Assembly: GCA_964387925.1 (NCBI GenBank)
Contig: CAYLXF010000007.1
Location: 17,270-81,269, forward strand
Direction of reading: 5' to 3'
DNA length: 64,000 nt
From: an uncultured Phycisphaeraceae bacterium
GTDB lineage: Bacteria > Planctomycetota > Phycisphaerae > Phycisphaerales > UBA1924
A program made the position numbers and the translations under genes. Below, piece by piece: positions 1 through 64,000 of this stretch (its first letter is position 1; each line of letters begins with the position of its first letter). The notes beneath the pieces are model-generated. The model was given only the letters and a program-made list of their open reading frames with translations, was not told where the DNA came from and searched no databases.

Positions 1-1126
1 CCAGCGTGTACTCGCCGATCACCTGCCCGCTGATCGAGTCGCCTGTCGCCGCCAGGGGCTTGTAGTGGAAACTGCGCCCCTGCAGCGGCATCACGCTGAT
101 GCGCGATGAATCGAGCAGCAGCACCGAATCCGTCGGCGCCCACCGGCTCATGATCACGCGGCAGACCCCGAAATCGCTCTCGTACACGCTGATCATGTCC
201 GAGTACACCTGGTCGTCGGGCAGGTACGCGCGGCTGCCGGTCGCGAAGCCGTTGATCCTCCGCTTCTGCGCCCCGCCCACCACGATCGTGTCCACCGAGC
301 CGCTGCTGCTGTCCCAGATCCGCTTGAGCGCCGCGTTGAGTACCGCCTCGCTCAGCTCGTCCTCCCCGTCGCCCCCGCCCGCGGGGATGCCCCCGGCGCC
401 CGGCGTCATCACATTGGTCGAGATCGAACGCACGATGCCGTTCATCGAGCGCCGCACCGTGCCGCTGCCCTGCCCGTTGCTCGCCGGCGCCACGCCGTTG
501 ATCACGCAGTTCTCCAGGTCGCGAAGCAGCTCACGCATCCGCTCCTGCTTCTGGTAGTCCACCTCGTCGGCGATCCCGTACGCCCGGCTCGCCTGCAGCG
601 ACCCCGACACATCCAGCCCGGCGGTGAAGATCTGCGTGTAGTTGCTCTTCCTGCTGCGATTGGTGAAACGCGCCTCGGGCGCCCCGTCGCCCTCGAGCGC
701 CGCGTTGCCCAAGATCGTCAGCACCATGTCGTCGGCCAGCGTCGCCGCCGTCGTCGACCCGTACCCGCGCACCACCGCGATCTGGTCCGACGCCGCCACC
801 ACCGCCGCCACCAGCATCACCTCGCCCGTGCTCCCCGGACGCACCAGGTCGCCCACCCGGAACACCGTCGCCTCGTCGACCGTGAGCGTCGCCGCCGCCG
901 TGGGCGAGGGCGAGAAGCTCGACTGGTTGATCCTCCCCGTGTTGGCCAGCAACGCGTCCTCGATCCACTCGTGCACCGTCGACATCGCCGCCCGCTTGGG
1001 ATCGCCCAGATGATCCAGCAGCGGCGTCTCGTGCGGGCTCACGATCCCGATGATGTCGCCCACATCCTCCACCAGCTCCGGGAGATCCGCCCCCGCCGTG
1101 TAACTCGCCTTGCCTGTAAACGCCAT
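1..1126 (-). CDS. phage major capsid protein (HK97-fold, SU10/DUF5309-like); 3' end lies beyond the window start
   Basis: Absent from the ORF track because the frame runs off the left edge. Reverse complement from ATG (complement of 1124-1126) reads MAFTGKASYTAGADLPELVEDVGDIIGIVSPHETPLLDHLGDPKRAAMSTVHEWIEDALL...RSFHYKPLAATGDSISGQVIGEYTL with no stop and G/C-rich third positions. The N-terminal 'TPLLxxLG...STxHEWxED' pattern is what I recall for SU10-type capsid proteins. It follows the portal and scaffold genes. The track ORFs 99-557, 531-1178 and 642-1013 are shadow frames of it. Confidence 0.7.
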   Translation of the reverse strand, partial: MAFTGKASYTAGADLPELVEDVGDIIGIVSPHETPLLDHLGDPKRAAMSTVHEWIEDALLANTGRINQSSFSPSPTAAATLTVDEATVFRVGDLVRPGSTGEVMLVAAVVAASDQIAVVRGYGSTTAATLADDMVLTILGNAALEGDGAPEARFTNRSRKSNYTQIFTAGLDVSGSLQASRAYGIADEVDYQKQERMRELLRDLENCVINGVAPASNGQGSGTVRRSMNGIVRSISTNVMTPGAGGIPAGGGDGEDELSEAVLNAALKRIWDSSSGSVDTIVVGGAQKRRINGFATGSRAYLPDDQVYSDMISVYESDFGVCRVIMSRWAPTDSVLLLDSSRISVMPLQGRSFHYKPLAATGDSISGQVIGEYTL

Positions 1127-1194
1127 GCCTGCGCCCCCTTCTTCTCGCACCCACTCGATACCAAACCACCACCAACACCCCATCACCGCGCCGC

Positions 1195-1716
1195 TCAAGA
1201 CCCGCGCCGCACCCGCAGATACCGCAGCAGCTCGCCCCGGTCCCCGCTGCTCCGCGCCCGGCGCGCCATCGCGTCGAGCCCGTCGTTGCCCCGCGCCGCC
1301 TCCGACGCGGGGCTCATCGCCGAGCCCGCGCCCGACCCGCCCCGCCGGCACGCGAAGAGGAACGGCTTACGCTCGCACAGCTCACGCACCGCGACTGCCA
1401 CATCCGGCTCGTCCATCTCGCTGATCGTCGCCTCCGTCAGCAGGCGCGCCGTCTCCAGGTCCACCGCCCGCGCCGCCGTCAGCTCCCGGTCGATCTCCCC
1501 GCGGCGCTCGACCGTCGAGATCATCTCGTTGGCCCCCGCCAGCGACGCCTCCAACTCCGCCGCCCGCGCCTCAAGGCCCGCGACCCTCTCCTCCGCTTCC
1601 TCGGCCCGCGCCTTCCAGATCAACTCCCCGCTCACATGCACATCGTGCCCCTCGCCCGCCGGCTCGTCCCCGCCGACCCCGAGCGGGTCCGGCCCGCCCG
1701 ATCCTGATTTCGCCAT
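1195..1716 (-). CDS. phage head scaffolding-like coiled-coil protein
   Basis: 173 aa, Ala/Glu/Arg-rich with predicted coiled coil (ARAEEAEERVAGLEARAAELEASLAGANEMISTVERRGEIDRELTAARAVDLETARLL). Lies between portal and capsid, the usual scaffold position. No diagnostic motif. Confidence 0.5.
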   Translation of the reverse strand: MAKSGSGGPDPLGVGGDEPAGEGHDVHVSGELIWKARAEEAEERVAGLEARAAELEASLAGANEMISTVERRGEIDRELTAARAVDLETARLLTEATISEMDEPDVAVAVRELCERKPFLFACRRGGSGAGSAMSPASEAARGNDGLDAMARRARSSGDRGELLRYLRVRRGS

Positions 1717-1754
1717 CGCCGTCTCCTTTCATTCCATCCGCGCCCGGGCGGCGA

Positions 1755-3317
1755 TCACACCACCCCCGGGTCGTCGTCCCCGTAGCCCAGCTCGTCGATC
1801 ACGCGCCGCTCGTCCACCCCCAGCTCCACCTTCGCCCGTCCCGCCGCCACCAGCGACGCCTCATCGATCACCGGCAGCGGGCCCCACACCACGCGCACCC
1901 CCCGGTCCCGCGCATCGGTGGGCAGCGCCCCCGCCGCGTTCAGGTATCCCAGCACCAGCCCGCACGCGCGCTCGATCCCGCGCCCGTAGCTCACCCGCTT
2001 GCGCATCGTCTTGGCGATCAGACTCATCAGCGTGATCCGCAGCGCGTTGGCGCTGGACAGATTACCCAGCTTGGCGCGGACCACCCCCCCGGCCAGCGGC
2101 GGCACGCCGCTGATCTTGTCCATCGCCTCGCGGATCTCGCCGATGTGCGCGTCCTCGCTGGGGCTGGACGCGTCGCCGCCGAAGCCGGTGATCGACGCCT
2201 CCGGGTTGTCCGTGCTCCACACCACGCCCGGGCCGACATGGCTGCCCCGGAACCCCTCGATCCCCTTGGCCAGGTACATCTTAAAGCTCTGCATCGTCAC
2301 GCGGCTGGCCCGATCGCTCAATCGCGTGTTCAGCTCGTCCTGCAGCCCCACCAGCGTCTCGACCTCGCCGATCCCGCCGTACACGAACGGCTGGCTCATG
2401 TTCTGCATATGCACCACCGGCACCACGCCCGGCAGCAGCGACCACCGCCCGCTCTCGACCAGCCCGTCATCCACGAACCGCGCCCATCCCTGACGGGTGA
2501 ACACCTCGCCCAGCGTGCTGGTCTTCTTTCCGTCCCCGGGCGCGCCATCGCCGCGCTCCCCGCCGCGCAGCCGCTCCAGCCAGCCCCTGCGCGCCCCGGG
2601 GCGCTCGGGCCGGGGCTGGCCCGCCAGCGACCGCGACGAGAACACCCCGTAGCCCTCGATCTCGCGATAATCGTGCCCGCTGAGCACCGCCGCCCCCCGG
2701 CGCGCATCGATCGGTTCGATCGACACCCACTTGTCCGCGTCCCACGGTCGCGAGCCGACCAGGTTCTCCTCGTCCACCCGCACCAGCAGATCGACATGCC
2801 CGAACACATGCCCCAGCGTCGCCATGTCCTGGAGCATGGCGATCCCGCCGCTGCCCTCCCAGACGAGCTCGAGCGCCTCCTCGACCTTCTTCCTCGTCGC
2901 TTCGTCGCGGGCCAGCGACTCGATGCGGATGGGCGAGCCGAACATGAAGTCCACCATCGCCCCCACGCGCCAGCCGATGTCGTTCTCGATCACCACCTCG
3001 CGCCGCCCGCGCTCGCCCCCGACCGCTCCCGGGGCCGTGCTGCCCACGATCCGCGCCGGCAAACCCACCTCCTGGGCCGAGCGGTACCACCCGCGCGCCT
3101 GCCCGCCATGCACCGCCAGGCCCGACGAACGGACCAGCTCAATCGGGTTCCGGTAATACGCCCACAGTTTCTCGTACCGGGGCAAGCCCCGGCTCACCCG
3201 CTCGCTCGTCGCGAGCCGTGTCGATGACCACATCTGGTCCGCGCTGCCGTTGTCCGTCATGAGCTGGTCCGCCATCAGGTCGCCCCCCTCCGCTACCCGG
3301 CGTGCCGCATAGGTCAC
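1755..3317 (-). CDS. phage portal protein
   Basis: 520 aa of portal-like size and sequence character (…IESLARDEATRKKVEEALELVWEGSGG…VETLVGLQDELNTRLSDRASRVTMQSFKMYLAKG…), directly upstream of scaffold and capsid. GTG start at 3317; ATG at 3275 (MADQLMTDNG) is an alternative. Confidence 0.7.
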   Translation of the reverse strand: MTYAARRVAEGGDLMADQLMTDNGSADQMWSSTRLATSERVSRGLPRYEKLWAYYRNPIELVRSSGLAVHGGQARGWYRSAQEVGLPARIVGSTAPGAVGGERGRREVVIENDIGWRVGAMVDFMFGSPIRIESLARDEATRKKVEEALELVWEGSGGIAMLQDMATLGHVFGHVDLLVRVDEENLVGSRPWDADKWVSIEPIDARRGAAVLSGHDYREIEGYGVFSSRSLAGQPRPERPGARRGWLERLRGGERGDGAPGDGKKTSTLGEVFTRQGWARFVDDGLVESGRWSLLPGVVPVVHMQNMSQPFVYGGIGEVETLVGLQDELNTRLSDRASRVTMQSFKMYLAKGIEGFRGSHVGPGVVWSTDNPEASITGFGGDASSPSEDAHIGEIREAMDKISGVPPLAGGVVRAKLGNLSSANALRITLMSLIAKTMRKRVSYGRGIERACGLVLGYLNAAGALPTDARDRGVRVVWGPLPVIDEASLVAAGRAKVELGVDERRVIDELGYGDDDPGVV

Positions 3318-3591
3318 ACGCCCTCACCCTCCCCACCCGCGGCCCGATCCGTGCGCACTAACCCCGTCACCGCGCACACCATCAATCCGCGCAACCCCTT
3401 GTGGCGCAACGCACACAATTTTCTTTCAAAATCCCCGAGACCGTTTCTCCCCCGCCCACCCCGTGCGCACAACACGCGACACCCCATCAACGCTTCCCCT
3501 CTTCCTCCCCTATTCCACCATCCCCTCGCATCATCTCCCCCTCTGCCATTTCCCTCTGTGTGCTCAGTGGTCAACTCTTCTCCCGCCTACG

Positions 3592-3616
3592 AAAAAACCC
3601 GAGCTCCCGCCCGGGT
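3592..3616 (-). terminator. intrinsic terminator after the small gene 3645-3899
   Basis: Minus strand reads ACCCGGG-CGGGAG-CTCGGGT (7-bp stem including one G-T pair) followed by TTTTTT. It starts 29 nt downstream of the TAG stop at 3645-3647. Confidence 0.6.
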
Positions 3617-3644
3617 CCTCAACCATCCAAACCAGCCGCCGCTC

Positions 3645-3899
3645 CTACGAGACGACCTCCACCACCGAGAACCGGTCCAGGTTCACCACCACCAGCTCCC
3701 CGTCGTCCTTGCGCAGCTCCAGGCGATCCAGCCAGAGCTTCTTGTCGCGCGAATGGGCGTACCACGAGCCGGTCTGCTGCTGCCCCATCCGCAGGATCAC
3801 CCCCTCAACAACAAACGGCGACCCCCCGTCCCCAAGCGACAACTGCTGCGTCACCCGCACCCGCGACCCGATCGTGTACCGCTCAGCCGTCTCGTTCAT
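3645..3899 (-). CDS. small hypothetical protein (84 aa)
   Basis: Inner ATG of track ORF 3645-3968: MNETAERYTIGSRVRVTQQLSLGDGGSPFVVEGVILRMGQQQTGSWYAHSRDKKLWLDRLELRKDDGELVVVNLDRFSVVEVVS. Balanced, beta-rich composition unlike shadow ORFs, and it has its own terminator. No family recognised. Confidence 0.45.
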   Translation of the reverse strand: MNETAERYTIGSRVRVTQQLSLGDGGSPFVVEGVILRMGQQQTGSWYAHSRDKKLWLDRLELRKDDGELVVVNLDRFSVVEVVS

Positions 3900-4382
3900 G
3901 CCCCAAGTATAGAACCGAACGAGGCGACCGGTGCTCCGATGCGAACGCCATGCGCTCCGGGAAAACAAGACCGGCGCCGTGGAAGAAGGAACTCAACCCG
4001 GATCCCCCGCCCGCTGCGATGGCGAGCATCTTCGCCTCGGACGCCCTTGCAGATCAGTCCCCCAGGACCGCTCGAAACTGCCCAGAGGGTTCCACTGCCT
4101 GAACTACCAGGAGCCGCTCTGCACCGAAACGGCGAGTACGGGCGCCCCGCTCCCCTTTCCGACCTCGCCCCTCTTCCCCGTGTCCTCTGTATTCCGTCTC
4201 CCCTTCGGGCCTTGGCGATCTTGCCCCCTAACCCGGAAGCCCACTCAAACTACTGTCAACAAACCGCCTATGATCGGGCTCACCGCCCCCATCGTCGGGG
4301 GTGATGACGGAGCCGAGGGCCGCGCGGAGCGTGGCCCGGTTCGGCGAGCGCCCTGCACGGGGCACACACGACAAGGACCAAT

Positions 4383-5921
4383 ATGAGCGACATTCTTCGC
4401 GACAGCGACGCGCCCTCCCGATCATCAGGCGGCAAGAAGCGATCGGGCGACCGATCGGGCAGGAAGGGGGGCGGGCGCGGACGCGGGAAACGCGACGCCG
4501 GCGCCGACAGGGAGCCCCAACGCAAGCGCACCATCACCGAGCCCAAGGGCGGCTGGTCGGCCGACACCTTCGAGATCGACAAGACCTTCGCCGACCTGGG
4601 GCTCAAGGACAGCATCGTCGCGGTCATGGACGAGCTGGGCTTCCGACACCCCACCAAGATCCAGGCCCAGCTGATCCCCATGGCCCTCACCGGCGTGGAT
4701 ATCCTGGGTCAGGCCAAGACCGGCACCGGCAAGACCGCCGCCTTCGCCCTGCCCCTGCTGCACATGATCCAGCCGGGCGATTCCATGATCTCCATCATCC
4801 TCGCCCCCACCCGCGAGCTGGCCGTCCAGATCAAGCAGGACATCGAGGAGCTCGCCCCCAACACCGGGCTCAAGGTCTGCGCGATCTACGGCGGGCAGTC
4901 GATCAATGTGCAGGCCAAGGCCCTCGAGGAGGGCCCCGAGATCATCGTGGGCACCCCCGGGCGCGTGCTGGACATGATCGACCGCGGGTTCCTGCACCTC
5001 TACGACATCGAGTTCGTCGTCCTCGACGAGGTCGACCGGATGCTGGACATCGGGTTCCGCGACGACATCAAGAAGATCCTCAAGAAGTGCCCCAAGGACC
5101 GCCAGACCATCTTCGTCTCGGCCACCTTCACCGACGAGATCGAGCGTCTGGCCCGCACCTACATGCAGGACCCCGAGAAGCTCGAGGTCTCGGCCGGGGC
5201 CCTGACCGTCGACCTGGTCAAGCAGGGCTATGTCACCGTCGAGCCCTGGGACAAGCGCCGCATGCTGGCACACCTGCTGACCCACGAGGAGCCCGCGCTG
5301 ACGATCGTCTTCTGCCGCATGAAACGCACCGTCGACTCGGTCGTGCGCTACCTCGAACGCAAGGAGATCGAGGCCCACGCGATCCACGGCGACCTCTCCC
5401 AGGGGCAGCGCAACAAGGTCATGTCCAAGTTCCGCGGCGGCGACCTGGCCGTGCTTGTCGCCTCCGATCTGGCCTCGCGGGGCATCGATGTCGAGGGCAT
5501 CACCCATGTCGTCAACTACGACCTGCCCGACGACCCGGACATCTATGTCCACCGCATCGGCCGCACCGCCCGCGCCGGGCGCGAGGGCCACGCCTGGTCG
5601 CTGGTCACCCCCGCCCAGGGCTCGCTGCTGACCGACATCGAGATCCTGGTCAACGCCGAGATCCCCAGGATGGACTACCCCGATTTCGAGCCGCGTCCCC
5701 GACCCGAGGACTGGAAGGACGAGCCCACCGGCGGGCGACCCACCTACGAGGTCAAGGGCGTCCCCACCGAGCCCAAGAAGAACCGCTTCGAGACCGCCGA
5801 GCCCCCCAAGGTCGAGAAACTCTCCCAGAAGGAACTCGAGGCCAAGTACCCCGGCGGCGTCGTCCCCACCAGGCTCCCCGGCAAAATGATGCGCGGCAAG
5901 GCCAAGCGGCGCGGGCGATGA
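4383..5921 (+). CDS. DEAD-box ATP-dependent RNA helicase (RhlE/DeaD-like) with RG-rich N-terminus
   Basis: Q-motif region (TFADLGL…GFRHPTKIQ), motif I AKTGTGKT, motif II VLDEVD, SAT, HRIGRTARAG. AAGGA lies 6 nt before the ATG. Confidence 0.95.
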   Translation: MSDILRDSDAPSRSSGGKKRSGDRSGRKGGGRGRGKRDAGADREPQRKRTITEPKGGWSADTFEIDKTFADLGLKDSIVAVMDELGFRHPTKIQAQLIPMALTGVDILGQAKTGTGKTAAFALPLLHMIQPGDSMISIILAPTRELAVQIKQDIEELAPNTGLKVCAIYGGQSINVQAKALEEGPEIIVGTPGRVLDMIDRGFLHLYDIEFVVLDEVDRMLDIGFRDDIKKILKKCPKDRQTIFVSATFTDEIERLARTYMQDPEKLEVSAGALTVDLVKQGYVTVEPWDKRRMLAHLLTHEEPALTIVFCRMKRTVDSVVRYLERKEIEAHAIHGDLSQGQRNKVMSKFRGGDLAVLVASDLASRGIDVEGITHVVNYDLPDDPDIYVHRIGRTARAGREGHAWSLVTPAQGSLLTDIEILVNAEIPRMDYPDFEPRPRPEDWKDEPTGGRPTYEVKGVPTEPKKNRFETAEPPKVEKLSQKELEAKYPGGVVPTRLPGKMMRGKAKRRGR

Positions 5922-6033
5922 TCCGGGAAAAGTGGACACCCATGAAAACGACAAACATCCCGGAAGGGGATGTTTTTTCATGGAAGGGATGTTGCGAGCG
6001 GACGCGGGGGCTCGGGGACAAGCCCGGCCGCGC

Positions 6034-6507
6034 CTACCGCACGCTCGCGGCTTCCTGGGCGCGCGTGGATTCGTTGCGGATGCTCCCCACGATGTCGCGC
6101 TCCGGCTCGGACGCGAGCACGGCGTCGGCCTTGGCCGGGACGCGGGGCTTGGTCTCGGCCTGCGATCCCGCCGCGGGGGGCGCGGGCCGAGCGACGCCCC
6201 CACCGATCGTCGCCGCGCCCTCACGCTCCATCGACTCGCGCATCCTTCTCCCGACCTTGAACTTTACCGTCCGCTTGGCCGGCACGGGGACGCGCTCGAG
6301 CGTCTTGGGGTTCTGCGCGATCCGCGGGGCGCGCTCCTTGACCTCGAAGACCCCGAAATCGCGGAACTCGAGGCGGTTGCCGTCACCGAGCTCCACGATC
6401 ACCTGATCGAGGAACTCCTGAACGACCTGCTTGACGGCCACGCGCTTCATGCCCGTGCTGTCGGCGATGCGATCGATCAGGATCTTCTTGGTGACGGTGT
6501 TGCTCAT
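6034..6507 (-). CDS. HU/IHF-family DNA-binding protein with ~60-aa C-terminal extension
   Basis: MSNTVTKKILIDRIADSTGMKRVAVKQVVQEFLDQVIVELGDGNRLEFRDFGVFEVKERAPRIAQNPKTLERVPVPAKRTVKFKVGRRM shows the classic HU/IHF arm and body. Confidence 0.85.
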   Translation of the reverse strand: MSNTVTKKILIDRIADSTGMKRVAVKQVVQEFLDQVIVELGDGNRLEFRDFGVFEVKERAPRIAQNPKTLERVPVPAKRTVKFKVGRRMRESMEREGAATIGGGVARPAPPAAGSQAETKPRVPAKADAVLASEPERDIVGSIRNESTRAQEAASVR

Positions 6508-6783
6508 GATGGGATCCTTTCACGCGCGCGGCGTGACGGAGGTGATCGGGATGTCTTCTCGCCCGTGTGCGCGGGCTCTCTTCCAGCGGCGGACCGCGAC
6601 CTACGCCCCGCAATTCCCGGCGTGCACCGGGATCGACGCGGCGCGGGTGATACGATCTCCCGTGTCGATGAGTATGGCAGACATACCCTCCGAGGTCAAT
6701 GGCGCGTCCCCGCTCTTTTGACGCGCAAGATCGAGCCCACAAAGCACTTGCAATTCAATCTCATCCCTGCTAAGGCGAACCGC

Positions 6784-7257
6784 ATGGAGCACGAACAACC
6801 GACCCCCACGCCCGATCGCCGAGCCCCCCGCGCCGGCTCGGGGATCACGCTCGCGCCCGGCGTGAGCGTCCCGGGCGGGGCCATCGGCATCGCGTTCGTG
6901 CGCTCCTCGGGTCCCGGCGGGCAGAATGTCAACAAGCGGTCCACCAAGGCCCAGCTGCGCATCGCGCTGGCCGACATCCCGCTGCCGAGGCGCGCAGCGG
7001 CGCGCCTGCGCCGCCTGGCGCGCGGGTCGATCACCACCGAGGGCGAGCTGCTCATCGAGAGCGACGAGACCCGCAGCCAGTCGCGCAACCGGCGCGCCTG
7101 CATGGACCGGCTCCGCGAGCTGGTCGTGCGCGCCGCCATCGAGCCCAAGCAGCGCCGAAAGACCAAGCCCAGCAAGGGCTCGATCCGGCGCCGCCTCGAG
7201 GACAAGAAGCAGCGCGGCGAGAAGAAGCGCAGGCGCCAACCGCCAGAGCACCCATGA
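6784..7257 (+). CDS. arfB: alternative ribosome-rescue factor / peptidyl-tRNA hydrolase ArfB
   Basis: C-terminal 157 aa of track ORF 5932-7257, starting at MEHEQP. Has the GGQ motif (SSGPGGQNVNKRSTKAQL) and a basic tail (KQRRKTKPSKGSIRRRLEDKKQRGEKKRRR). The upstream part of that ORF is antisense to the HU/IHF gene and is not coding. Confidence 0.85.
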   Translation: MEHEQPTPTPDRRAPRAGSGITLAPGVSVPGGAIGIAFVRSSGPGGQNVNKRSTKAQLRIALADIPLPRRAAARLRRLARGSITTEGELLIESDETRSQSRNRRACMDRLRELVVRAAIEPKQRRKTKPSKGSIRRRLEDKKQRGEKKRRRQPPEHP

Positions 7258-7979
7258 CCAGCACCAGCGAGCAAACCGAGACGGCCGGCGTTGTGCTGGG
7301 CATCGAGATGTCCAACCCGGGCGCGATCGACGACGCCCGCGATCCGGCGCACGCGCTGGCCGTCTGGCGCACGGGCCGCGGGGGCGCGGCCCTGCTGGGA
7401 TCGGCGTCCATGCCCCGGTCCACGCGCGGCTCCGATGGCGTCATGGCCGGCATCGAATCCCTGTGCGCCCGCGCCGGCGTGGCCCCCTCCGAGCTGACGC
7501 GCATCGTCGTCTCGCTCGGGCCCGGGGGCTACACCGCGCTGCGCATCTCGACCACCACCGCCAAGGTGCTGGCGACGGCCCTGGGGGCCGAGCTGGTCGG
7601 CGTCGAGGCCGCACGCGTGGCCGCGGCCTCGATCGACCCCGCGCGTCTGCCCGCGATGATCGCCCTGGCCTCCAAGAACCAGCACACCCACGCGACCATC
7701 GTCCACCCCGATCGCACGCTCGAAGCCGTGGGGATGATCGACGCCGACCGACTCGCGTCCCTCGGGGTGCGGACACTTGCCGCCGACGCCCATCTGCCGC
7801 CCTGCATGACGCGGGGCGCGCGGGAGCTGGGGATCGAGCTGCTCCCGCTCGTGCTCGAGGCGAGAACCATGCTCGACGCCTCGGCGGGGATCGCCCCGCT
7901 TGCGCCCGACGCCCTGGGCCCGATCTACGCGCGCGAGCCCGACGCCGTCACCCAGTGGCGCGCCCGCCACGGCGGTTGA
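7254..7979 (+). CDS. tsaB: tRNA threonylcarbamoyladenosine (t6A) biosynthesis protein TsaB/YeaZ-like
   Basis: VVLGIEMSNPG…, IVVSLGPGGYTALRISTTTAKVLA resembles the ASKHA-fold TsaB signature (GPGSFTGLRIG). The start overlaps the arfB stop (ATGA). Confidence 0.75.
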   Translation: MTSTSEQTETAGVVLGIEMSNPGAIDDARDPAHALAVWRTGRGGAALLGSASMPRSTRGSDGVMAGIESLCARAGVAPSELTRIVVSLGPGGYTALRISTTTAKVLATALGAELVGVEAARVAAASIDPARLPAMIALASKNQHTHATIVHPDRTLEAVGMIDADRLASLGVRTLAADAHLPPCMTRGARELGIELLPLVLEARTMLDASAGIAPLAPDALGPIYAREPDAVTQWRARHGG

Positions 7980-8168
7980 GCGTCCACCAGCCGCGCGCGT
8001 CCGGATAACCGCCGGCCCCGGGTTCCCGCGGCGCGGCCTGAGCAAGCGGGGCCGGGGCCTGTTGCGCGCCGCCCGGAGGATCGGCGTGAAGTTGGGCAAG
8101 CTGTGCGACGATATCGGTCGGGCGAGCGCGCACCCGGTGCGCCGCCTCAGATCAGGGAAGGTCCGCGC

Positions 8169-8774
8169 ATGGTCGCCACACAACAGAGCGAAGATTGGTC
8201 CCAGAAGAGGGTCTTCACCACCGGTGAAGCCGCCAAGGTCTGCAAGGTCAGCCAGCAGACCATCATCCGCTGCTTTGATTCGGGACGCCTCAACGGGTTC
8301 CGCGTGCCCGGCTCGCGTTTCCGGCGCATCCCGCGCGAGGAGCTGATCCGGTTCATGCGTGAGAACGAGATCCCGCTGACGGCCATCGGCAGCGACCGCA
8401 AGCGCGTGCTGCTGGTCGACGACGAGCCCGAGATCCTCTCGCTGATGACCGAGCTGCTCGCTGGCGACGGGCGCTTCGAGGTGGCCGTCGCCTCCACCGG
8501 CTATGACGCGGGGATGGAGACCCAGCGTTTCCGCCCGCACCTGATCGTGCTCGACTACATGCTCCCCGACATCAACGGCAACATCGTGTGCCGGCGCGTG
8601 CGCGAGGACAGCGCGCTGGAGGGCACCCGGGTGCTGTGCGTCTCGGGGGTGATCGAGCCGGGCGAGGTGGACATGCTCCGCGCCGCCGGGGCCGACGACT
8701 TTCTCAAGAAGCCCTTCGACCTCAACGAGCTGGTGTCGCGCATCGAGCGCCTGCTCGGGATTCCGGCGCGCTGA
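8169..8774 (+). CDS. response regulator: excisionase/MerR-like HTH + canonical receiver
   Basis: Inner ATG (MVATQQSEDW). HTH is FTTGEAAKVCKVSQQTIIRCFDSGRLNGFRVPGSRFRRIPREELIRFM. The receiver has VLLVDDEPE, LIVLDYMLPDING (Asp at P-4) and KKPF. Confidence 0.85.
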   Translation: MVATQQSEDWSQKRVFTTGEAAKVCKVSQQTIIRCFDSGRLNGFRVPGSRFRRIPREELIRFMRENEIPLTAIGSDRKRVLLVDDEPEILSLMTELLAGDGRFEVAVASTGYDAGMETQRFRPHLIVLDYMLPDINGNIVCRRVREDSALEGTRVLCVSGVIEPGEVDMLRAAGADDFLKKPFDLNELVSRIERLLGIPAR

Positions 8775-11134
8775 TGGCGCCCCCCGCCCCCCGCCAGCCC
8801 GGGCCCGATCCCGCCGAGCCGCGAGGCGAGGCGCTGGTCGGCGCGCGCCAGACCGAGCTGATCCTCACGGGCATCGATCGCCTGCCCACCCTGCCGGCCG
8901 TGGCCACGCGCCTGCTCTCGATCGGCAGCGCCGAGGACATCGACCTCGACGAGATCATCGCGATCATCGAGTCGGACCCGGCGATGAGCGGCACGATCCT
9001 GCGGATGTGCCGCAGCGCCGACAAGGGGCTGGGCGACAAGGTCACCACCGTCCGCCGCGCCGTGATCATGCTCGGGCCCGAGGCCGTGCGGGTCGCGGCC
9101 CTGAGCGTGCATGTCTACAAGCAGCTCGGGACCAACGCGCCCGGGGATGGCGGCTCGCTCTTCGACCGCCCCGGCTTCTGGGTCCACTCCCTGGCCGTGG
9201 CCTGCGCCGCCGAGACCATCGCGCGGGCGCACCCGGGCATGGGCGTGAGCCCCGAGCAGGCGTACCTGGCGGGGCTGCTGCACGATCTGGGCAAGCTGGC
9301 GCTGGACCTCACGCTGCCCAAGGCGTACCAGCGCGCCCTGGGCATGTCGCGCACGCGCCGCTGCGCCCTGTGCCTGGTGGAGCGCGCCATGCTGGGCATG
9401 GACCACCACACCGCGGGCAAGCGCCTGGCCGAGCACTGGAAGCTGCCCGAGCCGGTGCGCGACGCGATCTGGCTCCACGCCCAGCCCATCAGCTCGCTGC
9501 CCCAGGGCGCCAGCCGCCCCGTGGTGTCGATCGTGACGCTGGCCGAGTGCTGGGCGCGGGACATGCACCTGGGCTGGGACGGGGACCACGGCGAGCCGCT
9601 GGACCTGTTCGAGCAGTGCGCCCAGGCCGGGGTCGGCCCGGGCTTCTTCAAGGACAACGCCACGAGCGTCATCGAGGGCGTCTCGGCGCGGGGCCAGGTC
9701 CTGGGCCTGGGCGAGCACGCCCAGCAGGACCTGCTGGTGGAATCGCTCACCGGCGCCAACCAGCGCCTGGCGCAGCTCAACATGGACCTGCGCCGGCGCG
9801 CCGAGGCGGGGCGCTCGCTGGGGCGCCTGCTGGGGGCGATCGATGTCTTCCACCAATCCTGCGCCCCGTGCGACCTGCCCCAGCAGGTCCTGTGCGCCAT
9901 GGTCCAGTCCGCCGCCATGCTCGTGGGCGGCGCCCGCGGCGCGGTGATCTACCAGCACCGCGCCGACAGCCCCTGGATGACCATGATGGTCGATCAGGGC
10001 AGGGTGGCCGTCGCGCCCCGGCGCGTCACCGCTCCCCAAGCCGGGCCCGATGACGGTCCCGAGACGCCGGTGCGCCCCGGGATGCTGGCCGACGCCAACG
10101 CCGCCAGCTCCATGGAGCTGGCCAGTCTCGGCTGGCTCAAGGAGCTGTTCCTCTCGGTCCGCGAGATCGGCGCGCCCATGCTCATGGGCTCGCCCGGGGG
10201 CGCCCCGGCGGGCGAAGCGCCCCCGGGCGACGACCAGCCCTCGTTCCTGATCATCATGCCCAGGTCCGGCAGCGGGATCGAGCGCGTCGTGCTGGGGCCA
10301 GAGTTCGCCACGGTGCGGGGCCTGTGGCAGCGGGCGCTGGTGCAGGCGATCCGCTCCGAGCAGCGCAACCGCCTGGGCGAGGAGCTGGCCTCGGCCAACC
10401 ACACGATGACCGCGCTGCGCCACGAGCTGACGACCAAGGAGTCGCTGGTGCAGCTGGGCAGGATGGCCGCCGGCGCCGCCCACGAGATGAACAACCCCCT
10501 GGCGATCATCCGCGGGCGCTCCCAGCAGCTCTTCGAGCGGCTGGGCACCGAGCGCGAACGCGAGTCGGCGAGGGCCATCGCGGCCGCCAGCGACCAGCTC
10601 TCGGATCTGATCACCTCGCTGCACCTGATCGCCGACCCGCCCAGGCCGCACCTGGCGCCGGGCGACCCGGTGCTGATGGCGCGCCAGGCGATCGAGATCG
10701 CGCGCGACCGATGTCACACGCAAAAGCTGCGCCCCCGCATCCAGCTCAAGAGCGAGGGGCATGTCGCCTCGGTGCTCATGGACATCGACCTGCTCGCCCA
10801 GGCGCTGGCCGAGCCGATCATCAATGCGGTGCAGGCGAATCCTCAGGCGATCGTGACGGTTTGCATTGAACCGGGGCTGACAAACGACCGACTGAGTATC
10901 CGGATCAACGACCAGGGCCCGGGCTTCACCGAGCAGACGATCAGGCACGCCTTCGACCCCTTCTTCTCCCAGCTGCCCGCCGGACGCCGTTCGGGCCTGG
11001 GCCTGGCTCGGGCGCGGGGGCTCATCGAGCTGCACAAGGGCGAGATCGAGCTGGGCAACAGCCAGTCGGGCGGGACCGGGGCCGAGGTCGTGATCCATCT
11101 GAACCGCGCCCACGCCGACGAGCGCGCCGCCTGA
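8774..11134 (+). CDS. cytoplasmic HDOD-domain sensor histidine kinase
   Basis: Inner ATG overlapping the regulator stop (cTGATGg). HDOD: LPTLPAVATRLLSIGSAEDIDLDEIIAIIESDPAMSGTILRMCRSA…AGLLHDLGKLAL. HisKA H-box: AAGAAHEMNNPLAII. HATPase: NDQGPGF…GLGLARARGLIELHKGEIEL. No TM segments. Confidence 0.85.
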   Translation: MAPPAPRQPGPDPAEPRGEALVGARQTELILTGIDRLPTLPAVATRLLSIGSAEDIDLDEIIAIIESDPAMSGTILRMCRSADKGLGDKVTTVRRAVIMLGPEAVRVAALSVHVYKQLGTNAPGDGGSLFDRPGFWVHSLAVACAAETIARAHPGMGVSPEQAYLAGLLHDLGKLALDLTLPKAYQRALGMSRTRRCALCLVERAMLGMDHHTAGKRLAEHWKLPEPVRDAIWLHAQPISSLPQGASRPVVSIVTLAECWARDMHLGWDGDHGEPLDLFEQCAQAGVGPGFFKDNATSVIEGVSARGQVLGLGEHAQQDLLVESLTGANQRLAQLNMDLRRRAEAGRSLGRLLGAIDVFHQSCAPCDLPQQVLCAMVQSAAMLVGGARGAVIYQHRADSPWMTMMVDQGRVAVAPRRVTAPQAGPDDGPETPVRPGMLADANAASSMELASLGWLKELFLSVREIGAPMLMGSPGGAPAGEAPPGDDQPSFLIIMPRSGSGIERVVLGPEFATVRGLWQRALVQAIRSEQRNRLGEELASANHTMTALRHELTTKESLVQLGRMAAGAAHEMNNPLAIIRGRSQQLFERLGTERERESARAIAAASDQLSDLITSLHLIADPPRPHLAPGDPVLMARQAIEIARDRCHTQKLRPRIQLKSEGHVASVLMDIDLLAQALAEPIINAVQANPQAIVTVCIEPGLTNDRLSIRINDQGPGFTEQTIRHAFDPFFSQLPAGRRSGLGLARARGLIELHKGEIELGNSQSGGTGAEVVIHLNRAHADERAA

Positions 11135-11172
11135 AACCGACCGAGACGCCCAAGAGCAGAGAGCGACGACCG

Positions 11173-12360
11173 ATGGAACGACACCGCCAGACCAGACCAC
11201 ACGGGATCACCGCCCAGCCGATCGACGCCGCGGTCGACGAGGCGCCCGGCGACGAGCCGCGCGTCCGCGTCCTGGCCGTCACGCCCCGCGCCTCGGTGCG
11301 ACGGCGCCTCTCCTCCATGCTCCACGGGCAGGCCGAATCGCTGGTCTTCGCCGACGACGGGCCGGCCGCGATCGAGCGGGTCTCCACGGGCGCCTGCGAT
11401 CTGGTCATCATCGAACGCGCACTGCCGGGCGCCGACGGCATCGACCTGCTTGGCCGCTTGTGCGCCAACCACCCCGCCCTGGTGGGGGTCATCGTGGGCC
11501 GGGTCGAGACCACCGAGGACGCCGTCCGGGCCATGCGCGCCGGGGCGTGCGATGTGATCTCGATCCAGTCCCGCAGCGCCCAGACGGCCAGCCGCCTGCT
11601 CGAGACCGTCAGGCGCGCCCAGCGCATCCGCCAGAGCGACGCGCGGGCCGACCGGCTCAAGAAGCTCTGCAGCAGGCTCAACCACGCGCGACAGGAGGTC
11701 AGCGGGCAGGTGGGCGGCCTGTGCAACGACCTGGTCGAGGCCTACAGGGACCTCTCCGAGCAGCTGGGCGAGGTCCGCCTCGCCACCGAGCTCGGGACGA
11801 TCATGCGCCAGGAGCTGGACATCGAGTCGCTGCTGCGCACCATGCTCGAGTTCACCCTGGGCAAGGTCGGATCGACCAACGCCGCCGTCTTCCTCCCCAC
11901 CAGCGCCGGCGACTACTCGCTGGGCGCGTATGTGAACTACGACATCCCCAGGCAGAGCGCCGAGGTGATGCTCGACCAGCTCGCCGACTCCCTGGCGCCG
12001 CGCTTCGAGGGCGTCACCGAGGTCGTCTCGCTGTGCGGGCGCGCCGACATGGACGAGGCGCTGGGCGGCGACGCCCACTGGCTCGGGGACTCGGCCGCCC
12101 TGGTCGTCTCCTGCGAGCACGAGGACGAGTGCCTCGCGGTGCTGGGCCTGTTCCGCAATCAGAACAACCCCTTCGACGAGGAGGATGCCCGGACCCTCTC
12201 GATCATTGCCCGGATCTTCGGGCAGCAGCTCGGACGCGTGATCCAGGTCCATCACCGACACCTCCCCAAGGACCAGTGGGGGGCCATCGACACCACCGCC
12301 TACGACGACGGGGACGACGACGACTTCTTCTCGGCGGGCGACTACGGCTTGGCGGCCTGA
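11173..12360 (+). CDS. pseudo-receiver + GAF-like domain protein
   Basis: Receiver-like N-terminus lacks the acidic pair (VLAVTPRAS) and has Glu at the acceptor position (DLVIIERALPGADG). A coiled-coil linker follows, then a GAF-like C-terminal half (ELDIESLLRTMLEFTLGKVGSTNAAVFLP…LAVLGLFRNQNNPFDEEDARTLSIIARIFGQQL). Confidence 0.75.
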   Translation: MERHRQTRPHGITAQPIDAAVDEAPGDEPRVRVLAVTPRASVRRRLSSMLHGQAESLVFADDGPAAIERVSTGACDLVIIERALPGADGIDLLGRLCANHPALVGVIVGRVETTEDAVRAMRAGACDVISIQSRSAQTASRLLETVRRAQRIRQSDARADRLKKLCSRLNHARQEVSGQVGGLCNDLVEAYRDLSEQLGEVRLATELGTIMRQELDIESLLRTMLEFTLGKVGSTNAAVFLPTSAGDYSLGAYVNYDIPRQSAEVMLDQLADSLAPRFEGVTEVVSLCGRADMDEALGGDAHWLGDSAALVVSCEHEDECLAVLGLFRNQNNPFDEEDARTLSIIARIFGQQLGRVIQVHHRHLPKDQWGAIDTTAYDDGDDDDFFSAGDYGLAA

Positions 12361-12539
12361 TCCCCGGGGCGACGGCCTCATACCCCAGAACACCGCCTGA
12401 AACCTGGGCGTCCATGCTCCCAATACGGTTCCTGAGGCGCTCTCTCCTCGCGAGAGCAGCGGCCCGGGGTCTTCCAGCCGCGCACCGTCGTGCGCGGTAC
12501 ACTGTCCCCGCGGCTCAAAGCGTCCGCGGGAGACGACCC

Positions 12540-13163
12540 ATGATGGACATGCTCTTCGGCGACCTCGCCCCCTGGTTCACCGCCCCGGCGCTCCTGGGGA
12601 CCGGGTTCCTGCTGATCCAGCTTCTGCTGGGCGAGATCGGCGGCGACACCGACCTGGATATCCACGCCGACGCCCATGTGGGGGGCCACGCCGACGGGAC
12701 CGGCCACGCCGACCATCCGGGGCACGAGTTCGGCATCCTGAGCATCCAGTCCCTGTCGGCCTTCTTCATGGGATACGGCTGGATCGGCCTGGGGGCCTAC
12801 CGCTTCCTCGGGCTGGATTTCACCGGCGCCGCGTTCCTCGCCGTCGCCGCCGGGGCGGCGGTCGCATGGCTCATGGTCACCCTGCTGCGCTCGATGCTGC
12901 GCCTTCAGAACAACACCAATGTCTCCATCACCCAGGCGAGCGGATTGGTGGGGGAGGTGTATGTCACCGTCCCGCCCGCCGGGACCGGACGCGGCGAGGT
13001 GGTGCTGGTCATCAACAACGCCCGCCATACCTATTTCGCCATCCAGGAGGGCGAGGGGAGCCAAACCCCCATCGTCACCCACACCCGCGTCCGGGTCGTT
13101 CGCGCCGATACGACGAGCAATATCGTCATCGTCGAACCCGCGGCCGAGCCGCGCGCCACATGA
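12540..13163 (+). CDS. NfeD/YqiJ-like membrane protein (flotillin partner)
   Basis: C-terminal 207 aa of track ORF 11460-13163, starting at MMDMLFGDL. It has TM helices, a His/Asp-rich loop (DLDIHADAHVGGHADGTGHADHPGHE) and a C-terminal OB-like beta domain (GLVGEVYVTVPPAGTGRGEVVLVINNARHTYFAI). It lies immediately upstream of flotillin, like yqiJ-yqiK. Confidence 0.75.
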   Translation: MMDMLFGDLAPWFTAPALLGTGFLLIQLLLGEIGGDTDLDIHADAHVGGHADGTGHADHPGHEFGILSIQSLSAFFMGYGWIGLGAYRFLGLDFTGAAFLAVAAGAAVAWLMVTLLRSMLRLQNNTNVSITQASGLVGEVYVTVPPAGTGRGEVVLVINNARHTYFAIQEGEGSQTPIVTHTRVRVVRADTTSNIVIVEPAAEPRAT

Positions 13164-13202
13164 CCGATCGTCACGCACACCGACCCGAGAGAAGGAGAAT
13201 CA

Positions 13203-14810
13203 ATGCGCCCATCGCTGCTGCTGGCCCAGGCCCAACCGGGCGACAACCCCGGACTGTTCATCATCATCGCCGTCGCCGTGGCCCTGTTCGTCTTCCTGTT
13301 CGTCGTTCTGTTCCTGGCGGCCCGCTACCGGCGCTGCCCGTCGAACCGGATCCTGGTCATCTGGGGCACGGGCTCCAAATCGTCGGCCCAGTGCTTCCAC
13401 GGCGGGGGCAAGTTCGTCTGGCCCGTGCTCCAGGACTACGCGTACATGAGCCTGGAGCCGCTGGTCATCGAGATCCCCCTGGAGGGCGCCCTGTCGCTCA
13501 ACAACATCCGGGTGAATGTCCCCTCGACCTTCACCGTGGGCCTCTCCAAGGACCCGGTGCTGATGAGCAACGCCGCCGAGCGCCTGCTGGGGCTCACCCA
13601 GCACCAGATCCAGGAGCAGGCGCAGGACATCATCCTCGGCCAGCTGCGCCTGGTGATTGCGACGCTGTCAATCGAGGAGATCAACAAGGACCGCGAGAAG
13701 TTCATGTCGCTGGTCAACGAGAATGTGGCCGAGGAGATCAACAAGATCGGGCTGCTCTTGATCAATGTGAACATCCGCGACATCACCGACTCGTCGGGGT
13801 ACATCGAGGCCATCGGCAAGCGCGCCGCGGCCGAGGCGATCAACCGCGCGAAGGTGGAGGTCGCCCAGCAGGAGCGCGAGGGCGCCGTGGGCGAGGCGCA
13901 GGCGGTGCGTGAGCGCAATGTCCGCGTCGCCGAGGAGCGGGCGCTGGCCGAGCAGGGGCAGAAGAACGCCGAGCAGCAGCAGCGCATCGCCGTGGCCCAG
14001 CTCGAGGCCCAGGCGGTGACGGGCGAGGTGGAGTCCCGCCGCGATCAGGAGATCGCCACCGCCGAGCGCCTGGCCGAGACCATCGCCGCCAAGAAGCGCG
14101 CCGAGCAGGAGCAGCGCGTCCAGGTGGCCAGTGCCGAGGCCTTGGCGGTCGACGGCGAGAACACCAGCAGCGCCAAGGTCGCCCAGTCTAACGCAGAGCT
14201 GGCCGAGATCCGCGCCGAGGCGTCGCGCCGAGCCGATGTCGCCTCGGCCACCGCGCGCCAGAAGATATTCGTCGCCCAGCGCGAGGAGGAACTCGCCCGC
14301 CTGGCCAAGGAGACCCTGGCCCCCCAGGAGATCGAGAAGAAGCGCATCGAGATCGACGCCGAGGCCCACGCCGAGCGCGCCCGGCGCGAGGCGCGGGGCG
14401 AGGCGGACGCGATCCTGGCCCGCTACGAGGCCGAGGCCAAGGGCGTCCAGCAGGTCCTCGAGGCCAAGGCCGAGGGATACCGCAAGCTCGTCGAGGCCTG
14501 CGCCGCCAACCCCCAGGTCGCTCCCACGCTGCTGATGATCGAGAAGCTCCCCGAACTCGTCGCCCAGCAGGTCAAGGCGATCTCGAATCTCAAGATCGAC
14601 AAGATCACCGTCTGGGACTCGGGATCGGGCAAGGACGGCAAGAACGCCACCGCCGATTTTCTCTCCGGGATGATCGGCTCGCTGCCCCAGGTCCACGAGC
14701 TGGCCAAACAAGCCGGCATCGACCTGCCCGGCGCCCTGGGACGGGTGGTGGAGCACGAATCACCGCCCCCCCGGTCCAAGCCGGCGCCCAACGAGCCGCC
14801 CAAGAACTGA
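13203..14810 (+). CDS. flotillin / SPFH (band 7) domain protein, YqiK/FloT-like
   Basis: N-terminal TM, then an SPFH core (…EPLVIEIPLEGALSLNNIRVNVPSTFTVGL…LRLVIATLSIEEINKDREKF…), then a long Ala/Glu-rich flotillin-type coiled coil. AAGGAG Shine-Dalgarno before the ATG. Confidence 0.9.
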   Translation: MRPSLLLAQAQPGDNPGLFIIIAVAVALFVFLFVVLFLAARYRRCPSNRILVIWGTGSKSSAQCFHGGGKFVWPVLQDYAYMSLEPLVIEIPLEGALSLNNIRVNVPSTFTVGLSKDPVLMSNAAERLLGLTQHQIQEQAQDIILGQLRLVIATLSIEEINKDREKFMSLVNENVAEEINKIGLLLINVNIRDITDSSGYIEAIGKRAAAEAINRAKVEVAQQEREGAVGEAQAVRERNVRVAEERALAEQGQKNAEQQQRIAVAQLEAQAVTGEVESRRDQEIATAERLAETIAAKKRAEQEQRVQVASAEALAVDGENTSSAKVAQSNAELAEIRAEASRRADVASATARQKIFVAQREEELARLAKETLAPQEIEKKRIEIDAEAHAERARREARGEADAILARYEAEAKGVQQVLEAKAEGYRKLVEACAANPQVAPTLLMIEKLPELVAQQVKAISNLKIDKITVWDSGSGKDGKNATADFLSGMIGSLPQVHELAKQAGIDLPGALGRVVEHESPPPRSKPAPNEPPKN

Positions 14811-14842
14811 CGCCGCGTCGGCGCGGGTAAAGATGCGATCAC

Positions 14843-14866
14843 GCCCCGGGCTGACCGGGGCTTTTT
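14843..14866 (+). terminator. intrinsic terminator after flotillin
   Basis: GCCCCGG-gctga-CCGGGGC followed by TTTTT, 33 nt after the stop. Confidence 0.7.
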
Positions 14867-14875
14867 CGTCGCGGG

Positions 14876-16366
14876 TCAGACCGTGAATCGTCCCGTCTCG
14901 GTCGCCAGGTCGTCGGCGGTGCGGACCAGATTATCGCACGCCGCCGCCGACTGCTCGGCGGCCGCGCTGACCTCGTGCACCGAGCGGGTGATGCTCTCGA
15001 TGTCCTGGCTCACCTGCTGCACGCCCACGACGATGCGTTCGAGATTCCCCGCCGCCCCGGTGGCCAGCTCGCCGTTGCGGGCCGCCTGCTCGACCGTGAC
15101 GCGCATGCGCCCCGCCGCGTCGCGGGCGTTGATGCGGAAATGCTCGATGGCGGTCTTGATCTCGCCGGCGGCCGTCAGCGAGCGGTCCGCCAGCTTGCGG
15201 ACCTCGTCGGCCACCACCGCGAAGCCCCGCCCCTGCTCGCCCGCACGCGCGGCCTCGATAGCCGCGTTGAGCGCCAGCAGGTTGGTCTGGTCGGCGATGT
15301 CCCCGATCGTCTGCACGAAGGCCGCGATCGTCTCGCTGGCGTCCACGAACTCGGACACGGCCCGCTCGGACTCGACGATCTGGCCGCGGATGACCGCGAT
15401 GTTCTCGATGGTCTGGGCGATGACCTTGCCTCCCTCGCGCGCCGTTTCCCAGGCCTCCTGGGCGCGGGCGCTGGCCGCCTCGGCCCGCTCGCGGATGCTG
15501 TGGCTGATGCCCGAGGTCTCCTCGGCGGCCCCGGCGATCTGCATCGATGCCTCGCGGGTCCGCTCGGACGCCCGGGCGATGCCGTGGATCGTGCGCCGCA
15601 TCGAGTCGAGGAATCCCTGCACCGAGGTCGCGATCGCCGAGAGCCCGGACCCCGAGCCGATGACGATGGGGCGCGTGAGGTCGTTGGTGTTCTCGATGCG
15701 GACCAGCTGCACGCCCAGCTCGTCGGCGGCGGCGCGGATCGCGGCCGCCGTCTCGTCGAGCTGCGCCTCACGCATCGCCGAGGCCCGCATGTCCGTGAGC
15801 GAGTTGCGGGTCATGCAGATCAGGAACCCGACCTCCGAGGCGAGCCAGACCGTGTGCTCGAGCCAACGCAGGCGGCTGGCGTTGACCACGCCGTAGATCG
15901 ACTGCGTCCAGAACATCCCGCGGAAGAAATGGTCCAGCGCGGCGAGCACGGTGGCGGCCACCAGCACCCGCCAGTCGCGGTACAGCGACAGGATCGCCAT
16001 GGAGGCGAAGTAATGGAAATGGAACTCGATGCGCCCGCCCCCGACATGCACGAACAGCCCACCCATCAGCGCGTAGGCGATGCCCATGGTGATGCGCGTG
16101 GCCGAGTCGCCCGGACGCAGCCACGCCAGAGCCGCCGGCAGCGACGCGATCAACCCTCCGAGCACGACCGACGCGATGAGATGATTGTTGAGCGACGGGC
16201 TGGCCCCGATCCAGGTCCTGGGCGTCACGAGCAGCGCCAGGGCGATGAGGATGACCCACTGCCCCAGCAGCGCCGAGCCCAGCAGGCGGTCGCCCTTGCG
16301 CCACAGCGAGAGGCACGCGTCGTCGTAGAGCCCGGCGGCCGTCGGGGTGAGTTCCTGCGTCTTCAT
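14876..16366 (-). CDS. methyl-accepting chemotaxis protein-type transducer with a 6-TM His-rich membrane sensor module
   Basis: MCP signalling hairpin: [41 protein letters not shown]. The N-terminal ~190 aa form six predicted TM helices with conserved-looking His ([28 protein letters not shown]). No HAMP or periplasmic domain is evident. Confidence 0.9.
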
Positions 16367-17004
16367 GGTTCGGTTTCTTCCGGTTGGAGACAGACGGCCC
16401 CGGGCCCGCCCTCACACAGCGGGCAGCCGTACACCGGCGCCCGCGTGGCGACCGGGGCTCCGCCCGCCAGCAGCGCGCTCAGCGCGGCGCTTCCCGTGTT
16501 GGGCCCCACATGGGCCCGGGTGGGAGTGAGCCCGCCCGAGTACAGCAGCTCGCCCGCCCGCGAGTACAGCACCGCGTGCCCCGAGGTCAACGCCCCGAAG
16601 CGCGAAGCGATCCGGGAGCCGGGATCGGCGAGAAGCTCGGTGTCGGGAAGTCGCCAGAGCGATGCGGAGATCGCCGTGCGGGCGAAGCGCTCGGCCTCAT
16701 CGCGACCGCCCCCGCTCTCGGGCTCGAACACCAGCGCGACGGTGCGGGGGCGATCCTCGGCGCGGCCCAGCACACCCGCCAGCTCTTCGATCGTCGAGCG
16801 TGTGCAGGGGCAGCGGGGATGAACCGCCAGCAGCAGCGTGGGGCGGTCGGGGTCCAGGATGAGCGGCGCGTCGGCGGGCCACCGATCGGGGACGGCCCCG
16901 ACCGCGCCGGGCGCCGAGCCGTAACGGCCGAGCATCCCCAGGCCCGTGCCGATGGCGCCAAGCCAGAGTGCAATGACGATGATGATCCAGCGGCTTGACG
17001 ACAT
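16363..17004 (-). CDS. membrane-anchored thioredoxin-fold-like protein (CxC motif)
   Basis: Inner ATG ([21 protein letters not shown], signal anchor). [19 protein letters not shown] resembles a redox-fold active-site position, and the protein has a C-terminal …[10 protein letters not shown]. Its stop overlaps the MCP start (ATGA). Family assignment is tentative. Confidence 0.55.
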
Positions 17005-17157
17005 GGACGCTCCCGGGAGCGCTGTATCGTCCTGTAAACTCGCCCGCTGAACGCCAACCCGCAAGATCACGACGCGCGAGCCCGGCCCCGGCGGGGCGGG
17101 GAGGCGTCGGAGCGAAGTCATGTGTTATCGGGCGCTGCCCGGGGCGGTTGCCCCCGA

Positions 17158-18747
17158 TCAGTCGTCGAAGTACAGCGCCGCGTCCTCGGGCAGGTCGACC
17201 ATGAGCGCCTCGCGGTCGATGTGATCCATGCCGAGCTCGCCGTCGAACTTGCCCGTTTCCTGATCGGGGGCGTGGAGGTTGCCCTTGCCGCTGGTCCCGC
17301 TCAGGCGGCGCTCGACGCGCTTGCGCGCCCGCAGGATCAGCTTGATGGGCACCTCGTCGAAGGGGAGCAGCTCGCGGAACTTGTTCATCATGAACCGCTC
17401 GTAGTTGCTGGTGAACAGCTCGGGATCGTTGACCACCAGCACCAGCGTGGGCGGGGCGGTCTTGACCTGCGAAGCGAAGTAGATCTTGGCCTCCTGGCCA
17501 AGTCTGTTGCTGGGCCCTCGGGATTCGAGGATCCCCTGCACGATGCGGTTGAGCTTGCCCGTGCTGATGCGCGTGTTGGCCTGCTCGTGGAGCTCGAAGG
17601 CCAGGTCCATGGTTCCCTGGAGGTTCAGCCCCTCCTTGGCGCTCATGAAGGCGATGGGCGCGAAGCGCAGCCCGCCCAGCTCCTTGCGGAAGTACTCCTC
17701 GTACCGCTTGGGCGTCACCGGTCGCCCCTTCTCGTCCCTGGCGTCCTTGGCGATGTCCCACTTGTTGACCACGATGACCACCGGCTTGAACGAATCCACG
17801 ATCATCTTGCCCAGCTGCTCGTCGACCTGCGAGATCTCGGTCGTCGCGTCGATCATGAACATCACCACATCGCACCGGTCGATCGCCCGCTTGGCCCGGT
17901 CCAGCGCGTACCACTCGATCTCGTCCTGGAAGCTCTTCTTGCGGCGCAGCCCAGCTGTGTCGATGACCAGCATGGATTTGCCGCCGAACTCAAGCTTCAC
18001 ATCCACCGCGTCGCGCGTGGTGCCCGCGATCTCCGAGACGATCATCCGCGCCTCGCCGGCAAGCGTGTTGACCAGCGTCGATTTGCCCGCGTTGCGCTTG
18101 CCCACGATGGCCAGCTTCACATCCACCTCCGGATCGGGCTCGTCGCGGTTCTCGGGGGTGATGTTGTACAGTTCGTCGAGGAAGTGGCGACGGAAGTTCT
18201 TGGTCGTCGCCGAGCACATCAGCGGCACCCCGAAGCCGAAGGCGGAGAGCTCGTAGGCGTGAGGCTCCCAGCGCGTGTCGTCCACCTTCGTGGCCACGAC
18301 ATACACGGGGGTCAGCTGAGCGTTCTTGCTCCCGCCCTTGTCGCGCCGGCCCAGCTTCTGCTCGCGGAGCATCTGGGCGATCGCCTGGTCCTGGGCCGTG
18401 ATCCCCGCCTGGCAGTCCACCGCGAACAGGATGATGTCCGCGCTGCTCACCGCCTGGGCGATCTGCCCCTCGATGTGCCCGGTCAGCGTCGACAGGTCCT
18501 CGCCGATCTCGTTGTAGCGCTTGCCCTGGGCGACATACACCCCGTAGCCGCCGGTGTCGATGATCTCCGCCTGCTTGGGCGGGCCCTTGAGATCGGGGTG
18601 GGCCAACTCGACGATCGTGGAGACGCGGTCACGCGTCACGCCCGGCGTGGGCGCGACGATCGAGATCCGCTCCTGGGCGATGAGGTTGAGCAGCGAGCTC
18701 TTGCCCACATTCGGGCGGCCGACGATGGCGATGCGGGGAATGGGCAT
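17158..18747 (-). CDS. der: ribosome-associated GTPase Der (EngA)
   Basis: Two G domains (IAIVGRPNVGKSSLLN…DTGG; LAIVGKRNAGKSTLVN…DTAG…NKWD) plus a KH-like C-terminus. The inner ATG (MPIPRIAIVG) is preferred over the track start at 18798. Confidence 0.95.
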   Translation of the reverse strand: MPIPRIAIVGRPNVGKSSLLNLIAQERISIVAPTPGVTRDRVSTIVELAHPDLKGPPKQAEIIDTGGYGVYVAQGKRYNEIGEDLSTLTGHIEGQIAQAVSSADIILFAVDCQAGITAQDQAIAQMLREQKLGRRDKGGSKNAQLTPVYVVATKVDDTRWEPHAYELSAFGFGVPLMCSATTKNFRRHFLDELYNITPENRDEPDPEVDVKLAIVGKRNAGKSTLVNTLAGEARMIVSEIAGTTRDAVDVKLEFGGKSMLVIDTAGLRRKKSFQDEIEWYALDRAKRAIDRCDVVMFMIDATTEISQVDEQLGKMIVDSFKPVVIVVNKWDIAKDARDEKGRPVTPKRYEEYFRKELGGLRFAPIAFMSAKEGLNLQGTMDLAFELHEQANTRISTGKLNRIVQGILESRGPSNRLGQEAKIYFASQVKTAPPTLVLVVNDPELFTSNYERFMMNKFRELLPFDEVPIKLILRARKRVERRLSGTSGKGNLHAPDQETGKFDGELGMDHIDREALMVDLPEDAALYFDD

Positions 18748-18849
18748 GGTCGGGGGATCATACGCACGCCCCCGCGAGATCAAGCGTCCACGCCCCAAAC
18801 CCCCGCAAGATCAGTGGTTACACGAACGCCGGGGTGTGGCGATCCGCCC

Positions 18850-20718
18850 TCAGGCGGCTTGCAAGGACGCCGCGTCACCAGACCCGCCGGCAATGGCCTT
18901 GTCATTCCCGAGCGAGGGGATCGATCGGACCACCTGCTCGAACTCATCAAGGGTGAACGGCGCCGCGAGCAGTCGCGTCTCGCGGCTGACCCTGACGCTC
19001 TCCGGCAGGGTCAGGTTCCCCCCATTGGAGAGCACGATCACAGGAAGACCCTCCACCCCGCGCTCTTCTTCAAGGCGTCCGATCTCGGCGTCGATGCTCG
19101 CCGCGTCGCGCTGCTTGCGCATTCGCGCCATGATGAGATTGGGCGGGAAGGTGGCCTCGAAGTCGTCCCGCAACGTCCCGACCCAGTGCCCGATGCAGTC
19201 GATCTCGGGGTCCAGGGTCGCGTAGAGGGGGTTGAGCCCCATGTTCCGGCATGAGCGGCGCGGCTGGGGGTAGTTGTTGATTCCCATCTCGCCAAGCATG
19301 GCCAGACGCATATCAAGCACCATCTCCGGCAGGATTTCCTCAATGGTGCTCATGAACCCCCTGGGCAGCTTCATCGCCTCGAAGAACTCCTCGGTGGGGT
19401 AGACCGTCTCGTTGCCGCTGCACCCGATCCCCAGGGCGTGGACGATCCTGTTGGCCAGCGCCACGGTCGAGACCGCCTCGATCCGCTTGGGGCATGTCTG
19501 CCTGATGTTGCCCACGCTGAGGTGGTGATTCACGATCGGGTCGATCAGGTCCTTGTGGATCCCCCATTTATGCAGGACGGTCTGCATGATGGATGAGTGG
19601 TCGATCTGGAACAGGCGTCGCTCGATCTGTTCGAGCGGGAACAGATTCTCCCTGGCGAATCGCAGCGCTCCGATGTAGTCGTCCCCGAACGCCTGGTACA
19701 TGATCATGCGCCCCACATCGTGCAGCAGCCCGATGGTGAACGCCTCGTCCGCGTCGATCTGTCTTGTCTGGCGCGAGATTAGCGAGCAGCAGGTCGCCAC
19801 GGCGATCGAATGCTCCCAGAAGAGTCGATGGTCGATGTACTGCGAGGTGTCGGCTGAGAAGTTCTCCATGATCTCCAGGTTCAGCACCGTCTGCCGGATC
19901 TGCTGCACCCCGATCCGCCGCACCGCGTCGTTGAGCGTGCTCACCGGTTCGCCGCGGGAGAACGCCGTCGAGTTGGCGATGCGGATCACCTTGAGCGCGA
20001 TCGCATGGTCGTTCCTGATCGCCTTGGCCACCGTGTCCAGCGAGGCCTCGGCAGACCCCGTCAGCGAGATGACCCGCGCAGCCGTGGGCGAGAGCGCCTT
20101 GATCTCCGCCATGCTCTCGGTCCGCTCGATCGCCTCGGACTTGGTGACCACCGGCTTGACCGATTTGTAGATCTCGAGCTTCTGTTCCTTGGTGCGCGGC
20201 GGGGCCCAAGGGCGATTGGTCGCCGCGGCGGGTTCCGGCACGCGGGCCTCGTCTCCCGTCGCGGCATCCCCCCGCGCCGGCTCATTCCCGCACGCCGCGC
20301 CGGCGGGCGGCTGCTCCGTGCCGGCCGCCATCTTGCGGTCGCGCTGCAGCATCGTCACTTTGCTATAGAACACCTTGATCGTGAACTGATGCTTAATGAG
20401 CACCTGGGTCACACCCCGCTCGATCACGCCCAGGAGCCTCGACTTCCGCGCGCAGGTGGTGAGCAGGAAGAAAGACGGCGCCCCGCTGCCCATCATCGTC
20501 CTGGCCCGCTCGATCAGATCCTCCCCCGTGCCGTCAGGAAGGTCCAGCTCGTGGATCACCACCGCCGGTCGATGCAGGCGGATCAGCTCTAGCGCGTTCT
20601 CAAGCGTTGGAGAACTGATCACCGCGAATCGTTGGGCCCGGAGAAGAACGGTGATGCACTCCCTGGTCATCGAGCAGCCGTCGACGATCAGGATCTTCCG
20701 CGCGTCGGTCTGGATCAT
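18850..20718 (-). CDS. receiver (Glu at acceptor position) + HDOD + degenerate C-terminal receiver-like domain protein
   Basis: REC: ILIVDGCS, AVVIHELDLPDGTG, FFLLTT, LIKHQF. HDOD: LSPTAARVISLTGSAEASLDTVAKAIRNDHAIALKVIRIANSTAF…GLLHDVGRMIMYQ. The C-terminus (GLPVIVLSNGG…LLAAPFTLDEFEQVV) looks receiver-like. Confidence 0.85.
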   Translation of the reverse strand: MIQTDARKILIVDGCSMTRECITVLLRAQRFAVISSPTLENALELIRLHRPAVVIHELDLPDGTGEDLIERARTMMGSGAPSFFLLTTCARKSRLLGVIERGVTQVLIKHQFTIKVFYSKVTMLQRDRKMAAGTEQPPAGAACGNEPARGDAATGDEARVPEPAAATNRPWAPPRTKEQKLEIYKSVKPVVTKSEAIERTESMAEIKALSPTAARVISLTGSAEASLDTVAKAIRNDHAIALKVIRIANSTAFSRGEPVSTLNDAVRRIGVQQIRQTVLNLEIMENFSADTSQYIDHRLFWEHSIAVATCCSLISRQTRQIDADEAFTIGLLHDVGRMIMYQAFGDDYIGALRFARENLFPLEQIERRLFQIDHSSIMQTVLHKWGIHKDLIDPIVNHHLSVGNIRQTCPKRIEAVSTVALANRIVHALGIGCSGNETVYPTEEFFEAMKLPRGFMSTIEEILPEMVLDMRLAMLGEMGINNYPQPRRSCRNMGLNPLYATLDPEIDCIGHWVGTLRDDFEATFPPNLIMARMRKQRDAASIDAEIGRLEEERGVEGLPVIVLSNGGNLTLPESVRVSRETRLLAAPFTLDEFEQVVRSIPSLGNDKAIAGGSGDAASLQAA

Positions 20719-20933
20719 GGCTTCCCCTCAAAAGCAAAAATGCGCTTGGGTTGAATCTCGGAGTCTTGCGGCCGTATCTGAGCCCTCAAAGGGGGATCCG
20801 GCGCAGACCGCGCAGAAAGACGCAACGAGCCCCCCAGAACAAGCGGTGCTGTCCGCAATAAATTACACCGTGCGCGATGCTCAACCCCGCTCAAGCCAGA
20901 ATCCTTGATCGGCTCATGACATGATGCGGCGGG

Positions 20934-22649
20934 TCACGCCTGCGGCGCCGGCTCGGCCGCGTCGGCGCGCATGAACAGCGCCTCGCCCTTGCTGATCGTC
21001 TGCCCGGGCTTGATGCCGTAAGAACCGCTCCATCGGGCCATCTCGCCAAGCGGGGCCATCATGCGCGAGTTGGGGTTCTCGGGAGCCGTGAGATGGCGGC
21101 AGTTCCATGTTCGCCAGACCTGCGCCATCTTTTCGGGCATCACCGGCCACAGCAGCAGCGAGGCGATCCGCAGCGCCTCGGCGCAGCTGTACAGGATCGA
21201 CGCCAGCGCGCCCTGAGCCCCATCGAGCGTGCCGATCTGCTTGGCCAGGGTGAAGGGCGCGCTGTACGAGATGAACTCATCGACCTCGCGCACGATCGAA
21301 CGCCCGCTGTGAAGCATCGATTCCAGATCGAGCCGATCGAGCGCGTCTACCGCGTCGTTCACCGCCCCGGCGCTGAAGGCCGCGAGATCAAAGGAGCGGC
21401 CGGCATCGTCAACGGGTTTCCCCGCCTTCTCCAGCGCTTTCCGAGCCAGGGCCAGCGCCTTGCCCCCCTCGAACCCGAAGCGCCCGTCGCAGGTATGAGG
21501 CAGCCGGCCTTCGAAGTACTTGTTGACCATGTTCCCCACGCGGCTCAGCGAGTTGCCCACCGAGTTGGCCAGGTCCGCGTTGTACACCTCGATGAACCGC
21601 GCATGGGCGAAGTCCGCGTCGTTGGCCCCCAGAGGCCCCTGCGTCGTCAGGAACCACCGCACCGCGTCCAGCGAGTACTTTTCGGCGTAGGCCTTGAGCT
21701 GGTCGATCTCGATGAAGTTGCCCAGCGACTTGGACATCTTGGCGCCCTCGCTGATCCAGTACGCGTGGGCGTACACCGTGTCGGGCGCCTTCTCGCCCAG
21801 CGCGTGGAGCATCGCCGGCCACACCACGGCGTGGAACCACAGGATGTCCTTGGCCATCAGGTGCGTCACCTCGCCCGCCCAATACTTGCGCCGCTCATCC
21901 GTATCCACCGTCGTCAGGTAGTTGCACAACGCCTCGATCCAGACATAGATCCGGTGGGTGTCGTCGCCGGGCATCTTGATGCCCCAGTCCGCGTCGCCCT
22001 CCTTGATCTTGCGCGAGACCGGCACCGGGCGCAGGCCCTGCCTGAACCGCCCGAGCACCTCGTTCTTGCGCGCCTCGGGCAGCACCCGGATCGCCCCGCC
22101 CTCGATCTGCTCACGCAGCCAGGGCTCGTAGCGGGGCAGATCGAAGAACCAGTTCTGTTCCACCCGTTTTTCCAGCGGCTTGCCCGTCACGGGCGACTTG
22201 AAGTCATGCTCCTGGGCGACCGTGTCGGTCAGATATTCTTCCTGCGAAGCGTCGTACCAGCCCTCGTAGTCACCCAGCGTGATGATCCCCTGGTCCTTGA
22301 GCCGCGTGATGTACTCGACGGCCTTGCTGATATGCCGCTGCTCGGTGGTGCGCACGAAGTCGTCGTTGCTGAAGTTCATGAAGGCGAACGCGTCCTTGAA
22401 GCGCTCCGCGTTGATGGTGGCCCATTCATAGGGCGTCTTGCCGTTCTCGGCGGCGGTTTTGGAGACCTTCTCGGCGTGCTCGTCGGTCCCGGTCAGGAAG
22501 AAGACATCGCGACCGATCAGGCGCTGGGCGCGGGCCGCCACATCGGCGATCAGCGTGGTGTAGCAGTGCCCGATGTGCGGGCGATCGTTCACATAATAGA
22601 TCGGCGTGGTGATGTAGTACGGGCGATGGTTGGGGGCTTGGGTGGGCAT
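20934..22649 (-). CDS. metG: methionine--tRNA ligase
   Basis: HIGH-type motif (YYVNDRPHIGHCYTT) and KMSKS (AKMSKSLGN). The inner ATG (MPTQAPNHRPYYITTP) is preferred. Confidence 0.95.
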   Translation of the reverse strand: MPTQAPNHRPYYITTPIYYVNDRPHIGHCYTTLIADVAARAQRLIGRDVFFLTGTDEHAEKVSKTAAENGKTPYEWATINAERFKDAFAFMNFSNDDFVRTTEQRHISKAVEYITRLKDQGIITLGDYEGWYDASQEEYLTDTVAQEHDFKSPVTGKPLEKRVEQNWFFDLPRYEPWLREQIEGGAIRVLPEARKNEVLGRFRQGLRPVPVSRKIKEGDADWGIKMPGDDTHRIYVWIEALCNYLTTVDTDERRKYWAGEVTHLMAKDILWFHAVVWPAMLHALGEKAPDTVYAHAYWISEGAKMSKSLGNFIEIDQLKAYAEKYSLDAVRWFLTTQGPLGANDADFAHARFIEVYNADLANSVGNSLSRVGNMVNKYFEGRLPHTCDGRFGFEGGKALALARKALEKAGKPVDDAGRSFDLAAFSAGAVNDAVDALDRLDLESMLHSGRSIVREVDEFISYSAPFTLAKQIGTLDGAQGALASILYSCAEALRIASLLLWPVMPEKMAQVWRTWNCRHLTAPENPNSRMMAPLGEMARWSGSYGIKPGQTISKGEALFMRADAAEPAPQA

Positions 22650-22792
22650 CGCGGGGATTGTAGAGCGGCCGCCGCTTGGCCGCCTGACCATCCCGCGCCG
22701 GCGCCGGGGAGTGATGATCGGCCAGGCGCGGCGCCGGGAAACTGACCGAGCGTTTTGCGCTATGCTTTGTCAACAGAGGGAATACATCCGCC

Positions 22793-23443
22793 GTGTGCGC
22801 GGTTGACCTGCACGATCCGAGGGGCGAGCGGTTGGAACGGAACCTGTTCGAGCAACTCGCCATGGAGCACCTCGACGCGGTGTACCGAATGGCGCTGCAT
22901 CTGACCCGTCGGCCTCAAGAGGCCGAGGAGTTGGTTCAGGAAGTCTACGCTCGTGCGTTCCGCCCACGGACGATCGAGCGTTTCGTCGATAAGAGTCCGG
23001 CGGACGATCCCACATCCGGAAGCGGGGGCATGCGGTCCTGGCTCTTCGCCATTACCCACAATGTCTTCTACACCCGCATCAAGAAGCAGTCGCGCCAGCC
23101 GACGGCCGTGGAATCGTTCTTTAACGAGTCGTCCACCGAGACGCTCCCCGACCAGCCCCCGCCGGTCTGGGACCGGACCGACCTGGACTGGGAGCATGTC
23201 GATGGCCGCCTCAAATCGGCCATCGAGGAACTGAAAGACGAGTACCGCGAGGTGCTCCTGCTCTGGGGCGTCGATGGGCTCAAATACCGCGAGATCGCCG
23301 AGATCACCGCGGTGCCCATCGGCACCGTGATGAGCCGGCTGCACCGGGCACGCAAGCTGCTGGCCGACAGGCTCATGAGCGACGAGAGAACCGTCGATGA
23401 CCTGGGGCTGAGAACGATGACCGGTGGGCCCGACCGGAACTGA
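22793..23443 (+). CDS. ECF-type RNA polymerase sigma factor
   Basis: Region 2 (HLDAVYRMALHLTRRPQEAEELVQEVYARAF) and region 4 HTH (EYREVLLLWGVDGLKYREIAEITAVPIGTVMSRLHRARKLL). GTG start; exact start uncertain. Confidence 0.9.
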   Translation: MCAVDLHDPRGERLERNLFEQLAMEHLDAVYRMALHLTRRPQEAEELVQEVYARAFRPRTIERFVDKSPADDPTSGSGGMRSWLFAITHNVFYTRIKKQSRQPTAVESFFNESSTETLPDQPPPVWDRTDLDWEHVDGRLKSAIEELKDEYREVLLLWGVDGLKYREIAEITAVPIGTVMSRLHRARKLLADRLMSDERTVDDLGLRTMTGGPDRN

Positions 23444-23511
23444 GACCCGACCCGACGACGCGCGACCACCACCCCTCACCGCCGGGAGTTGCCCGGGAGA
23501 CCCGACCGACG

Positions 23512-24513
23512 ATGACCCAAGACCACCACCATCACCGCCCCAGCGACCAGCACGCCCCAGACGACCACGAGCACGCCGCCTTCTTCGACGCGCTCCTGCA
23601 CGAGCAGCCCCTCAACCTCGCGGCCCTCGTCCGCGCCTGCGCCGACGGGGAACTCACCAGGGCCCAGTGCGATCGCCTGGCCGCCTGTTTCGCCCAGCAC
23701 CCCCAGGCCCGCTCGCAGGTCGAGTTCGAGCGCTCCCTCCGTGACTGCTGCCGGCGGGTCCTTGGCGCGCCCCTCTGCCCCCAGCGCCTGCGCGACCAGA
23801 TCGCCTCGCTCGCCGCCACGGGCGGCGCCCAGGAACCCCTTCCCGCCCAGCCCGACCCCGCCCCGGAAACCCCCGCTGCGCAAGACCGCCGTCTCTGGGG
23901 CATGTCGCCCGTGCTGGCCATCGCGGCGATGCTCATGCTCACCTTCGCCGGCGTGCTGATCTGGCAGAGCATCGCCTTCTCGGGGAATGTCCCCGTGGCC
24001 CCGGGGCTCAGCATCGGCCAATCCGCCTATTACGAGCGAGTCAGCGATTTCGTCGTCCGCGAGCACAACCGCTGCTGCGCCGACGAGGCGGCCCGCGAGA
24101 AGCTCATCCGCCACGACATCAATCAGGCCGTCGAGTATTTCAGCGCCGAGTTCGGCCGCCCCGTCGCCTTGCCCGATCTCACCCTCGCCCGCGGGGAGGT
24201 CGAGTTCTACGGCGGGGGCGACTGCCGGGTCCCCTCCACGGCCCGCTCGGGGCACCTGCGCTTCGACGCCCTCGACCGCCAGGGCCGCCCCGTCGCCATG
24301 AGCCTGTTCATCGCCCCCGACCCGGGGCTGCTGCCCCTCAAGGAGGGCACCACCTACCTTATTAGCGCCAAGGCCTGCTCGGATTCGGGCGCCCATCTCT
24401 TCGCCTGGGTCAGCGACGGGATCCAGTACCTGCTGGTCTCGGAAGCCACCGACGACATGTGCGCCAGCATGCGCCGGCTCATGAAGGCCCCGCCCACCCT
24501 CAGCAGCATCTGA
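23512..24513 (+). CDS. putative anti-sigma factor (His-rich N-terminus, Cys-rich cytoplasmic domain, single TM)
   Basis: Lies directly downstream of the ECF sigma gene. N-terminus is MTQDHHHHRPSDQHAPDDHEH. Cys-containing N-domain: ACADGELTRAQCDRLAACFAQHP…RDCCRRVLGAPLCPQRL. TM: SPVLAIAAMLMLTFAGVLIW, followed by an extracytoplasmic C-domain. Confidence 0.6.
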   Translation: MTQDHHHHRPSDQHAPDDHEHAAFFDALLHEQPLNLAALVRACADGELTRAQCDRLAACFAQHPQARSQVEFERSLRDCCRRVLGAPLCPQRLRDQIASLAATGGAQEPLPAQPDPAPETPAAQDRRLWGMSPVLAIAAMLMLTFAGVLIWQSIAFSGNVPVAPGLSIGQSAYYERVSDFVVREHNRCCADEAAREKLIRHDINQAVEYFSAEFGRPVALPDLTLARGEVEFYGGGDCRVPSTARSGHLRFDALDRQGRPVAMSLFIAPDPGLLPLKEGTTYLISAKACSDSGAHLFAWVSDGIQYLLVSEATDDMCASMRRLMKAPPTLSSI

Positions 24514-24685
24514 GCCGCGTGCGCCGCTCCCTGGCCCGCTTCCCGGCGCACCCGCGCAACCGGGTGTGTTTTTCGGGAAAATCGGGCGTTCTCGCGCCAC
24601 ATCCACGCCGCCCAACCGCTTTCTGCGAACCGGCTCCCCCCCGAGCCGAGTATGATACGCGGGGATGCTTCAGAGGAGACCGGCC

Positions 24686-26611
24686 ATGCCCAGCGACACC
24701 CGAACAGCACCGATCCTGACCGCCGCCCTGCTGCTGGCCGCCAGCGCCGGTTCGGCCCGCGCCCAGAACGCCCTGGGCGACGGCCGGGCGCTCGACGCCA
24801 ACCCCGGCCAGTACGGCCGGAGCAACTACCAGCGCCCCAGTCTGATGGACGAGATCCGTTTCCGCAACGCCATCGCCACGGGCAACGCCCCCGGTGGGCT
24901 GAGCTTCCGCGGAGATGTCGGCTACCGCGCCCCGGGTGAGTTCACCGGGCAACTAGGCTCGGACTCGCTCTTCGCCTTCCGACGCGATTCCTTCTACTCC
25001 GGGCTGGCCGGGATGGGCATCCGGGGGACCGACGCCCTCCAGTACCAGTTCGCCCTGACCACCGGCGCCAACCCGCCGCGAAATCTCATGGGCAACCTCA
25101 ACTACACGCGCGACGATCAGTACGCCACCAGCGGCCGCGCCACCCGCGACGCCACCGCCACCGACCCACGATTCACCCCGCTCCAGACGCCGCCGCTGGG
25201 CGTGGACCAGACCGGCGCCCAACTCGACACCCGCGGTCAAACCCTCTCGGTCGATCCCACCACCCTGGGCGTGGACGCCGGCTCGATGCTCGGCACGCTC
25301 CGGTCCTCCTCCACCTACGCCACCACCTCCACGCTCCAGCCCTCGCTGATGTCGGTCTACGAGCAGGGCGTGGATCGCCAGCCCATAGGGCTGATCTCCT
25401 CGCCACTGCTCGGCGTCACCACCACGCCCCTGGCCGACGACGAGCAGAAGGCGGCCAACCCCCTGGTGGCGCGTCCGATCACCGCCGACACCGATCCCGC
25501 CGTGCCCGGCGACCTGCCCTCGACGCGCGTGGTCACCTCCTACGACCAGGTTATCGAGGACATACGCAACCGGGCTCAAGCCGTGCGCGAGGGCAAGGCG
25601 GGCGACTCCTCGGCCTCCACCACGCCCGGCGAGACCAACGACGCCTGGCTCATGCGCCAGATGGAGGACCTGCGCCAGAAGCTCTACGGCAACAAGCCCG
25701 CCAACGATGGCGCCCCCGCGGATCCAAACAATCCAACCGGACCGGCCGACCCCGGCGCGACCGGAGCCGATCAGGACACGGGCGACGACACGCGTCAGAA
25801 CAACCCCACCGATCCGGCCAACCCCGCCAGCGGCGCCAGCGCCATCCCCCCCGCCGTCCCGCCGCTGCTCAGGAACCAGGGCGCCACCACGCGCAGCGAC
25901 CAGGCCAAGAAGACCGATTCCAAGGCCGGCCAGATCGTCGATCCCATGCAGGGGGTCCAGCTCTACGACCCCACCCAGATCGCCATCGACCCCGACACCC
26001 TCGAGGTGCTCCGCGGCAGCGCGGCCACGGAGGTCGAGCAGCTGCTCGACCCCAACGCCGACACACGCAACATCTACGCCGAGCACATGACCGTGGGCGG
26101 GGAACTGATCCAGGCCGGTCGCTACTTCGACGCCGAGGAGCGGTTCACCCACGCGCTCTCGATCCGCCCCGGTGATGTGTCGGCCCAGCTCGGCCGCATC
26201 CACGCCCAGATCGGCGCGGGGCTGCTGCTGAGCGCCTCGGTCAACCTCCAGACCCTCTTCTCCGTCCACCCCGAGGTGGCCGCCTCGCGCTACTCGGGCC
26301 AGCTGCTCCCCGACGAGGAGCGCATGGACCAGCTCAAGACACGCCTGCGAGAGCGGGCCGGGCTGCTCATCTACGAGCACGGCCCCCGGTATCTTGAGGG
26401 AGAGCGCGTCCGCGTCTCGGCCGGGCTGCTGCTGGGCTACCTCGGGTACCAGAGCGACGACGAGGACGCGATGAATCAGGGCCTGGGCGTGGTGCGCCAG
26501 TCCGGCGCCGAATCGGACAAGCGCTTCGCCAGCCTGCTGGCCCAGCTCTGGGACGCCCATCCCATCCTCCCCGAGCCCGCCGAGAAACCCACGGGCGCCG
26601 CCCAGGAGTAA
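24686..26611 (+). CDS. secreted protein of unknown function with TPR-like C-terminal region
   Basis: The second ATG of track ORF 24665-26611 is preferred (GAGGAG 7 nt upstream). Signal peptide: MPSDTRTAPILTAALLLAASAGSARAQ. A low-complexity Pro/Asp/Thr-rich middle is followed by a helical-repeat-like C-terminus (…GRYFDAEERFTHALSIRPGDVSAQLGRIHAQIGAG…). Confidence 0.65.
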   Translation: MPSDTRTAPILTAALLLAASAGSARAQNALGDGRALDANPGQYGRSNYQRPSLMDEIRFRNAIATGNAPGGLSFRGDVGYRAPGEFTGQLGSDSLFAFRRDSFYSGLAGMGIRGTDALQYQFALTTGANPPRNLMGNLNYTRDDQYATSGRATRDATATDPRFTPLQTPPLGVDQTGAQLDTRGQTLSVDPTTLGVDAGSMLGTLRSSSTYATTSTLQPSLMSVYEQGVDRQPIGLISSPLLGVTTTPLADDEQKAANPLVARPITADTDPAVPGDLPSTRVVTSYDQVIEDIRNRAQAVREGKAGDSSASTTPGETNDAWLMRQMEDLRQKLYGNKPANDGAPADPNNPTGPADPGATGADQDTGDDTRQNNPTDPANPASGASAIPPAVPPLLRNQGATTRSDQAKKTDSKAGQIVDPMQGVQLYDPTQIAIDPDTLEVLRGSAATEVEQLLDPNADTRNIYAEHMTVGGELIQAGRYFDAEERFTHALSIRPGDVSAQLGRIHAQIGAGLLLSASVNLQTLFSVHPEVAASRYSGQLLPDEERMDQLKTRLRERAGLLIYEHGPRYLEGERVRVSAGLLLGYLGYQSDDEDAMNQGLGVVRQSGAESDKRFASLLAQLWDAHPILPEPAEKPTGAAQE

Positions 26612-26646
26612 TCCCCGATCTCCAGCGCGACCCCGCGCCATCGCTC

Positions 26647-28299
26647 ATGGAACACACCGCCGACGATCTACAACGACCCGCCGGGCATTCCGTGCGTGAC
26701 TACTGGACCAGGGGCACGATCTCATCGCTGTGCGCGGCGCTGAGCGAGCTGGGCCAGGCGCCCATCGAGCTGCGCGACGAGCGGGGCCTGGTGCTCGACG
26801 CCTCGTCCTACCACCGGGACCACGGCATCGAGCGCCCGGTCCCCCCCGGCGCTACCGTGTTCCCCATCACCCTGGGCGACGACATCATCGGCTCGGTCGT
26901 CGTCCACCCCCATCCCGCCCAGGGGGCCAAGCCGCGCGAGCTGATCGAACGCATCGGCGAGCTCATCGCCCTGACCACCGCCGAGATGTGCACCGATGTC
27001 GCCCAGCTCCGCTACCGGGTCGACGAGGTCGCCGTGCTCTACCGGCTCAGCTCCCTGCTGGTCCGCGGGGGCAGCGTCAGCGACACCCTGCGCCTCTCGC
27101 TCGAGCTGGCCCTCGATGTGCTCCACCTCGACGCCGGCGCGATCATGCTCCTCCCCGAGGACTCCGAGGCCCTGCCCCGCGTGGACCTCGAGAACGAGCT
27201 GGAGCGATCGGCGGCCGTCGCCCTGAGCGAGGACTGGCTCTCCAACCCCGTCCCGCTCTCGATCGACCGCGAGTTCGACCGCCTGAGCCTCTCGGGCAAG
27301 GTGGTCACCAGCGAGGACCTCTCCCAGGACCCGCGCGTGCTGGTCCCCGACCAGTGCCGCCACGAGAACCTCGTCGCGTTCCTCGGGACCGGGATGGTCT
27401 TCGATGGCCATCCCATCGGGGTCATCCGGCTGTACGCGCGCGCCCGCAGGATCTTCTCCTCGGCCGAGCGCAAGCTCATCAAGTCGATCGGCGAGTCCGC
27501 CGCCGCCGCCGTCGAGCAGGCGCGCCTCATCCGGATGCAGGCCCAGCAGCGGCGCGTCCAGCGCGCCCTGCGCATCGCCGGGGAGGTGCAGAAGCGCATG
27601 CTCCCCGAGGTCGTCCCCAGCTACGAGCACATCGACCTGGCCGCCCGCTATCACCCCAGCCAGGAGATCGGCGGCGACTTCTACGACCTCTTCGAGGCCC
27701 ACGGTCGGCTGGGCATCCTCGTGGGCGATGTCGTGGGCAAGGGCGTGGTCGCCGGGATGATCATGAGCGCCGTGCGGGCCACGCTGCGGGCCTACACCGA
27801 GATGACCGACGAGCTCGACCGGATCCTGGCCCGCACCAACGACGCCGTCTGCCGAGACACCACCATCGCCGAGTTCGTCACCATCTGGTACGGGATGATC
27901 GACCCCGACTCGCTGATCCTGCGCTACGCCGTGGCCGGGCACGACCAGCCCCTGCTCCTGCGCCGCGCGCCCGACGGGCGCTACGCGCTGCACCAGCTGG
28001 GCGGCAGCGGGATGGTCGTCGGCGTCCTGCCCGGCGAACGCTACGCCATGGACGAGCTGCAGCTGCGCGAGGGCGACCTGCTGGTCGCCTACACCGACGG
28101 CATCACCGACGCCGCCAACTTCGACATGCAGCGCTTCGGCAAGCGCCGCCTCACCGACTCGCTCCTCGAGTTCCTCGCCGAGCAGCCCGGCGCCGGCGCC
28201 AGCCAGGTGCTCGAGCGCGTCTTCTGGTCCATGCGACAGTTCTCCGGCCTGGCGCGCCAGGCCGACGACGAGACGCTCGTGGTCGTCAAGATCCTCTGA
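26647..28299 (+). CDS. GAF-domain PP2C (SpoIIE/RsbU-type) serine phosphatase
   Basis: PP2C/SpoIIE signature: AARYHPSQEIGGDFYDLF…LGILVGDVVGKGVVAGMIMS…YAVAGHDQPLL…LVAYTDGITDA. It is preceded by two GAF-like segments. Confidence 0.9.
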   Translation: MEHTADDLQRPAGHSVRDYWTRGTISSLCAALSELGQAPIELRDERGLVLDASSYHRDHGIERPVPPGATVFPITLGDDIIGSVVVHPHPAQGAKPRELIERIGELIALTTAEMCTDVAQLRYRVDEVAVLYRLSSLLVRGGSVSDTLRLSLELALDVLHLDAGAIMLLPEDSEALPRVDLENELERSAAVALSEDWLSNPVPLSIDREFDRLSLSGKVVTSEDLSQDPRVLVPDQCRHENLVAFLGTGMVFDGHPIGVIRLYARARRIFSSAERKLIKSIGESAAAAVEQARLIRMQAQQRRVQRALRIAGEVQKRMLPEVVPSYEHIDLAARYHPSQEIGGDFYDLFEAHGRLGILVGDVVGKGVVAGMIMSAVRATLRAYTEMTDELDRILARTNDAVCRDTTIAEFVTIWYGMIDPDSLILRYAVAGHDQPLLLRRAPDGRYALHQLGGSGMVVGVLPGERYAMDELQLREGDLLVAYTDGITDAANFDMQRFGKRRLTDSLLEFLAEQPGAGASQVLERVFWSMRQFSGLARQADDETLVVVKIL

Positions 28300-28323
28300 C
28301 CCGCCCGGGCCTCGCATGAATAA

Positions 28324-28352
28324 GAGCGCCCCGCATTTGTTGCGGGGCGCTC
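28324..28352. terminator. bidirectional hairpin terminator between convergent genes
   Basis: Perfect 12-bp stem GAGCGCCCCGCA-tttgt-TGCGGGGCGCTC between the PP2C stop (28299) and the stop of the minus-strand small gene (28378). There is no long T-run on either side. Confidence 0.6.
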
Positions 28353-28377
28353 TCGTGGGTGTCGTGCTGGCCGGGTG

Positions 28378-28644
28378 TCACGCGGCCCAGGGGCCGTCGT
28401 CGTCCTCGTCGCTCCGCCAGTCGCTCAGGCGGAAGGGCTGGGCGTACTCATCGACATGGCGCGAGAGCTCATCGAGGTTCCGCTCCGCCCGCTCCAGGGC
28501 CGCGTTGGCCTGGGCGATCGGGTCCGTATCGTGCTCCTGCCCGGTGCGGCTGGACATGCGCCAGGAGCGGTCGGGCGAGCGGAAGGGGATGGGGGCGGGG
28601 GCCTCGGGCTCGGGCTCGTCGCGGTGAAGTTTCAGGTAGACCAA
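28378..28644 (-). CDS. small acidic hypothetical protein (88 aa)
   Basis: TTG start preceded by GAGGAGG 6 nt upstream; high GC3. Helical segment DPIAQANAALERAERNLDELSRHVDEYAQPF and an acidic tail. No family recognised. Confidence 0.5.
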   Translation of the reverse strand: MVYLKLHRDEPEPEAPAPIPFRSPDRSWRMSSRTGQEHDTDPIAQANAALERAERNLDELSRHVDEYAQPFRLSDWRSDEDDDGPWAA

Positions 28645-28864
28645 GGGAGACCTCCTCGCGCGTGGCGACGCACGGACGAATGTGGTTTACATATCGTCGC
28701 ATGGTTCCCCCGACTCCAGCCCTAGCCCCGGTTGGAGCGCCGAATCTGCGGGCTGAACGCTCTGGAACGCATCATCCCGCGAATATCGGCCCGAAATCCG
28801 AGCGCGGACCACACTTTGCCCGTGGGCCGCGCCTAGCGATGCTCCCGCGCCGATGCTGAGGGCA

Positions 28865-29614
28865 TCACCCCTCCCCCGCCGAGGTCGGGCGCGCCTCGCC
28901 CTTCCTGGGCTCCTGGCCCCGGCTGATGCGCCCCATGTTCTCGCGATGCTTGTAGATCACCAGCAGCGCCAGCGCGATCGACACCACGAAGAACGGGATG
29001 CCGTAGTTGGGGATGTCGCTCTTGAGCAGCTCGATCTGCTCGGCCGGCAGCCGCTCCCAGTCGGTGTGCGTGCTCATCCGGCGCTCCATGAAGGTGCGGT
29101 ACTGTCCGAACACCAGCCACACCCACAGCGGGAGCGTCGCCGCCGCCGCGCACGAGGCCAGACTCACATAGCGCCAGAGCATCAGCGTCATCACATACAC
29201 CAGCAGCGCTCCGACCGCTGGCAGCGCCATGGCCGGAAAGACCCCGATCAGCGCCCCCAGCCCCGTCGCCACGCCCTTGCCGCCCCTGAACCCCAGCCAG
29301 GGCGTGAACATGTGCCCCAGCACCGCCGCCACCATCACCGCCATCCACCACCACGCGTCGGCGCTCTCGACGCGCAGCGTCCCCAGCACGCCCATGACCC
29401 CCCCGGCCAGCAGCGTGGGCGTCATCCCCTTGGTCATGTCCAGGAAGAAGCACGCGAAGAAGAAGCGCCGCCCCAGCACACGCCCCAGGTTGGTGGCCCC
29501 GATGTTGCCCGACCCGTGCTCGCGGATATCCACGCCGTTGATCCTGCCGATGAGAAACCCGAAGGGGACCGAGCCCATCAGAAACGCGATCGGGATGAAG
29601 TGCCACCACCGCAT
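28865..29614 (-). CDS. plsY: glycerol-3-phosphate acyltransferase PlsY
   Basis: FLMGSVPFGFLIGRINGVDIREHGSGNIGATNLGRVLG and GGKGVATGLGALIG motifs. Inner ATG (MRWWHF) preferred. An extra segment precedes the last TM. Confidence 0.9.
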   Translation of the reverse strand: MRWWHFIPIAFLMGSVPFGFLIGRINGVDIREHGSGNIGATNLGRVLGRRFFFACFFLDMTKGMTPTLLAGGVMGVLGTLRVESADAWWWMAVMVAAVLGHMFTPWLGFRGGKGVATGLGALIGVFPAMALPAVGALLVYVMTLMLWRYVSLASCAAAATLPLWVWLVFGQYRTFMERRMSTHTDWERLPAEQIELLKSDIPNYGIPFFVVSIALALLVIYKHRENMGRISRGQEPRKGEARPTSAGEG

Positions 29615-29865
29615 GAAGCACTCAGCATAGGGGCGCAAGAGGTGAATGATGGGGGCTCCGGCAAACGAGGATCAGCGCCAACCCGCATCGGAAGACCGGA
29701 GCGGGCCACCCCTCTTCTCTCCTCCCCCGCGCCTGCGCGGGAGGTGCCGAGTCCCCGAGGCGGAGGGGGTCTTGTTGAGCGTGCGTTGCGCGGATCATCG
29801 GATTTTTCGCAAGACCCCTCCGTCACGCCGAAGATCCACCTCCCCGCGGGGGCGGTGAGGGCGGC

Positions 29866-30570
29866 TCAGCCCACGAACCGCTCGCGAAGGGCCGAGATGA
29901 TGTTGGCGAAGACCTCGCCCTCGCCGCCGCGCGCGTCGATCCCCAGATAGCGCCGCGAGTCGCGGTCCGATTCGATCAGCGAGAGATAGCCACTCCTGAC
30001 CCTGGCGTGAAAGGCCGCGCCCTTGGCCTCCATGCGATCGAGCAGCGGGTTCAGGCGCGTCGCGGCCGTCTCCTGATCGACATCGAAGATCAGCGTCGCG
30101 TCGGGGACCACGCCCCGCATCGCGATCCACGCGACCGACTCGATCTCCCCGAAGGGGATGCCCCCGGCGGCGCCCTGGTAGGCGTAGGTCGAGGCGACAA
30201 ACCGGTCGGCGACCACCAGCTCGCCCCGCTTGAGCGCCGGGGCGATCACCTGCTCGCACAGCTGGGCACGCGAGGCCATGTACAGCAGCATCTCGCAGCG
30301 CACGCTCATCTCCTCGCGGTCGAGATGCTCGAGCAGCGCGCCGCGGATCTTCTCGCCGATCTCCGTGCCCCCGGGCTCGCGCACCTCGGTGACGCGGACC
30401 CCCGCGCGGCGCGTGGCGGCCAGGAACAGCTTGAGCTGCGTGCTCTTGCCCGATCCGTCGGGCCCGTCGAACACCAGAAAGCGCCCGCGCAGCGCCCCCG
30501 CGAGGTCCGCGGGCAGGTCGCGTTCGGGGGCGTGGGCGTCGTCGGGTTTGGAGCGGTGCGGGTGCGTCAT
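29866..30570 (-). CDS. tmk: thymidylate kinase
   Basis: C-terminal 234 aa of track ORF 29866-31734, starting at MTHPHRSKPD. P-loop FLVFDGPDGSGKSTQ, VREPGGTEIGEKIR, and DRF(V)ASTYAYQG. The rest of that ORF is a shadow frame inside the vWA gene. Confidence 0.9.
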   Translation of the reverse strand: MTHPHRSKPDDAHAPERDLPADLAGALRGRFLVFDGPDGSGKSTQLKLFLAATRRAGVRVTEVREPGGTEIGEKIRGALLEHLDREEMSVRCEMLLYMASRAQLCEQVIAPALKRGELVVADRFVASTYAYQGAAGGIPFGEIESVAWIAMRGVVPDATLIFDVDQETAATRLNPLLDRMEAKGAAFHARVRSGYLSLIESDRDSRRYLGIDARGGEGEVFANIISALRERFVG

Positions 30571-30578
30571 CCGGGTGT

Positions 30579-33278
30579 TCACGGGCTTGAGTGTAGCGAC
30601 TTCTCCGCGCCCGAGATGCGCCCGCTCCACGGCGGGCCGCCCAGCCCGGGGTCGATCAGGCGCAGGCGGGCGATGTGGCGCAGCGCCTCGGCCCGGTCCT
30701 CCGCCGAGCCGCGGGCGACGATCGTCTCGAGCATCAGCGACCACGCCTGCCAGTAGGTGCTCGTGCGCTCGCCTGTGGCGTCGATGCGCCCGCTCAGATC
30801 GCGCAGCGCGTCGAAGGCGGTGCGCGTCTGCCCCAGGCGCAGCAGCGTCTGGGCCCGCATCAGCTCCAGCTCGGCGGTGGGGGAGTGGTCCCGCTTGGCA
30901 TCGCTGATGAGCTGGTCGATCGAGGCCAGCGCCGCCTGGGGATCGAGCTCGGCCTCGCTCAGCGCCGCCCGCTTGGTCCACAACGCGGCGCTGGACATCG
31001 CGTACCGCTCGGCCGCCTCGCGCATCCGCACGCCCAGCCCGCGCCGGGTCCGGGGGTCGTCGTAGCGATCGAGCATCCCCAGCACCGTCTGCTCGTAGAG
31101 CTCGCCGGCCAGCACGCCCTCTCGGGTGCCGGGGTCGATTGGGTCGAGCACATCGAGGCGATCGAACCCGTCGAGCAGATGCGCCAGCTCCAGACGCCAG
31201 AGATCGATCTGCGGCGCGTCGGGGTAGCGCTCCACAGCCAGGCGCAGGCGCTCGCGCCGGACGCCCTCGTCCTCGCCCTCGTCGGCCCCGATGGCGCTGG
31301 CGATCGCCTCGCGCGCCCGCGGGTGGTCGGGGTAACGCTGGGCAAGCTCGGTGAGCGCCGCGTTGGACCGCGCGATCGACCCGTCGTCGCCGATCGCCCG
31401 CCCAAGCACGCCCAGACGCCACAGCGCCTCGGCCGCCCGCGTCGGATCGTCGCTCCGCGCCGCGACCGTCTCCAGCACGCCCAACGCCCGATCGCGCGTC
31501 TGGCGATGACGCGACATCGCGTCCGCCGCCGCCAGCAGCACCGGCGAGGGAACCGCCGCCTCGTCGGGCCCGGGGTGGGCCGCGTACAGCAGGGCGATGC
31601 GCCCGTCGATGTAGGCGCTGATGGCGGCGTCGGCGCTGGCCGCCTCGCGGATGCCCAGCACGGGCGACCACGCGTCGTCGTCCCCCGCCGCCAGACGCTT
31701 GCGGGTCGTCGCCTCGCGCAGCAGCAGCCCCCACACCGCGTCGATCGACCCGCCCGGCGTCACGAACGGCGCCCGGGCGGCGCGCCGGCGCAGATCCTGC
31801 GGCTCCTCGCCCATCGACACCAGCGCCAGCAGCGCCTGCGCCCGCGTCGAGTCGCTCAGCCCCAGGTCCTCGTCCAGCGTCAGCAGGGAACGCACCCTTT
31901 CGCGCGCCCCCTCGCCCTGCCCCGTCAGCGCCATCGTCTGGGCCACGGCCAGGATGCGCTGCGCATCGGTGTCGGGATCGGTGTACATCACGCCCCCCAG
32001 CGACTCGACGATCGCCGCGAGCCGCTCGTCGCCGACCGACCCGGGATCGGCGCAGCGCAGCAGCAGCGTGGCCTGCGCGTCGAGCAGCGCCGCCCGCCCG
32101 TCGGCGGCGCCCAGCCCCGAGACCAGCGAACGAACCCGGCGCGCGGTCTGGGCCGCCTGCTCGCGCTGCGACCCGTCGCCCACGCTGTAGAGCACGCTCA
32201 GGCTCGTGCCCGACGCGGCCAGCGAGCCCATGAGCTCGGCGGCCGCGCCGATCCGCTGCTCGTCGCTGGCCCCGATCGAGCGGACGGCCAGATCCTCATC
32301 GCTCCGCTCGGGGCGGGCCAGCTCGTCGTAGGACACCACGCGATAGTCGTCGTGCCCGTCGCCGTGGATCGTCCCGATGGCGCGCATGATCCCCGTGGGG
32401 TCCTCGTCGAGCAGCTGGATGGTCTTGATCACCGAGGGGCGCTTGCCCGTGACGGGGTCGGCGGGGTTGAGCCCGTCGAGGCGGGCCAGGATCTCCCGCT
32501 GGCCCTGCGCCCAGCCCATCTCGGTGCGCTGGATCGAGCGGGTGACCAGCAGCACCAGGTCCGGACGCAGCGCCAGCGCCACCCCCAGCCCGTCGACGGG
32601 GTTGGATCGCCCGCGCGCCCCGACCGTCGCAAGCCACGACTCGACGCCCCGCTTGTGCTCGGGGGTGGCCCGCGCCAGTCGCCCGCCGTTGATCGGCGCC
32701 AGCTCGACCCCGCCCCCGTCGAACGACCGGAACAGCACGACCTGGAAACGCTGCGTGGGGCTGAGCCGATCGATCGAACGCATGAGCTGGGTCTGGAGAT
32801 AGGCGAAGCTGTTGGCGGTGGCGCCCGAGCCGTCGACGACATACACGATCGTGCGCGCCGCGCGAGAGCGGACCCCGGCGAAGCTGACGGATGGGGGGGC
32901 CGCGCTCTCGGGACGCGCCGCCCGGGCCGACGCCCGGCGCATCGCCTCGAGCGTCACCGGGTCCATCGCCGGGCTGGCCGCGGGAGACCGATCCAGGCGC
33001 TCGGCCTGGGCCGCCACCGCGTCGGGCGCCGGAGCGCTTGCCGCGGGCAGCGCCCGCGCCGGCCGGCTCTGGGGGCGGTCGCGGTCCGCGTCCTGGCGCT
33101 CGTTCTCTGGCACATTGGGCGGGGCGGGCAGCGCCAGCTCGGCCACCGGCAGGCGCTCTCCTGGCGCCTTGGCGGCGCTGATCCGCATCCCGATGTAGGC
33201 GACCGCGCCGATCAGCGCCGCGTGCACCAGCAGCGAGATCCCTGGCGGCACCGTCCATCTGAGCCAGTCGCTTCGCAT
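30579..33278 (-). CDS. membrane-anchored von Willebrand factor A domain protein with long helical-repeat (TPR-like) C-terminal region
   Basis: N-terminal TM (GISLLVHAALIGAVAYIGM). vWA/MIDAS-like block: TIVYVVDGSGATANSFAYLQTQLMRSIDRLSPTQRFQVVLF…RSNPVDGLGVALALRPDLVLLVT. About 550 aa of Ala/Leu/Arg-rich helical repeats follow. The stop is 8 nt before the tmk start. Confidence 0.8.
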   Translation of the reverse strand: MRSDWLRWTVPPGISLLVHAALIGAVAYIGMRISAAKAPGERLPVAELALPAPPNVPENERQDADRDRPQSRPARALPAASAPAPDAVAAQAERLDRSPAASPAMDPVTLEAMRRASARAARPESAAPPSVSFAGVRSRAARTIVYVVDGSGATANSFAYLQTQLMRSIDRLSPTQRFQVVLFRSFDGGGVELAPINGGRLARATPEHKRGVESWLATVGARGRSNPVDGLGVALALRPDLVLLVTRSIQRTEMGWAQGQREILARLDGLNPADPVTGKRPSVIKTIQLLDEDPTGIMRAIGTIHGDGHDDYRVVSYDELARPERSDEDLAVRSIGASDEQRIGAAAELMGSLAASGTSLSVLYSVGDGSQREQAAQTARRVRSLVSGLGAADGRAALLDAQATLLLRCADPGSVGDERLAAIVESLGGVMYTDPDTDAQRILAVAQTMALTGQGEGARERVRSLLTLDEDLGLSDSTRAQALLALVSMGEEPQDLRRRAARAPFVTPGGSIDAVWGLLLREATTRKRLAAGDDDAWSPVLGIREAASADAAISAYIDGRIALLYAAHPGPDEAAVPSPVLLAAADAMSRHRQTRDRALGVLETVAARSDDPTRAAEALWRLGVLGRAIGDDGSIARSNAALTELAQRYPDHPRAREAIASAIGADEGEDEGVRRERLRLAVERYPDAPQIDLWRLELAHLLDGFDRLDVLDPIDPGTREGVLAGELYEQTVLGMLDRYDDPRTRRGLGVRMREAAERYAMSSAALWTKRAALSEAELDPQAALASIDQLISDAKRDHSPTAELELMRAQTLLRLGQTRTAFDALRDLSGRIDATGERTSTYWQAWSLMLETIVARGSAEDRAEALRHIARLRLIDPGLGGPPWSGRISGAEKSLHSSP

Positions 33279-33332
33279 CGGTGGATGGTAGTGGCGCCGG
33301 GCGGGCGCGGCGGACCCCGCCCAGGACGGGGC

Positions 33333-34457
33333 TCAGGGCGTGGGATTGGGCGAGCGGTCAAACTCGCTGCGAGAACCCCCGGAAGCGGCGGGTCCGCCCC
33401 TGCCCGTGCGAGGCGATCCCTTGGGGTCGCCGTGGACATAGGGGTCGCGGGGCGAGGAGTTGAACAGCAGCCGGTCGAGCCCGATGGCCCCCGAGCCGAG
33501 GAACACCACCGACAGCGCCATCGCCGCCAGCGCCAGCTGCCACATCAGCGTCGAGTACGAATCCGGCGCGTACCAGGGTTGGTTGTTGGGGATGAAGCCC
33601 AGGATGGCGTCGGCGTCGTGGATCGCCGCGGGCCCGAACTGGGTCATCCACATCGCCACGAGCATGACCACGAACAGGCCCGCGGCGCTGATGCGCGTCA
33701 GCAGCCCCAGCAGCAGCAGGATTCCCGCGCCCAGCTCGGTGATGGTCGCCCCCCACGCCAGCACGACGGGCCAGGGGTCGTTGCCCAGCCCCGTGGGGAT
33801 GACCGGGGTGATGGGGCGCGAGTCCGGCGTCAGCCCCGGGTCGGCGGCTTTGGAGATCATCAACGCGATGCCGTACAGCCCCTTGGTCGTCACGGGCTCG
33901 GGGAAATCGGACGAGGTATAGCGCTGCGGGTTGTACTGCACACGCATGAGCGACGCGCCATCCAAGCCCGAGGCCCGCCGCTTGAGATCCTGGACCTCCT
34001 CCTCGCCGGGCTGCGTGCTCGGGGTTGAGGGAAGCGAGTTGGGACCGGGCGCGGGCTGGGCCGGTTGGGCATCGCTTGTCCCGTCCGCCGTGTTCGTGGT
34101 CCCCTCGTCGGGACGGGGGCTCGCTGGCTCTTGGGCTGGCGGCTGGACGGTCGTCTGGTTTGGTGCTATGGGCGGGTTCCGGGTCTGACCCTGCTCGGGC
34201 GTGGGCGGCACATCGGCCCCCGGCAGCGACTCGAGCGGCTCGGTGGGGAGTTCCTGGGGACGGGCGCCCGGCGCCGGTGTGGGAGCGGGCGCGGGAGCCA
34301 GCGCCACGCCCAGGTTCGCCAGGCGCGCGGCGTCATCGCCCGAGACCTCCATCGTCCCCAGCAGCTTCCCGCACCCGGTCCAGATGAATGTGACCGCCAG
34401 CACCAGGCGGAGCAGGAACGAAGGCAATGTCAGTGCGATCGAATCGCGCAGGCGCAT
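33333..34457 (-). CDS. DoxX-family membrane protein with ~150-aa Pro/Thr/Gln-rich insertion
   Basis: LPSFLLRLVLAVTFIWTGCGKLLG (DoxX-type first helix) and later TM helices (ITELGAGILLLLGLLTRISAAGLFVVMLVAMW). Between them is a low-complexity segment, APAPAPTPAPGARPQELPTEP…PSTPSTQPGEEE. Confidence 0.7.
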   Translation of the reverse strand: MRLRDSIALTLPSFLLRLVLAVTFIWTGCGKLLGTMEVSGDDAARLANLGVALAPAPAPTPAPGARPQELPTEPLESLPGADVPPTPEQGQTRNPPIAPNQTTVQPPAQEPASPRPDEGTTNTADGTSDAQPAQPAPGPNSLPSTPSTQPGEEEVQDLKRRASGLDGASLMRVQYNPQRYTSSDFPEPVTTKGLYGIALMISKAADPGLTPDSRPITPVIPTGLGNDPWPVVLAWGATITELGAGILLLLGLLTRISAAGLFVVMLVAMWMTQFGPAAIHDADAILGFIPNNQPWYAPDSYSTLMWQLALAAMALSVVFLGSGAIGLDRLLFNSSPRDPYVHGDPKGSPRTGRGGPAASGGSRSEFDRSPNPTP

Positions 34458-34669
34458 GGTGTCTCCTCAGTCGGTGATCCGTAAACCCAGCCCTGTACAG
34501 TACATGATACAGTGTTCTTGGAGACCACGCATCTCCCTTTTCAGATCGGCCCGCGGCGGTAAACCGCGCCAATCATGCCGGCAAACAGGGCCCGGGGGGC
34601 GATCGGAGCAATCACCATCGCCCTTCGTGCATATCGTCCCCTGTCCGCATCCCCCGGGAGGCGGCGCCC

Positions 34670-34751
34670 GCGGATGTGGCGGAACTGGCAGACGCGCTGG
34701 ATTTAGGTTCCAGTGGGGCAACCCGTGCAGGTTCGATTCCTGTCATCCGCA
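34670..34751 (+). tRNA. tRNA-Leu (anticodon TAG)
   Basis: Folded by hand. Acceptor GCGGATG/CATCCGC with discriminator A; 3-bp D stem; anticodon stem CTGGA/TCCAG with loop TTTAGGT; 13-nt variable arm; T arm GCAGG-TTCGATT-CCTGT. No encoded CCA. Track ORF 34676-34921 is its translation artefact. Confidence 0.9.
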
Positions 34752-35039
34752 TTGTCACATGCATGACGAGATTTCATGTCGGGGCCGCCCCTGCTCAGTC
34801 TCGCCTTTATGCTCGCCCCCGTGCTCACCCTGGGCGAGCCACCCGCGCCGATCCCGCCCAATGGGCCGACGGACGCCCAGATCGAGCGCCCCGGCGCGCT
34901 CCATGGGTCCCTGGTGTTTGACGAGGGCACGGGGTCCGGCGCCGCGCCGCGATCGACGGCTGGCTCGCCCGCGGCGCAGGCGACGCCGGAGGTCACGCGC
35001 CTTCACCGGCCGCTTCGGATCGAACGGTCCCTGAAACAT

Positions 35040-35071
35040 AAAAAAACGCCCGGCGTGCACGCAGCCGGGCG
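35040..35071 (-). terminator. intrinsic terminator after the choice-of-anchor-B-like gene
   Basis: Minus strand reads CGCCCGGC-tgcgtgcac-GCCGGGCG followed by TTTTTTT, 32 nt after the stop. Confidence 0.75.
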
Positions 35072-35102
35072 GAACAGGGATCGAACTGTTCACGCCGTCT
35101 TA

Positions 35103-37415
35103 TTACGGGCAGCCCGCGTTGAACGCGGAGAGGAACCCGCTGACATCGAAGAAGTCGAGGTTGCCGTCGCCGTTGAGATCGGCGCCCGCGTCACCGGTGT
35201 TGAACGCGTTGAGGAAGGCGCTGACATCGAAGAAGTTGAGCGTCCCCAATGGCTCGGCCAGGTCCGCGTCGTTGCAGCCCGCGGCGGCGTCCACGCAGAT
35301 CTTCTGTACCAGCTCAATATCATCCACGCCCGCCTCGACCACCGAGCCCTCGCCGGTGTCGGAGACATTGAAGCGCAGACGCACCTGCGACGAGGGCGAG
35401 GCGAAGAGCGCGTCGAGATCGACCTCGTAGCGGTTCCATCCGCCGCCCGAAGCCGCGTCGCCCGGGCCCAGTGTGAGCACGGTGGTCCAGGACGATCCGT
35501 TGTTGTTGGAGACCTGCACGGTCATGGAGTCGTCGACGATGCCGACATTGTTCGAGTACCACAGGGCGTAGCTGAGGGTGGTCCCGCCGGCGGTGGCGTC
35601 GAGCGTGGGCGAGGTAAGGATCGTGGTGCCGTCGTCGACATCGGAGTTGCCCTCGACATTGTCGGTAAGCCAGCACCGCCCCGAGCCGTCGAAGTCGGTC
35701 AGCGGGTCCCCGCGGTCGCCCACCCCGGCGGGCACGCCGCGGTTCCAGGCGCCGTCGTTGACCGAGCCGCTGACGCTCCAGCCCGTGTCGGTCTCGGCGT
35801 GGTCGGCGAACAGTTCGTTGACCGAGGAGAGGACCTCGGCGCTGAGGACCTCGCCGGGCGCGCCGCTGGGGAAGGTGGCGTCGAAGCCGGCGTCGGTGGT
35901 GGCGGCGAAGTAGTACTGGATGTCCTCGCCGCAGGGCACGACCGGCAGCGTCGTCGACCAGGTCCCGTCGCCGTTGTCGCCCATGGCGATGGGCGTAAAG
36001 CCCGAGCCCGAGTCGACCATCAGCGAGACCGAGTCCACGACCGCGCCGTCGCGGGTGATCGGGCGGGCGCTGAGCGTGCCGCCCCCGTCGGGGCTGACCG
36101 ACTCGGGCAGCTCGCCCGCCGGCGCCAGGGCCATGGGTCGCAACTCGGCGTCGAGTCGGATCACGAAGAGCCCGCGCTCGATGTCGGAGACGACGATGTT
36201 GCCCGACGGGAAGAAGGGGTAGTTGGACCAGGTGCCGTTGAACTGGGCGCTGTCCGAACCGGGGTAGGTGTCGAAGTAAGCGACCTCGACGGGGCTGGCG
36301 GGGTCCAGGGCGTCGAACACACGCAGCCCCGAGCGGTAGTTGCTCTCGAAGACCACGCCGTCGGCGCGGGTGTAGAGGTTGTGGTCGATCGAGGGCCTGC
36401 CCGAGGTGAAGGTGCCGATGAGCTTGGGATCGGTGGGGTCCTCGACATTGATCACGCGCGTGGTGGTGACGGGGACGACCCCGTTCTGCTCATCGAGCTC
36501 GTCGTTGAGGTACAGGATGGTGCGGTCCTGCGAGAGCCACACCTGGTGGGCGTAGCCGGGGTTGGGGTAGAAGAGCGTCGAGAGCGTCTGCGGGTTGTGG
36601 GGGTCAGTGACATCGACGATGCGCAGGCCCGTGGAGGTGAACCCCCCGCTGAACCCGCCGGCGCAGAAGGCGATCTCGCGCCCGGCGAGTTCGCCCGTGT
36701 CCCACACGACGACCTGGGCGTCGTGGACATACATCTCGGTCCACCCCCCGTCGAGCTGGGGCAGCTCGGGATTGGAGATGTCGATATGGATCAGCCCGCC
36801 GTTGCCGATGTTGGTGCCGCAGACCCAGAGCGAACCGTTGTCGAGGTTGGTGACGATGTTGTGGCTGGTGCTGTACCCGCCGCTGGTCCAGTTGCGCACC
36901 AGACGGACATCGCCGTTGTCGATGTCCGAGAGGTCCATGACCTGGATGCCCGACCCTCCCTCGGAGACGCCGTAGGCGTAGTGCCCGACGACCTTGACAT
37001 CGTGCCACAGCGAGCTGGGCCCGTTGACAGTATCGACGATGACGGGATTCGTGGGGTTGGTGACCTCGACAAACCCGAAGCCGCCCTCGACGCCAAGGAT
37101 GGCGTACTCACGACCGCTGGGCGAGACATAGCCCCAGCAGTCGTTGCCCGAGGCGGTGTTGAGCCCCGGAAAGTTGTTGAGCGGGATGTGCGAGAGCAGG
37201 GTCATGTTGCTGGAGGCGAAGACCCCGCCCCGCGCCCCGGGGTGCTCGTCGAGCGACCAGATGGGCCCGGGGACCATGGGCTGGGCGTCGAGCAGCTTGC
37301 GCACATCGTCGTCGTGCCCCCAGGCGACCGGCGCCACCGACCCGGCGATGAGCGCCAGCGCCGCCACCCTTGCGCTGAAACGACAAGCGTACCACGATCC
37401 GTGATTGAGACCCAT
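35103..37415 (-). CDS. secreted beta-propeller protein (LVIVD / choice-of-anchor-B-like) with immunoglobulin-like middle region and duplicated dockerin-like C-terminus ending GCP
   Basis: Inner ATG with AAAGGA Shine-Dalgarno and a signal peptide (RFSARVAALALIAGSVAPVAWG). N-terminal domain: SNMTLLSHIPLNNF…NDCWGYVSPSGREYAILG…FVEVTNPTNPVIVDTV…WHDVKVVGHYAYGVSE…GIQVMDLSDIDNG, which I recall as typical of choice-of-anchor B / LVIVD-repeat proteins. C-terminus: …DLAEPLGTLNFFDVSAFLNAFNTGDAGADLNGDGNLDFFDVSGFLSAFNAGCP. Confidence 0.85.
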   Translation of the reverse strand: MGLNHGSWYACRFSARVAALALIAGSVAPVAWGHDDDVRKLLDAQPMVPGPIWSLDEHPGARGGVFASSNMTLLSHIPLNNFPGLNTASGNDCWGYVSPSGREYAILGVEGGFGFVEVTNPTNPVIVDTVNGPSSLWHDVKVVGHYAYGVSEGGSGIQVMDLSDIDNGDVRLVRNWTSGGYSTSHNIVTNLDNGSLWVCGTNIGNGGLIHIDISNPELPQLDGGWTEMYVHDAQVVVWDTGELAGREIAFCAGGFSGGFTSTGLRIVDVTDPHNPQTLSTLFYPNPGYAHQVWLSQDRTILYLNDELDEQNGVVPVTTTRVINVEDPTDPKLIGTFTSGRPSIDHNLYTRADGVVFESNYRSGLRVFDALDPASPVEVAYFDTYPGSDSAQFNGTWSNYPFFPSGNIVVSDIERGLFVIRLDAELRPMALAPAGELPESVSPDGGGTLSARPITRDGAVVDSVSLMVDSGSGFTPIAMGDNGDGTWSTTLPVVPCGEDIQYYFAATTDAGFDATFPSGAPGEVLSAEVLSSVNELFADHAETDTGWSVSGSVNDGAWNRGVPAGVGDRGDPLTDFDGSGRCWLTDNVEGNSDVDDGTTILTSPTLDATAGGTTLSYALWYSNNVGIVDDSMTVQVSNNNGSSWTTVLTLGPGDAASGGGWNRYEVDLDALFASPSSQVRLRFNVSDTGEGSVVEAGVDDIELVQKICVDAAAGCNDADLAEPLGTLNFFDVSAFLNAFNTGDAGADLNGDGNLDFFDVSGFLSAFNAGCP

Positions 37416-37600
37416 CGGGCGTCCTTTCTCTGTACCGCGCGGCCACAAGAAGCGTGCCACGCCGATCGAACGAAGGGTTTTCACGCAGGAGCGACCAAGC
37501 GCACCAGACCCCTTGCTTGAATAAGCACCAGTTTATTCGATTCCGCCCCCTTTCGGTTGCCCAATTGCACGATTCGCTGGTGCGAAATCACGCCGGGCGT

Positions 37601-38563
37601 ATGATTCGAACGATGCGATCAAGAACGCCAGTGCTTGTTTGGGTTGTGGCCGGATTGCTCGTCCCCATGGCCACATGGACCGCCATCGCCACTCCCCCCG
37701 CCTCAGACCCCGCGCCATCATCACCCAGGCCCTCGGCCGGGATCATGGCCCCCGAGCCCGCAACAGCGCGCCCGGGGCTGCTGCTGGTCGTCGAGGAGCA
37801 GCAGCCCACGATCACCGTGAGTTGGACGGCCCACGCCAGGGAGGTGCACTACACCCAGACCGTCCCCTACTCCGCTCCGGTCGGGGGCGCCCGCCTGGGA
37901 GAGAGCAATGTGCTCGTTTACGCGGCCCTGGGCGGGACGCGCCTCGATACCGGCGCCGGCCATCCCAAGGGGGCGCTGATCCGATTGGGGATCACCAAGA
38001 ACGACGCCAGCCGCGCCTTCTTCGCCGGCATCGACCCGGGGACCGACATCGTGTTGACCATCCGGGGCGTTCGGTTCAACCAGCCCGTCAAGTATCACCC
38101 GGGCACCGCGATGATGCACCTCAAGTACGCGCTGGGCGACCTCAAGGCCTGCGCCCTGCCGGGCACGGCCCGCAACCAGTACCTGCTCAGTGACCCCAAC
38201 GACACGCTGGGCGGGCGCGTGCAGGCGGGCGTTAACGCCACCCCCGGCGCGCTCGACGGCGGGGAGGGGCACGGCGAGGTCCGCGTCGAGGTCCAACGCG
38301 ACGACCCCACGCTGGTGAACATGCGCGTGCGTGTGCCTTACGCGCTGCTGCGCCACCTCCAGGACCCCTGGAAATCCGAGCTGCCGGGCACCTTCTTCGA
38401 GCCCATCCACTTGCACACCGAGGCCGAGGTGATCCCCATCGACGCCCAGCCCCTGCACCGCGACTACTTCGCGCCCGAGAAGAACGAAACCACCGGCGGC
38501 GTCAACGCCACCGAGCCGACCGCTTCCCAGCCGGACAAGCCCTCCCAGCCCGCCCGGGATTGA
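37601..38563 (+). CDS. secreted hypothetical protein
   Basis: Inner ATG (MIRTMRSRTPVLVWVVAGLLVPMATWTAIATP, signal-like). The rest has balanced composition (…ALIRLGITKNDASRAFFAGIDPGTDIVLTIRGVRFNQPVKYHPGTAMMHLKYALGDLKACALPG…). No family recognised. Start uncertain. Confidence 0.55.
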   Translation: MIRTMRSRTPVLVWVVAGLLVPMATWTAIATPPASDPAPSSPRPSAGIMAPEPATARPGLLLVVEEQQPTITVSWTAHAREVHYTQTVPYSAPVGGARLGESNVLVYAALGGTRLDTGAGHPKGALIRLGITKNDASRAFFAGIDPGTDIVLTIRGVRFNQPVKYHPGTAMMHLKYALGDLKACALPGTARNQYLLSDPNDTLGGRVQAGVNATPGALDGGEGHGEVRVEVQRDDPTLVNMRVRVPYALLRHLQDPWKSELPGTFFEPIHLHTEAEVIPIDAQPLHRDYFAPEKNETTGGVNATEPTASQPDKPSQPARD

Positions 38564-38575
38564 TATCCTGCGATC

Positions 38576-39046
38576 ATGGCCACGCTCGATCCATCCGACC
38601 GACTCGCCCTCGACGCCGCGTACAGGCAGGCGCTCAAATCACGTGATGAGGGCGGCATCCCCATCGGCTCGGCTTTGATCGACCGCGCCGGGAACATCGT
38701 CGCATCGGGGCATAACCAGCGCGTGCAGACGGGCGACCCCACCGCCCACGCCGAGACGGTGTGCATCCGCGCCGCCGGGCGACGGCGCGACTGGCACACC
38801 CTCACGCTCGCCTCGACCCTCTCGCCCTGCGCCATGTGCACGGGGACGGCGATCCTCCACCGAATCCCCCGCGTGGTGATCGGGGAGCACGCCACCTTCC
38901 TGGGGCGCGAGGACTGGCTGGCGGCGGAGGGCGTGGAGATGGTGCTCGCAAACGATCCGCGCTGTGTCGAGCTGATGGAGCGGTTCATCGCCGAGCGACC
39001 CGATCTGTGGGACGAGGACATCGGGGTTCCGCCCCAAGACCGTTGA
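38576..39046 (+). CDS. CMP/dCMP-type zinc deaminase (yeast-type cytosine deaminase-like)
   Basis: HAE…PCxxC zinc site (DPTAHAETVCIR…LSPCAMCTGTAIL). Length and C-terminal helix resemble FCY1-type cytosine deaminases. It is convergent with upp. Confidence 0.85.
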   Translation: MATLDPSDRLALDAAYRQALKSRDEGGIPIGSALIDRAGNIVASGHNQRVQTGDPTAHAETVCIRAAGRRRDWHTLTLASTLSPCAMCTGTAILHRIPRVVIGEHATFLGREDWLAAEGVEMVLANDPRCVELMERFIAERPDLWDEDIGVPPQDR

Positions 39047-39070
39047 TCCATGCTCCCCAACGAGCGCCGC

Positions 39071-39718
39071 TCACTCCTCGACCGTGCCGTACATCCGGTC
39101 CCCCGCGTCGCCCAGCCCGGGCAGGATGTAGCCCTTCTCGTTGAGGCGCTCATCGAGGGCCGCGGCGTAGATCGTCACCCCCGGGTGCTCGCGGCGCAGG
39201 CGTTCGATGCCCTCGGGCGCGGCGACCAGGCAGATCATCCGGATGTCGCCCGCGCCCGCCCGGCGCAGCATCGTCAAAGCGGCGGCGGCGCTGCCCCCGG
39301 TGGCGAGCATCGGATCGACCAGGATCACCGGCCCCGCGTCCAGGTCGCGGGGCAGCTTGTTGAGGTACGCGCGGGGCTTGAGCGTCCGCTCGTCGCGCGC
39401 CAGCCCCAGGTGCCCGACCCGCGCCTCGGGCATCACCTCCAGCATCCCGTCGATCATCCCCAGCCCAGCCCGCAGCACCGGAACGAGCGTGATCGCCCCC
39501 GAGAGCACCGCGCAGCGCGTGCTCATCATGGGCGTCTGGATCTCGATCTCCTTGACCGGCAGCGAGCGGGTGACCTCGTAGACCATCAGCCCCGCGATCT
39601 GCGCCAGCGCCGCCCGGAACAGCCGATGCCCCGTGTGCCGGTCCCGGATCGTCGCCAGCTTGTGGGCGATCAGCGGGTGATCGAAAACGACAACGCCGGA
39701 ATCGGCTCGGGGCGGCAT
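39071..39718 (-). CDS. upp: uracil phosphoribosyltransferase
   Basis: DHPLIAHKLATIRD, VPVLRAGLGM, PRPP loop VILVDPMLATGGSA, YILPGLGDAGDRMYGT. Confidence 0.95.
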   Translation of the reverse strand: MPPRADSGVVVFDHPLIAHKLATIRDRHTGHRLFRAALAQIAGLMVYEVTRSLPVKEIEIQTPMMSTRCAVLSGAITLVPVLRAGLGMIDGMLEVMPEARVGHLGLARDERTLKPRAYLNKLPRDLDAGPVILVDPMLATGGSAAAALTMLRRAGAGDIRMICLVAAPEGIERLRREHPGVTIYAAALDERLNEKGYILPGLGDAGDRMYGTVEE

Positions 39719-39758
39719 GGGGGCAGTGTATGCCGGATCGCGTCCGACCGCCGGAGTG

Positions 39759-39789
39759 AAAAAAAGCCCCGCTCGGGTGCGAGCGGGGC
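39759..39789 (-). terminator. intrinsic terminator after the second GC-ending dockerin gene
   Basis: Minus strand reads GCCCCGCTCG-cacc-CGAGCGGGGC followed by TTTTTTT. Confidence 0.8.
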
Positions 39790-39834
39790 CTGGACAAACA
39801 GGATCACGATGCGGTCACCGCCGGGTGGCGGCGA

Positions 39835-41199
39835 TCACGGGCAGCCGGCGTTGAAGGCGTTGAGGAACGCCGAGACATCGAAGAAGTCGAACGAGCCGCT
39901 GTTGTCGAGGTCGGCGATCGGGTCCTGGGCGTTGAAGCCGTTGAGGAAGATCGAGACATCGAAGAAGTTGAGCTCGCCGTTGTTGTCAAGGTCGGCCAGG
40001 CCGCAGTCGCCGCCCGAGGGCACCTCGACGGTGGCGGTGAGCTGAATGCTGGGATCCTTCCACATCCCGATGGTGACCTCCCCGGTGGTGGGGGCCGCGT
40101 CGGAGACGAACGAGAAGTTGTACATCGTGCCCCAGCGGATCGCGTTGGCGTTCACATTCGACGCGAACGACTCGGCCGACCAGCTGATCGCGTTGCCGCC
40201 CTCGACCGGGGCCCAGTCCTCGCCCGAGATGGCGGCGTCAACCGAGTCGTGATGGTCGATGTCGTGGAAGTAGTGGTCGCTGGTGGCGCCCGAGACGGGG
40301 ACCGAGAACGAGCCGACATTCAGGTCGGAGTTCTGGTTGTGCACGGCGTAGTCGTAGCGGTAGGTGCCGTCGCCCAGGTCGGTGACCTTGGACGCGACAT
40401 GCAGCAGACCCTCGTTGGGAACGGGGACCGGCGTGACGGTGACGCTCGGGTCGGGCGTGTTCACGCCGTTGCCGTGGTCCATCCAGGCGTAAATCGCCGC
40501 GCGCTCGCGCATGATCCCGCCGGTGGTGGAGGCGCCGCCGCTGCTCTGGACATTCATCCGCTTGTAGCTGGCGTTGTTGTAGTTGACGGGGACGCCCTCG
40601 TCATTGAGATAGGCCTGGCCGTTGGGCTGGATCTCGTCCTTGATGGTGTACTGCCCCTCGGCGAAGTACAGGGCGCCGGCGATGCCCATCGAGCCCGCGG
40701 GAACCTGGATGCGCTTGAAGATGGCGTTGCCGCCCTGGTTGATCGAGGTGAAGGGGTAGACATACTGCGCGTTGTACGCATTGACCTCCGAGCGCGGGCC
40801 GAGGCCGCCCTGGTCGCCGTTGAGCCCGGCCCCGTAGGGGTCCGAGCAGCCGGTGCCCAGGTGGCTGAAGTCGCCGTTGCCGCTGCAGCCCAGGCCGCAG
40901 GCGTTGCCCTGGAGCGAGGCGAACGAGTGCTTGACGAAGGTGACGCCGAGCTGCTCCAGACGCCCGTCCATCAGACGGTAGATCGTGACGCAGATGACGG
41001 GGTGGTTGGGGGTGCCGTCCACCCAGTTCAGCGGCACCGTGCCGTTGTTGCAGGCGGTGGTGCCGACGGCGTACGCACTGATATTGCCGACGGTGCCGTA
41101 GAAGTTGACATCGTCGAGCGAGCCACAGATGACATCGGGTGCTGCGGTGGCAATTCCACAGCTTGCAGCGAGCGCTGCAAGAGCAGTAATACGAAACAT
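39835..41199 (-). CDS. secreted Cys/Gly/Asn-rich protein with duplicated dockerin-like C-terminus ending GCP
   Basis: Signal peptide MFRITALAALAASCGIATAAP. The body belongs to no family I recognise. C-terminus: GGDCGLADLDNNGELNFFDVSIFLNGFNAQDPIADLDNSGSFDFFDVSAFLNAFNAGCP, the same module as in 35103-35297. Confidence 0.8.
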   Translation of the reverse strand: MFRITALAALAASCGIATAAPDVICGSLDDVNFYGTVGNISAYAVGTTACNNGTVPLNWVDGTPNHPVICVTIYRLMDGRLEQLGVTFVKHSFASLQGNACGLGCSGNGDFSHLGTGCSDPYGAGLNGDQGGLGPRSEVNAYNAQYVYPFTSINQGGNAIFKRIQVPAGSMGIAGALYFAEGQYTIKDEIQPNGQAYLNDEGVPVNYNNASYKRMNVQSSGGASTTGGIMRERAAIYAWMDHGNGVNTPDPSVTVTPVPVPNEGLLHVASKVTDLGDGTYRYDYAVHNQNSDLNVGSFSVPVSGATSDHYFHDIDHHDSVDAAISGEDWAPVEGGNAISWSAESFASNVNANAIRWGTMYNFSFVSDAAPTTGEVTIGMWKDPSIQLTATVEVPSGGDCGLADLDNNGELNFFDVSIFLNGFNAQDPIADLDNSGSFDFFDVSAFLNAFNAGCP

Positions 41200-41444
41200 C
41201 GTGTTTGTCCTCCAGAAGGGGTTTTGGATACAGATTACAGACTACCCGCATTCCAAGCCCAATTACAAACCAAATCCGTGTGAATTTGGGAACATTTACA
41301 CCAATCAAAAACCAAATACACCGCCATCGCCCCTGCCGTTCCACGAGGGCATTCCCATCCCCCCCGATCGAGCCGCCCGACAATCCTGTGTCGCATGCAC
41401 GCTTTCCCGCTTCTTGTGGAGCCCTCGGACCGGGCAACTGCCAT

Positions 41445-41471
41445 AAAAAAGACCCCGGCGGCGCCGGGGTC
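41445..41471 (-). terminator. intrinsic terminator after nhaA
   Basis: Minus strand reads GACCCCGGC-gcc-GCCGGGGTC followed by TTTTTT, 28 nt after the stop. Confidence 0.75.
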
Positions 41472-41498
41472 TTGGAAATGAGACGCTCAGAGCGGGTT

Positions 41499-43091
41499 TC
41501 AGTCCTCGTCGTCGTCAATCAGCGGCCCTAGGGTCTCGGGCTCGGGCTCGGGCATGGGCTTGCAGGTCAGCAGCATGGCGCCGCCCGCGAAGGCCGAGAT
41601 GGTCGAGGCGACCAGGATCGCCAGCTTGGCGTGCTCCAGGTGCGTCTCGTTGGTCGCGTAGGCCAGGTTGGCGATGAAGATGGCCATCGTGAAACCGATG
41701 CCCCCCAGCATCCCCGCGCCAAGCATGTGACGCCACGACACGCCCCGGGGCAGCGCCGCCAGTCCCACCCGGGTGGAGATGAAGCAGATCACCAAGATCC
41801 CGATTGGCTTGCCAAGAAACAGGCCCAGGATGATGCCGATCGACGCCGGGTCCCTGAGGTTGTCCAGGATGCCCCCGTGGATCGGGATCCCGGCGTTGGC
41901 CAGGGCGAAGATGGGGATGATGAAGAACGCGGCCCACGGGTGGAGCACATGCTCGATGCGGTGCAGCGGGGGCAGCACCTGGCGGGCGTTGGCGATGATC
42001 GCGTTGACCGCCGAGCGCCGGATCGACGATTCCTTGACATCGGTGTCTGGGTCGTCGTGGGCGTTCTCGAAGATCTCCAGCGCCTTGCGGGTCGAGTAGA
42101 CGAAGTTAACCGCGTTGACCCGCGCGTGAGCGGGGATGGTCATCGCGAGCAGCACGCCGGAGATCGTCGAATGGATCCCCGACATGTACACGAAGTACCA
42201 CAGCGGGAATCCGAGCACGAGGTACAGGGTGATCCATCTCACCCGCATGACATTCATGAATATGAGCAGCGCGACGATCGTTCCGGCGTAGCCCAGGTAG
42301 GCCAGCTGCAGGTGGCTGGTGTAGAACACCGCGATGACCACCAGCGCGCCCAGGTCGTCCACGATCGCCAGGCTGGTCAGGAACACCTTGAGCGAGTTGG
42401 GGATCCTCGAGCCGAGCATGGCCAGGATGCCCACCGCGAAGGCGATGTCGGTGGCCATGGGGATCCCCCAGCCGCCGATGGTCTCCTTGCCGAAGTTCAG
42501 CGACGCGAAGATGATGGCCGGGCCGATCATCCCGCCCAGGGCGCCGAAGATGGGCAGGGCCGCCCGCTTGGGCGAGGCGAGCTCGCCCACCAGGATCTCG
42601 CGCTTGATCTCGAGCCCCACCACCAGGAAGAAGATCGCCATCAGGAAGTCGTTGATCCATAGCGAGGTGGAATGGCCCGTCCACCAGTGGGGCGTCTCGG
42701 GCAGGGGCGTCCAGTCGCGGTGCGAAGCCGCCTCCGCCCCCGCCCCCGCGCTTTGGCCGATCGTGCGGTCCTCATCCTCCCCGGCCGGCGGATGATCCTC
42801 GCCGCCGGGCGAAGCCGCGTCATGCTCCGTCTGCGGCGCACCGGGGACGGCGTGCCCCTCGGGCGGAACATGCGAGATGGTGATCCGCGTCTGGGTCTCG
42901 TTGAAGATCTCGTCGTACGACTTGGCGTACCGGGAGTTGGCCCAGACCATCGCCACCGCGGTCATCAGCAGCAGCACGATGCCGCCCGAGCTCGACAGGC
43001 TGGCGAAACGCTGGAACGGGCGGGCCAGTCGCTCGCCGGGCTCGGGGTGCAGGTTGTGCTTGGCGGTGGGGATCTGATGATCGTCTGACAT
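41499..43091 (-). CDS. nhaA: Na+/H+ antiporter NhaA (with ~70-aa acidic/His-rich loop insertion)
   Basis: WINDFLMAIFFLVVGLEIKRE, PMATDIAFAVGIL, FLTSLAIVDDLGALVVIAVFY, and a C-terminal half typical of NhaA. Inner ATG (MSDDHQ) preferred. Confidence 0.9.
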   Translation of the reverse strand: MSDDHQIPTAKHNLHPEPGERLARPFQRFASLSSSGGIVLLLMTAVAMVWANSRYAKSYDEIFNETQTRITISHVPPEGHAVPGAPQTEHDAASPGGEDHPPAGEDEDRTIGQSAGAGAEAASHRDWTPLPETPHWWTGHSTSLWINDFLMAIFFLVVGLEIKREILVGELASPKRAALPIFGALGGMIGPAIIFASLNFGKETIGGWGIPMATDIAFAVGILAMLGSRIPNSLKVFLTSLAIVDDLGALVVIAVFYTSHLQLAYLGYAGTIVALLIFMNVMRVRWITLYLVLGFPLWYFVYMSGIHSTISGVLLAMTIPAHARVNAVNFVYSTRKALEIFENAHDDPDTDVKESSIRRSAVNAIIANARQVLPPLHRIEHVLHPWAAFFIIPIFALANAGIPIHGGILDNLRDPASIGIILGLFLGKPIGILVICFISTRVGLAALPRGVSWRHMLGAGMLGGIGFTMAIFIANLAYATNETHLEHAKLAILVASTISAFAGGAMLLTCKPMPEPEPETLGPLIDDDED

Positions 43092-43259
43092 GGTCGGCGT
43101 CCTTGTCCTTGCACGCGGGCCCGGCACCCACCAAAACAGGGGGAACGACCGCCACGGCGACTGTGCCTGTGTATCGTGCCGATGGTGACCCCGGATTGAG
43201 CGGGGCTGGGAGAGGGTTGGTATTTTCGGGCCTGAATCGCGTATTCATTACGCGCAGAT

Positions 43260-44618
43260 TCAGCGCTGGAAGGGGTACAGGCCCGGCAGTCCCAGGATCG
43301 CCGTCAGCTCGTCGAGCGCGTCGGTCAGGGAACGCGCCAGCCCGGGGTCCAGCAGGTCTTGGGCGCGAAGCTCGTCGGGATAGTGCTTTTCGACCCAGGC
43401 GCACAGCTGCTCGTGCAGCGCGCCGGTGAGCATCACGCCCCGGTGGACCGCCCCCAGCTCGTCGTCGGTCATCACCACGCGCAGGCGCAGGCAGGCCGGC
43501 CCCCCGCCGTTGCGCATCGACTCGCGGACATCGAGGTGCCGCACCGCCGCCACGGGGTTGGACTCGTCTCCGACTACCCGCTGCACGAAGGCCGCCACGC
43601 GGGGGTTCTCCTGGGTCTCGAGCGGGGCGATCAGGGTCATGGCCCCGCCCGGAAGCGTGACGATCTGCGAGTTGAACAGGTAGCTGGTGACGGCGTCGGT
43701 CAGCGAGAAATCGGTGTTGTGGGCCTCGATCAGCGTCAGCTCGCGCCCCAGGGGCCCGGCGATGTCGGTCAGCATCGAGCGCGAGGTGGCGAACGCCTGC
43801 TCGTGGAACATGAACACCGCCAGGTTGCCCGTGGCGATCACATCATTGTGGAACACCCCCGCGTCGATCGCGTCGGGGTGCTGGCGGGTGAAGACCACCC
43901 GCGCCGGGTCGAGCCGGTGGAGGCGCGCGATGGCCTCGCACGCCGCGCGGGTCTGGCGCGAGGGGAACCGGCGCGCCCCGCCGGCGGGGTCCTCGCGGTC
44001 GAGCCCGTACACGAACATCTCCACGCCCGGCTGGGCGTAGTCGGTGGCGAAGCGGATGTGGTTGGCCGCCCCCTCGTCGGCGTAGCGCATCTGCTGGGGC
44101 AGCGGGTCGTGGACCACGAACCGGCTGTGGTCATGGAAGATCATCCGCAGCGCGGCCGTGGTGGTGGGGTGCTCGAGTGATCGGTGGTAGTTGGAGATCA
44201 GGTTGGCGGGCGTCAGGTGCACCCGCCCGTCGCCCGTGTCGGCGCTGGGCGAGACCGTGGCCGCGTTGGCGGCCCACATGCTGCTGGCGCTCCAGATGGC
44301 CGAGAGCAGCGTCGGGTCCGCCTCGTGGGCCTGGCGGAGCATGTTCTCGTCGCTGCCCGAGAAGCCGATGGCGCGCAGGGCGTCGAGATCCGGGCGCTGA
44401 TGCGGGGGCAGCACCCCCTGTTTGAGACCCAGGTCGGCCAGGGCCTTCATCTTGGCCAACCCCTGCAGCGCCGCGGCCTTGGGACGCGAGACCCCCCCCG
44501 CGTTGGTGGCGCTGGCGATGTTGCCCGGCGAGAGCCCCGAGTAGTTGTGGGTGGGGCCGATGAGCCCGTCAAAGTTGACTTCGTGGGCCGAGGACGCGGG
44601 GAGGGAGCCGGGGGTCAT
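43260..44618 (-). CDS. astB: N-succinylarginine dihydrolase
   Basis: EVNFDGLIGPTHNYSGLSPGNIAS…, …VFHNDVIATGN…, …GGGPACLRLRVVMT. Inner ATG (MTPGSLP) preferred. Confidence 0.9.
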   Translation of the reverse strand: MTPGSLPASSAHEVNFDGLIGPTHNYSGLSPGNIASATNAGGVSRPKAAALQGLAKMKALADLGLKQGVLPPHQRPDLDALRAIGFSGSDENMLRQAHEADPTLLSAIWSASSMWAANAATVSPSADTGDGRVHLTPANLISNYHRSLEHPTTTAALRMIFHDHSRFVVHDPLPQQMRYADEGAANHIRFATDYAQPGVEMFVYGLDREDPAGGARRFPSRQTRAACEAIARLHRLDPARVVFTRQHPDAIDAGVFHNDVIATGNLAVFMFHEQAFATSRSMLTDIAGPLGRELTLIEAHNTDFSLTDAVTSYLFNSQIVTLPGGAMTLIAPLETQENPRVAAFVQRVVGDESNPVAAVRHLDVRESMRNGGGPACLRLRVVMTDDELGAVHRGVMLTGALHEQLCAWVEKHYPDELRAQDLLDPGLARSLTDALDELTAILGLPGLYPFQR

Positions 44619-44833
44619 GGCCAAAGGGTAGGACCGCTCTGCGCGGTGCGGGCGAACGCCGGCAACCCGCATGGGCGGAGAAGACGAGCGGTTTTGGAGC
44701 CGATCACGGAGTTTGTCCGCCCCGGACTTGACAATCGTTCCCCGCCCGCGTTCGCTCAGTGCTCGCTTCCTCTATATAGATGCCGACGGCGTCTCCGAAC
44801 ACCGCACCCCCTCCCAGGCGTACACAGACACCC

Positions 44834-47656
44834 ATGCCCAGCAAGAAGACCACGAAAAAGACCGCCCGCAAGCCCAAGAAACCGGGGGGCGCCAAGACCA
44901 CCACCGCGTCGGCGAGCAGGGGCGGAGGGCGCAAATCCTTCGGCTCCAACTACAAGAAAGGCGACGCCATCGGCAAGTCGCTGGTGATCGTCGAATCGCC
45001 CGCCAAGGCCAAGACCATCAACAAGCACCTGGGCGGGGGCTACATCGTGCTCGCCTCGGTGGGGCATGTCCGTGACCTGCCCTCCAAGAACCCCAAGGGC
45101 GTCAAGGACCCCGTTCCGGGGGTCAAAATCGACAAGCGCTTCCAGCCCAGCTACGAGATCCTCAAGGGCAAGGAACAGGTCATGAAGGACCTGAAGAACG
45201 CCGCCAGGGACGCGCTGGACTCGGGCGGGCAGGTCTGGTTCGCCACCGACCTCGACCGCGAGGGCGAGGCGATCGCCTGGCACCTGGCCCAGGAACTCAA
45301 GATCGACTCCAAGGACGCCCAGCGGGTGATCTTCCCGGCCATCACCAAGCGCGAGATCGACAAGGCCTTCCAGCACCCCCACCCGATCGACGAGGACCGC
45401 GTCAACGCCCAGCAGGCGCGACGCATCCTTGATCGCATCGTGGGCTATCAGGTCTCGCCCCTGCTGTGGAAGAAGGTGGCGCGGGGCCTGAGCGCCGGGC
45501 GCGTGCAGTCGGTGGCGGTGCGGTTGATCGTGGAGCGCGAGCGCGCGATCCGCGCGTTCGTGCCCGATGAGTACTGGAGCATCGCGGGCTATTTCTCGCT
45601 CGACGAGCGGCAGGCGCGCCAGCTCGGTCCCCAGTGGCGCGCGTTCCTGGGCGAGACCGACGACAAGGGCAAGGGCCACACGGTCAAGAGCCAGAACGCC
45701 TGGCTGAGCAAGAACAACACCATCCGCGCCGAACTCATCGAGTTCGACGGCGAGAAGTTCGATCCCAGGATCAGCAGCGCCGCCATCGTCCCCGAGCCCC
45801 AGAAGCTCACCGAGGACTCGGTGAGTGAGCGGCTGGGCCGCGTCGAGCGGGCGTTCGCGGCGGCGGGCGACCACGACATCAGCGCGGGGGTCGTCCAGGT
45901 CGCCGCGGCGTGCGGGCTGCGCGAGATCACCACCGAGGTCGCCCCCGACGAGCGGGCCAAGGGCCCGGCGCGGTGGAAGCGGACCGTCTCGGGCGCGGCG
46001 GACCCGGGCACGAAGTACACCATCGAGTCGATCGAGACCAAGCGGACCCGGTCGCGGGCCGCGGCCCCGTTCATCACCTCCACGATGCAGCAGAGCGCCT
46101 CGTCGCGACTGGGCTTCGGCGCCCAGCGCACGATGCGGGCGGCGCAGGGGTTGTACGAGGGCGTGAACATCCCCGGCGAGGGGCCGGTGGGGCTCATCAC
46201 CTACATGCGAACCGACAGCACGCACATCGACGCCGAGGCGCTCAGCGCCGTGCGCGGCCACATCAGATCGCAGTTCGGCGACAAGTACCTCCCGGAGCAG
46301 CCCAACTTCTTCAAGTCCACCAACAAGGACGCGCAGGAGGCGCACGAGGCGATCCGCCCCACCGATGTTTCGCGTCACCCCGACAAGGTCAAGAACGCGC
46401 TCAAGCCCGACCAGCACCGGCTCTACAAGCTCATCTGGGAGCGGTTCGTCGCCTGCCAGATGGTCCCCGCCGAGTGGGACGCGACGAGCGTGCTCATCCG
46501 CGGCGGCCAGGACGACAAGGCGCTCTTCCGCGCCACGGGTCGCACGCTGGCCTTCGACGGGCACTACCGCGTCAGCGGCGTGCCCACCTCGGGCGACGAG
46601 CTGAACCTGCCCCGGCTCACGCAGAAGCAGCCGCTCCACCCGTTCGACTTTCAGGCCGACCAGAAGTTCACCGCCGCCCCCGGGCGCTACAGCGAGGCCT
46701 CGCTGATCAAGACGCTCGAATCGGAGGGGATCGGCCGCCCCTCGACCTACGCGAGCATCATCCAGACGATCCAGGACCGCAAGTATGTCGAGCAGGTCCA
46801 GCGGGCCTTCTACGCGACCGACCTGGGCGAGGTCGTCACCGACAAGCTCGTCGAGGGGTTCCCGCGCCTGATGGACCTGAGCTACACCCGCCAGCTCGAG
46901 GCCGAGCTCGACAAGATCGAGGACGAGCATCTCGACTGGATCGACATGCTCGAACAGTTCTACGGGCGCTTCTCGACGGCCCTGGAGAAGGCCCACGAGC
47001 AGATGACCCACGCCAAGGCCGAGACCAGACCCGCGCCCGACGAGTACCGCTGCGAGAAGTGCGGATCCACGCTGGTCTACCGATTCGGCAAGAACGGGCG
47101 TTTCCTGAGCTGCTCGACCTACCCCGACTGCGACTACGCGTGCCCGTGCGACCGCGAGGGCAGGCCGCAGACGGCCGAGTTCGTGGATGTGCGGTGCCCC
47201 AAGACCGGGCGCCCGATGATCCGCAAAACGGGTCGCTTCGGCCCGTTCCTGACCACGCCGCTGGAAGAGGGCGAGACCACCGAGGACGGGATGATCCTCA
47301 ACATCGACAAGAAGGGGCATGTGAACGCCCCGAGCGTTCCGCCGCTGGAGACCGACCTGCCCTGCCCGATCTGCGGGAGCCCGCTGAATCTACGCAACGG
47401 CGCGCGCGGGCCGTGGCTGGGTTGCAGCCGGTTCCCCAAGTGCCGCGGACGCGGCAAGTGGGCGGGGCTGGACGAGCCGGTCAAGGCCGAGCTGGAGAAG
47501 CGTCTCGCGGCCCACGAGAAGAAGCACCCGGTGGTCACCATCACGCGCATGAACGGGACCCCGCTGACCGACAGCAGGGGCAAGCCGCTTCCCGACGCGC
47601 CGCGCGTCGAGGAGCTGCTGCTCCAGGAGGACCCGAGGGCGGCGGCGCGCGATTGA
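44834..47656 (+). CDS. topA: DNA topoisomerase I with Lys-rich N-terminal tail and C-terminal zinc ribbons
   Basis: TOPRIM (LVIVESPAKAKTI…ATDLDREGEAIAWH), active-site region (GLITYMRTDST), and Zn ribbons (CEKCGSTLVYR…CSTYPDC; CPICGSPLNLR…CSRFPKC). Inner ATG (MPSKKTTKK) preferred. Confidence 0.95.
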   Translation: MPSKKTTKKTARKPKKPGGAKTTTASASRGGGRKSFGSNYKKGDAIGKSLVIVESPAKAKTINKHLGGGYIVLASVGHVRDLPSKNPKGVKDPVPGVKIDKRFQPSYEILKGKEQVMKDLKNAARDALDSGGQVWFATDLDREGEAIAWHLAQELKIDSKDAQRVIFPAITKREIDKAFQHPHPIDEDRVNAQQARRILDRIVGYQVSPLLWKKVARGLSAGRVQSVAVRLIVERERAIRAFVPDEYWSIAGYFSLDERQARQLGPQWRAFLGETDDKGKGHTVKSQNAWLSKNNTIRAELIEFDGEKFDPRISSAAIVPEPQKLTEDSVSERLGRVERAFAAAGDHDISAGVVQVAAACGLREITTEVAPDERAKGPARWKRTVSGAADPGTKYTIESIETKRTRSRAAAPFITSTMQQSASSRLGFGAQRTMRAAQGLYEGVNIPGEGPVGLITYMRTDSTHIDAEALSAVRGHIRSQFGDKYLPEQPNFFKSTNKDAQEAHEAIRPTDVSRHPDKVKNALKPDQHRLYKLIWERFVACQMVPAEWDATSVLIRGGQDDKALFRATGRTLAFDGHYRVSGVPTSGDELNLPRLTQKQPLHPFDFQADQKFTAAPGRYSEASLIKTLESEGIGRPSTYASIIQTIQDRKYVEQVQRAFYATDLGEVVTDKLVEGFPRLMDLSYTRQLEAELDKIEDEHLDWIDMLEQFYGRFSTALEKAHEQMTHAKAETRPAPDEYRCEKCGSTLVYRFGKNGRFLSCSTYPDCDYACPCDREGRPQTAEFVDVRCPKTGRPMIRKTGRFGPFLTTPLEEGETTEDGMILNIDKKGHVNAPSVPPLETDLPCPICGSPLNLRNGARGPWLGCSRFPKCRGRGKWAGLDEPVKAELEKRLAAHEKKHPVVTITRMNGTPLTDSRGKPLPDAPRVEELLLQEDPRAAARD

Positions 47657-47674
47657 GCGCGGCTATCATGCCCT

Positions 47675-49519
47675 GTGATCTCCCGCCTGGCCTACCGGCT
47701 CCGCCCCAGCACGATCGTCGCCTCCTCGCTGCTCTGGATGCGGAGCCATCCCGAGGCGTGGCTCAATGTGCTGGGGGCGTTCATCGGCGTAGTGACGGCG
47801 GTGGGCGCCGTACTCTTCGCCACGGGGTTGGTCGCCGCCGAGCATCTGACCGAGCATCTTCAGGGTGCATGGTCGATCTGGATGTTGCCGGTGATCCCGA
47901 TGGTCGGCGCGCTGCTCTGCGGCCTGCTGGTCTATTTTTTCGCAAGAGAGGCCGCGGGACACGGGGTGCCTCAAGTGCTCGACGCGATCGTGCGCAGGGG
48001 CGGCGTGATCCCCGCGCGGGTGGGGGTCATCAAGGTGCTCGCGTCGATCTGCACCGTGGGCTCGGGCGGCTCGGCGGGCACGGAGGGCCCGATCGTGCAG
48101 ATCGGGGCGGTGGCGGGGTCGGTGCTGGCCCGCAAGCTGGGGATCCCGCGCCGTCAAGTCGTGACGATGGTGGGCTGTGGCGCGGCCGCGGGAATCTCGA
48201 GCATCTTCAACGCCCCCATCGCGGGCGTGTTCTTCGCGCTCGAGATCCTGCTGCGTGACTTCTCGCTCAAGACCTTCACGCCGGTGGTGATGGCCTCGGT
48301 GTTCGCCACCGCGATGACGCAGGTGATCCTGGGCGACAACGAGGCGATCTTCGCCACCCACCTGCCCAACTATGTGTTCAGCGTCAACGAGCTGCCAAGC
48401 TACATCGTGCTGGGGCTGCTGTGCGCTCTGGGATCGTGGTTCTACACCGTGACCATCGAGGGCAGCGAGGACCTCTTCGCTCGCGTGAAGCTCCACCCCG
48501 TCCTCAAGCCCGTGCTCGGGGCGATGCTGCTGGGGGGGCTGGGCATCGGCGCGATCTTCGCTTTCGCGTCCATGCCCATCGGAGGGCTGCTGGGCCACTA
48601 CCACGGCGTGATCCCTCCGTTCTTCGGCAACGGCTACTCGGTCATCACCCACCTGCTCGACCCCGAGACCTACGCCGCCGGCGGCGTCGCCTGGAGCGCG
48701 ATCGGCGTGCTGGGCGTCCTGTTCGTCTGCAAGGTCGTCGCGACATCCTTCACCCTCGGCTCGGGCGGCAGCGGCGGCGTGTTCGCCCCCGCGCTCTTCA
48801 CCGGGGCCACCCTGGGCGGCATGTTCGGGGTCCTGCTCGACAAGATGGGGCTCATCAGCGCCGGCTCGTCCCCCGCCAGCTACGCCCTGGTGGGCATGGC
48901 CGCGCTGATCGCCGGCACCACCTTCGCCCCCATGACGGCGATCCTCATCCTCTTCGAGATCACCCGCGAGCCGCATGTCCTGGCCCCCATCATGCTCGCG
49001 GCCATCGTCTCCACCGCCGGCACGCGCACGCTCATGCCCGACTCGATCTACACCGCCAAGCTCCGGCGCGCCGGCATCCGCATCGGCACCGGGCGCGACC
49101 TCTCGCTGCTGCGCCAGGTCCCGGTGAGCAGCGTCGACTACGCGCCGCTCCCGCCCGAGCCGGTGTACGCCTCGGACCCGCTGAGCAAGCTCATCACCCT
49201 CCACGCCCACCACAATGTCCCCGACTTCCCTGTCGTCGACACCGACGGGCGATACATCGGGATGGTGACCGGCAGCGACATGCGCACCGCGCTGATCGAC
49301 CGCGAGGCCATCCCCCTGCTGCTCGTGGCCGAGCTGATGCGCGACGATCTGCCCATCATCAGGCCCGACGAGCACCTCGACACGGTGATGGAGAAGTTCG
49401 CCAGACACGAGATCTCCAGCCTGGTCCTGGTCGACGGCTTCGAGGGCGTCAAGCCGCTGGCGCTGGTGACGCGCTCCAAGGTGATGACCTGCTACAACGC
49501 GGTGCTCGACGAGGCGTGA
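47675..49519 (+). CDS. ClC-family chloride channel/transporter with C-terminal CBS pair
   Basis: GHGVPQV, GSGGSAGTEGPIVQIGA, GIFAPxxF-type GSGGSGGVFAPALFTGA, then two CBS-like segments (…NVPDFPVVDTDGRYIGMVTGSDM…; …EISSLVLVDG…). GTG start. Confidence 0.9.
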   Translation: MISRLAYRLRPSTIVASSLLWMRSHPEAWLNVLGAFIGVVTAVGAVLFATGLVAAEHLTEHLQGAWSIWMLPVIPMVGALLCGLLVYFFAREAAGHGVPQVLDAIVRRGGVIPARVGVIKVLASICTVGSGGSAGTEGPIVQIGAVAGSVLARKLGIPRRQVVTMVGCGAAAGISSIFNAPIAGVFFALEILLRDFSLKTFTPVVMASVFATAMTQVILGDNEAIFATHLPNYVFSVNELPSYIVLGLLCALGSWFYTVTIEGSEDLFARVKLHPVLKPVLGAMLLGGLGIGAIFAFASMPIGGLLGHYHGVIPPFFGNGYSVITHLLDPETYAAGGVAWSAIGVLGVLFVCKVVATSFTLGSGGSGGVFAPALFTGATLGGMFGVLLDKMGLISAGSSPASYALVGMAALIAGTTFAPMTAILILFEITREPHVLAPIMLAAIVSTAGTRTLMPDSIYTAKLRRAGIRIGTGRDLSLLRQVPVSSVDYAPLPPEPVYASDPLSKLITLHAHHNVPDFPVVDTDGRYIGMVTGSDMRTALIDREAIPLLLVAELMRDDLPIIRPDEHLDTVMEKFARHEISSLVLVDGFEGVKPLALVTRSKVMTCYNAVLDEA

Positions 49520-49525
49520 GGGAGA

Positions 49526-49553
49526 GGCAGTGGGCAATGGGCAGTGGGCAGTG
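49526..49553 (+). repeat. tandem heptamer (GGCAGTG)x4, second unit GGCAATG
   Basis: Read directly: GGCAGTG GGCAATG GGCAGTG GGCAGTG, starting 7 nt after the ClC stop and 14 nt before the palindromic element. Confidence 0.85.
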
Positions 49554-49566
49554 GGAAAGATACTCC

Positions 49567-49657
49567 GGGCGCCACGACTCGCCGTCTTCGGCGCAGTCGT
49601 GTCTTCTGAATCGCTCCAAGAGTATTACTGCGCCGAAGACGGCGAGTCGTGGCGCCC
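49567..49657. repeat. REPIN-like palindromic element, copy 1 (perfect 31-bp inverted repeat, 29-nt spacer)
   Basis: 49567-49597 GGGCGCCACGACTCGCCGTCTTCGGCGCAGT is the exact reverse complement of 49627-49657. The left arm is itself a hairpin: CACGAC-t-CGCCG-tctt-CGGCG-ca-GTCGTG (49573-49601). Confidence 0.85.
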
Positions 49658-49714
49658 AGGGTGGTGTGGGGCAAGTTCGAGCATCCGCGGAAGCGTCACC
49701 CGGTACACTGGGTC

Positions 49715-51133
49715 ATGCGCACGCTCGTCACCATCGGCCTGACCGCTGTCGCGGTTCTGATCGCACCCGTATTCGCCGCCGACACCGATCGCCAGGCGAT
49801 CGTCGAAAAACACCTTCAGCCCGAGATCGATGCGATGCTCATCCCCGGCGCGGTGGTGGGGATCGACTACGACGGGACCACCACCTTCCATGTCGTGGGG
49901 ACGCTCAACTTCGATACCGACGCCAAGCCCACCGCCGACACGATGTACGAGATCGGCTCGATCTCCAAGGTGATCACGGGGACGCTCCTGGCCGATGCCA
50001 TCCGGCGCGGCGAGGTGACAAAGGACACGCCGCTCAACGATCTGCTCCCCGAGGGGGTGGAGGCGGGCCGCGGCGACAACGGCGAGCCCATCCTCCTCTG
50101 GCACCTGACCACGCACACCTCCGGCTGGGGCACGGCCCCGATCAACCTGCTCCCGACCGATCCGGATCGGCCCTTTGTCGATTACGACCTCGACAAGATG
50201 CTGACCGGGATCGCCAGGACCCCCGTGATGCACACGCCGGGCACGCACTTCGAATATTCCAACTTCGCCGTGGGCGTGCTGGGGACCATGATCGCCCGGC
50301 ACGCCGGCGGTGACTACGAGACGCTGGTCAAGGAGCGGGTGCTTTCGCCTCTGGGCATCGGCGACTTCACGATCACCCTCGACGAAGGACAGCAGAAGCG
50401 TCTCGCCCCCGCGACCCGCGCGGGGATGGACACGAAGCCGTGGGGCTCGATGGGCGCCATCGCCCCGGCGGGCATGTGGACGACGACGGCCCATGGGCTG
50501 ATGGCCTTCGCCGAGGCGAATCTCAAGCCGCTCAATGATAAAGTGGATGATGACCGGGCGGGGATCTATAACGCCATGGAGATGGCTCGCCAGCCGCTCT
50601 ATACCGTCCAGGAGATGGGCCAGCAGGTCGGCATGGGCTGGTTCATCGCCCGCGACGGCGCGAGCCGCTGGCACAACGGGATGACCGGCGGCTACTCGTC
50701 CTACCTGGGCATCAATCGCGATCTGGGCATCGCCGTCGTCGTGCTCACCAACGGGGCGAGTTTGTACACCACCGGCGCGGGCGAGAAGATTTTTCAGGAG
50801 GTCATCGGCATGCACCCCGAGCCGATCTCGCCGCCGATCCCCCGGAAGCTCGTCGACGAAGTAACCACGAAGCTGGTCGGGACCTACCACTCCCAGCTGG
50901 GCTTCGACATCGACATCACCACATCTCACGGCCTCCTCTTCGCCCGCCTCTCCCGCCAGCCCGCCAACCGCGTCCACCCGGTCGAGGAGGCCAAACCGGG
51001 AGAGAAGCGGTTCCGCTACGACGGGATCGACGCCGAGCTGGGCTTCGCGCTGGGCGAGGATAGCGAGAAGGCGTCGGCGGTGACGCTGTATCAGGACTCG
51101 ATGGTGATGCGGTGCGAGCGGGTGGGGGAGTGA
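49715..51133 (+). CDS. secreted serine hydrolase, beta-lactamase (class C / PBP4*-like) family
   Basis: Inner ATG with a signal peptide (MRTLVTIGLTAVAVLIAPVFA). SxxK motif (YEIGSISKVITGTL), YSN (FEYSNFAVGVLG), and a later …GYSSYLGINRD…VVVLTN block. The track start at 49649 would lie inside the palindrome. Confidence 0.85.
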   Translation: MRTLVTIGLTAVAVLIAPVFAADTDRQAIVEKHLQPEIDAMLIPGAVVGIDYDGTTTFHVVGTLNFDTDAKPTADTMYEIGSISKVITGTLLADAIRRGEVTKDTPLNDLLPEGVEAGRGDNGEPILLWHLTTHTSGWGTAPINLLPTDPDRPFVDYDLDKMLTGIARTPVMHTPGTHFEYSNFAVGVLGTMIARHAGGDYETLVKERVLSPLGIGDFTITLDEGQQKRLAPATRAGMDTKPWGSMGAIAPAGMWTTTAHGLMAFAEANLKPLNDKVDDDRAGIYNAMEMARQPLYTVQEMGQQVGMGWFIARDGASRWHNGMTGGYSSYLGINRDLGIAVVVLTNGASLYTTGAGEKIFQEVIGMHPEPISPPIPRKLVDEVTTKLVGTYHSQLGFDIDITTSHGLLFARLSRQPANRVHPVEEAKPGEKRFRYDGIDAELGFALGEDSEKASAVTLYQDSMVMRCERVGE

Positions 51134-51167
51134 GGAACCCGTAGGTATAGCATGCGAATGAACTTCT

Positions 51168-51704
51168 ATGCGAGTGGGGCTCAAGGTCAACTGGTTCGAT
51201 CTAGTCGCTCTACTCGGGGTAGTGGTGACCGTCGTACTGATTTTTACATCATCGCTTGGTTTCCCGCCGTTGCGTTTTTCTCCGGTGAGGTTGCGCCAGG
51301 GAAATTTGCGTTCGATTGCGGCGATGATGAAAAACTATGCCATAGAGCATGATGATCAGTTTATTGTGCCGTCTTCATTCCAGATGGTGATGGACTGGGC
51401 GGATATCCCATACCCAGAGCCCATACTCGGCTCCGATGACACGCAGGACGACATCTGGATGTGCCCCATCCCTTGGCCCGACCGCCGCATCCCCGACGGC
51501 ATCAGGCCCGAAGAGCTCGCCAAGCTCCCGATGCTTCACGAACGCGTCGATATGAATCCCGAAGGCGCCTCGGTGCTTTTCTGGGACGGCCATGTCGAAC
51601 TGCTCTCAAACAAGGATTTCGAGCGGCTGATCGATGTTGATCAGTCGGTCTGCCTTGGGTGCCAGTTGCTGATCCCGAAGTCCATGAAGAACCGGAAACC
51701 ATAA
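51168..51704 (+). CDS. small DUF1559-like (H-x-DG tail) pseudopilin-related protein lacking a canonical prepilin leader
   Basis: N-terminal hydrophobic helix (WFDLVALLGVVVTVVLIF). GNLRSIAAMMKNYAIEHDDQF resembles the NLKQIGLALHNY block of DUF1559 proteins. The C-terminal ASVLFWDGHVELLS resembles their 'N-V-L-F-x-DGSV' tail. Lies in an AT-richer patch (25 G/C in 51301-51360 by my count). Confidence 0.55.
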   Translation: MRVGLKVNWFDLVALLGVVVTVVLIFTSSLGFPPLRFSPVRLRQGNLRSIAAMMKNYAIEHDDQFIVPSSFQMVMDWADIPYPEPILGSDDTQDDIWMCPIPWPDRRIPDGIRPEELAKLPMLHERVDMNPEGASVLFWDGHVELLSNKDFERLIDVDQSVCLGCQLLIPKSMKNRKP

Positions 51705-51710
51705 CTTGCG

Positions 51711-51802
51711 GGGTGCCACTACTCGCCGTCTTCGGCGCAGTAGTGCTCTTGGGGGGCTCTCGAAGACGCTACTGCGCGTCTGCGTCGCGAGTAGTGGCGC
51801 CC
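51711..51802. repeat. REPIN-like palindromic element, copy 2 (left unit conserved, right unit degenerate)
   Basis: 51717-51745 CACTAC-t-CGCCG-tctt-CGGCG-ca-GTAGTG is the same hairpin as in copy 1, with paired substitutions (G>T with C>A) that keep the stem. The right unit, 51769-51796 CTACTGCGCGTCTGCGTCGCGAGTAGTG, keeps the outer stem and GTGGCGCCC flank but has a rearranged core. Confidence 0.7.
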
Positions 51803-51839
51803 AGAGTTCTTCCCTGATGGCCAGCGGCCGATCCCTTCT

Positions 51840-53339
51840 TCACTCCCCCAGCGTCTTCTTCCGCCGCAGAATATGGTGATAGTGCTGCGCGAAGCGGTGC
51901 GCCTCGTCGCGCACCTGCTGGAGCAGGCGCAGACCCGGGTTGTTTCGTCCGAGCCGGATGGGGTCGGGCGAGCCCTGTTTGTAGATCAGTTCTTCCTTCT
52001 TGGCCAGCGACACCACCATCGGCGGCTGGATGTCGAGCTGCTCGAAGGCGTCCATCGCCGCGTGGAGCTGGCCCAGGCCGCCGTCGATCATGATGATGTC
52101 GGGGTACAGCTCGTGCCCCTCGCCCGCGTTGCGATACCGGCGGCTGATGACCTCGCGCATCGACTGGAAATCATCGTTGGCGCGACCGCCGGACAGGTTC
52201 GTGAACGACTTGATGCGGTAGCGCCGGTACTCCTGCTTGAACGGGCGCCCGTCGATGAAGCACACCTTGGACGCGACCGTCTCGTTGCCCTGCAGGTGGG
52301 CGATGTCGAAGCCCTCGACGCAGCGGATGGTTTTTTCCAGCCCCAGCGCCTTCTGCAGACTGGTGCAGCCCTTCTTGGGGTCGATGTACCCGATCTCGGT
52401 CTCGGGCTGCCACTTGTCGCTGGTGCGGGCCCGCTCGTCGAGCTTGCGGATCGCGGTGATCTGGTCGCGCAGGACGGCCGCCGACTCGAACCTCATCTGG
52501 GCGGAGGCATTGACCATCTCCTCTTCCAGCTCGCTGATGACCGTCGAGCGCTTGGTGTTGAAGAAGCGGACTAGGCGCTTGATGTCCTCGCGGTACTGGC
52601 CCTTGCTGATGGAGTTGTTGCACGGCGCGCTGCATTTGCCGATCGCCTTGAGCAGGCACGGGCGGAAGAAGCGGTTTTTGGGGTCGTCCTCGAGGATGTC
52701 CAGCGAGCAGGTGCGGAACTTGAAGACATCCTGGAGCGCGTCGAGCGCGATGCGAAGGGCCGCGGGGGAGGTGAAAGGGCCCAGGATCGTCGCCCCGGTG
52801 AAGCGCGGGTCCTTGGAGCCGTCGGCCCTGATCCCCGTCGGGTTGCGGCTGACGAACACGCGGGGGAAGTCCTCGCGCATGGTGACGATCAGATACGGGT
52901 AGGTGCGGTCGTCCTTCTGCGCGACATTGTACGGCGGGTTGATGTCCTTGATCAGCCGGTTCTCGGCCAGCAGGGCCTCCCACGCCGTGTCGGTGATGAA
53001 GGTGTCGAACGCGTGCACCTCGTCGAGCATCATGTTCTTGCGCGGCCCCAGGTCCGCCGAGGGGATGAAGTACGACGACACCCGGTCGCACAACCGCGTC
53101 GCCTTGCCGACATACAGGACGCTGCCCTTGTGGTTCTTCATGAGATACACGCCGGGCCGCGGCGGCAGCTTGCGCGCGTCGGCGCGCAGGCGCAGCAGAC
53201 GGATCACCCTGGTCTCGGTCCCCCAGGGCGGCGGGTCGGAAGCGGGAGCGTGACCCTCGGCGTCACAGAATGAAGTGTCGGGATCGTCGGCCACGGGGGA
53301 TTGTATTCGTACCGCGGCGTCGGCCGGTTGTGGTGTCAT
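51840..53339 (-). CDS. uvrC: excinuclease ABC subunit C, lacking the C-terminal (HhH)2 domain
   Basis: GIY-YIG (PGVYLMKNHKGSVLYVGKATRLCDRVSSYF), UVR domain (MRFESAAVLRDQITAIRKL), Endo-V-like domain (IEGFDIAHLQGNETVAS…IDGGLGQL…RDEAHRFA). The protein ends ~15 aa after RDEAHRFA. Confidence 0.9.
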   Translation of the reverse strand: MTPQPADAAVRIQSPVADDPDTSFCDAEGHAPASDPPPWGTETRVIRLLRLRADARKLPPRPGVYLMKNHKGSVLYVGKATRLCDRVSSYFIPSADLGPRKNMMLDEVHAFDTFITDTAWEALLAENRLIKDINPPYNVAQKDDRTYPYLIVTMREDFPRVFVSRNPTGIRADGSKDPRFTGATILGPFTSPAALRIALDALQDVFKFRTCSLDILEDDPKNRFFRPCLLKAIGKCSAPCNNSISKGQYREDIKRLVRFFNTKRSTVISELEEEMVNASAQMRFESAAVLRDQITAIRKLDERARTSDKWQPETEIGYIDPKKGCTSLQKALGLEKTIRCVEGFDIAHLQGNETVASKVCFIDGRPFKQEYRRYRIKSFTNLSGGRANDDFQSMREVISRRYRNAGEGHELYPDIIMIDGGLGQLHAAMDAFEQLDIQPPMVVSLAKKEELIYKQGSPDPIRLGRNNPGLRLLQQVRDEAHRFAQHYHHILRRKKTLGE

Positions 53340-53406
53340 TGCCTCAATCAGATTGATAAGGTCCGAACATCATACAGCATCGCGATTGAATCGAGGAGAA
53401 AGCCGC

Positions 53407-53619
53407 TCACCGCTGATCGATCCCGAATCCCTCGCTCACCTCTGGCGGGAGTGGAGCGTCGAACTCGTCACTGATGCGCGCAAGGCCCTTCCAGGCTCCA
53501 CCCTGGCGAGGCTCCCGCGGCTCGATCCGGGGCGCCGGGGCGGGCTTGATGCCCAGTATGCCAAGAAAAACCGACCACTTGCGAGGCCGGCTTGCGTGTT
53601 CGTTCGGTAGATCGGGCAT
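53407..53619 (-). CDS. possible small ORF with antitoxin-like (DUF2281-type) C-terminal motif
   Basis: 70 aa. The C-terminal GAWKGLARISDEFDAPLPPEV resembles the G-S-A-K-G-x-I-x-M-x-DDFDxPLxDF tail I recall from DUF2281/VapB-like antitoxins. The N-terminal half is low complexity. The start is 4 nt after the lipoprotein stop. Weak call. Confidence 0.3.
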   Translation of the reverse strand: MPDLPNEHASRPRKWSVFLGILGIKPAPAPRIEPREPRQGGAWKGLARISDEFDAPLPPEVSEGFGIDQR

Positions 53620-53622
53620 GCC

Positions 53623-54060
53623 TTACTCGTAGATGTAGTCCGGCCCGCGCCACTGCTGCCACTTCTTGAGACGGAAGCGCCAGAAGTTCTCCTCGAAGTT
53701 CTTCTGGGCCTCGGGCGACCAGTTCTGGAAGGCCGGGAGCATCCGGGCCTCGGAGGCCACGCGACGCAGCAGGTCCTCGGCTTCCTGCACGGTCAGCGGC
53801 TCGGCCTCGCCCGAGCGAATCGACGCATGCAGCAGGTCCTGGTACATCGCGTTGAGATGGGCGTAGTCCTCGAGGGTGGTCTCGGTCATGGGCTCCTGGT
53901 TGAGCCGCATCGCCTCGGCGCGGAGGATGGTGTCGACCGCACGCGCCTGGTGGCGCTGCCCGGTGGTCCGCTCGACGCGGCAGCCGGTGGAGACCGTCAG
54001 CAGTGCGATCCCCACGAGGAGGGCTGCTGATTTCACGATTGCTTTGCCTGTGCGATTCAT
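53623..54060 (-). CDS. lipoprotein of unknown function
   Basis: Inner ATG (MNRTGKAIVKSAALLVGIALLTVSTGC) gives a lipobox LTVSTG|C. A helical body follows (…LEDYAHLNAMYQDLLHASIRSGEAEPLTVQEAEDLLRRV…). Confidence 0.6.
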   Translation of the reverse strand: MNRTGKAIVKSAALLVGIALLTVSTGCRVERTTGQRHQARAVDTILRAEAMRLNQEPMTETTLEDYAHLNAMYQDLLHASIRSGEAEPLTVQEAEDLLRRVASEARMLPAFQNWSPEAQKNFEENFWRFRLKKWQQWRGPDYIYE

Positions 54061-54152
54061 ACTCTCTCCATCGGTTCTCGGACCGCGACCCGTGAACAAT
54101 ATACCCACCATCAGGGAGGAAGGTTCACGACTTCATCGGCCCGAATCGTCCC

Positions 54153-55385
54153 TTACGATAGCGCCAGTCGGCACATCATCTCCATCCCGATCCCGATCGC
54201 CCCGTCATTGAAGTCGAAGCCCGGGGTGTGCAGCCCCGGGTAGGGTCTGGCGTCGGACTCGCTCAGCCCCAGCAGAAAGAAGCAGCTGGGGACCCTGAGG
54301 GCATAGTAGGCGAAGTCCTCTCCGCCCATCGTGGGTTCTTTCATCGTCACGAACTCATTCGTAAGTTCAGCTTTCTGAGCAACTTGCGCCACGCGTCGGG
54401 CCTCGGCTGGGTCGTTGTATGTGACGGGGTAGCCGTCGTGCCAGTCGATGTGGGCGGCGGAGCCCAGCGCCCGGCACCCCCGCTCGACCAGCTCGAAGAA
54501 CCGGGCCTTGGTCTTGGTCCGGGTGTCCATGTCCAGCGTCCGGATCGTGCCGCGTAGCGCGCAGGTCTGGGGGATGACATTGTACGCGCTCCCCGCGTGG
54601 ACCGAGGCGAAGGTGACCACCACCGAGTCGGTGGGGCGGGTCGTGCGCGACGCGATCGTCTGGGCCATCGAGATGATCTGGGCCGCCGCGACCACGGGAT
54701 CGACGCACAGGTGGGGGTAGGCGGCGTGCCCCTGCTTGCCCTCGATGACGATGTCGAAGGTGTCGGTCGCCGCCAGCAGCGGGCCGGGGCGGGTGGCGAT
54801 CGTGCCCAGGAGCAGGTCGGGCCAGCCGTGGAGGCCGTACATGCGCGCGACGGGAGGCCCGAACCCATTGGATTCATCCCCGTCCAGCGCCCCGTCGCGG
54901 CACATCTTGTCCCCGCCCCCGCCGCCCTCCTCGGCGGGCTGGAACACCAGCGTCACGGGGTTGGGACGGTGCTCAAGCTGCGACAGCACCCGCGCGACCC
55001 CCAGCAGGATCGCCGTGTGCCCGTCGTGCCCGCAGGCGTGCATCTGGCCGGGTCTGGTTGATTTGTATTTCAGCTCGCCTGCTTCCTCGATGGGCAGCGC
55101 GTCCATGTCGGCCCGCAGCCCGATGCAGTCGCCGGGGCGATCGACCGTCGCGGGGATGTGCGCGAGCACGCCGAAGCCCGTCCCCGGCTCGCGTCCGCCC
55201 ATGTTCGTGCGGAAGGTGACGCCCAGGCGAGTGAGTTCGTCCTGCACGACCTTGGAAGTGCGCTCCTCGGTGAACAGGATCTCGGGGTGGGCGTGCAGAT
55301 CATGGCGGATCGCGGTGATCTCGTCCAGATGGGGCGTGATGAGCGAGGCGAGATCGGGCGTCGCGGTGGTCGTGGTGAAGGGCAT
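54153..55385 (-). CDS. M20-family amidohydrolase (N-acyl-L-amino-acid amidohydrolase / hippurate hydrolase-like)
   Basis: IRHDLHAHPEILFTEERTS, GQMHACGHDGHTAILLG, FQPAEEGGGG, GGEDFAYY. Confidence 0.9.
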   Translation of the reverse strand: MPFTTTTATPDLASLITPHLDEITAIRHDLHAHPEILFTEERTSKVVQDELTRLGVTFRTNMGGREPGTGFGVLAHIPATVDRPGDCIGLRADMDALPIEEAGELKYKSTRPGQMHACGHDGHTAILLGVARVLSQLEHRPNPVTLVFQPAEEGGGGGDKMCRDGALDGDESNGFGPPVARMYGLHGWPDLLLGTIATRPGPLLAATDTFDIVIEGKQGHAAYPHLCVDPVVAAAQIISMAQTIASRTTRPTDSVVVTFASVHAGSAYNVIPQTCALRGTIRTLDMDTRTKTKARFFELVERGCRALGSAAHIDWHDGYPVTYNDPAEARRVAQVAQKAELTNEFVTMKEPTMGGEDFAYYALRVPSCFFLLGLSESDARPYPGLHTPGFDFNDGAIGIGMEMMCRLALS

Positions 55386-55568
55386 GGGAGAGTTTAGACG
55401 AAAGTCAAGTGAGGAGAGCTAATGCATTTTCACGGTTCCTTCAATATAGACAAAAATTAAAAAATCGGAGGAATCGAGTTGCGTCACGGGGGGGGGAGTA
55501 GTCTGGGTTAGATCCCGGGGAACGGTATCGGCGCGTGGTACGATGAACACTCGCTAAAGGAGAAAATA

Positions 55569-56630
55569 ATGAACACGGTAATGAGTTGGGTACGGGGACA
55601 CCTTGAATATTCGAATCCTATTTTCGGGCTCCTCTTGATCCTGAATCTGATGGTCTTCCCGGTTTATCGTGCCAGCGCGGCCCTGGCCCAGCCCGTGCAA
55701 CCGATGGCAGAGACCGCGGAGCAGATTTCAGATGCGCTTGATGCGGTAGAGGTGGGCGCGACCATAGAGCAGGCCTTCGGGGTGCAGCCGGTTCCTATAC
55801 GAGATTGGGGTGCGGATCAAAAATATTTTTATGAAGCATTGTTTAATGTGCCTTACGATCAAAACGATGCTGTGTATATCCTCCTCACTGAGATTTCAGA
55901 GACAGACGAATTCCAGTCTGTCTCGCTGGAGACGCCTGATGGAAACCCGTTTTCATTGCAAATTCATCTGATTTCTGAATACGATTACACGAATGACGAT
56001 CAGTTGTCAAGCCAAGACGCAAACGAGCTCGCCGCTGTAAATGCCAGTATCTTTAGTTTCATTGGTACGGCCGCCAGCCAGTTTGATAGCTTGAACATCA
56101 ACGGGCTCGTGATTCAAGCTGCCCGGGCGGATGGAGGTCGAAATAGATTTATTCTCATCGGCGGGTATGTCGATGGAGAAGTAGTTAATAGTTTAATTTT
56201 AACTCATCTATATGTTGATATCGCAGGAATCTCGCCTGTCGGAGAGATACAAAACTGCGAAGATGCATTTAATCAGGCGCTAAGCACCTATTCTGGATCG
56301 CTTTCCGATGCAAGGTCTAATCTGAAATCCTGCCAAGATACCGCGGCAGCGTCAGCGATTCACAGCCTTGCGGATTGTTTGCGGCTGGCTGGCGGGAGCG
56401 GTGTGGCGGCGGGGATTGCTGCGAGCAGCGGACCCGTGGGAGCGATCGCAGCTCTGATTGTATTTTCAGTGTGTGGAATTGCGGCGGCTGCGGACATGGC
56501 GACGGATTTGTGGCAGTGCTCGAACGCGTATAAAGCCGCAGTAGCTGCCGCTCAGAATGCGTTTGCAGCGGCGAAAGCCGCCGCTAGAGCCACCTTCGGC
56601 GTTGAGAACTGCCCCGGCGATCCGGTGTGA
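55569..56630 (+). CDS. exported protein of unknown family with Cys-rich C-terminal region and Gly/Ala-zipper hydrophobic segment (low-GC cassette gene 1)
   Basis: AAAGGAG lies 7 nt before the ATG. Signal peptide …LMVFPVYRASAALAQP. Codons end mostly in A/T. C-terminus: …NCEDAF…KSCQD…[86 protein letters not shown]. Confidence 0.7.
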   Translation: MNTVMSWVRGHLEYSNPIFGLLLILNLMVFPVYRASAALAQPVQPMAETAEQISDALDAVEVGATIEQAFGVQPVPIRDWGADQKYFYEALFNVPYDQNDAVYILLTEISETDEFQSVSLETPDGNPFSLQIHLISEYDYTNDDQLSSQDANELAAVNASIFSFIGTAASQFDSLNINGLVIQAARADGGRNRFILIGGYVDGEVVNSLILTHLYVDIAGISPVGEIQNCEDAFNQALSTYSGSLSDARSNLKSCQDTAAASAIHSLADCLRLAGGSGVAAGIAASSGPVGAIAALIVFSVCGIAAAADMATDLWQCSNAYKAAVAAAQNAFAAAKAAARATFGVENCPGDPV

Positions 56631-56669
56631 TGATTGCCGGGCGGAGTTATCTGTAAAAAATGAGTAAAT

Positions 56670-57245
56670 ATGTTTAACATGGACAATTACATGATTTGGA
56701 ATACCCTATTCGCAGCCATGTTTTTGCCATTGTTTTTTATACTGCTGAGGCATCGGATTATGACTTATCCGCATATATCCTCTCGGGCCGGTCCAAGTCA
56801 TTTCGCGTTCGTCGAACCTATAAGGCTGAGGTCCGGATTCGGGTGGGATGCGGGTCGGATCGCTTGCTTGACAGTAATCCTGTTTTCCGCCGCATTGTTC
56901 GCTTATGACCACCGGCGGTTTAGTGCTGAATCCTTCTTGGGTTTTCAAGCAAACAGCATCGTAAAGGATTCTATCACTTTGTCCTTTTTTTATCTTCCGT
57001 TCTATGCTCTGGGCTGGGAGCCATGGAAACTCGGAGCCATACTGGCTGACACTGAAAAAATTTCTGTACCTTGTGCTATGAGGGTAAAGCGATTTGATCG
57101 TGGTTCCACGAGGGTCTGGATTAGACCAGTCAGCAAGAACATACACCAATGCGTGCTTTCCCAAGGTCGAGCTACAGCCATGTTCTGTCTGAACGATGAA
57201 TCAGCGGTGTTTCTCCGCCTTTGGGCGTCGCATGAAACAGGTTAG
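56670..57245 (+). CDS. small polytopic membrane protein of unknown family (low-GC cassette gene 2)
   Basis: 191 aa with predicted TM helices (IWNTLFAAMFLPLFFILL; IACLTVILFSAALFAY; ITLSFFYLPFYALGW) and a ~70-aa soluble tail. There is no clear Shine-Dalgarno, so the start is uncertain (ATGs at codons 1, 4 and 8). Confidence 0.5.
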   Translation: MFNMDNYMIWNTLFAAMFLPLFFILLRHRIMTYPHISSRAGPSHFAFVEPIRLRSGFGWDAGRIACLTVILFSAALFAYDHRRFSAESFLGFQANSIVKDSITLSFFYLPFYALGWEPWKLGAILADTEKISVPCAMRVKRFDRGSTRVWIRPVSKNIHQCVLSQGRATAMFCLNDESAVFLRLWASHETG

Positions 57246-57269
57246 CGGCGTGGCGCCCGTATGCGTGAT

Positions 57270-58304
57270 TCACGCCGCGGCGGTGTAGCGCAGCTGGGCC
57301 TGATCCTCGATGAACCGGCGCGCCACCTGCTCGAGGTCCATGAGCTTGAGGCTCGTGTGATCATCGTGCTGGTTGTGGGCGCGGATCGCGTTGAACTCCG
57401 CCTCATTAGCGAAGAACGCGTCGGCGACGCTCGGGTCGAAGTGCGTCCCGCGCAGGTCGCGGATCAGCTCGGCCGTCTGCTCGTGGGTCATGGCGTCTTT
57501 GTAGATACGCCTGCTGGTGACGGCGTCGTAGAAATCCGCCAGCGCCACGATCCGCGCCGGCAGCGAGATGTCCTCGCCGCCGAGCCCGAACGGATACCCG
57601 GTGCCGTCCCACTTCTCGTGGTGCTGGAGGGCGATCTCCACGCCCATGTCGATGAACCCGTCGCCGCCGAGCTTGGCGCGGATCGCCAGCAGGGTGTCGG
57701 CGCCGATGAGCGTGTGCTTCTCCATCACCTCGCGCTCCTCGCGGGTCAGACGCGCGGGCTTGAGCAGGATCGAGTCAGGGATCCCCACCTTGCCGATGTC
57801 GTGCAGCGACGAGGCGAGCACGAGGCGGTCGATCCACTTGGCGTCGATGATGTCGGGATAGCGCGTGCGCAACGCGTCCGCGACGATTCGCGCGTACAGC
57901 CCGATCCGCTCCAGGTGGGCCCCCGTGTCCGTGTCGCGGTAGTCGGCCAGCTTGGCCAGCCCGAAGATCAGGGCGTTGCGCTTGGCCAGCCCCGCCGTCA
58001 CCTGGCGCGCCACCTCGGCGCTGAGCTCGCGGTTGGCCTGCTCGAGCGTGTCGCGGTATCGCTTGGAGGCCAGGAACATGATCAGGGCCGTGAGCGTGAA
58101 CACGCTGAAGGCGATGGACACGCGGAACACGAACAGCCGGTCGGCGGCCGACATCGAGAGGCTGAACTCACGCCGCACCCAGGCGTCCACGGCGAACTCA
58201 CCGGCCATCAGGACCGCCGCCTGGAAGATCAGTATCCCCAGCAGGAACGATCGCCGGTCCTTGGGCCTGAACTGCCATTCGAGTTTCTTCCTGGCGGTGC
58301 TCAC
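57270..58304 (-). CDS. membrane-anchored HD-GYP domain protein (putative c-di-GMP phosphodiesterase)
   Basis: Two N-terminal TM helices, then HDIGKVGIPDSILLKPARLT…HHEKWDGTGYPFGL…ARIVALADFYDAVTSRRIYK. Confidence 0.9.
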   Translation of the reverse strand: MSTARKKLEWQFRPKDRRSFLLGILIFQAAVLMAGEFAVDAWVRREFSLSMSAADRLFVFRVSIAFSVFTLTALIMFLASKRYRDTLEQANRELSAEVARQVTAGLAKRNALIFGLAKLADYRDTDTGAHLERIGLYARIVADALRTRYPDIIDAKWIDRLVLASSLHDIGKVGIPDSILLKPARLTREEREVMEKHTLIGADTLLAIRAKLGGDGFIDMGVEIALQHHEKWDGTGYPFGLGGEDISLPARIVALADFYDAVTSRRIYKDAMTHEQTAELIRDLRGTHFDPSVADAFFANEAEFNAIRAHNQHDDHTSLKLMDLEQVARRFIEDQAQLRYTAAA

Positions 58305-58416
58305 GGGGCCTGCATCGGGCCGACGGGTTCCGGCCTTGCCCCGGCGCCGGATCGAAACCCGGGACCGCGGCGGAGACCGGGAGGGATGCGCCGATCAGGG
58401 CAGCCGGCCATGCTGT

Positions 58417-59478
58417 TTACGGACCCTCAAGCACACGCTCGCACGCGTCCATCGCCGCGGGGGCCAGATCGGCGGCCCCCCGATAATCAGGCAGACGGCC
58501 GATGTCCAGCACCCGGTCGGCGAACTCGGCGCGCAGCGCCGGATCGACCGGCGTGTTGTGCGTGGTCGATTCCCAGAGCAGGCGCTCGACCGTCGGCGAG
58601 ACGAGATAGGCCGCCAGGCGTCGTGCGGCGTCGGGGTGGGGCGCGTTCCTGGCCACCGCCACCGTGTTGGGGATCAGCGTGGGCCCCGCGCCGGGCCAGC
58701 GCGGGTCGCCCTCCGCGCTCTCGTAGGCCAGATCAACTTTCCACCCGTTCTCCCGCCCGGCCCAGATGTCGTCGGTGTCGGTCAGCCCCACATCGATCTC
58801 GCCCATCGACAGCGCCCGCACCACCGTCGCGTTCCCGTCGTACAGACGAACGCCGTTGTCGCGCAGCGCCTCCAGCCAGGACTCGAAGCCCTCCAGGCCC
58901 CAGCGCTGGGCCAGAATCGCCATGTGGATGCGCGTGGTGCCGAACTGCGGGCGCGCCATGCCGATGCGACCCTGGTACGTCGGGTCCGCCAGCGCCGCCA
59001 GGGCCGTCGGCGGCTGGCCGACGCGGTCGCTGGCGAAGCCGATCACCCGCGCCCGCACCGCGATCCCCACCCACGACCAGTCATCCGCCCGCAGCTGCTC
59101 GGGCCAGTCCTCGCCCACCGTTCCCTCCATCGCCCCCGCTTCCAGCACGCCCTCGGCGTCGAGCCGGATCGTCCCCATCGGCTCGCTGGACCACCACACA
59201 TCGGCCGTCGGATCGCCCTTCTCCGCCAGCAGACGCGCCACCAGCCCGGTGGTCTTGGTCGCCTCGGTGTCGCCCAGCACCCGGACCTCGATCCCGGTTT
59301 CCTTTTCAAACGCGTCCACCACCATGCGCGCGAAGATGTCGTCCACGCTGGTGTAGAGCGTGACGGTCCGCGTGCTCGTGGGCGTCGCGTCGGACCCGGT
59401 GCTGTTTGATTCGGAGCATGAGACGAGCGTGAGGCCCAGAAGCACGATGGGCAACGAAAAGGCATGTGTGAATCGCAT
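58417..59478 (-). CDS. ABC-transporter periplasmic solute-binding lipoprotein (family 1; iron(III)/thiamine-type)
   Basis: Lipobox LGLTLVSC. VTLYTSVDDIFARMVVDAFEKETGIEVRVLGDTEATKTTGLVARLLAE…DVWWSSEP is typical of FbpA/AfuA-like binding proteins. No permease or ATPase gene is adjacent. Confidence 0.85.
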   Translation of the reverse strand: MRFTHAFSLPIVLLGLTLVSCSESNSTGSDATPTSTRTVTLYTSVDDIFARMVVDAFEKETGIEVRVLGDTEATKTTGLVARLLAEKGDPTADVWWSSEPMGTIRLDAEGVLEAGAMEGTVGEDWPEQLRADDWSWVGIAVRARVIGFASDRVGQPPTALAALADPTYQGRIGMARPQFGTTRIHMAILAQRWGLEGFESWLEALRDNGVRLYDGNATVVRALSMGEIDVGLTDTDDIWAGRENGWKVDLAYESAEGDPRWPGAGPTLIPNTVAVARNAPHPDAARRLAAYLVSPTVERLLWESTTHNTPVDPALRAEFADRVLDIGRLPDYRGAADLAPAAMDACERVLEGP

Positions 59479-59561
59479 GGCTCATGGTACCGGCCACGGG
59501 CATGAAAGTCGGGAGCGGAAGTCGGCCACCGGCGCCATGCCCCCGCAGCGCCGCCTCACCC

Positions 59562-59639
59562 GGCGATCTTCATCGCCTCCGCCCCGCACTCCGGGCACAC
59601 CCGCTGCTGCTCGATCGCGTACCCGCACCAGGGGCACAA
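59562..59639 (-). CDS. possible 25-aa zinc-ribbon mini-ORF, or read-through extension of the upstream gene
   Basis: Same frame as 59646-60173, directly after its TGA: …RRATRS*RRLCPWCGYAIEQQRVCPECGAEAMKIAG*. The only candidate start is TTG (L). CxxC-x11-CxxC is a zinc-ribbon pattern. Not in the ORF track (too short). Confidence 0.25.
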
Positions 59640-59645
59640 CCGCCG

Positions 59646-60173
59646 TCAAGATCGAGTGGCCCGGCGAGCCATGATCAACGCCAAGGGGAGGAGAAAGAGC
59701 AAGAACCAGACCGGCGTCACGACCAGCAATGGGTTGACCACCAGGCCCAGCGGCATCAGCGTCGGGCGCGGGTCCGGTTCCGGGCCCTGCAGCGCCGGGT
59801 CGTCCCAGTTCCACCACATCTGCTTGATCTCAATGACCGGAAACGGCCAACCGAGGTGCTGGACCTCCATCGAGAACCCATTCATGTTCTCGGTCGGATT
59901 GGGAACCCTTGCGTCGTACTCGCGGTAGCCGAATGACGACCATGCGGTGATCGAGGTCGGCCCTGTCCACGGTCGGTCATGCGGGGTCTTCGCCGGCCAG
60001 CCGCGCGCGCCCGCCTCCGCCCCGCGGAAATAGAGCGATTGACCCGGTCGCTTCCCCGTGCGCGACCGGATTCTCGTGATCGCGAACGGCACATTGATCG
60101 ACGCCGCGATCAGCACCAGCACGACCAGCGAGCCCACCAGCCAACGCAGCTCGGATGCCTTGATGAATCTCAT
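59646..60173 (-). CDS. bitopic membrane protein of unknown function
   Basis: C-terminal 175 aa of track ORF 59646-60743, starting at MRFIKASELRWLVGSLVVLVLIAASI. It has N- and C-terminal TM helices flanking a Trp-rich domain (…HLGWPFPVIEIKQMWWNWDDPALQG…). The upstream part of the track ORF is a shadow frame inside the next gene. Confidence 0.6.
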   Translation of the reverse strand: MRFIKASELRWLVGSLVVLVLIAASINVPFAITRIRSRTGKRPGQSLYFRGAEAGARGWPAKTPHDRPWTGPTSITAWSSFGYREYDARVPNPTENMNGFSMEVQHLGWPFPVIEIKQMWWNWDDPALQGPEPDPRPTLMPLGLVVNPLLVVTPVWFLLFLLPLALIMARRATRS

Positions 60174-60244
60174 GACCGAGTGTAACAGATACACCGGGGG
60201 GCGCGAGGAAGCCGGCGGTGGTCCGGTCGGCCACCCGGGGTGGC

Positions 60245-62050
60245 TTATTCGCCGCTCTTGTTCTCGCCAGATTTCGCGTCGCTGCCCTGGGGCGCCGGCT
60301 CGGGCTTCTCGCCGCTGGCCTTCTTCGCCTCGTTGTCGAGGCGCCCGAAGTAGTGCTGCACCGCCGCCTCGTGCTTGCGGGGGACGCGCTTGGTCTCGAT
60401 CGCCTCGGCCGCCTGGGTCGTGGCGCTCTCGACGGCGCTGGTGAAGGTGGCCGTCGATTCGCCCTTGATCTGCGATCCCTGCACCATCGTCGAGGCGATC
60501 ACCGGGCCGTCGTTGGTGGTCTGGACCTCGGCCCGCTCCTTCTTGAGCATGAAGTCGGCGGCCTGCGCGTCGGGGCTCTGTCCCATGCCCTTGCCGGAAC
60601 CGCCGGACCCGCTGCCGAAGCCCTGGCTGTCGCCCCGGGAATACTTCCCCGTCCCGCCCCACTTGGCGTCCTCGCCGAAGCCCTGACCGCCACCGCCGCC
60701 GGGGTTGCTGCACTGGCCCAGCTTGCCCAGCTGGCCGCTGCACTCGCCCATCGCCTGCTCCAGCGCGTTCATCTCCTGCTGCATCCGCTCCATGCTGCTC
60801 AGCTGGCCGGACATCGATTCGAGCCCCTCCCCCATCTCGCCCGGGTTGGACTGCTGCATGCCCGAGGCCATCTGCCCCATCGCCTGGGCCATCGAACCGG
60901 CGGCGTCCGACGCACGCTGCTGCGCCTGGGCCGCCTGAGACAGCTGCTGGGCCTGCTCCTCGCTGACGCCGGCCTCTTGAAGCGCCTTCTTGAGCGCCCC
61001 GGGATCGGTCGCCAGCTGCTGGGCCTGCTGCTCGCTCAGGCCCGCGGCCTTGAGCTGCTCCTCGAGCGACTGGCGGTTCTCGGCCATCTTCTCGAGCGCC
61101 TGCTTCATCTGCTCAAGCTGCTCGGCGGCCTGCTGCTTCTGCTCCTCGCTCATCGACCCGTCCTGCGCCGCCTGGGCCATCTGCTCAAGCTGCTTCCGCG
61201 CCTCCTTGAAGTCGCCGCGGGCCATCGCCCGCGCCATCTCGGACATCGGGCCCTCCTTGGGCGTGTTGAGCTGGCGGGTCATGTCACGGATCGCGTCGAA
61301 GGTCGCCCCGTCCTCGTTGTTCCGCTGGTCTTCGAGCTTGTCCGACAGACTGGTCAGCTCCTTGATCGCGCTGCGCGCGATCTCCTGGGGATCGACGAAC
61401 TCGGTCTTCTCGGGGGTCAGCTCGGGGGCGGTCTCGTCGCCCGCGGCTTGAAGGTCGACCCCGGTCCTGGATTTGATCTCCTCGATCATGGCCCTGGTCT
61501 CGTTGACCGTCGCCTTGACCTCCTCGACCTGCGCCTGGTTGGCCCGCTTCAGCTCCTTGCGGGCCAGCAGCCCCGTCACATCCGTCGCTGGGACCCACCA
61601 GACGGCCAACAGCGCCAGGGCCGCGGCCACCGGCATCGGCCAGGCGCGGGGCGTCTCGATGGGCAGCGAGTCGTTGATCACCACCCGCCGGGCCTTGGTC
61701 GAAGCGTCGTCGACGACCGCGCGGGACCACGGGTCCTGGTTCTCGTCGACGCACAGGGCCGTCGAGATGGATTCGCGCAGGTGCGCGCGCTCGTCGATCG
61801 TCCGCGCGACCTGGCCCTCGTCGGGCTTGCGCACCAGCGACGCGATCAGGGCGATGACGACCGTCGCCGCCGCGCCGGCGAGAAAAGCGAGCCCCCAGTC
61901 GAGCGTGAGGGTGGGCACGAACTTCTGAGCGATCCGTATGAGCAGCAGCACGCACAGCACAATGAACGCGCTGACCATGAGCGTGCGCAGCAGGTCGATG
62001 ACGAACAGACGCTTGGCGGCCCGCGCGAGCACATGCTTGATCTCGGTCAT
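60245..62050 (-). CDS. membrane-anchored Gln/Glu/Ala-rich coiled-coil protein
   Basis: Three N-terminal TM helices, then a long coiled coil with repeated …GLSEQQAQQL… / …GVSEEQAQQL… units. A Gly/Ser-rich stretch follows, then a C-terminal block (…ETKRVPRKHEAAVQHYFGRL…). No family assigned with confidence. Confidence 0.7.
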   Translation of the reverse strand: MTEIKHVLARAAKRLFVIDLLRTLMVSAFIVLCVLLLIRIAQKFVPTLTLDWGLAFLAGAAATVVIALIASLVRKPDEGQVARTIDERAHLRESISTALCVDENQDPWSRAVVDDASTKARRVVINDSLPIETPRAWPMPVAAALALLAVWWVPATDVTGLLARKELKRANQAQVEEVKATVNETRAMIEEIKSRTGVDLQAAGDETAPELTPEKTEFVDPQEIARSAIKELTSLSDKLEDQRNNEDGATFDAIRDMTRQLNTPKEGPMSEMARAMARGDFKEARKQLEQMAQAAQDGSMSEEQKQQAAEQLEQMKQALEKMAENRQSLEEQLKAAGLSEQQAQQLATDPGALKKALQEAGVSEEQAQQLSQAAQAQQRASDAAGSMAQAMGQMASGMQQSNPGEMGEGLESMSGQLSSMERMQQEMNALEQAMGECSGQLGKLGQCSNPGGGGGQGFGEDAKWGGTGKYSRGDSQGFGSGSGGSGKGMGQSPDAQAADFMLKKERAEVQTTNDGPVIASTMVQGSQIKGESTATFTSAVESATTQAAEAIETKRVPRKHEAAVQHYFGRLDNEAKKASGEKPEPAPQGSDAKSGENKSGE

Positions 62051-62205
62051 GAAGAATCGCCTTCCTGTGGGGACACCGGCCCCACCTCATCTATTCGGAA
62101 TCGGAGCCCCCGGATCACGCCAAATCCCCGAATTCATACGATACCCGCAATGGGTCGTACCTCCAAGCCTACTCTGCGGTTGCCCGTGCGCGCCTGAGAG
62201 CCCCG

Positions 62206-63591
62206 ATGCCAGAATCCGACCAAACAGCACACAACCCGCCCCGCCCCGGGCCCTGGGGGTCGCTGAGGCATTTCCTCGATGGGGACTATGTCGATCGGGG
62301 GGCCTGCGACGCCGCTTTCGAGCGCATGCACCGGCGCGACCCGATCGGCGACAGACTCCACCTCTTCTTCGCCCTGGCGGGGCTGGTCTGCCTGTTCGGG
62401 CCGGTGACGGTCACCGAGATCGCCCTGGCGCCCATGACGGCCTACTTCGTGGTTCGCGTGTTCAACACCCTCCCCGTCTGGATCCACGGCTTCGGCCAGC
62501 CCGTCGTCCTGCTGGGGCTGGCGCTGGCGGGGTGGATGTTCGTCACCCTCGCCTGGTCGCCCGACCCGGCGCACGGGCTCGGGGAGATCGCCGAGCTGCG
62601 CTGGCTGGCGCTGGCCGGGCTGCTCTTCCCGGTCATCGAGCACCGCCCCCGCCTCATCGCCGCCCTGTGCATCGCGATCGCGGCGGGGCAGATCGGGCAG
62701 GTCCTCGACGCGTTCAACGGCTTGGGGATCGAACCCCTCGCGCGACTCGTGGAGAACCACCCCGGCCGGATCAGCGGCTGGTGGCACCCGGTCGTGGGCG
62801 GGAGCATCCTCGTGGCCGCCATGGGGCTGCACCTGCCCGCGGTGCTTGTGGGTAGGGGGCGGGCGAGGTGGTGGGGCTGGGCGGGCTTCGCGGCCTCGGG
62901 GCTGGGGGTGCTGGCCACCGGGTCGCGCGGCGCGTGGCTCGCGGCGGGGGCGCTGGCGCTCATCGTCTTTGTCATGGCCTTGGGCATGCGCCGCGTCCCG
63001 CTCGCCCGCCTGCTCATGGCGGCCGGGGCGGCGCTGGCGATGGCGGGGATCGGCGCGTGGCTGATGCGCGCGCCCCTTGAGGCGCGCCTCACGGAAACCC
63101 GAGCCGAGATCGCCGCCATCGACCGGGGCGACTACACCTCGTACACCGGCCTGCGCGTGCGCATGGCCCAGCTCGCCGCCCGAGCCATCGTCGAGCACCC
63201 CCTCACCGGCGTGGGCGCCGGCGGCTACAAGCGGTGGTGCGACGAGACCGACCCGCACGCCGGCGCCCACGCCCACGCGCACAACGCGATCCTGCACGCC
63301 GGCGCCACGCTGGGGCTCCCGGGCCTGCTGCTCTGGGGGCTGATCGTGCTGGTCATGCTCCGTAGCGCGTGGAGGTATTGGGAAGGGCCGAGCCGGAACG
63401 CATACGCGCTAGGGCCGCTGTTCGCCATCATCGGGCTGCTGCTGGCCTCCCTGACCGACAGCGTCCAGATCAACACCCAGACCGCCGCTCTCATCGGCGT
63501 GCTGGCGGCCCTGAGCCCCGCCATGTGCCCCGGACACCCCCGGTGGCCGGGCGAGCCGGGCCGTGAGCAGGGCGGCGGATCAACCCTCTGA
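62206..63591 (+). CDS. O-antigen ligase (Wzy_C) family membrane protein
   Basis: About 10 TM helices. Characteristic loop …GSRGAWLAAGALALIVF… and …GVGAGGYKRWC…HAHAHNAILHAGATLGLPGLLLW. Confidence 0.8.
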   Translation: MPESDQTAHNPPRPGPWGSLRHFLDGDYVDRGACDAAFERMHRRDPIGDRLHLFFALAGLVCLFGPVTVTEIALAPMTAYFVVRVFNTLPVWIHGFGQPVVLLGLALAGWMFVTLAWSPDPAHGLGEIAELRWLALAGLLFPVIEHRPRLIAALCIAIAAGQIGQVLDAFNGLGIEPLARLVENHPGRISGWWHPVVGGSILVAAMGLHLPAVLVGRGRARWWGWAGFAASGLGVLATGSRGAWLAAGALALIVFVMALGMRRVPLARLLMAAGAALAMAGIGAWLMRAPLEARLTETRAEIAAIDRGDYTSYTGLRVRMAQLAARAIVEHPLTGVGAGGYKRWCDETDPHAGAHAHAHNAILHAGATLGLPGLLLWGLIVLVMLRSAWRYWEGPSRNAYALGPLFAIIGLLLASLTDSVQINTQTAALIGVLAALSPAMCPGHPRWPGEPGREQGGGSTL

Positions 63592-63628
63592 CATCCCGGC
63601 CGGGTCGGAATACACTCTGAGACATCCT

Positions 63629-63715
63629 GGTGCGATGGCTGAGTGGTTGAAGGCGCTCGACTTGAAATCGAGTGACCCCGAAAGGGGTCCGTGGGTTCGA
63701 ATCCCTCTCGCACCG
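63629..63715 (+). tRNA. tRNA-Ser (anticodon TGA)
   Basis: Folded by hand. Acceptor GGTGCGA/TCGCACC with discriminator G; D arm GCT-GAGTGGTTGAA-GGC; anticodon stem CTCGA/TCGAG with loop CTTGAAA; long variable arm (TGACCCCGAAAGGGGTCC); T arm GTGGG-TTCGAAT-CCCTC, which has one U-U mismatch. Close in layout to E. coli serT. Track ORF 63563-63823 is its translation artefact. Confidence 0.85.
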
Positions 63716-63798
63716 TTTAGCCGTGTTTTTCCACTGAGAAAACACGGCATTTTCGTGGACTGGGGGGGCCCAAGCATGATCGGGGTTGTCAAGGCGTC

Positions 63799-64000
63799 TC
63801 AGGGCGTCGTCAGGCCGTCGTAGGTCAGGGCGACCTGTGTGCCGTAGAGCGGATAGTCGATGCGGGCGCGGTACGGCTTGAACTCGTCGGCGTTCCAGTT
63901 GAGCCGGCGACAGATCGTGCCCAGGTGTTCGATGTACCACGGCGCTTCGGAGATCCGGCAGGCGCCCAGCCCGGTTCCCAGCGATTGAACCGTCTCGACC
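63799..64000 (-). CDS. C-terminal fragment of an unidentified protein (5' end beyond the window)
   Basis: Reverse complement reads …VETVQSLGTGLGACRISEAPWYIEHLGTICRRLNWNADEFKPYRARIDYPLYGTQVALTYDGLTTP* with the stop at 63799-63801. Balanced composition and high GC3. Not in the track because no start lies within the window. Confidence 0.45.
   Translation of the reverse strand, partial: VETVQSLGTGLGACRISEAPWYIEHLGTICRRLNWNADEFKPYRARIDYPLYGTQVALTYDGLTTP

Follow-up and report, generated by a model that had tools for sequence, protein, structure and literature searches.

An AT-rich insert in GC-rich Phycisphaerae DNA, read as one copy of an unnamed hypervariable two-gene module

Background

Why does a stretch of very GC-rich planctomycete DNA contain a short, sharply AT-rich patch with just two genes, where does the composition of this patch come from, and what might the two proteins do? 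We addressed these questions in a 64-kb window (the whole stretch of DNA that was analysed). An earlier note, made from the sequence without database searches, had described the patch as a compositionally foreign cassette with the layout of an effector/immunity pair. To our knowledge, almost no antagonism, immunity or recognition systems have been characterised in the Planctomycetota, and above all in the marine Phycisphaerae. Our best reading is that the patch is one copy of an unnamed hypervariable two-gene module, which is exchanged by recombination and could be placed only in (mostly marine) Phycisphaerae.

Results

An insert at a conserved gene junction

The patch and its main parts are as follows:

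55398..57253, no strand: inserted AT-rich segment of ~1.86 kb, between the HD-GYP stop and the M20 start
55398..55568, + strand: non-coding leader of ORF1 as read from the sequence, inside the insert and now also lying upstream of the divergent M20 gene
55569..56630, + strand: ORF1, 353 aa, a putatively exported Cys-rich protein and the founding member of an unnamed family
56670..57245, + strand: ORF2, 191 aa (or 184 aa from Met8 at 56691), a small membrane protein and the partner of ORF1

The GC content of the segment was 0.502, whereas the other 1856-nt windows had a mean of 0.685 (sd 0.028, minimum 0.618), which places the segment around 6.5 sd below this mean. In 300-nt windows the GC content dropped from 0.65-0.72 to 0.46-0.52 between ~55400 and 57250, and the single bump inside this trough (0.61) was located at the Gly/Ala-rich coding stretch. 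Third codon positions carried most of the drop, GC3 being 0.53 in ORF1 and 0.51 in ORF2 against 0.89-0.94 in the M20, HD-GYP and SBP neighbours. The two ORFs are co-directional and 39 nt apart, and the ORF2 stop lies 8 nt from the border of the insert.

Regarding the junction, the SBP-HD-GYP-M20-hyp162 synteny is kept in 8 relatives in which the insert is absent, only ~20-90 nt separating the HD-GYP stop from the M20 start. The insert is bracketed by conserved junction words, ACGGGCG at the HD-GYP side and CTAAACTCTC before the M20 ATG. The module entered an operon-like HD-GYP/M20 junction in this lineage. At the borders set by these relatives we found no terminal inverted or direct repeats (TIR, TSD), only short repeats at chance level; there was no tRNA in 50000-62000 and no integrase or transposase ORF at the patch according to the ORF list and the family scans. 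We therefore rejected an IS element or transposon, which lacks here its transposase gene, its terminal inverted repeats and its target-site duplication at the comparison-defined borders. An integron cassette or integrative island was rejected as well, given that there is no inverted repeat (attC-like) at the 3'-end, no integrase and no tRNA.

The observation of the earlier note on the patch was confirmed. Its counts of 48 G/C in 10021-10080 and 22 G/C in 55801-55860 were exact on recount, the collapse in composition between M20 and HD-GYP appeared in both sliding-window GC and GC3, the spacing of the two ORFs was right, the borders were as bare of integrase, transposase, tRNA and direct repeats as it had stated (ORF, repeat and tRNA scans), and the discrete cassette that it had proposed agrees with the empty junction of the 8 syntenic relatives.

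The ORF1 protein

Five parts could be delimited in ORF1:

55569..55679, + strand: signal-peptide-like N-terminus, aa 1-37 (VYRASA before the cleavage site, A after it), unusually conserved in the family
55680..55853, + strand: best-conserved part of the mature protein, aa 38-95, including PVQPMAETAEQ
55716..56216, + strand: acidic alpha/beta domain, aa 50-216, from the AF2 model
56256..56597, + strand: long antiparallel helical hairpin, H230-273 and H301-343, with six conserved Cys, from the AF2 model
56373..56498, + strand: hydrophobic Gly/Ala tip, aa 269-310, with small-xxx-small repeats (A274, G278, G282, S286)

The N-terminus has a hydrophobic segment at aa 14-32, its residues W7, S15, P17, F19, P31 and A37 are invariant in the subgroup alignment A6, and cleavage would take place at the site suggested by an AxA motif. 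The mean pairwise identity was 51% over aa 41-95 and 27-33% in the remainder of the protein.

The AF2 model of ORF1 was confident (pLDDT 81.8, pTM 0.76). The acidic domain was modelled as helices and a six-strand antiparallel sheet, with pLDDT mostly 86-97, and the 28 D+E against 5 K+R in residues 39-225 justify the acidic character already attributed to it. A Foldseek search of the model against PDB and BFVD returned nothing at E<0.1, and Bet v 1, DcrB and PsbP-like folds all had E>0.7. The six Cys of the hairpin, which had been noticed before near the C-terminus and actually lie within the last 124 residues, are 230, 255, 270, 302, 317 and 348, each of them kept in 13-19 of 19 sequences. Residue ~286 is the centre of an exact mirror symmetry for the pairs 255/317 and 270/302 and of an approximate one for the outer pair 230/348, and this spacing suggests three nested disulfide staples. 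The strongest hydrophobic segment of ORF1 is aa 290-308 (Kyte-Doolittle score 2.43). Furthermore, an extended (G/A/S)xxxGxxxG zipper is present, as A274-G278-G282-S286 together with further small-xxx-small repeats in aa 269-311.

The ORF2 protein

ORF2 could be divided into two parts:

56691..57017, + strand: membrane part with ~3 TM helices (aa ~8-26, 61-79 and ~98-116), from hydropathy and AF2
57018..57242, + strand: basic C-terminal domain, aa 117-191, with the motif GW-P-RLG-(I/V)L-D-EK-VP ... LR-WA

This division corrects the earlier description of ORF2 as a 3-4-TM polytopic protein throughout, since around 75 aa at its C-terminus form a basic soluble domain. The whole AF2 model was poor (pLDDT 53), with helices at 4-32, 61-83 and 93-113 of low confidence, and the C-terminal domain was modelled as four strands and a helix (pLDDT ~75 for aa 140-187). 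W116, G122, V133, P134 and W185 are invariant in the ORF2 alignment A4. The 11 K+R against 7 D+E of the C-terminal domain suggest that it faces the cytoplasm. The fold search gave no significant match, the best one being a PUR repeat with E=0.076, which is not interpretable, and a bacterial PH domain (bPH_2) was supported by neither Pfam nor Foldseek. ORF2 has been missed by the gene callers in some assemblies (L001-L003).

A conserved pair without a known family

Word-indexed protein searches found only self-matches for ORF1 and ORF2. This orphan status was overturned by an exhaustive HMMER scan, with which the relatives of ORF1 were gathered into a broad family (alignment A3) and a tighter subgroup (A6). 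There were 25 representatives with E<=1e-3 and 13 with E<=1e-30, around 20 of them full-length. All full-length relatives can be aligned over their whole length and share the six Cys, and no alternative C-termini were found among them. The nearest known relative of ORF1 is only 45% identical to it, and full-length homologues at 30-45% identity keep the Cys and the motifs.

A same-strand membrane protein follows the ORF1 homologue in all 16 loci examined (16/16), and in 11 of them it is a clear homologue of ORF2, located directly downstream (HMM E from 1e-15 to 1e-72). The co-occurrence check suggested in the earlier note thus came out positive, as this is a real conserved neighbour pair. The cassette family occupies ~10 different chromosomal sites. 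Gene 2, but not gene 1, is present twice in two loci, L088 and L092. The second copy of L088 is more similar to the ORF2 of the window (38%) than to its own neighbour (21%).

Pfam and NCBIfam searches at E<=0.1-1 gave no match for ORF1, ORF2 or any of 19 family members, PADLOC and PHROGs scans of the single proteins and of all family members found nothing significant, and PDB sequence-profile searches with both protein families found nothing relevant. The gene pair was previously unnamed, and no known family or fold matches either protein. Thus, the statement that they belong to no recognisable family was correct for characterised families and folds and wrong in implying orphans.

Old alleles, exchange and selection

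Five loci (L088, L090, L097, L098 and L100) share one chromosomal site, here called site A. At this site the flanking proteins are 70-95% identical, whereas the ORF1 proteins are 30-45% identical, and dS is saturated in the variable part of ORF1 and 0.57-0.87 in the flanks. The alleles at site A are far older than the divergence of their hosts.

Regarding the exchange of these alleles, the DNA of L088 and L098 is 85-95% identical in the first ~200 nt of gene 1 and falls abruptly to ~45% near codon 65. Allele swaps break at this conserved 5' part of ~200 nt and at the downstream flank, so that a conserved N-terminal part and a variable C-terminal part are separated by a breakpoint, as is the case in polymorphic toxins. 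Similar alleles also occur at unrelated sites: L098 (site A) and L099 (site B) share a stretch of 80% DNA identity that starts 13 nt ahead of the ATG and ends ~80 nt beyond the ORF2 stop, and their flanks are unrelated. The two genes of this pair of loci co-diverge (identities of 77% and 73%). Furthermore, L079, a relative with an empty junction, belongs to a MAG that has a cassette at another place (L102).

Purifying selection acts on both genes, with dN/dS values of 0.28 for ORF1 (closest pair) and 0.32 for ORF2, those of the flanking genes being 0.05-0.16. The fastest change was found in the ORF1 hairpin and in the TM2-TM3 region of ORF2. Between L098 and L099, the region of ORF1 aa 269-310 has 19 amino-acid-changing codons against 6 silent ones, the ratio elsewhere being 57:71 (Fisher p=0.0045), and dN/dS reaches 1.85 over 40 codons of the hydrophobic hairpin, a value that comes from this single pair and 40-50 codons. 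In ORF2 the membrane part is the most variable (dN/dS 0.41-0.49 vs 0.13 in the C-terminal domain).

Simple-sequence tracts upstream of ORF1

Two short features lie in the leader of ORF1:

55488..55496, + strand: G9 homopolymer tract, 81 nt upstream of the ORF1 ATG
55556..55562, + strand: Shine-Dalgarno AAAGGAG, 6 nt before the ORF1 ATG, read from the sequence

The Shine-Dalgarno is the one pointed out before, and its equivalent, AAGGAGATTTCGTATG, is conserved in L088, L096, L098, L099 and L102 and forms the 5' edge of the L098/L099 homology. The leader has no significant sigma-70-like promoter and no Rfam match, the scan for sigma-70 promoters and terminators being at or under the shuffle expectation.

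The G9 tract is the sole G/C run of at least 9 in the 64-kb window. Counting it, 7 loci have long homopolymer or hexamer tracts upstream, at 33-125 nt from the start codon: C16 in L088, A12C22 in L098, G46 in L092 (at the contig end), G16 on the coding strand in L013, between TTGACC and TATTGT, and (GATGAA)6 and (GATGAA)4 instead of a homopolymer in L096 and L102. Homologous upstream regions carry tracts of unequal length (C16 vs C22, (GATGAA)6 vs (GATGAA)4). In ~1.3 Mb of loci we found 10 distinct G/C runs of at least 9, and half of them (5/10) are upstream of ORF1-family genes; a sixth one is upstream of another AT-rich pair. Therefore, repeat tracts of the hypermutable kind that characterises contingency loci are present in the promoter/5' region. 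The length of G9 was identical in the consensus sequences of 7 independent assemblies of the window organism. A full-text literature search on phase variation in Planctomycetes returned nothing relevant.

Discussion

What the pair may do

The old alleles at a fixed site, the movement between sites, the extra copies of gene 2 and the excess of amino-acid changes in the hairpin fit a toxin/immunity-like or recognition locus. Our tentative first choice, to which we would give rather less than an even chance, is a polymorphic membrane-inserting toxin with its membrane immunity protein. ORF1 would be exported by Sec and oxidised in the periplasm to a helical hairpin with three disulfide staples, whose small-residue-zipper tip would enter the membrane and oligomerise into a leak or pore, and the acidic alpha/beta head would be a targeting or receptor module. 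ORF2 would reside in the inner membrane of the producer, where its variable TM helices would intercept the cognate hairpin and confer immunity. Negative frequency-dependent selection between producers and sensitive relatives might let many old allele pairs persist, and the upstream tracts may toggle expression on and off. Membrane insertion is favoured by the AF2 model, the near mirror-symmetric Cys and the hydrophobic tip. Cdz (PMC5380434) and the CDI ionophores (PMC11630599) are precedents for a pore-forming or glycine-zipper toxin that is paired with an immunity protein of the inner membrane.

Nevertheless, several observations argue against a toxin. None of the 16 loci has a linked lysis gene or secretion system (T1SS, T2SS, T6SS, CDI), and a Sec signal by itself delivers no further than the periplasm. 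The pair has no sequence or fold likeness to colicins, Cdz, CdiA-CT or any toxin, and its variable parts are divergent alleles of one fold, not the unrelated toxin domains of classical polymorphic toxins. Furthermore, a hydrophobic hairpin behind a signal peptide could merely anchor ORF1 in its own inner membrane. The effector/immunity proposal of the earlier note is thus partly supported: the inserted cassette, the conserved pair and the comparative signatures speak for it, while the low-GC origin and the orphan status that came with it did not stand.

Self-anchoring leads to another reading, possible if on the unlikely side, in which the two proteins form a variable envelope complex without toxicity. 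The hairpin would hold ORF1 in the cell's own membrane with the acidic head in the periplasm or at the surface, ORF2 would be its membrane partner, and together they would work as a phage receptor or cover one, or take part in the exclusion of phages or the recognition of kin. Diversifying selection exerted by phages or neighbours, along with phase-variable expression, would then account for the polymorphism. The AT-richness, the replacement by recombination and the old alleles at a conserved site are compatible with replacement-type variable surface loci, simple-sequence tracts such as those of the 7 loci are a hallmark of surface-structure contingency loci, and nothing beyond Sec is linked for export. 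However, no feature marks ORF1 as surface-exposed, there are neither PADLOC defence matches nor relatives on viral contigs, the extra divergent copies of gene 2 without gene 1 (L088, L092) are more typical of immunity genes, and the part that evolves most quickly is the predicted membrane-embedded hairpin and not the exposed head.

Less probable still, and in our opinion doubtful, is that the pair is no conventional toxin and forms a phase-variable module of the contingency type, for self/non-self discrimination or phage exclusion. Frequency-dependent selection would preserve ancient trans-specific alleles of a hairpin protein, stapled by disulfides and dipping into the membrane, and of its cognate membrane partner. 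Both would be switched by promoter homopolymer/hexamer tracts, and they would be AT-rich by selection (e.g. silencing or low expression) and not by foreign origin. If true, this would be the first such module described in free-living marine Planctomycetota, and the ORF1 fold would be a new class of membrane-active protein.

Where the AT-richness comes from

A recent horizontal gain from an unrelated low-GC donor, with incomplete amelioration, would explain the GC of 0.50 against 0.685 and the GC3 of ~0.52 against ~0.9, and the empty junction in 8 relatives and the distance to the closest known ORF1 agree with it. Nevertheless, we consider it improbable, and for the composition it is largely refuted. 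The 14 ORF1-family loci with visible flanks are all in genomes of 0.55-0.72 GC and none of them has a low-GC context; the hosts that could be placed, by names or flank homology, are all Phycisphaerae and mostly marine. The GC of the cassette follows that of the host (r=0.90, p=2e-4) and is lower by a constant 0.140 +/- 0.019 at every locus measured, the site A cassette has been resident in its clade for long and is still ~0.14 low, and no matches occur on viral contigs. Because the offset is constant and the GC tracks the host, the AT-richness is a trait of the cassette family and no mark of an alien source. Thus, from the "compositionally foreign" cassette we retain the GC and GC3 trough and the insertion, and we drop the low-GC donor.

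It is more improbable again that the patch is the remnant of a prophage or mobile element (a lysis, moron or superinfection-exclusion cassette). The cassette is small, AT-rich and without a conserved promoter of its own, and its Gly/Ala segment weakly matches PHROG tape-measure proteins (E=0.002-0.006), but these matches are compositional and not significant, and the BFVD fold search was empty. Furthermore, there is no relative of the cassette among the 2.9 million viral contigs of IMG/VR, phage, integrase or transposase genes adjoin it in 0/16 loci, and the insert of the window has no TIR, TSD or tRNA. Finally, chance frames in AT-rich non-coding DNA, to which the skipping of ORF2 by gene callers in L001-L003 and the missing Pfam matches might point, are already refuted by the conservation of full-length homologues (30-45% identity, with Cys and motifs), the dN/dS of ~0.3 in both genes and the confident ORF1 model.

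A sharp GC trough need not indicate a foreign donor, and here it is a stable trait of a lineage-restricted family that follows the GC of its host. This raises the question of whether silencing, expression control, or a bias in recombination or mutation holds such genes AT-rich. The locus is a compact module of ~1.7 kb and two genes, with a confident ORF1 model, natural alleles, and presence/absence and allele-swap comparisons, so that competition or recognition among relatives becomes a directly testable question in these bacteria. If ORF1 is a pore-former, it would represent a new class of structure, in which an alpha/beta head carries a helical hairpin that is stapled by disulfides and tipped with a glycine zipper.

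Comparison with known systems

The pore-forming colicins (A/E1/Ia type) resemble ORF1 in having a hydrophobic Ala/Gly-rich helical hairpin of ~40 residues concealed in a soluble helical domain and in attacking the inner membrane from its periplasmic side, as we propose for ORF1; their immunity proteins, like ORF2, are small polytopic (3-4-TM) inner-membrane proteins encoded beside the toxin. Colicin pore domains work when a signal peptide sends them to the periplasm (PMC11630599). However, ORF1 is a two-helix stapled hairpin with an alpha/beta head and not a 10-helix globin-like bundle, it has a predicted cleavable Sec-type signal and six conserved Cys, it lacks colicin-type translocation and receptor domains, and there is no lysis gene and no SOS box. 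ORF2 has in addition a conserved soluble C-terminal domain. The colicin pore-forming domain (PF01024) and the immunity families matched neither ORF1, ORF2 nor the 19 family members in Pfam, NCBIfam and PDB profiles.

In the CdzC/CdzD bacteriocins of Caulobacter a glycine-zipper segment is thought to be pore-forming, and the immunity protein CdzI is a small inner-membrane protein (PMC5380434). The combination of a hydrophobic glycine zipper with a small membrane partner is common to both systems, as is the aquatic, free-living, Gram-negative-type lifestyle. Nevertheless, the Cdz proteins have ~85 aa, a linked type I export and surface aggregates (PMC5380434), whereas ORF1 has 353 aa, a folded head, a Sec-type signal and putative disulfides, and a T1SS (ABC/MFP pair) adjoins the cassette in 0/16 loci.

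The CDI ionophores (CdiA-CT EC93 family) are polymorphic membrane-inserting helical toxins with a putative glycine zipper; each consists of a variable "entry" and a membrane part, and their CdiI immunity proteins vary even more (PMC11630599). Unlike ORF1, which stands alone without CdiA/CdiB or VENN, they are the VENN-demarcated C-terminal tips of giant CdiA proteins with two-partner secretion. Polymorphic toxin systems in general (Zhang et al. 2012, PMC3482391) share with the module a conserved N-terminal export part and a variable remainder, a linked variable downstream partner, sometimes with extra or orphan-like copies, and cassette replacement by recombination with a breakpoint within the toxin gene. 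However, the variable parts of ORF1 stay homologous (one fold, conserved Cys) without a repertoire of unrelated domains, and ORF1 contains none of the known trafficking domains (Rhs, LXG, PT-HINT etc.).

In the contingency loci of Neisseria meningitidis, the poly-G tract of porA and the poly-C tract of opc lie between -35 and -10. The cassette likewise has long G/C homopolymers or hexamer repeats of differing lengths 33-125 nt upstream, although G9 has the same length in 7 assemblies and the hosts are free-living marine planctomycetes, not host-adapted pathogens. Finally, replacement-type flexible genomic islands, e.g. O-antigen or capsule loci, have deeply divergent content at one position, a persistently low GC and exchange by flank homology. 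The site A cassettes share the constant position, the deep divergence, the low GC and the exchange through flanking homology, but they consist of two small genes without glycosyltransferases and, as the family occupies ~10 sites, the module is additive as well as replacing.

Insertion of the cassette at the HD-GYP/M20 junction

The cassette is an AT-rich segment located between the HD-GYP and M20 genes, and it contains two genes:

55569-56630 (+): ORF1, exported Cys-rich protein of 353 aa, with AAAGGAG 6 nt upstream
56670-57245 (+): ORF2, small membrane protein of 191 aa, co-directional and 39 nt from ORF1

The mean GC of the window is around 0.68 and drops to 0.46-0.52 at about 55400-57250, the flanks being at 0.65-0.72 (300-nt windows). 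The segment 55398-57253 (1856 nt) has a GC of 0.502, against a mean of 0.685 (sd 0.028, minimum 0.618) in all the other windows of equal size. It is mainly the third codon positions that shift, with a GC3 of 0.53 in ORF1 and 0.51 in ORF2, versus 0.89-0.94 in the adjoining M20, HD-GYP and solute-binding genes. The earlier note, made from the sequence alone, had described this collapse between the M20 and HD-GYP genes, and its base counts (48 and 22 G/C) were exact on recount. We also read the same layout of two co-directional ORFs 39 nt apart, with AAAGGAG before the first. Furthermore, no tRNA, RNA family, integrase, transposase or terminal repeat was found at the borders, in agreement with its claim that they are unmarked by integrase, transposase, tRNA or repeats. 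There is a second, milder low-GC patch at 51168-51704 (+) (0.55 vs 0.68), whose 178-aa product, without a Pfam match, has a TM helix at its N-terminus and the motif 'LFWDGHVELLS' at its C-terminus.

Scanning species-representative genomes with the M20 protein placed the host among planctomycetes of Phycisphaerales type and returned 8 relatives (M20 63-79% identical). All 8 keep the order SBP - HD-GYP - M20 - hyp162 on a single strand, with around 20-90 nt from the HD-GYP stop to the M20 start, and the cassette is absent from the junction in every one of them, which is the comparison that the earlier note had proposed. The junction alignment puts the borders of the insert at about 55398 and 57253, the right one 8 nt past the ORF2 stop, and no target duplication was seen. 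The window cassette is an insertion at this junction. It is oriented opposite to the HD-GYP and M20 genes and splits an apparent ancestral operon; in most relatives M20 is nearly contiguous with the HD-GYP gene (around 20 nt, same strand). Because the reversed insert separates the two genes, M20 (54153-55385, -) is now preceded by 183 nt of cassette DNA (55386-55568), and its transcription would now have to start within this AT-rich leader. The promoter scan detected no promoter-like site in 55386-55568. The locus is identical in 7 independent assemblies from a single run series. In one and the same MAG we found an empty HD-GYP/M20 junction (L079, JAJRPN010000028.1) and an ORF1/ORF2 cassette elsewhere, after a NuoG-like gene (L102, JAJRPN010000002.1), so relatives own the module and keep it at other places.

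A family of linked gene pairs

Word-indexed protein searches with ORF1 and ORF2 gave self-hits only. When 1.84 billion representatives were scanned exhaustively with HMMER, 25 ORF1 matches reached E<=1e-3 and 13 of these also E<=1e-30, which rules out that these genes are orphans; around 20 ORF1 relatives match over the full length (313-356 aa) and are 30-45% identical. The earlier note recognised no family, which holds for the known ones only: Pfam, NCBIfam, PADLOC, PHROG families and PDB sequences gave no meaningful match to ORF1 or ORF2, nor did fold searches in PDB and BFVD. Weak PHROG tape-measure matches (E=0.002-0.006) to the Gly/Ala-rich helical region (aa 200-326 of the window ORF1, aa 239-341 of ORF1 in the related locus L088) are probably compositional, because membrane segments of glycine-zipper type occur in tape-measure proteins as well. 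No family member was on a viral contig. The few source names given read 'hypothetical protein [Phycisphaerae bacterium]'. A large share of the samples come from the sea (Tara).

We recovered the genomic context of 16 distinct ORF1-family loci. As for the co-occurrence that the earlier note had proposed to check, in 11 of the 16 the gene that directly follows ORF1, on the same strand, is an ORF2 homologue (ORF2 HMM, E 1e-15 to 1e-72). In L093, L094, L103 and L104 the downstream protein has 4-5 TM helices and resembles the ORF2 C-terminus at motif level only, and in L013 it is a different 6-TM protein. ORF1 and ORF2 are thus a gene pair. In L088 and L092 ORF2 is present twice. The second of the L088 copies (9659-10147) overlaps the first by 4 nt and is 38% identical to the window ORF2 versus 21% to its own neighbour, as would be expected of an orphan immunity-like gene that stems from a different type of cassette.

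Both ORFs are also real genes: between L098 and L099, the closest allele pair, ORF1 has a dN/dS of 0.28 and ORF2 of 0.32, as against 0.05-0.16 in housekeeping flanks.

Protein anatomy

The AF2 model of ORF1, built with 19 sequences, is confident (pLDDT 81.8, pTM 0.76). The predicted parts of the two proteins are:

ORF1 aa 14-32: hydrophobic stretch of a signal-peptide-like N-terminus (...RASA/A)
ORF1 aa 50-216: acidic alpha/beta domain (AF2), 28 D+E vs 5 K+R over aa 39-225
ORF1 aa 230-273 and 301-343: antiparallel helices (AF2) of 43-44 residues each, with a Gly/Ala-rich hydrophobic tip between them
ORF1 A274, G278, G282, S286: tip zipper, (small)xxxGxxxGxxx(small); the most hydrophobic stretch is aa 290-308
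ORF2: around 3 TM helices, then a basic C-terminal domain of about 75 aa

The N-terminus of ORF1 and the next 55 residues or so (PVQPMAQTAEQ...) are, unusually, the best-conserved part of the family, with 46-51% pairwise identity versus 27-33% elsewhere. The Cys at 230, 255, 270, 302, 317 and 348 are conserved in 13-19 of the 19 sequences and are placed symmetrically about the tip, exactly for the inner two pairs and approximately for the outer one. We infer three nested disulfides stapling the hairpin, which would imply an oxidising, extracytoplasmic location. The acidic domain, the six Cys and the small-residue zipper, here located at the tip, had all been seen in the earlier note. Its description of ORF2 as a 3-4-TM protein stands for the roughly three helices and misses the conserved C-terminal domain, modelled as four strands and a helix, with the motif GW.P.RLG.(I/V)L.D.EK..VP...LR.WA.

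Between L098 and L099, the tip region of ORF1 has 19 amino-acid-changed versus 6 silent codons, the rest of the gene being at 57:71 (Fisher p=0.0045), and its dN/dS is 1.85 over 40 codons. This excess of amino-acid change, from one sequence pair, is suggestive. Regarding ORF2, the TM helices are more variable (dN/dS 0.41-0.49) than the C-terminal domain (0.13).

Allele exchange and movement

Five of the loci (L088, L090/95, L097, L098 and L100) represent one chromosomal site, with a SucD-like CoA ligase on one side of the cassette and an amidohydrolase on the other. Here the flanking proteins are 70-95% identical versus 30-45% for the ORF1 proteins. In a sliding DNA comparison of L088 with L098 the flanks show 0.78-0.98 identity, and the upstream region plus the first 200 nt or so of ORF1 show 0.85-0.95. 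The identity then drops suddenly to around 0.45 across the remaining ORF1 and ORF2, and is regained exactly at the amidohydrolase. In this variable part dS is saturated versus 0.57-0.87 in the flanks, so the alleles are much older than the divergence of the hosts and must have been swapped in rather than evolved in place. The cassette is thus hypervariable and exchanged by recombination.

Movement between sites is seen when L098 is compared with L099, which occupies another site common to L096: the flanks are unrelated, whereas ORF1 is 77% and ORF2 73% identical, with DNA homology of 80% over 1.7 kb, from 13 nt before the ATG at AAGGAGATTTCGTATG to around 80 nt past the ORF2 stop. The family is spread over around 10 different chromosomal sites. 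A 501-aa stretch encoded in the window (4308-5918, +) is 82% identical to L098:4755-6353, the gene directly upstream of the SucD-like flank, so the L098 host and the window organism are fairly closely related; the remainder of that site is absent from the window.

GC offset of the cassettes

The earlier note had called the cassette compositionally foreign, and this has to be abandoned. In every locus with visible flanks the GC of the cassette is below that of the host (L088 0.44 vs 0.59, L090 0.48 vs 0.62, L091 0.54 vs 0.68, L103 0.43 vs 0.61, L104 0.57 vs 0.71). Cassette and flank GC are correlated (r=0.90, p=2e-4), the offset of 0.140 +/- 0.019 being nearly constant, and no low-GC genome was seen among the hosts of these loci. 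Because the GC tracks the host with a steady offset, the AT-richness is a property maintained by the cassette family inside high-GC hosts, not the fingerprint of an alien donor. In this the family resembles O-antigen-like replacement islands. The upkeep could be due to selection for weak expression or silencing, to mutation or recombination bias, or to an unsampled reservoir.

Upstream simple-sequence tracts

A G9 tract lies 81 nt upstream of the window ORF1 and is the sole G/C run of 9 or more in the 64 kb. L088 and L098 share a homologous upstream region, with C16 in the former and A12C22 in the latter. Another such region is common to L096 and L102 and differs in repeat number, with (GATGAA)6+A10 in L096 (around 6530-6570) and (GATGAA)4+A6 in L102 (around 4900-4930). 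L092 has G46 upstream of its ORF1 homologue, at the contig end. In around 1.3 Mb of fetched loci there are only 10 distinct G/C runs with a length of at least 9, and 6 of them are upstream of these AT-rich cassettes.

In the relative MAG OFTM189, L013:9802-11606, directly downstream of M20-hyp162, contains a distant ORF1-family gene (10449-11555, -; HMM E=3e-20), and the protein encoded after it has 214 aa, 6 TM helices and no likeness to ORF2. Upstream of the ORF1-family gene, G16 on the coding strand stands between TTGACC and TATTGT (TTGACC-CGA-G16-TATTGT), that is, inside a sigma-70-like spacer. A further AT-rich same-strand pair lies at L013:13099-14958. One of its products is secreted, Cys-rich and 337 aa long; the other, of 208 aa, combines a TM helix with a zinc-ribbon-like CxxC...CxxC at the C-terminus. 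The pair is fronted by TTGACA-GAT-G12-CATGGTATGTT, with a perfect TTGACA. AT-rich cassettes headed by a homopolymer may thus be more widespread in the clade. The layout of the tracts is like that of promoter-spacer phase-variation switches, and phase variation by them may be taken as no more than a lead. The 7 assemblies show no variation in the length of the window G9, and promoter calling at the window cassette called none.

Interpretation

We hold the structural and evolutionary description (insertion, pairing, real genes, GC offset and allele exchange) with high confidence. Regarding function, the best-fitting reading, which we put forward tentatively, is that the pair would be a polymorphic membrane-targeting toxin with its inner-membrane immunity protein. 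It fits best because ORF1 is exported, presumably rich in disulfides, and has a zipper tip that could insert into a membrane, because it is obligately linked to a small membrane protein that sometimes has extra divergent copies, because ancient alleles are kept and swapped at conserved sites and move between sites, and because change is fastest in the ORF1 hairpin and in the TM helices of the partner. What weakens it most is that the loci examined show no route of release or delivery linked to the cassette. The same evolutionary pattern is accounted for nearly as well by a non-toxic variable envelope complex, acting as phage receptor or in exclusion or kin recognition, which we regard as rather unlikely. 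The remaining probability goes to other or unknown roles.

What is new is an unnamed, lineage-restricted family with a fold without match, whose features form an unusual combination: cassette GC stays persistently below that of the host and follows it, alleles are replaced by recombination that breaks within the first gene, and repeat tracts lie upstream. Membership in the colicin, Cdz or CDI ionophore families was rejected, since defining features of these families were tested and are absent from the pair. In kind it would be like a polymorphic toxin/immunity or contingency locus, its logic being analogous to that of pore-forming colicins and their immunity proteins, CdzC/D-CdzI, and CDI ionophores with CdiI.
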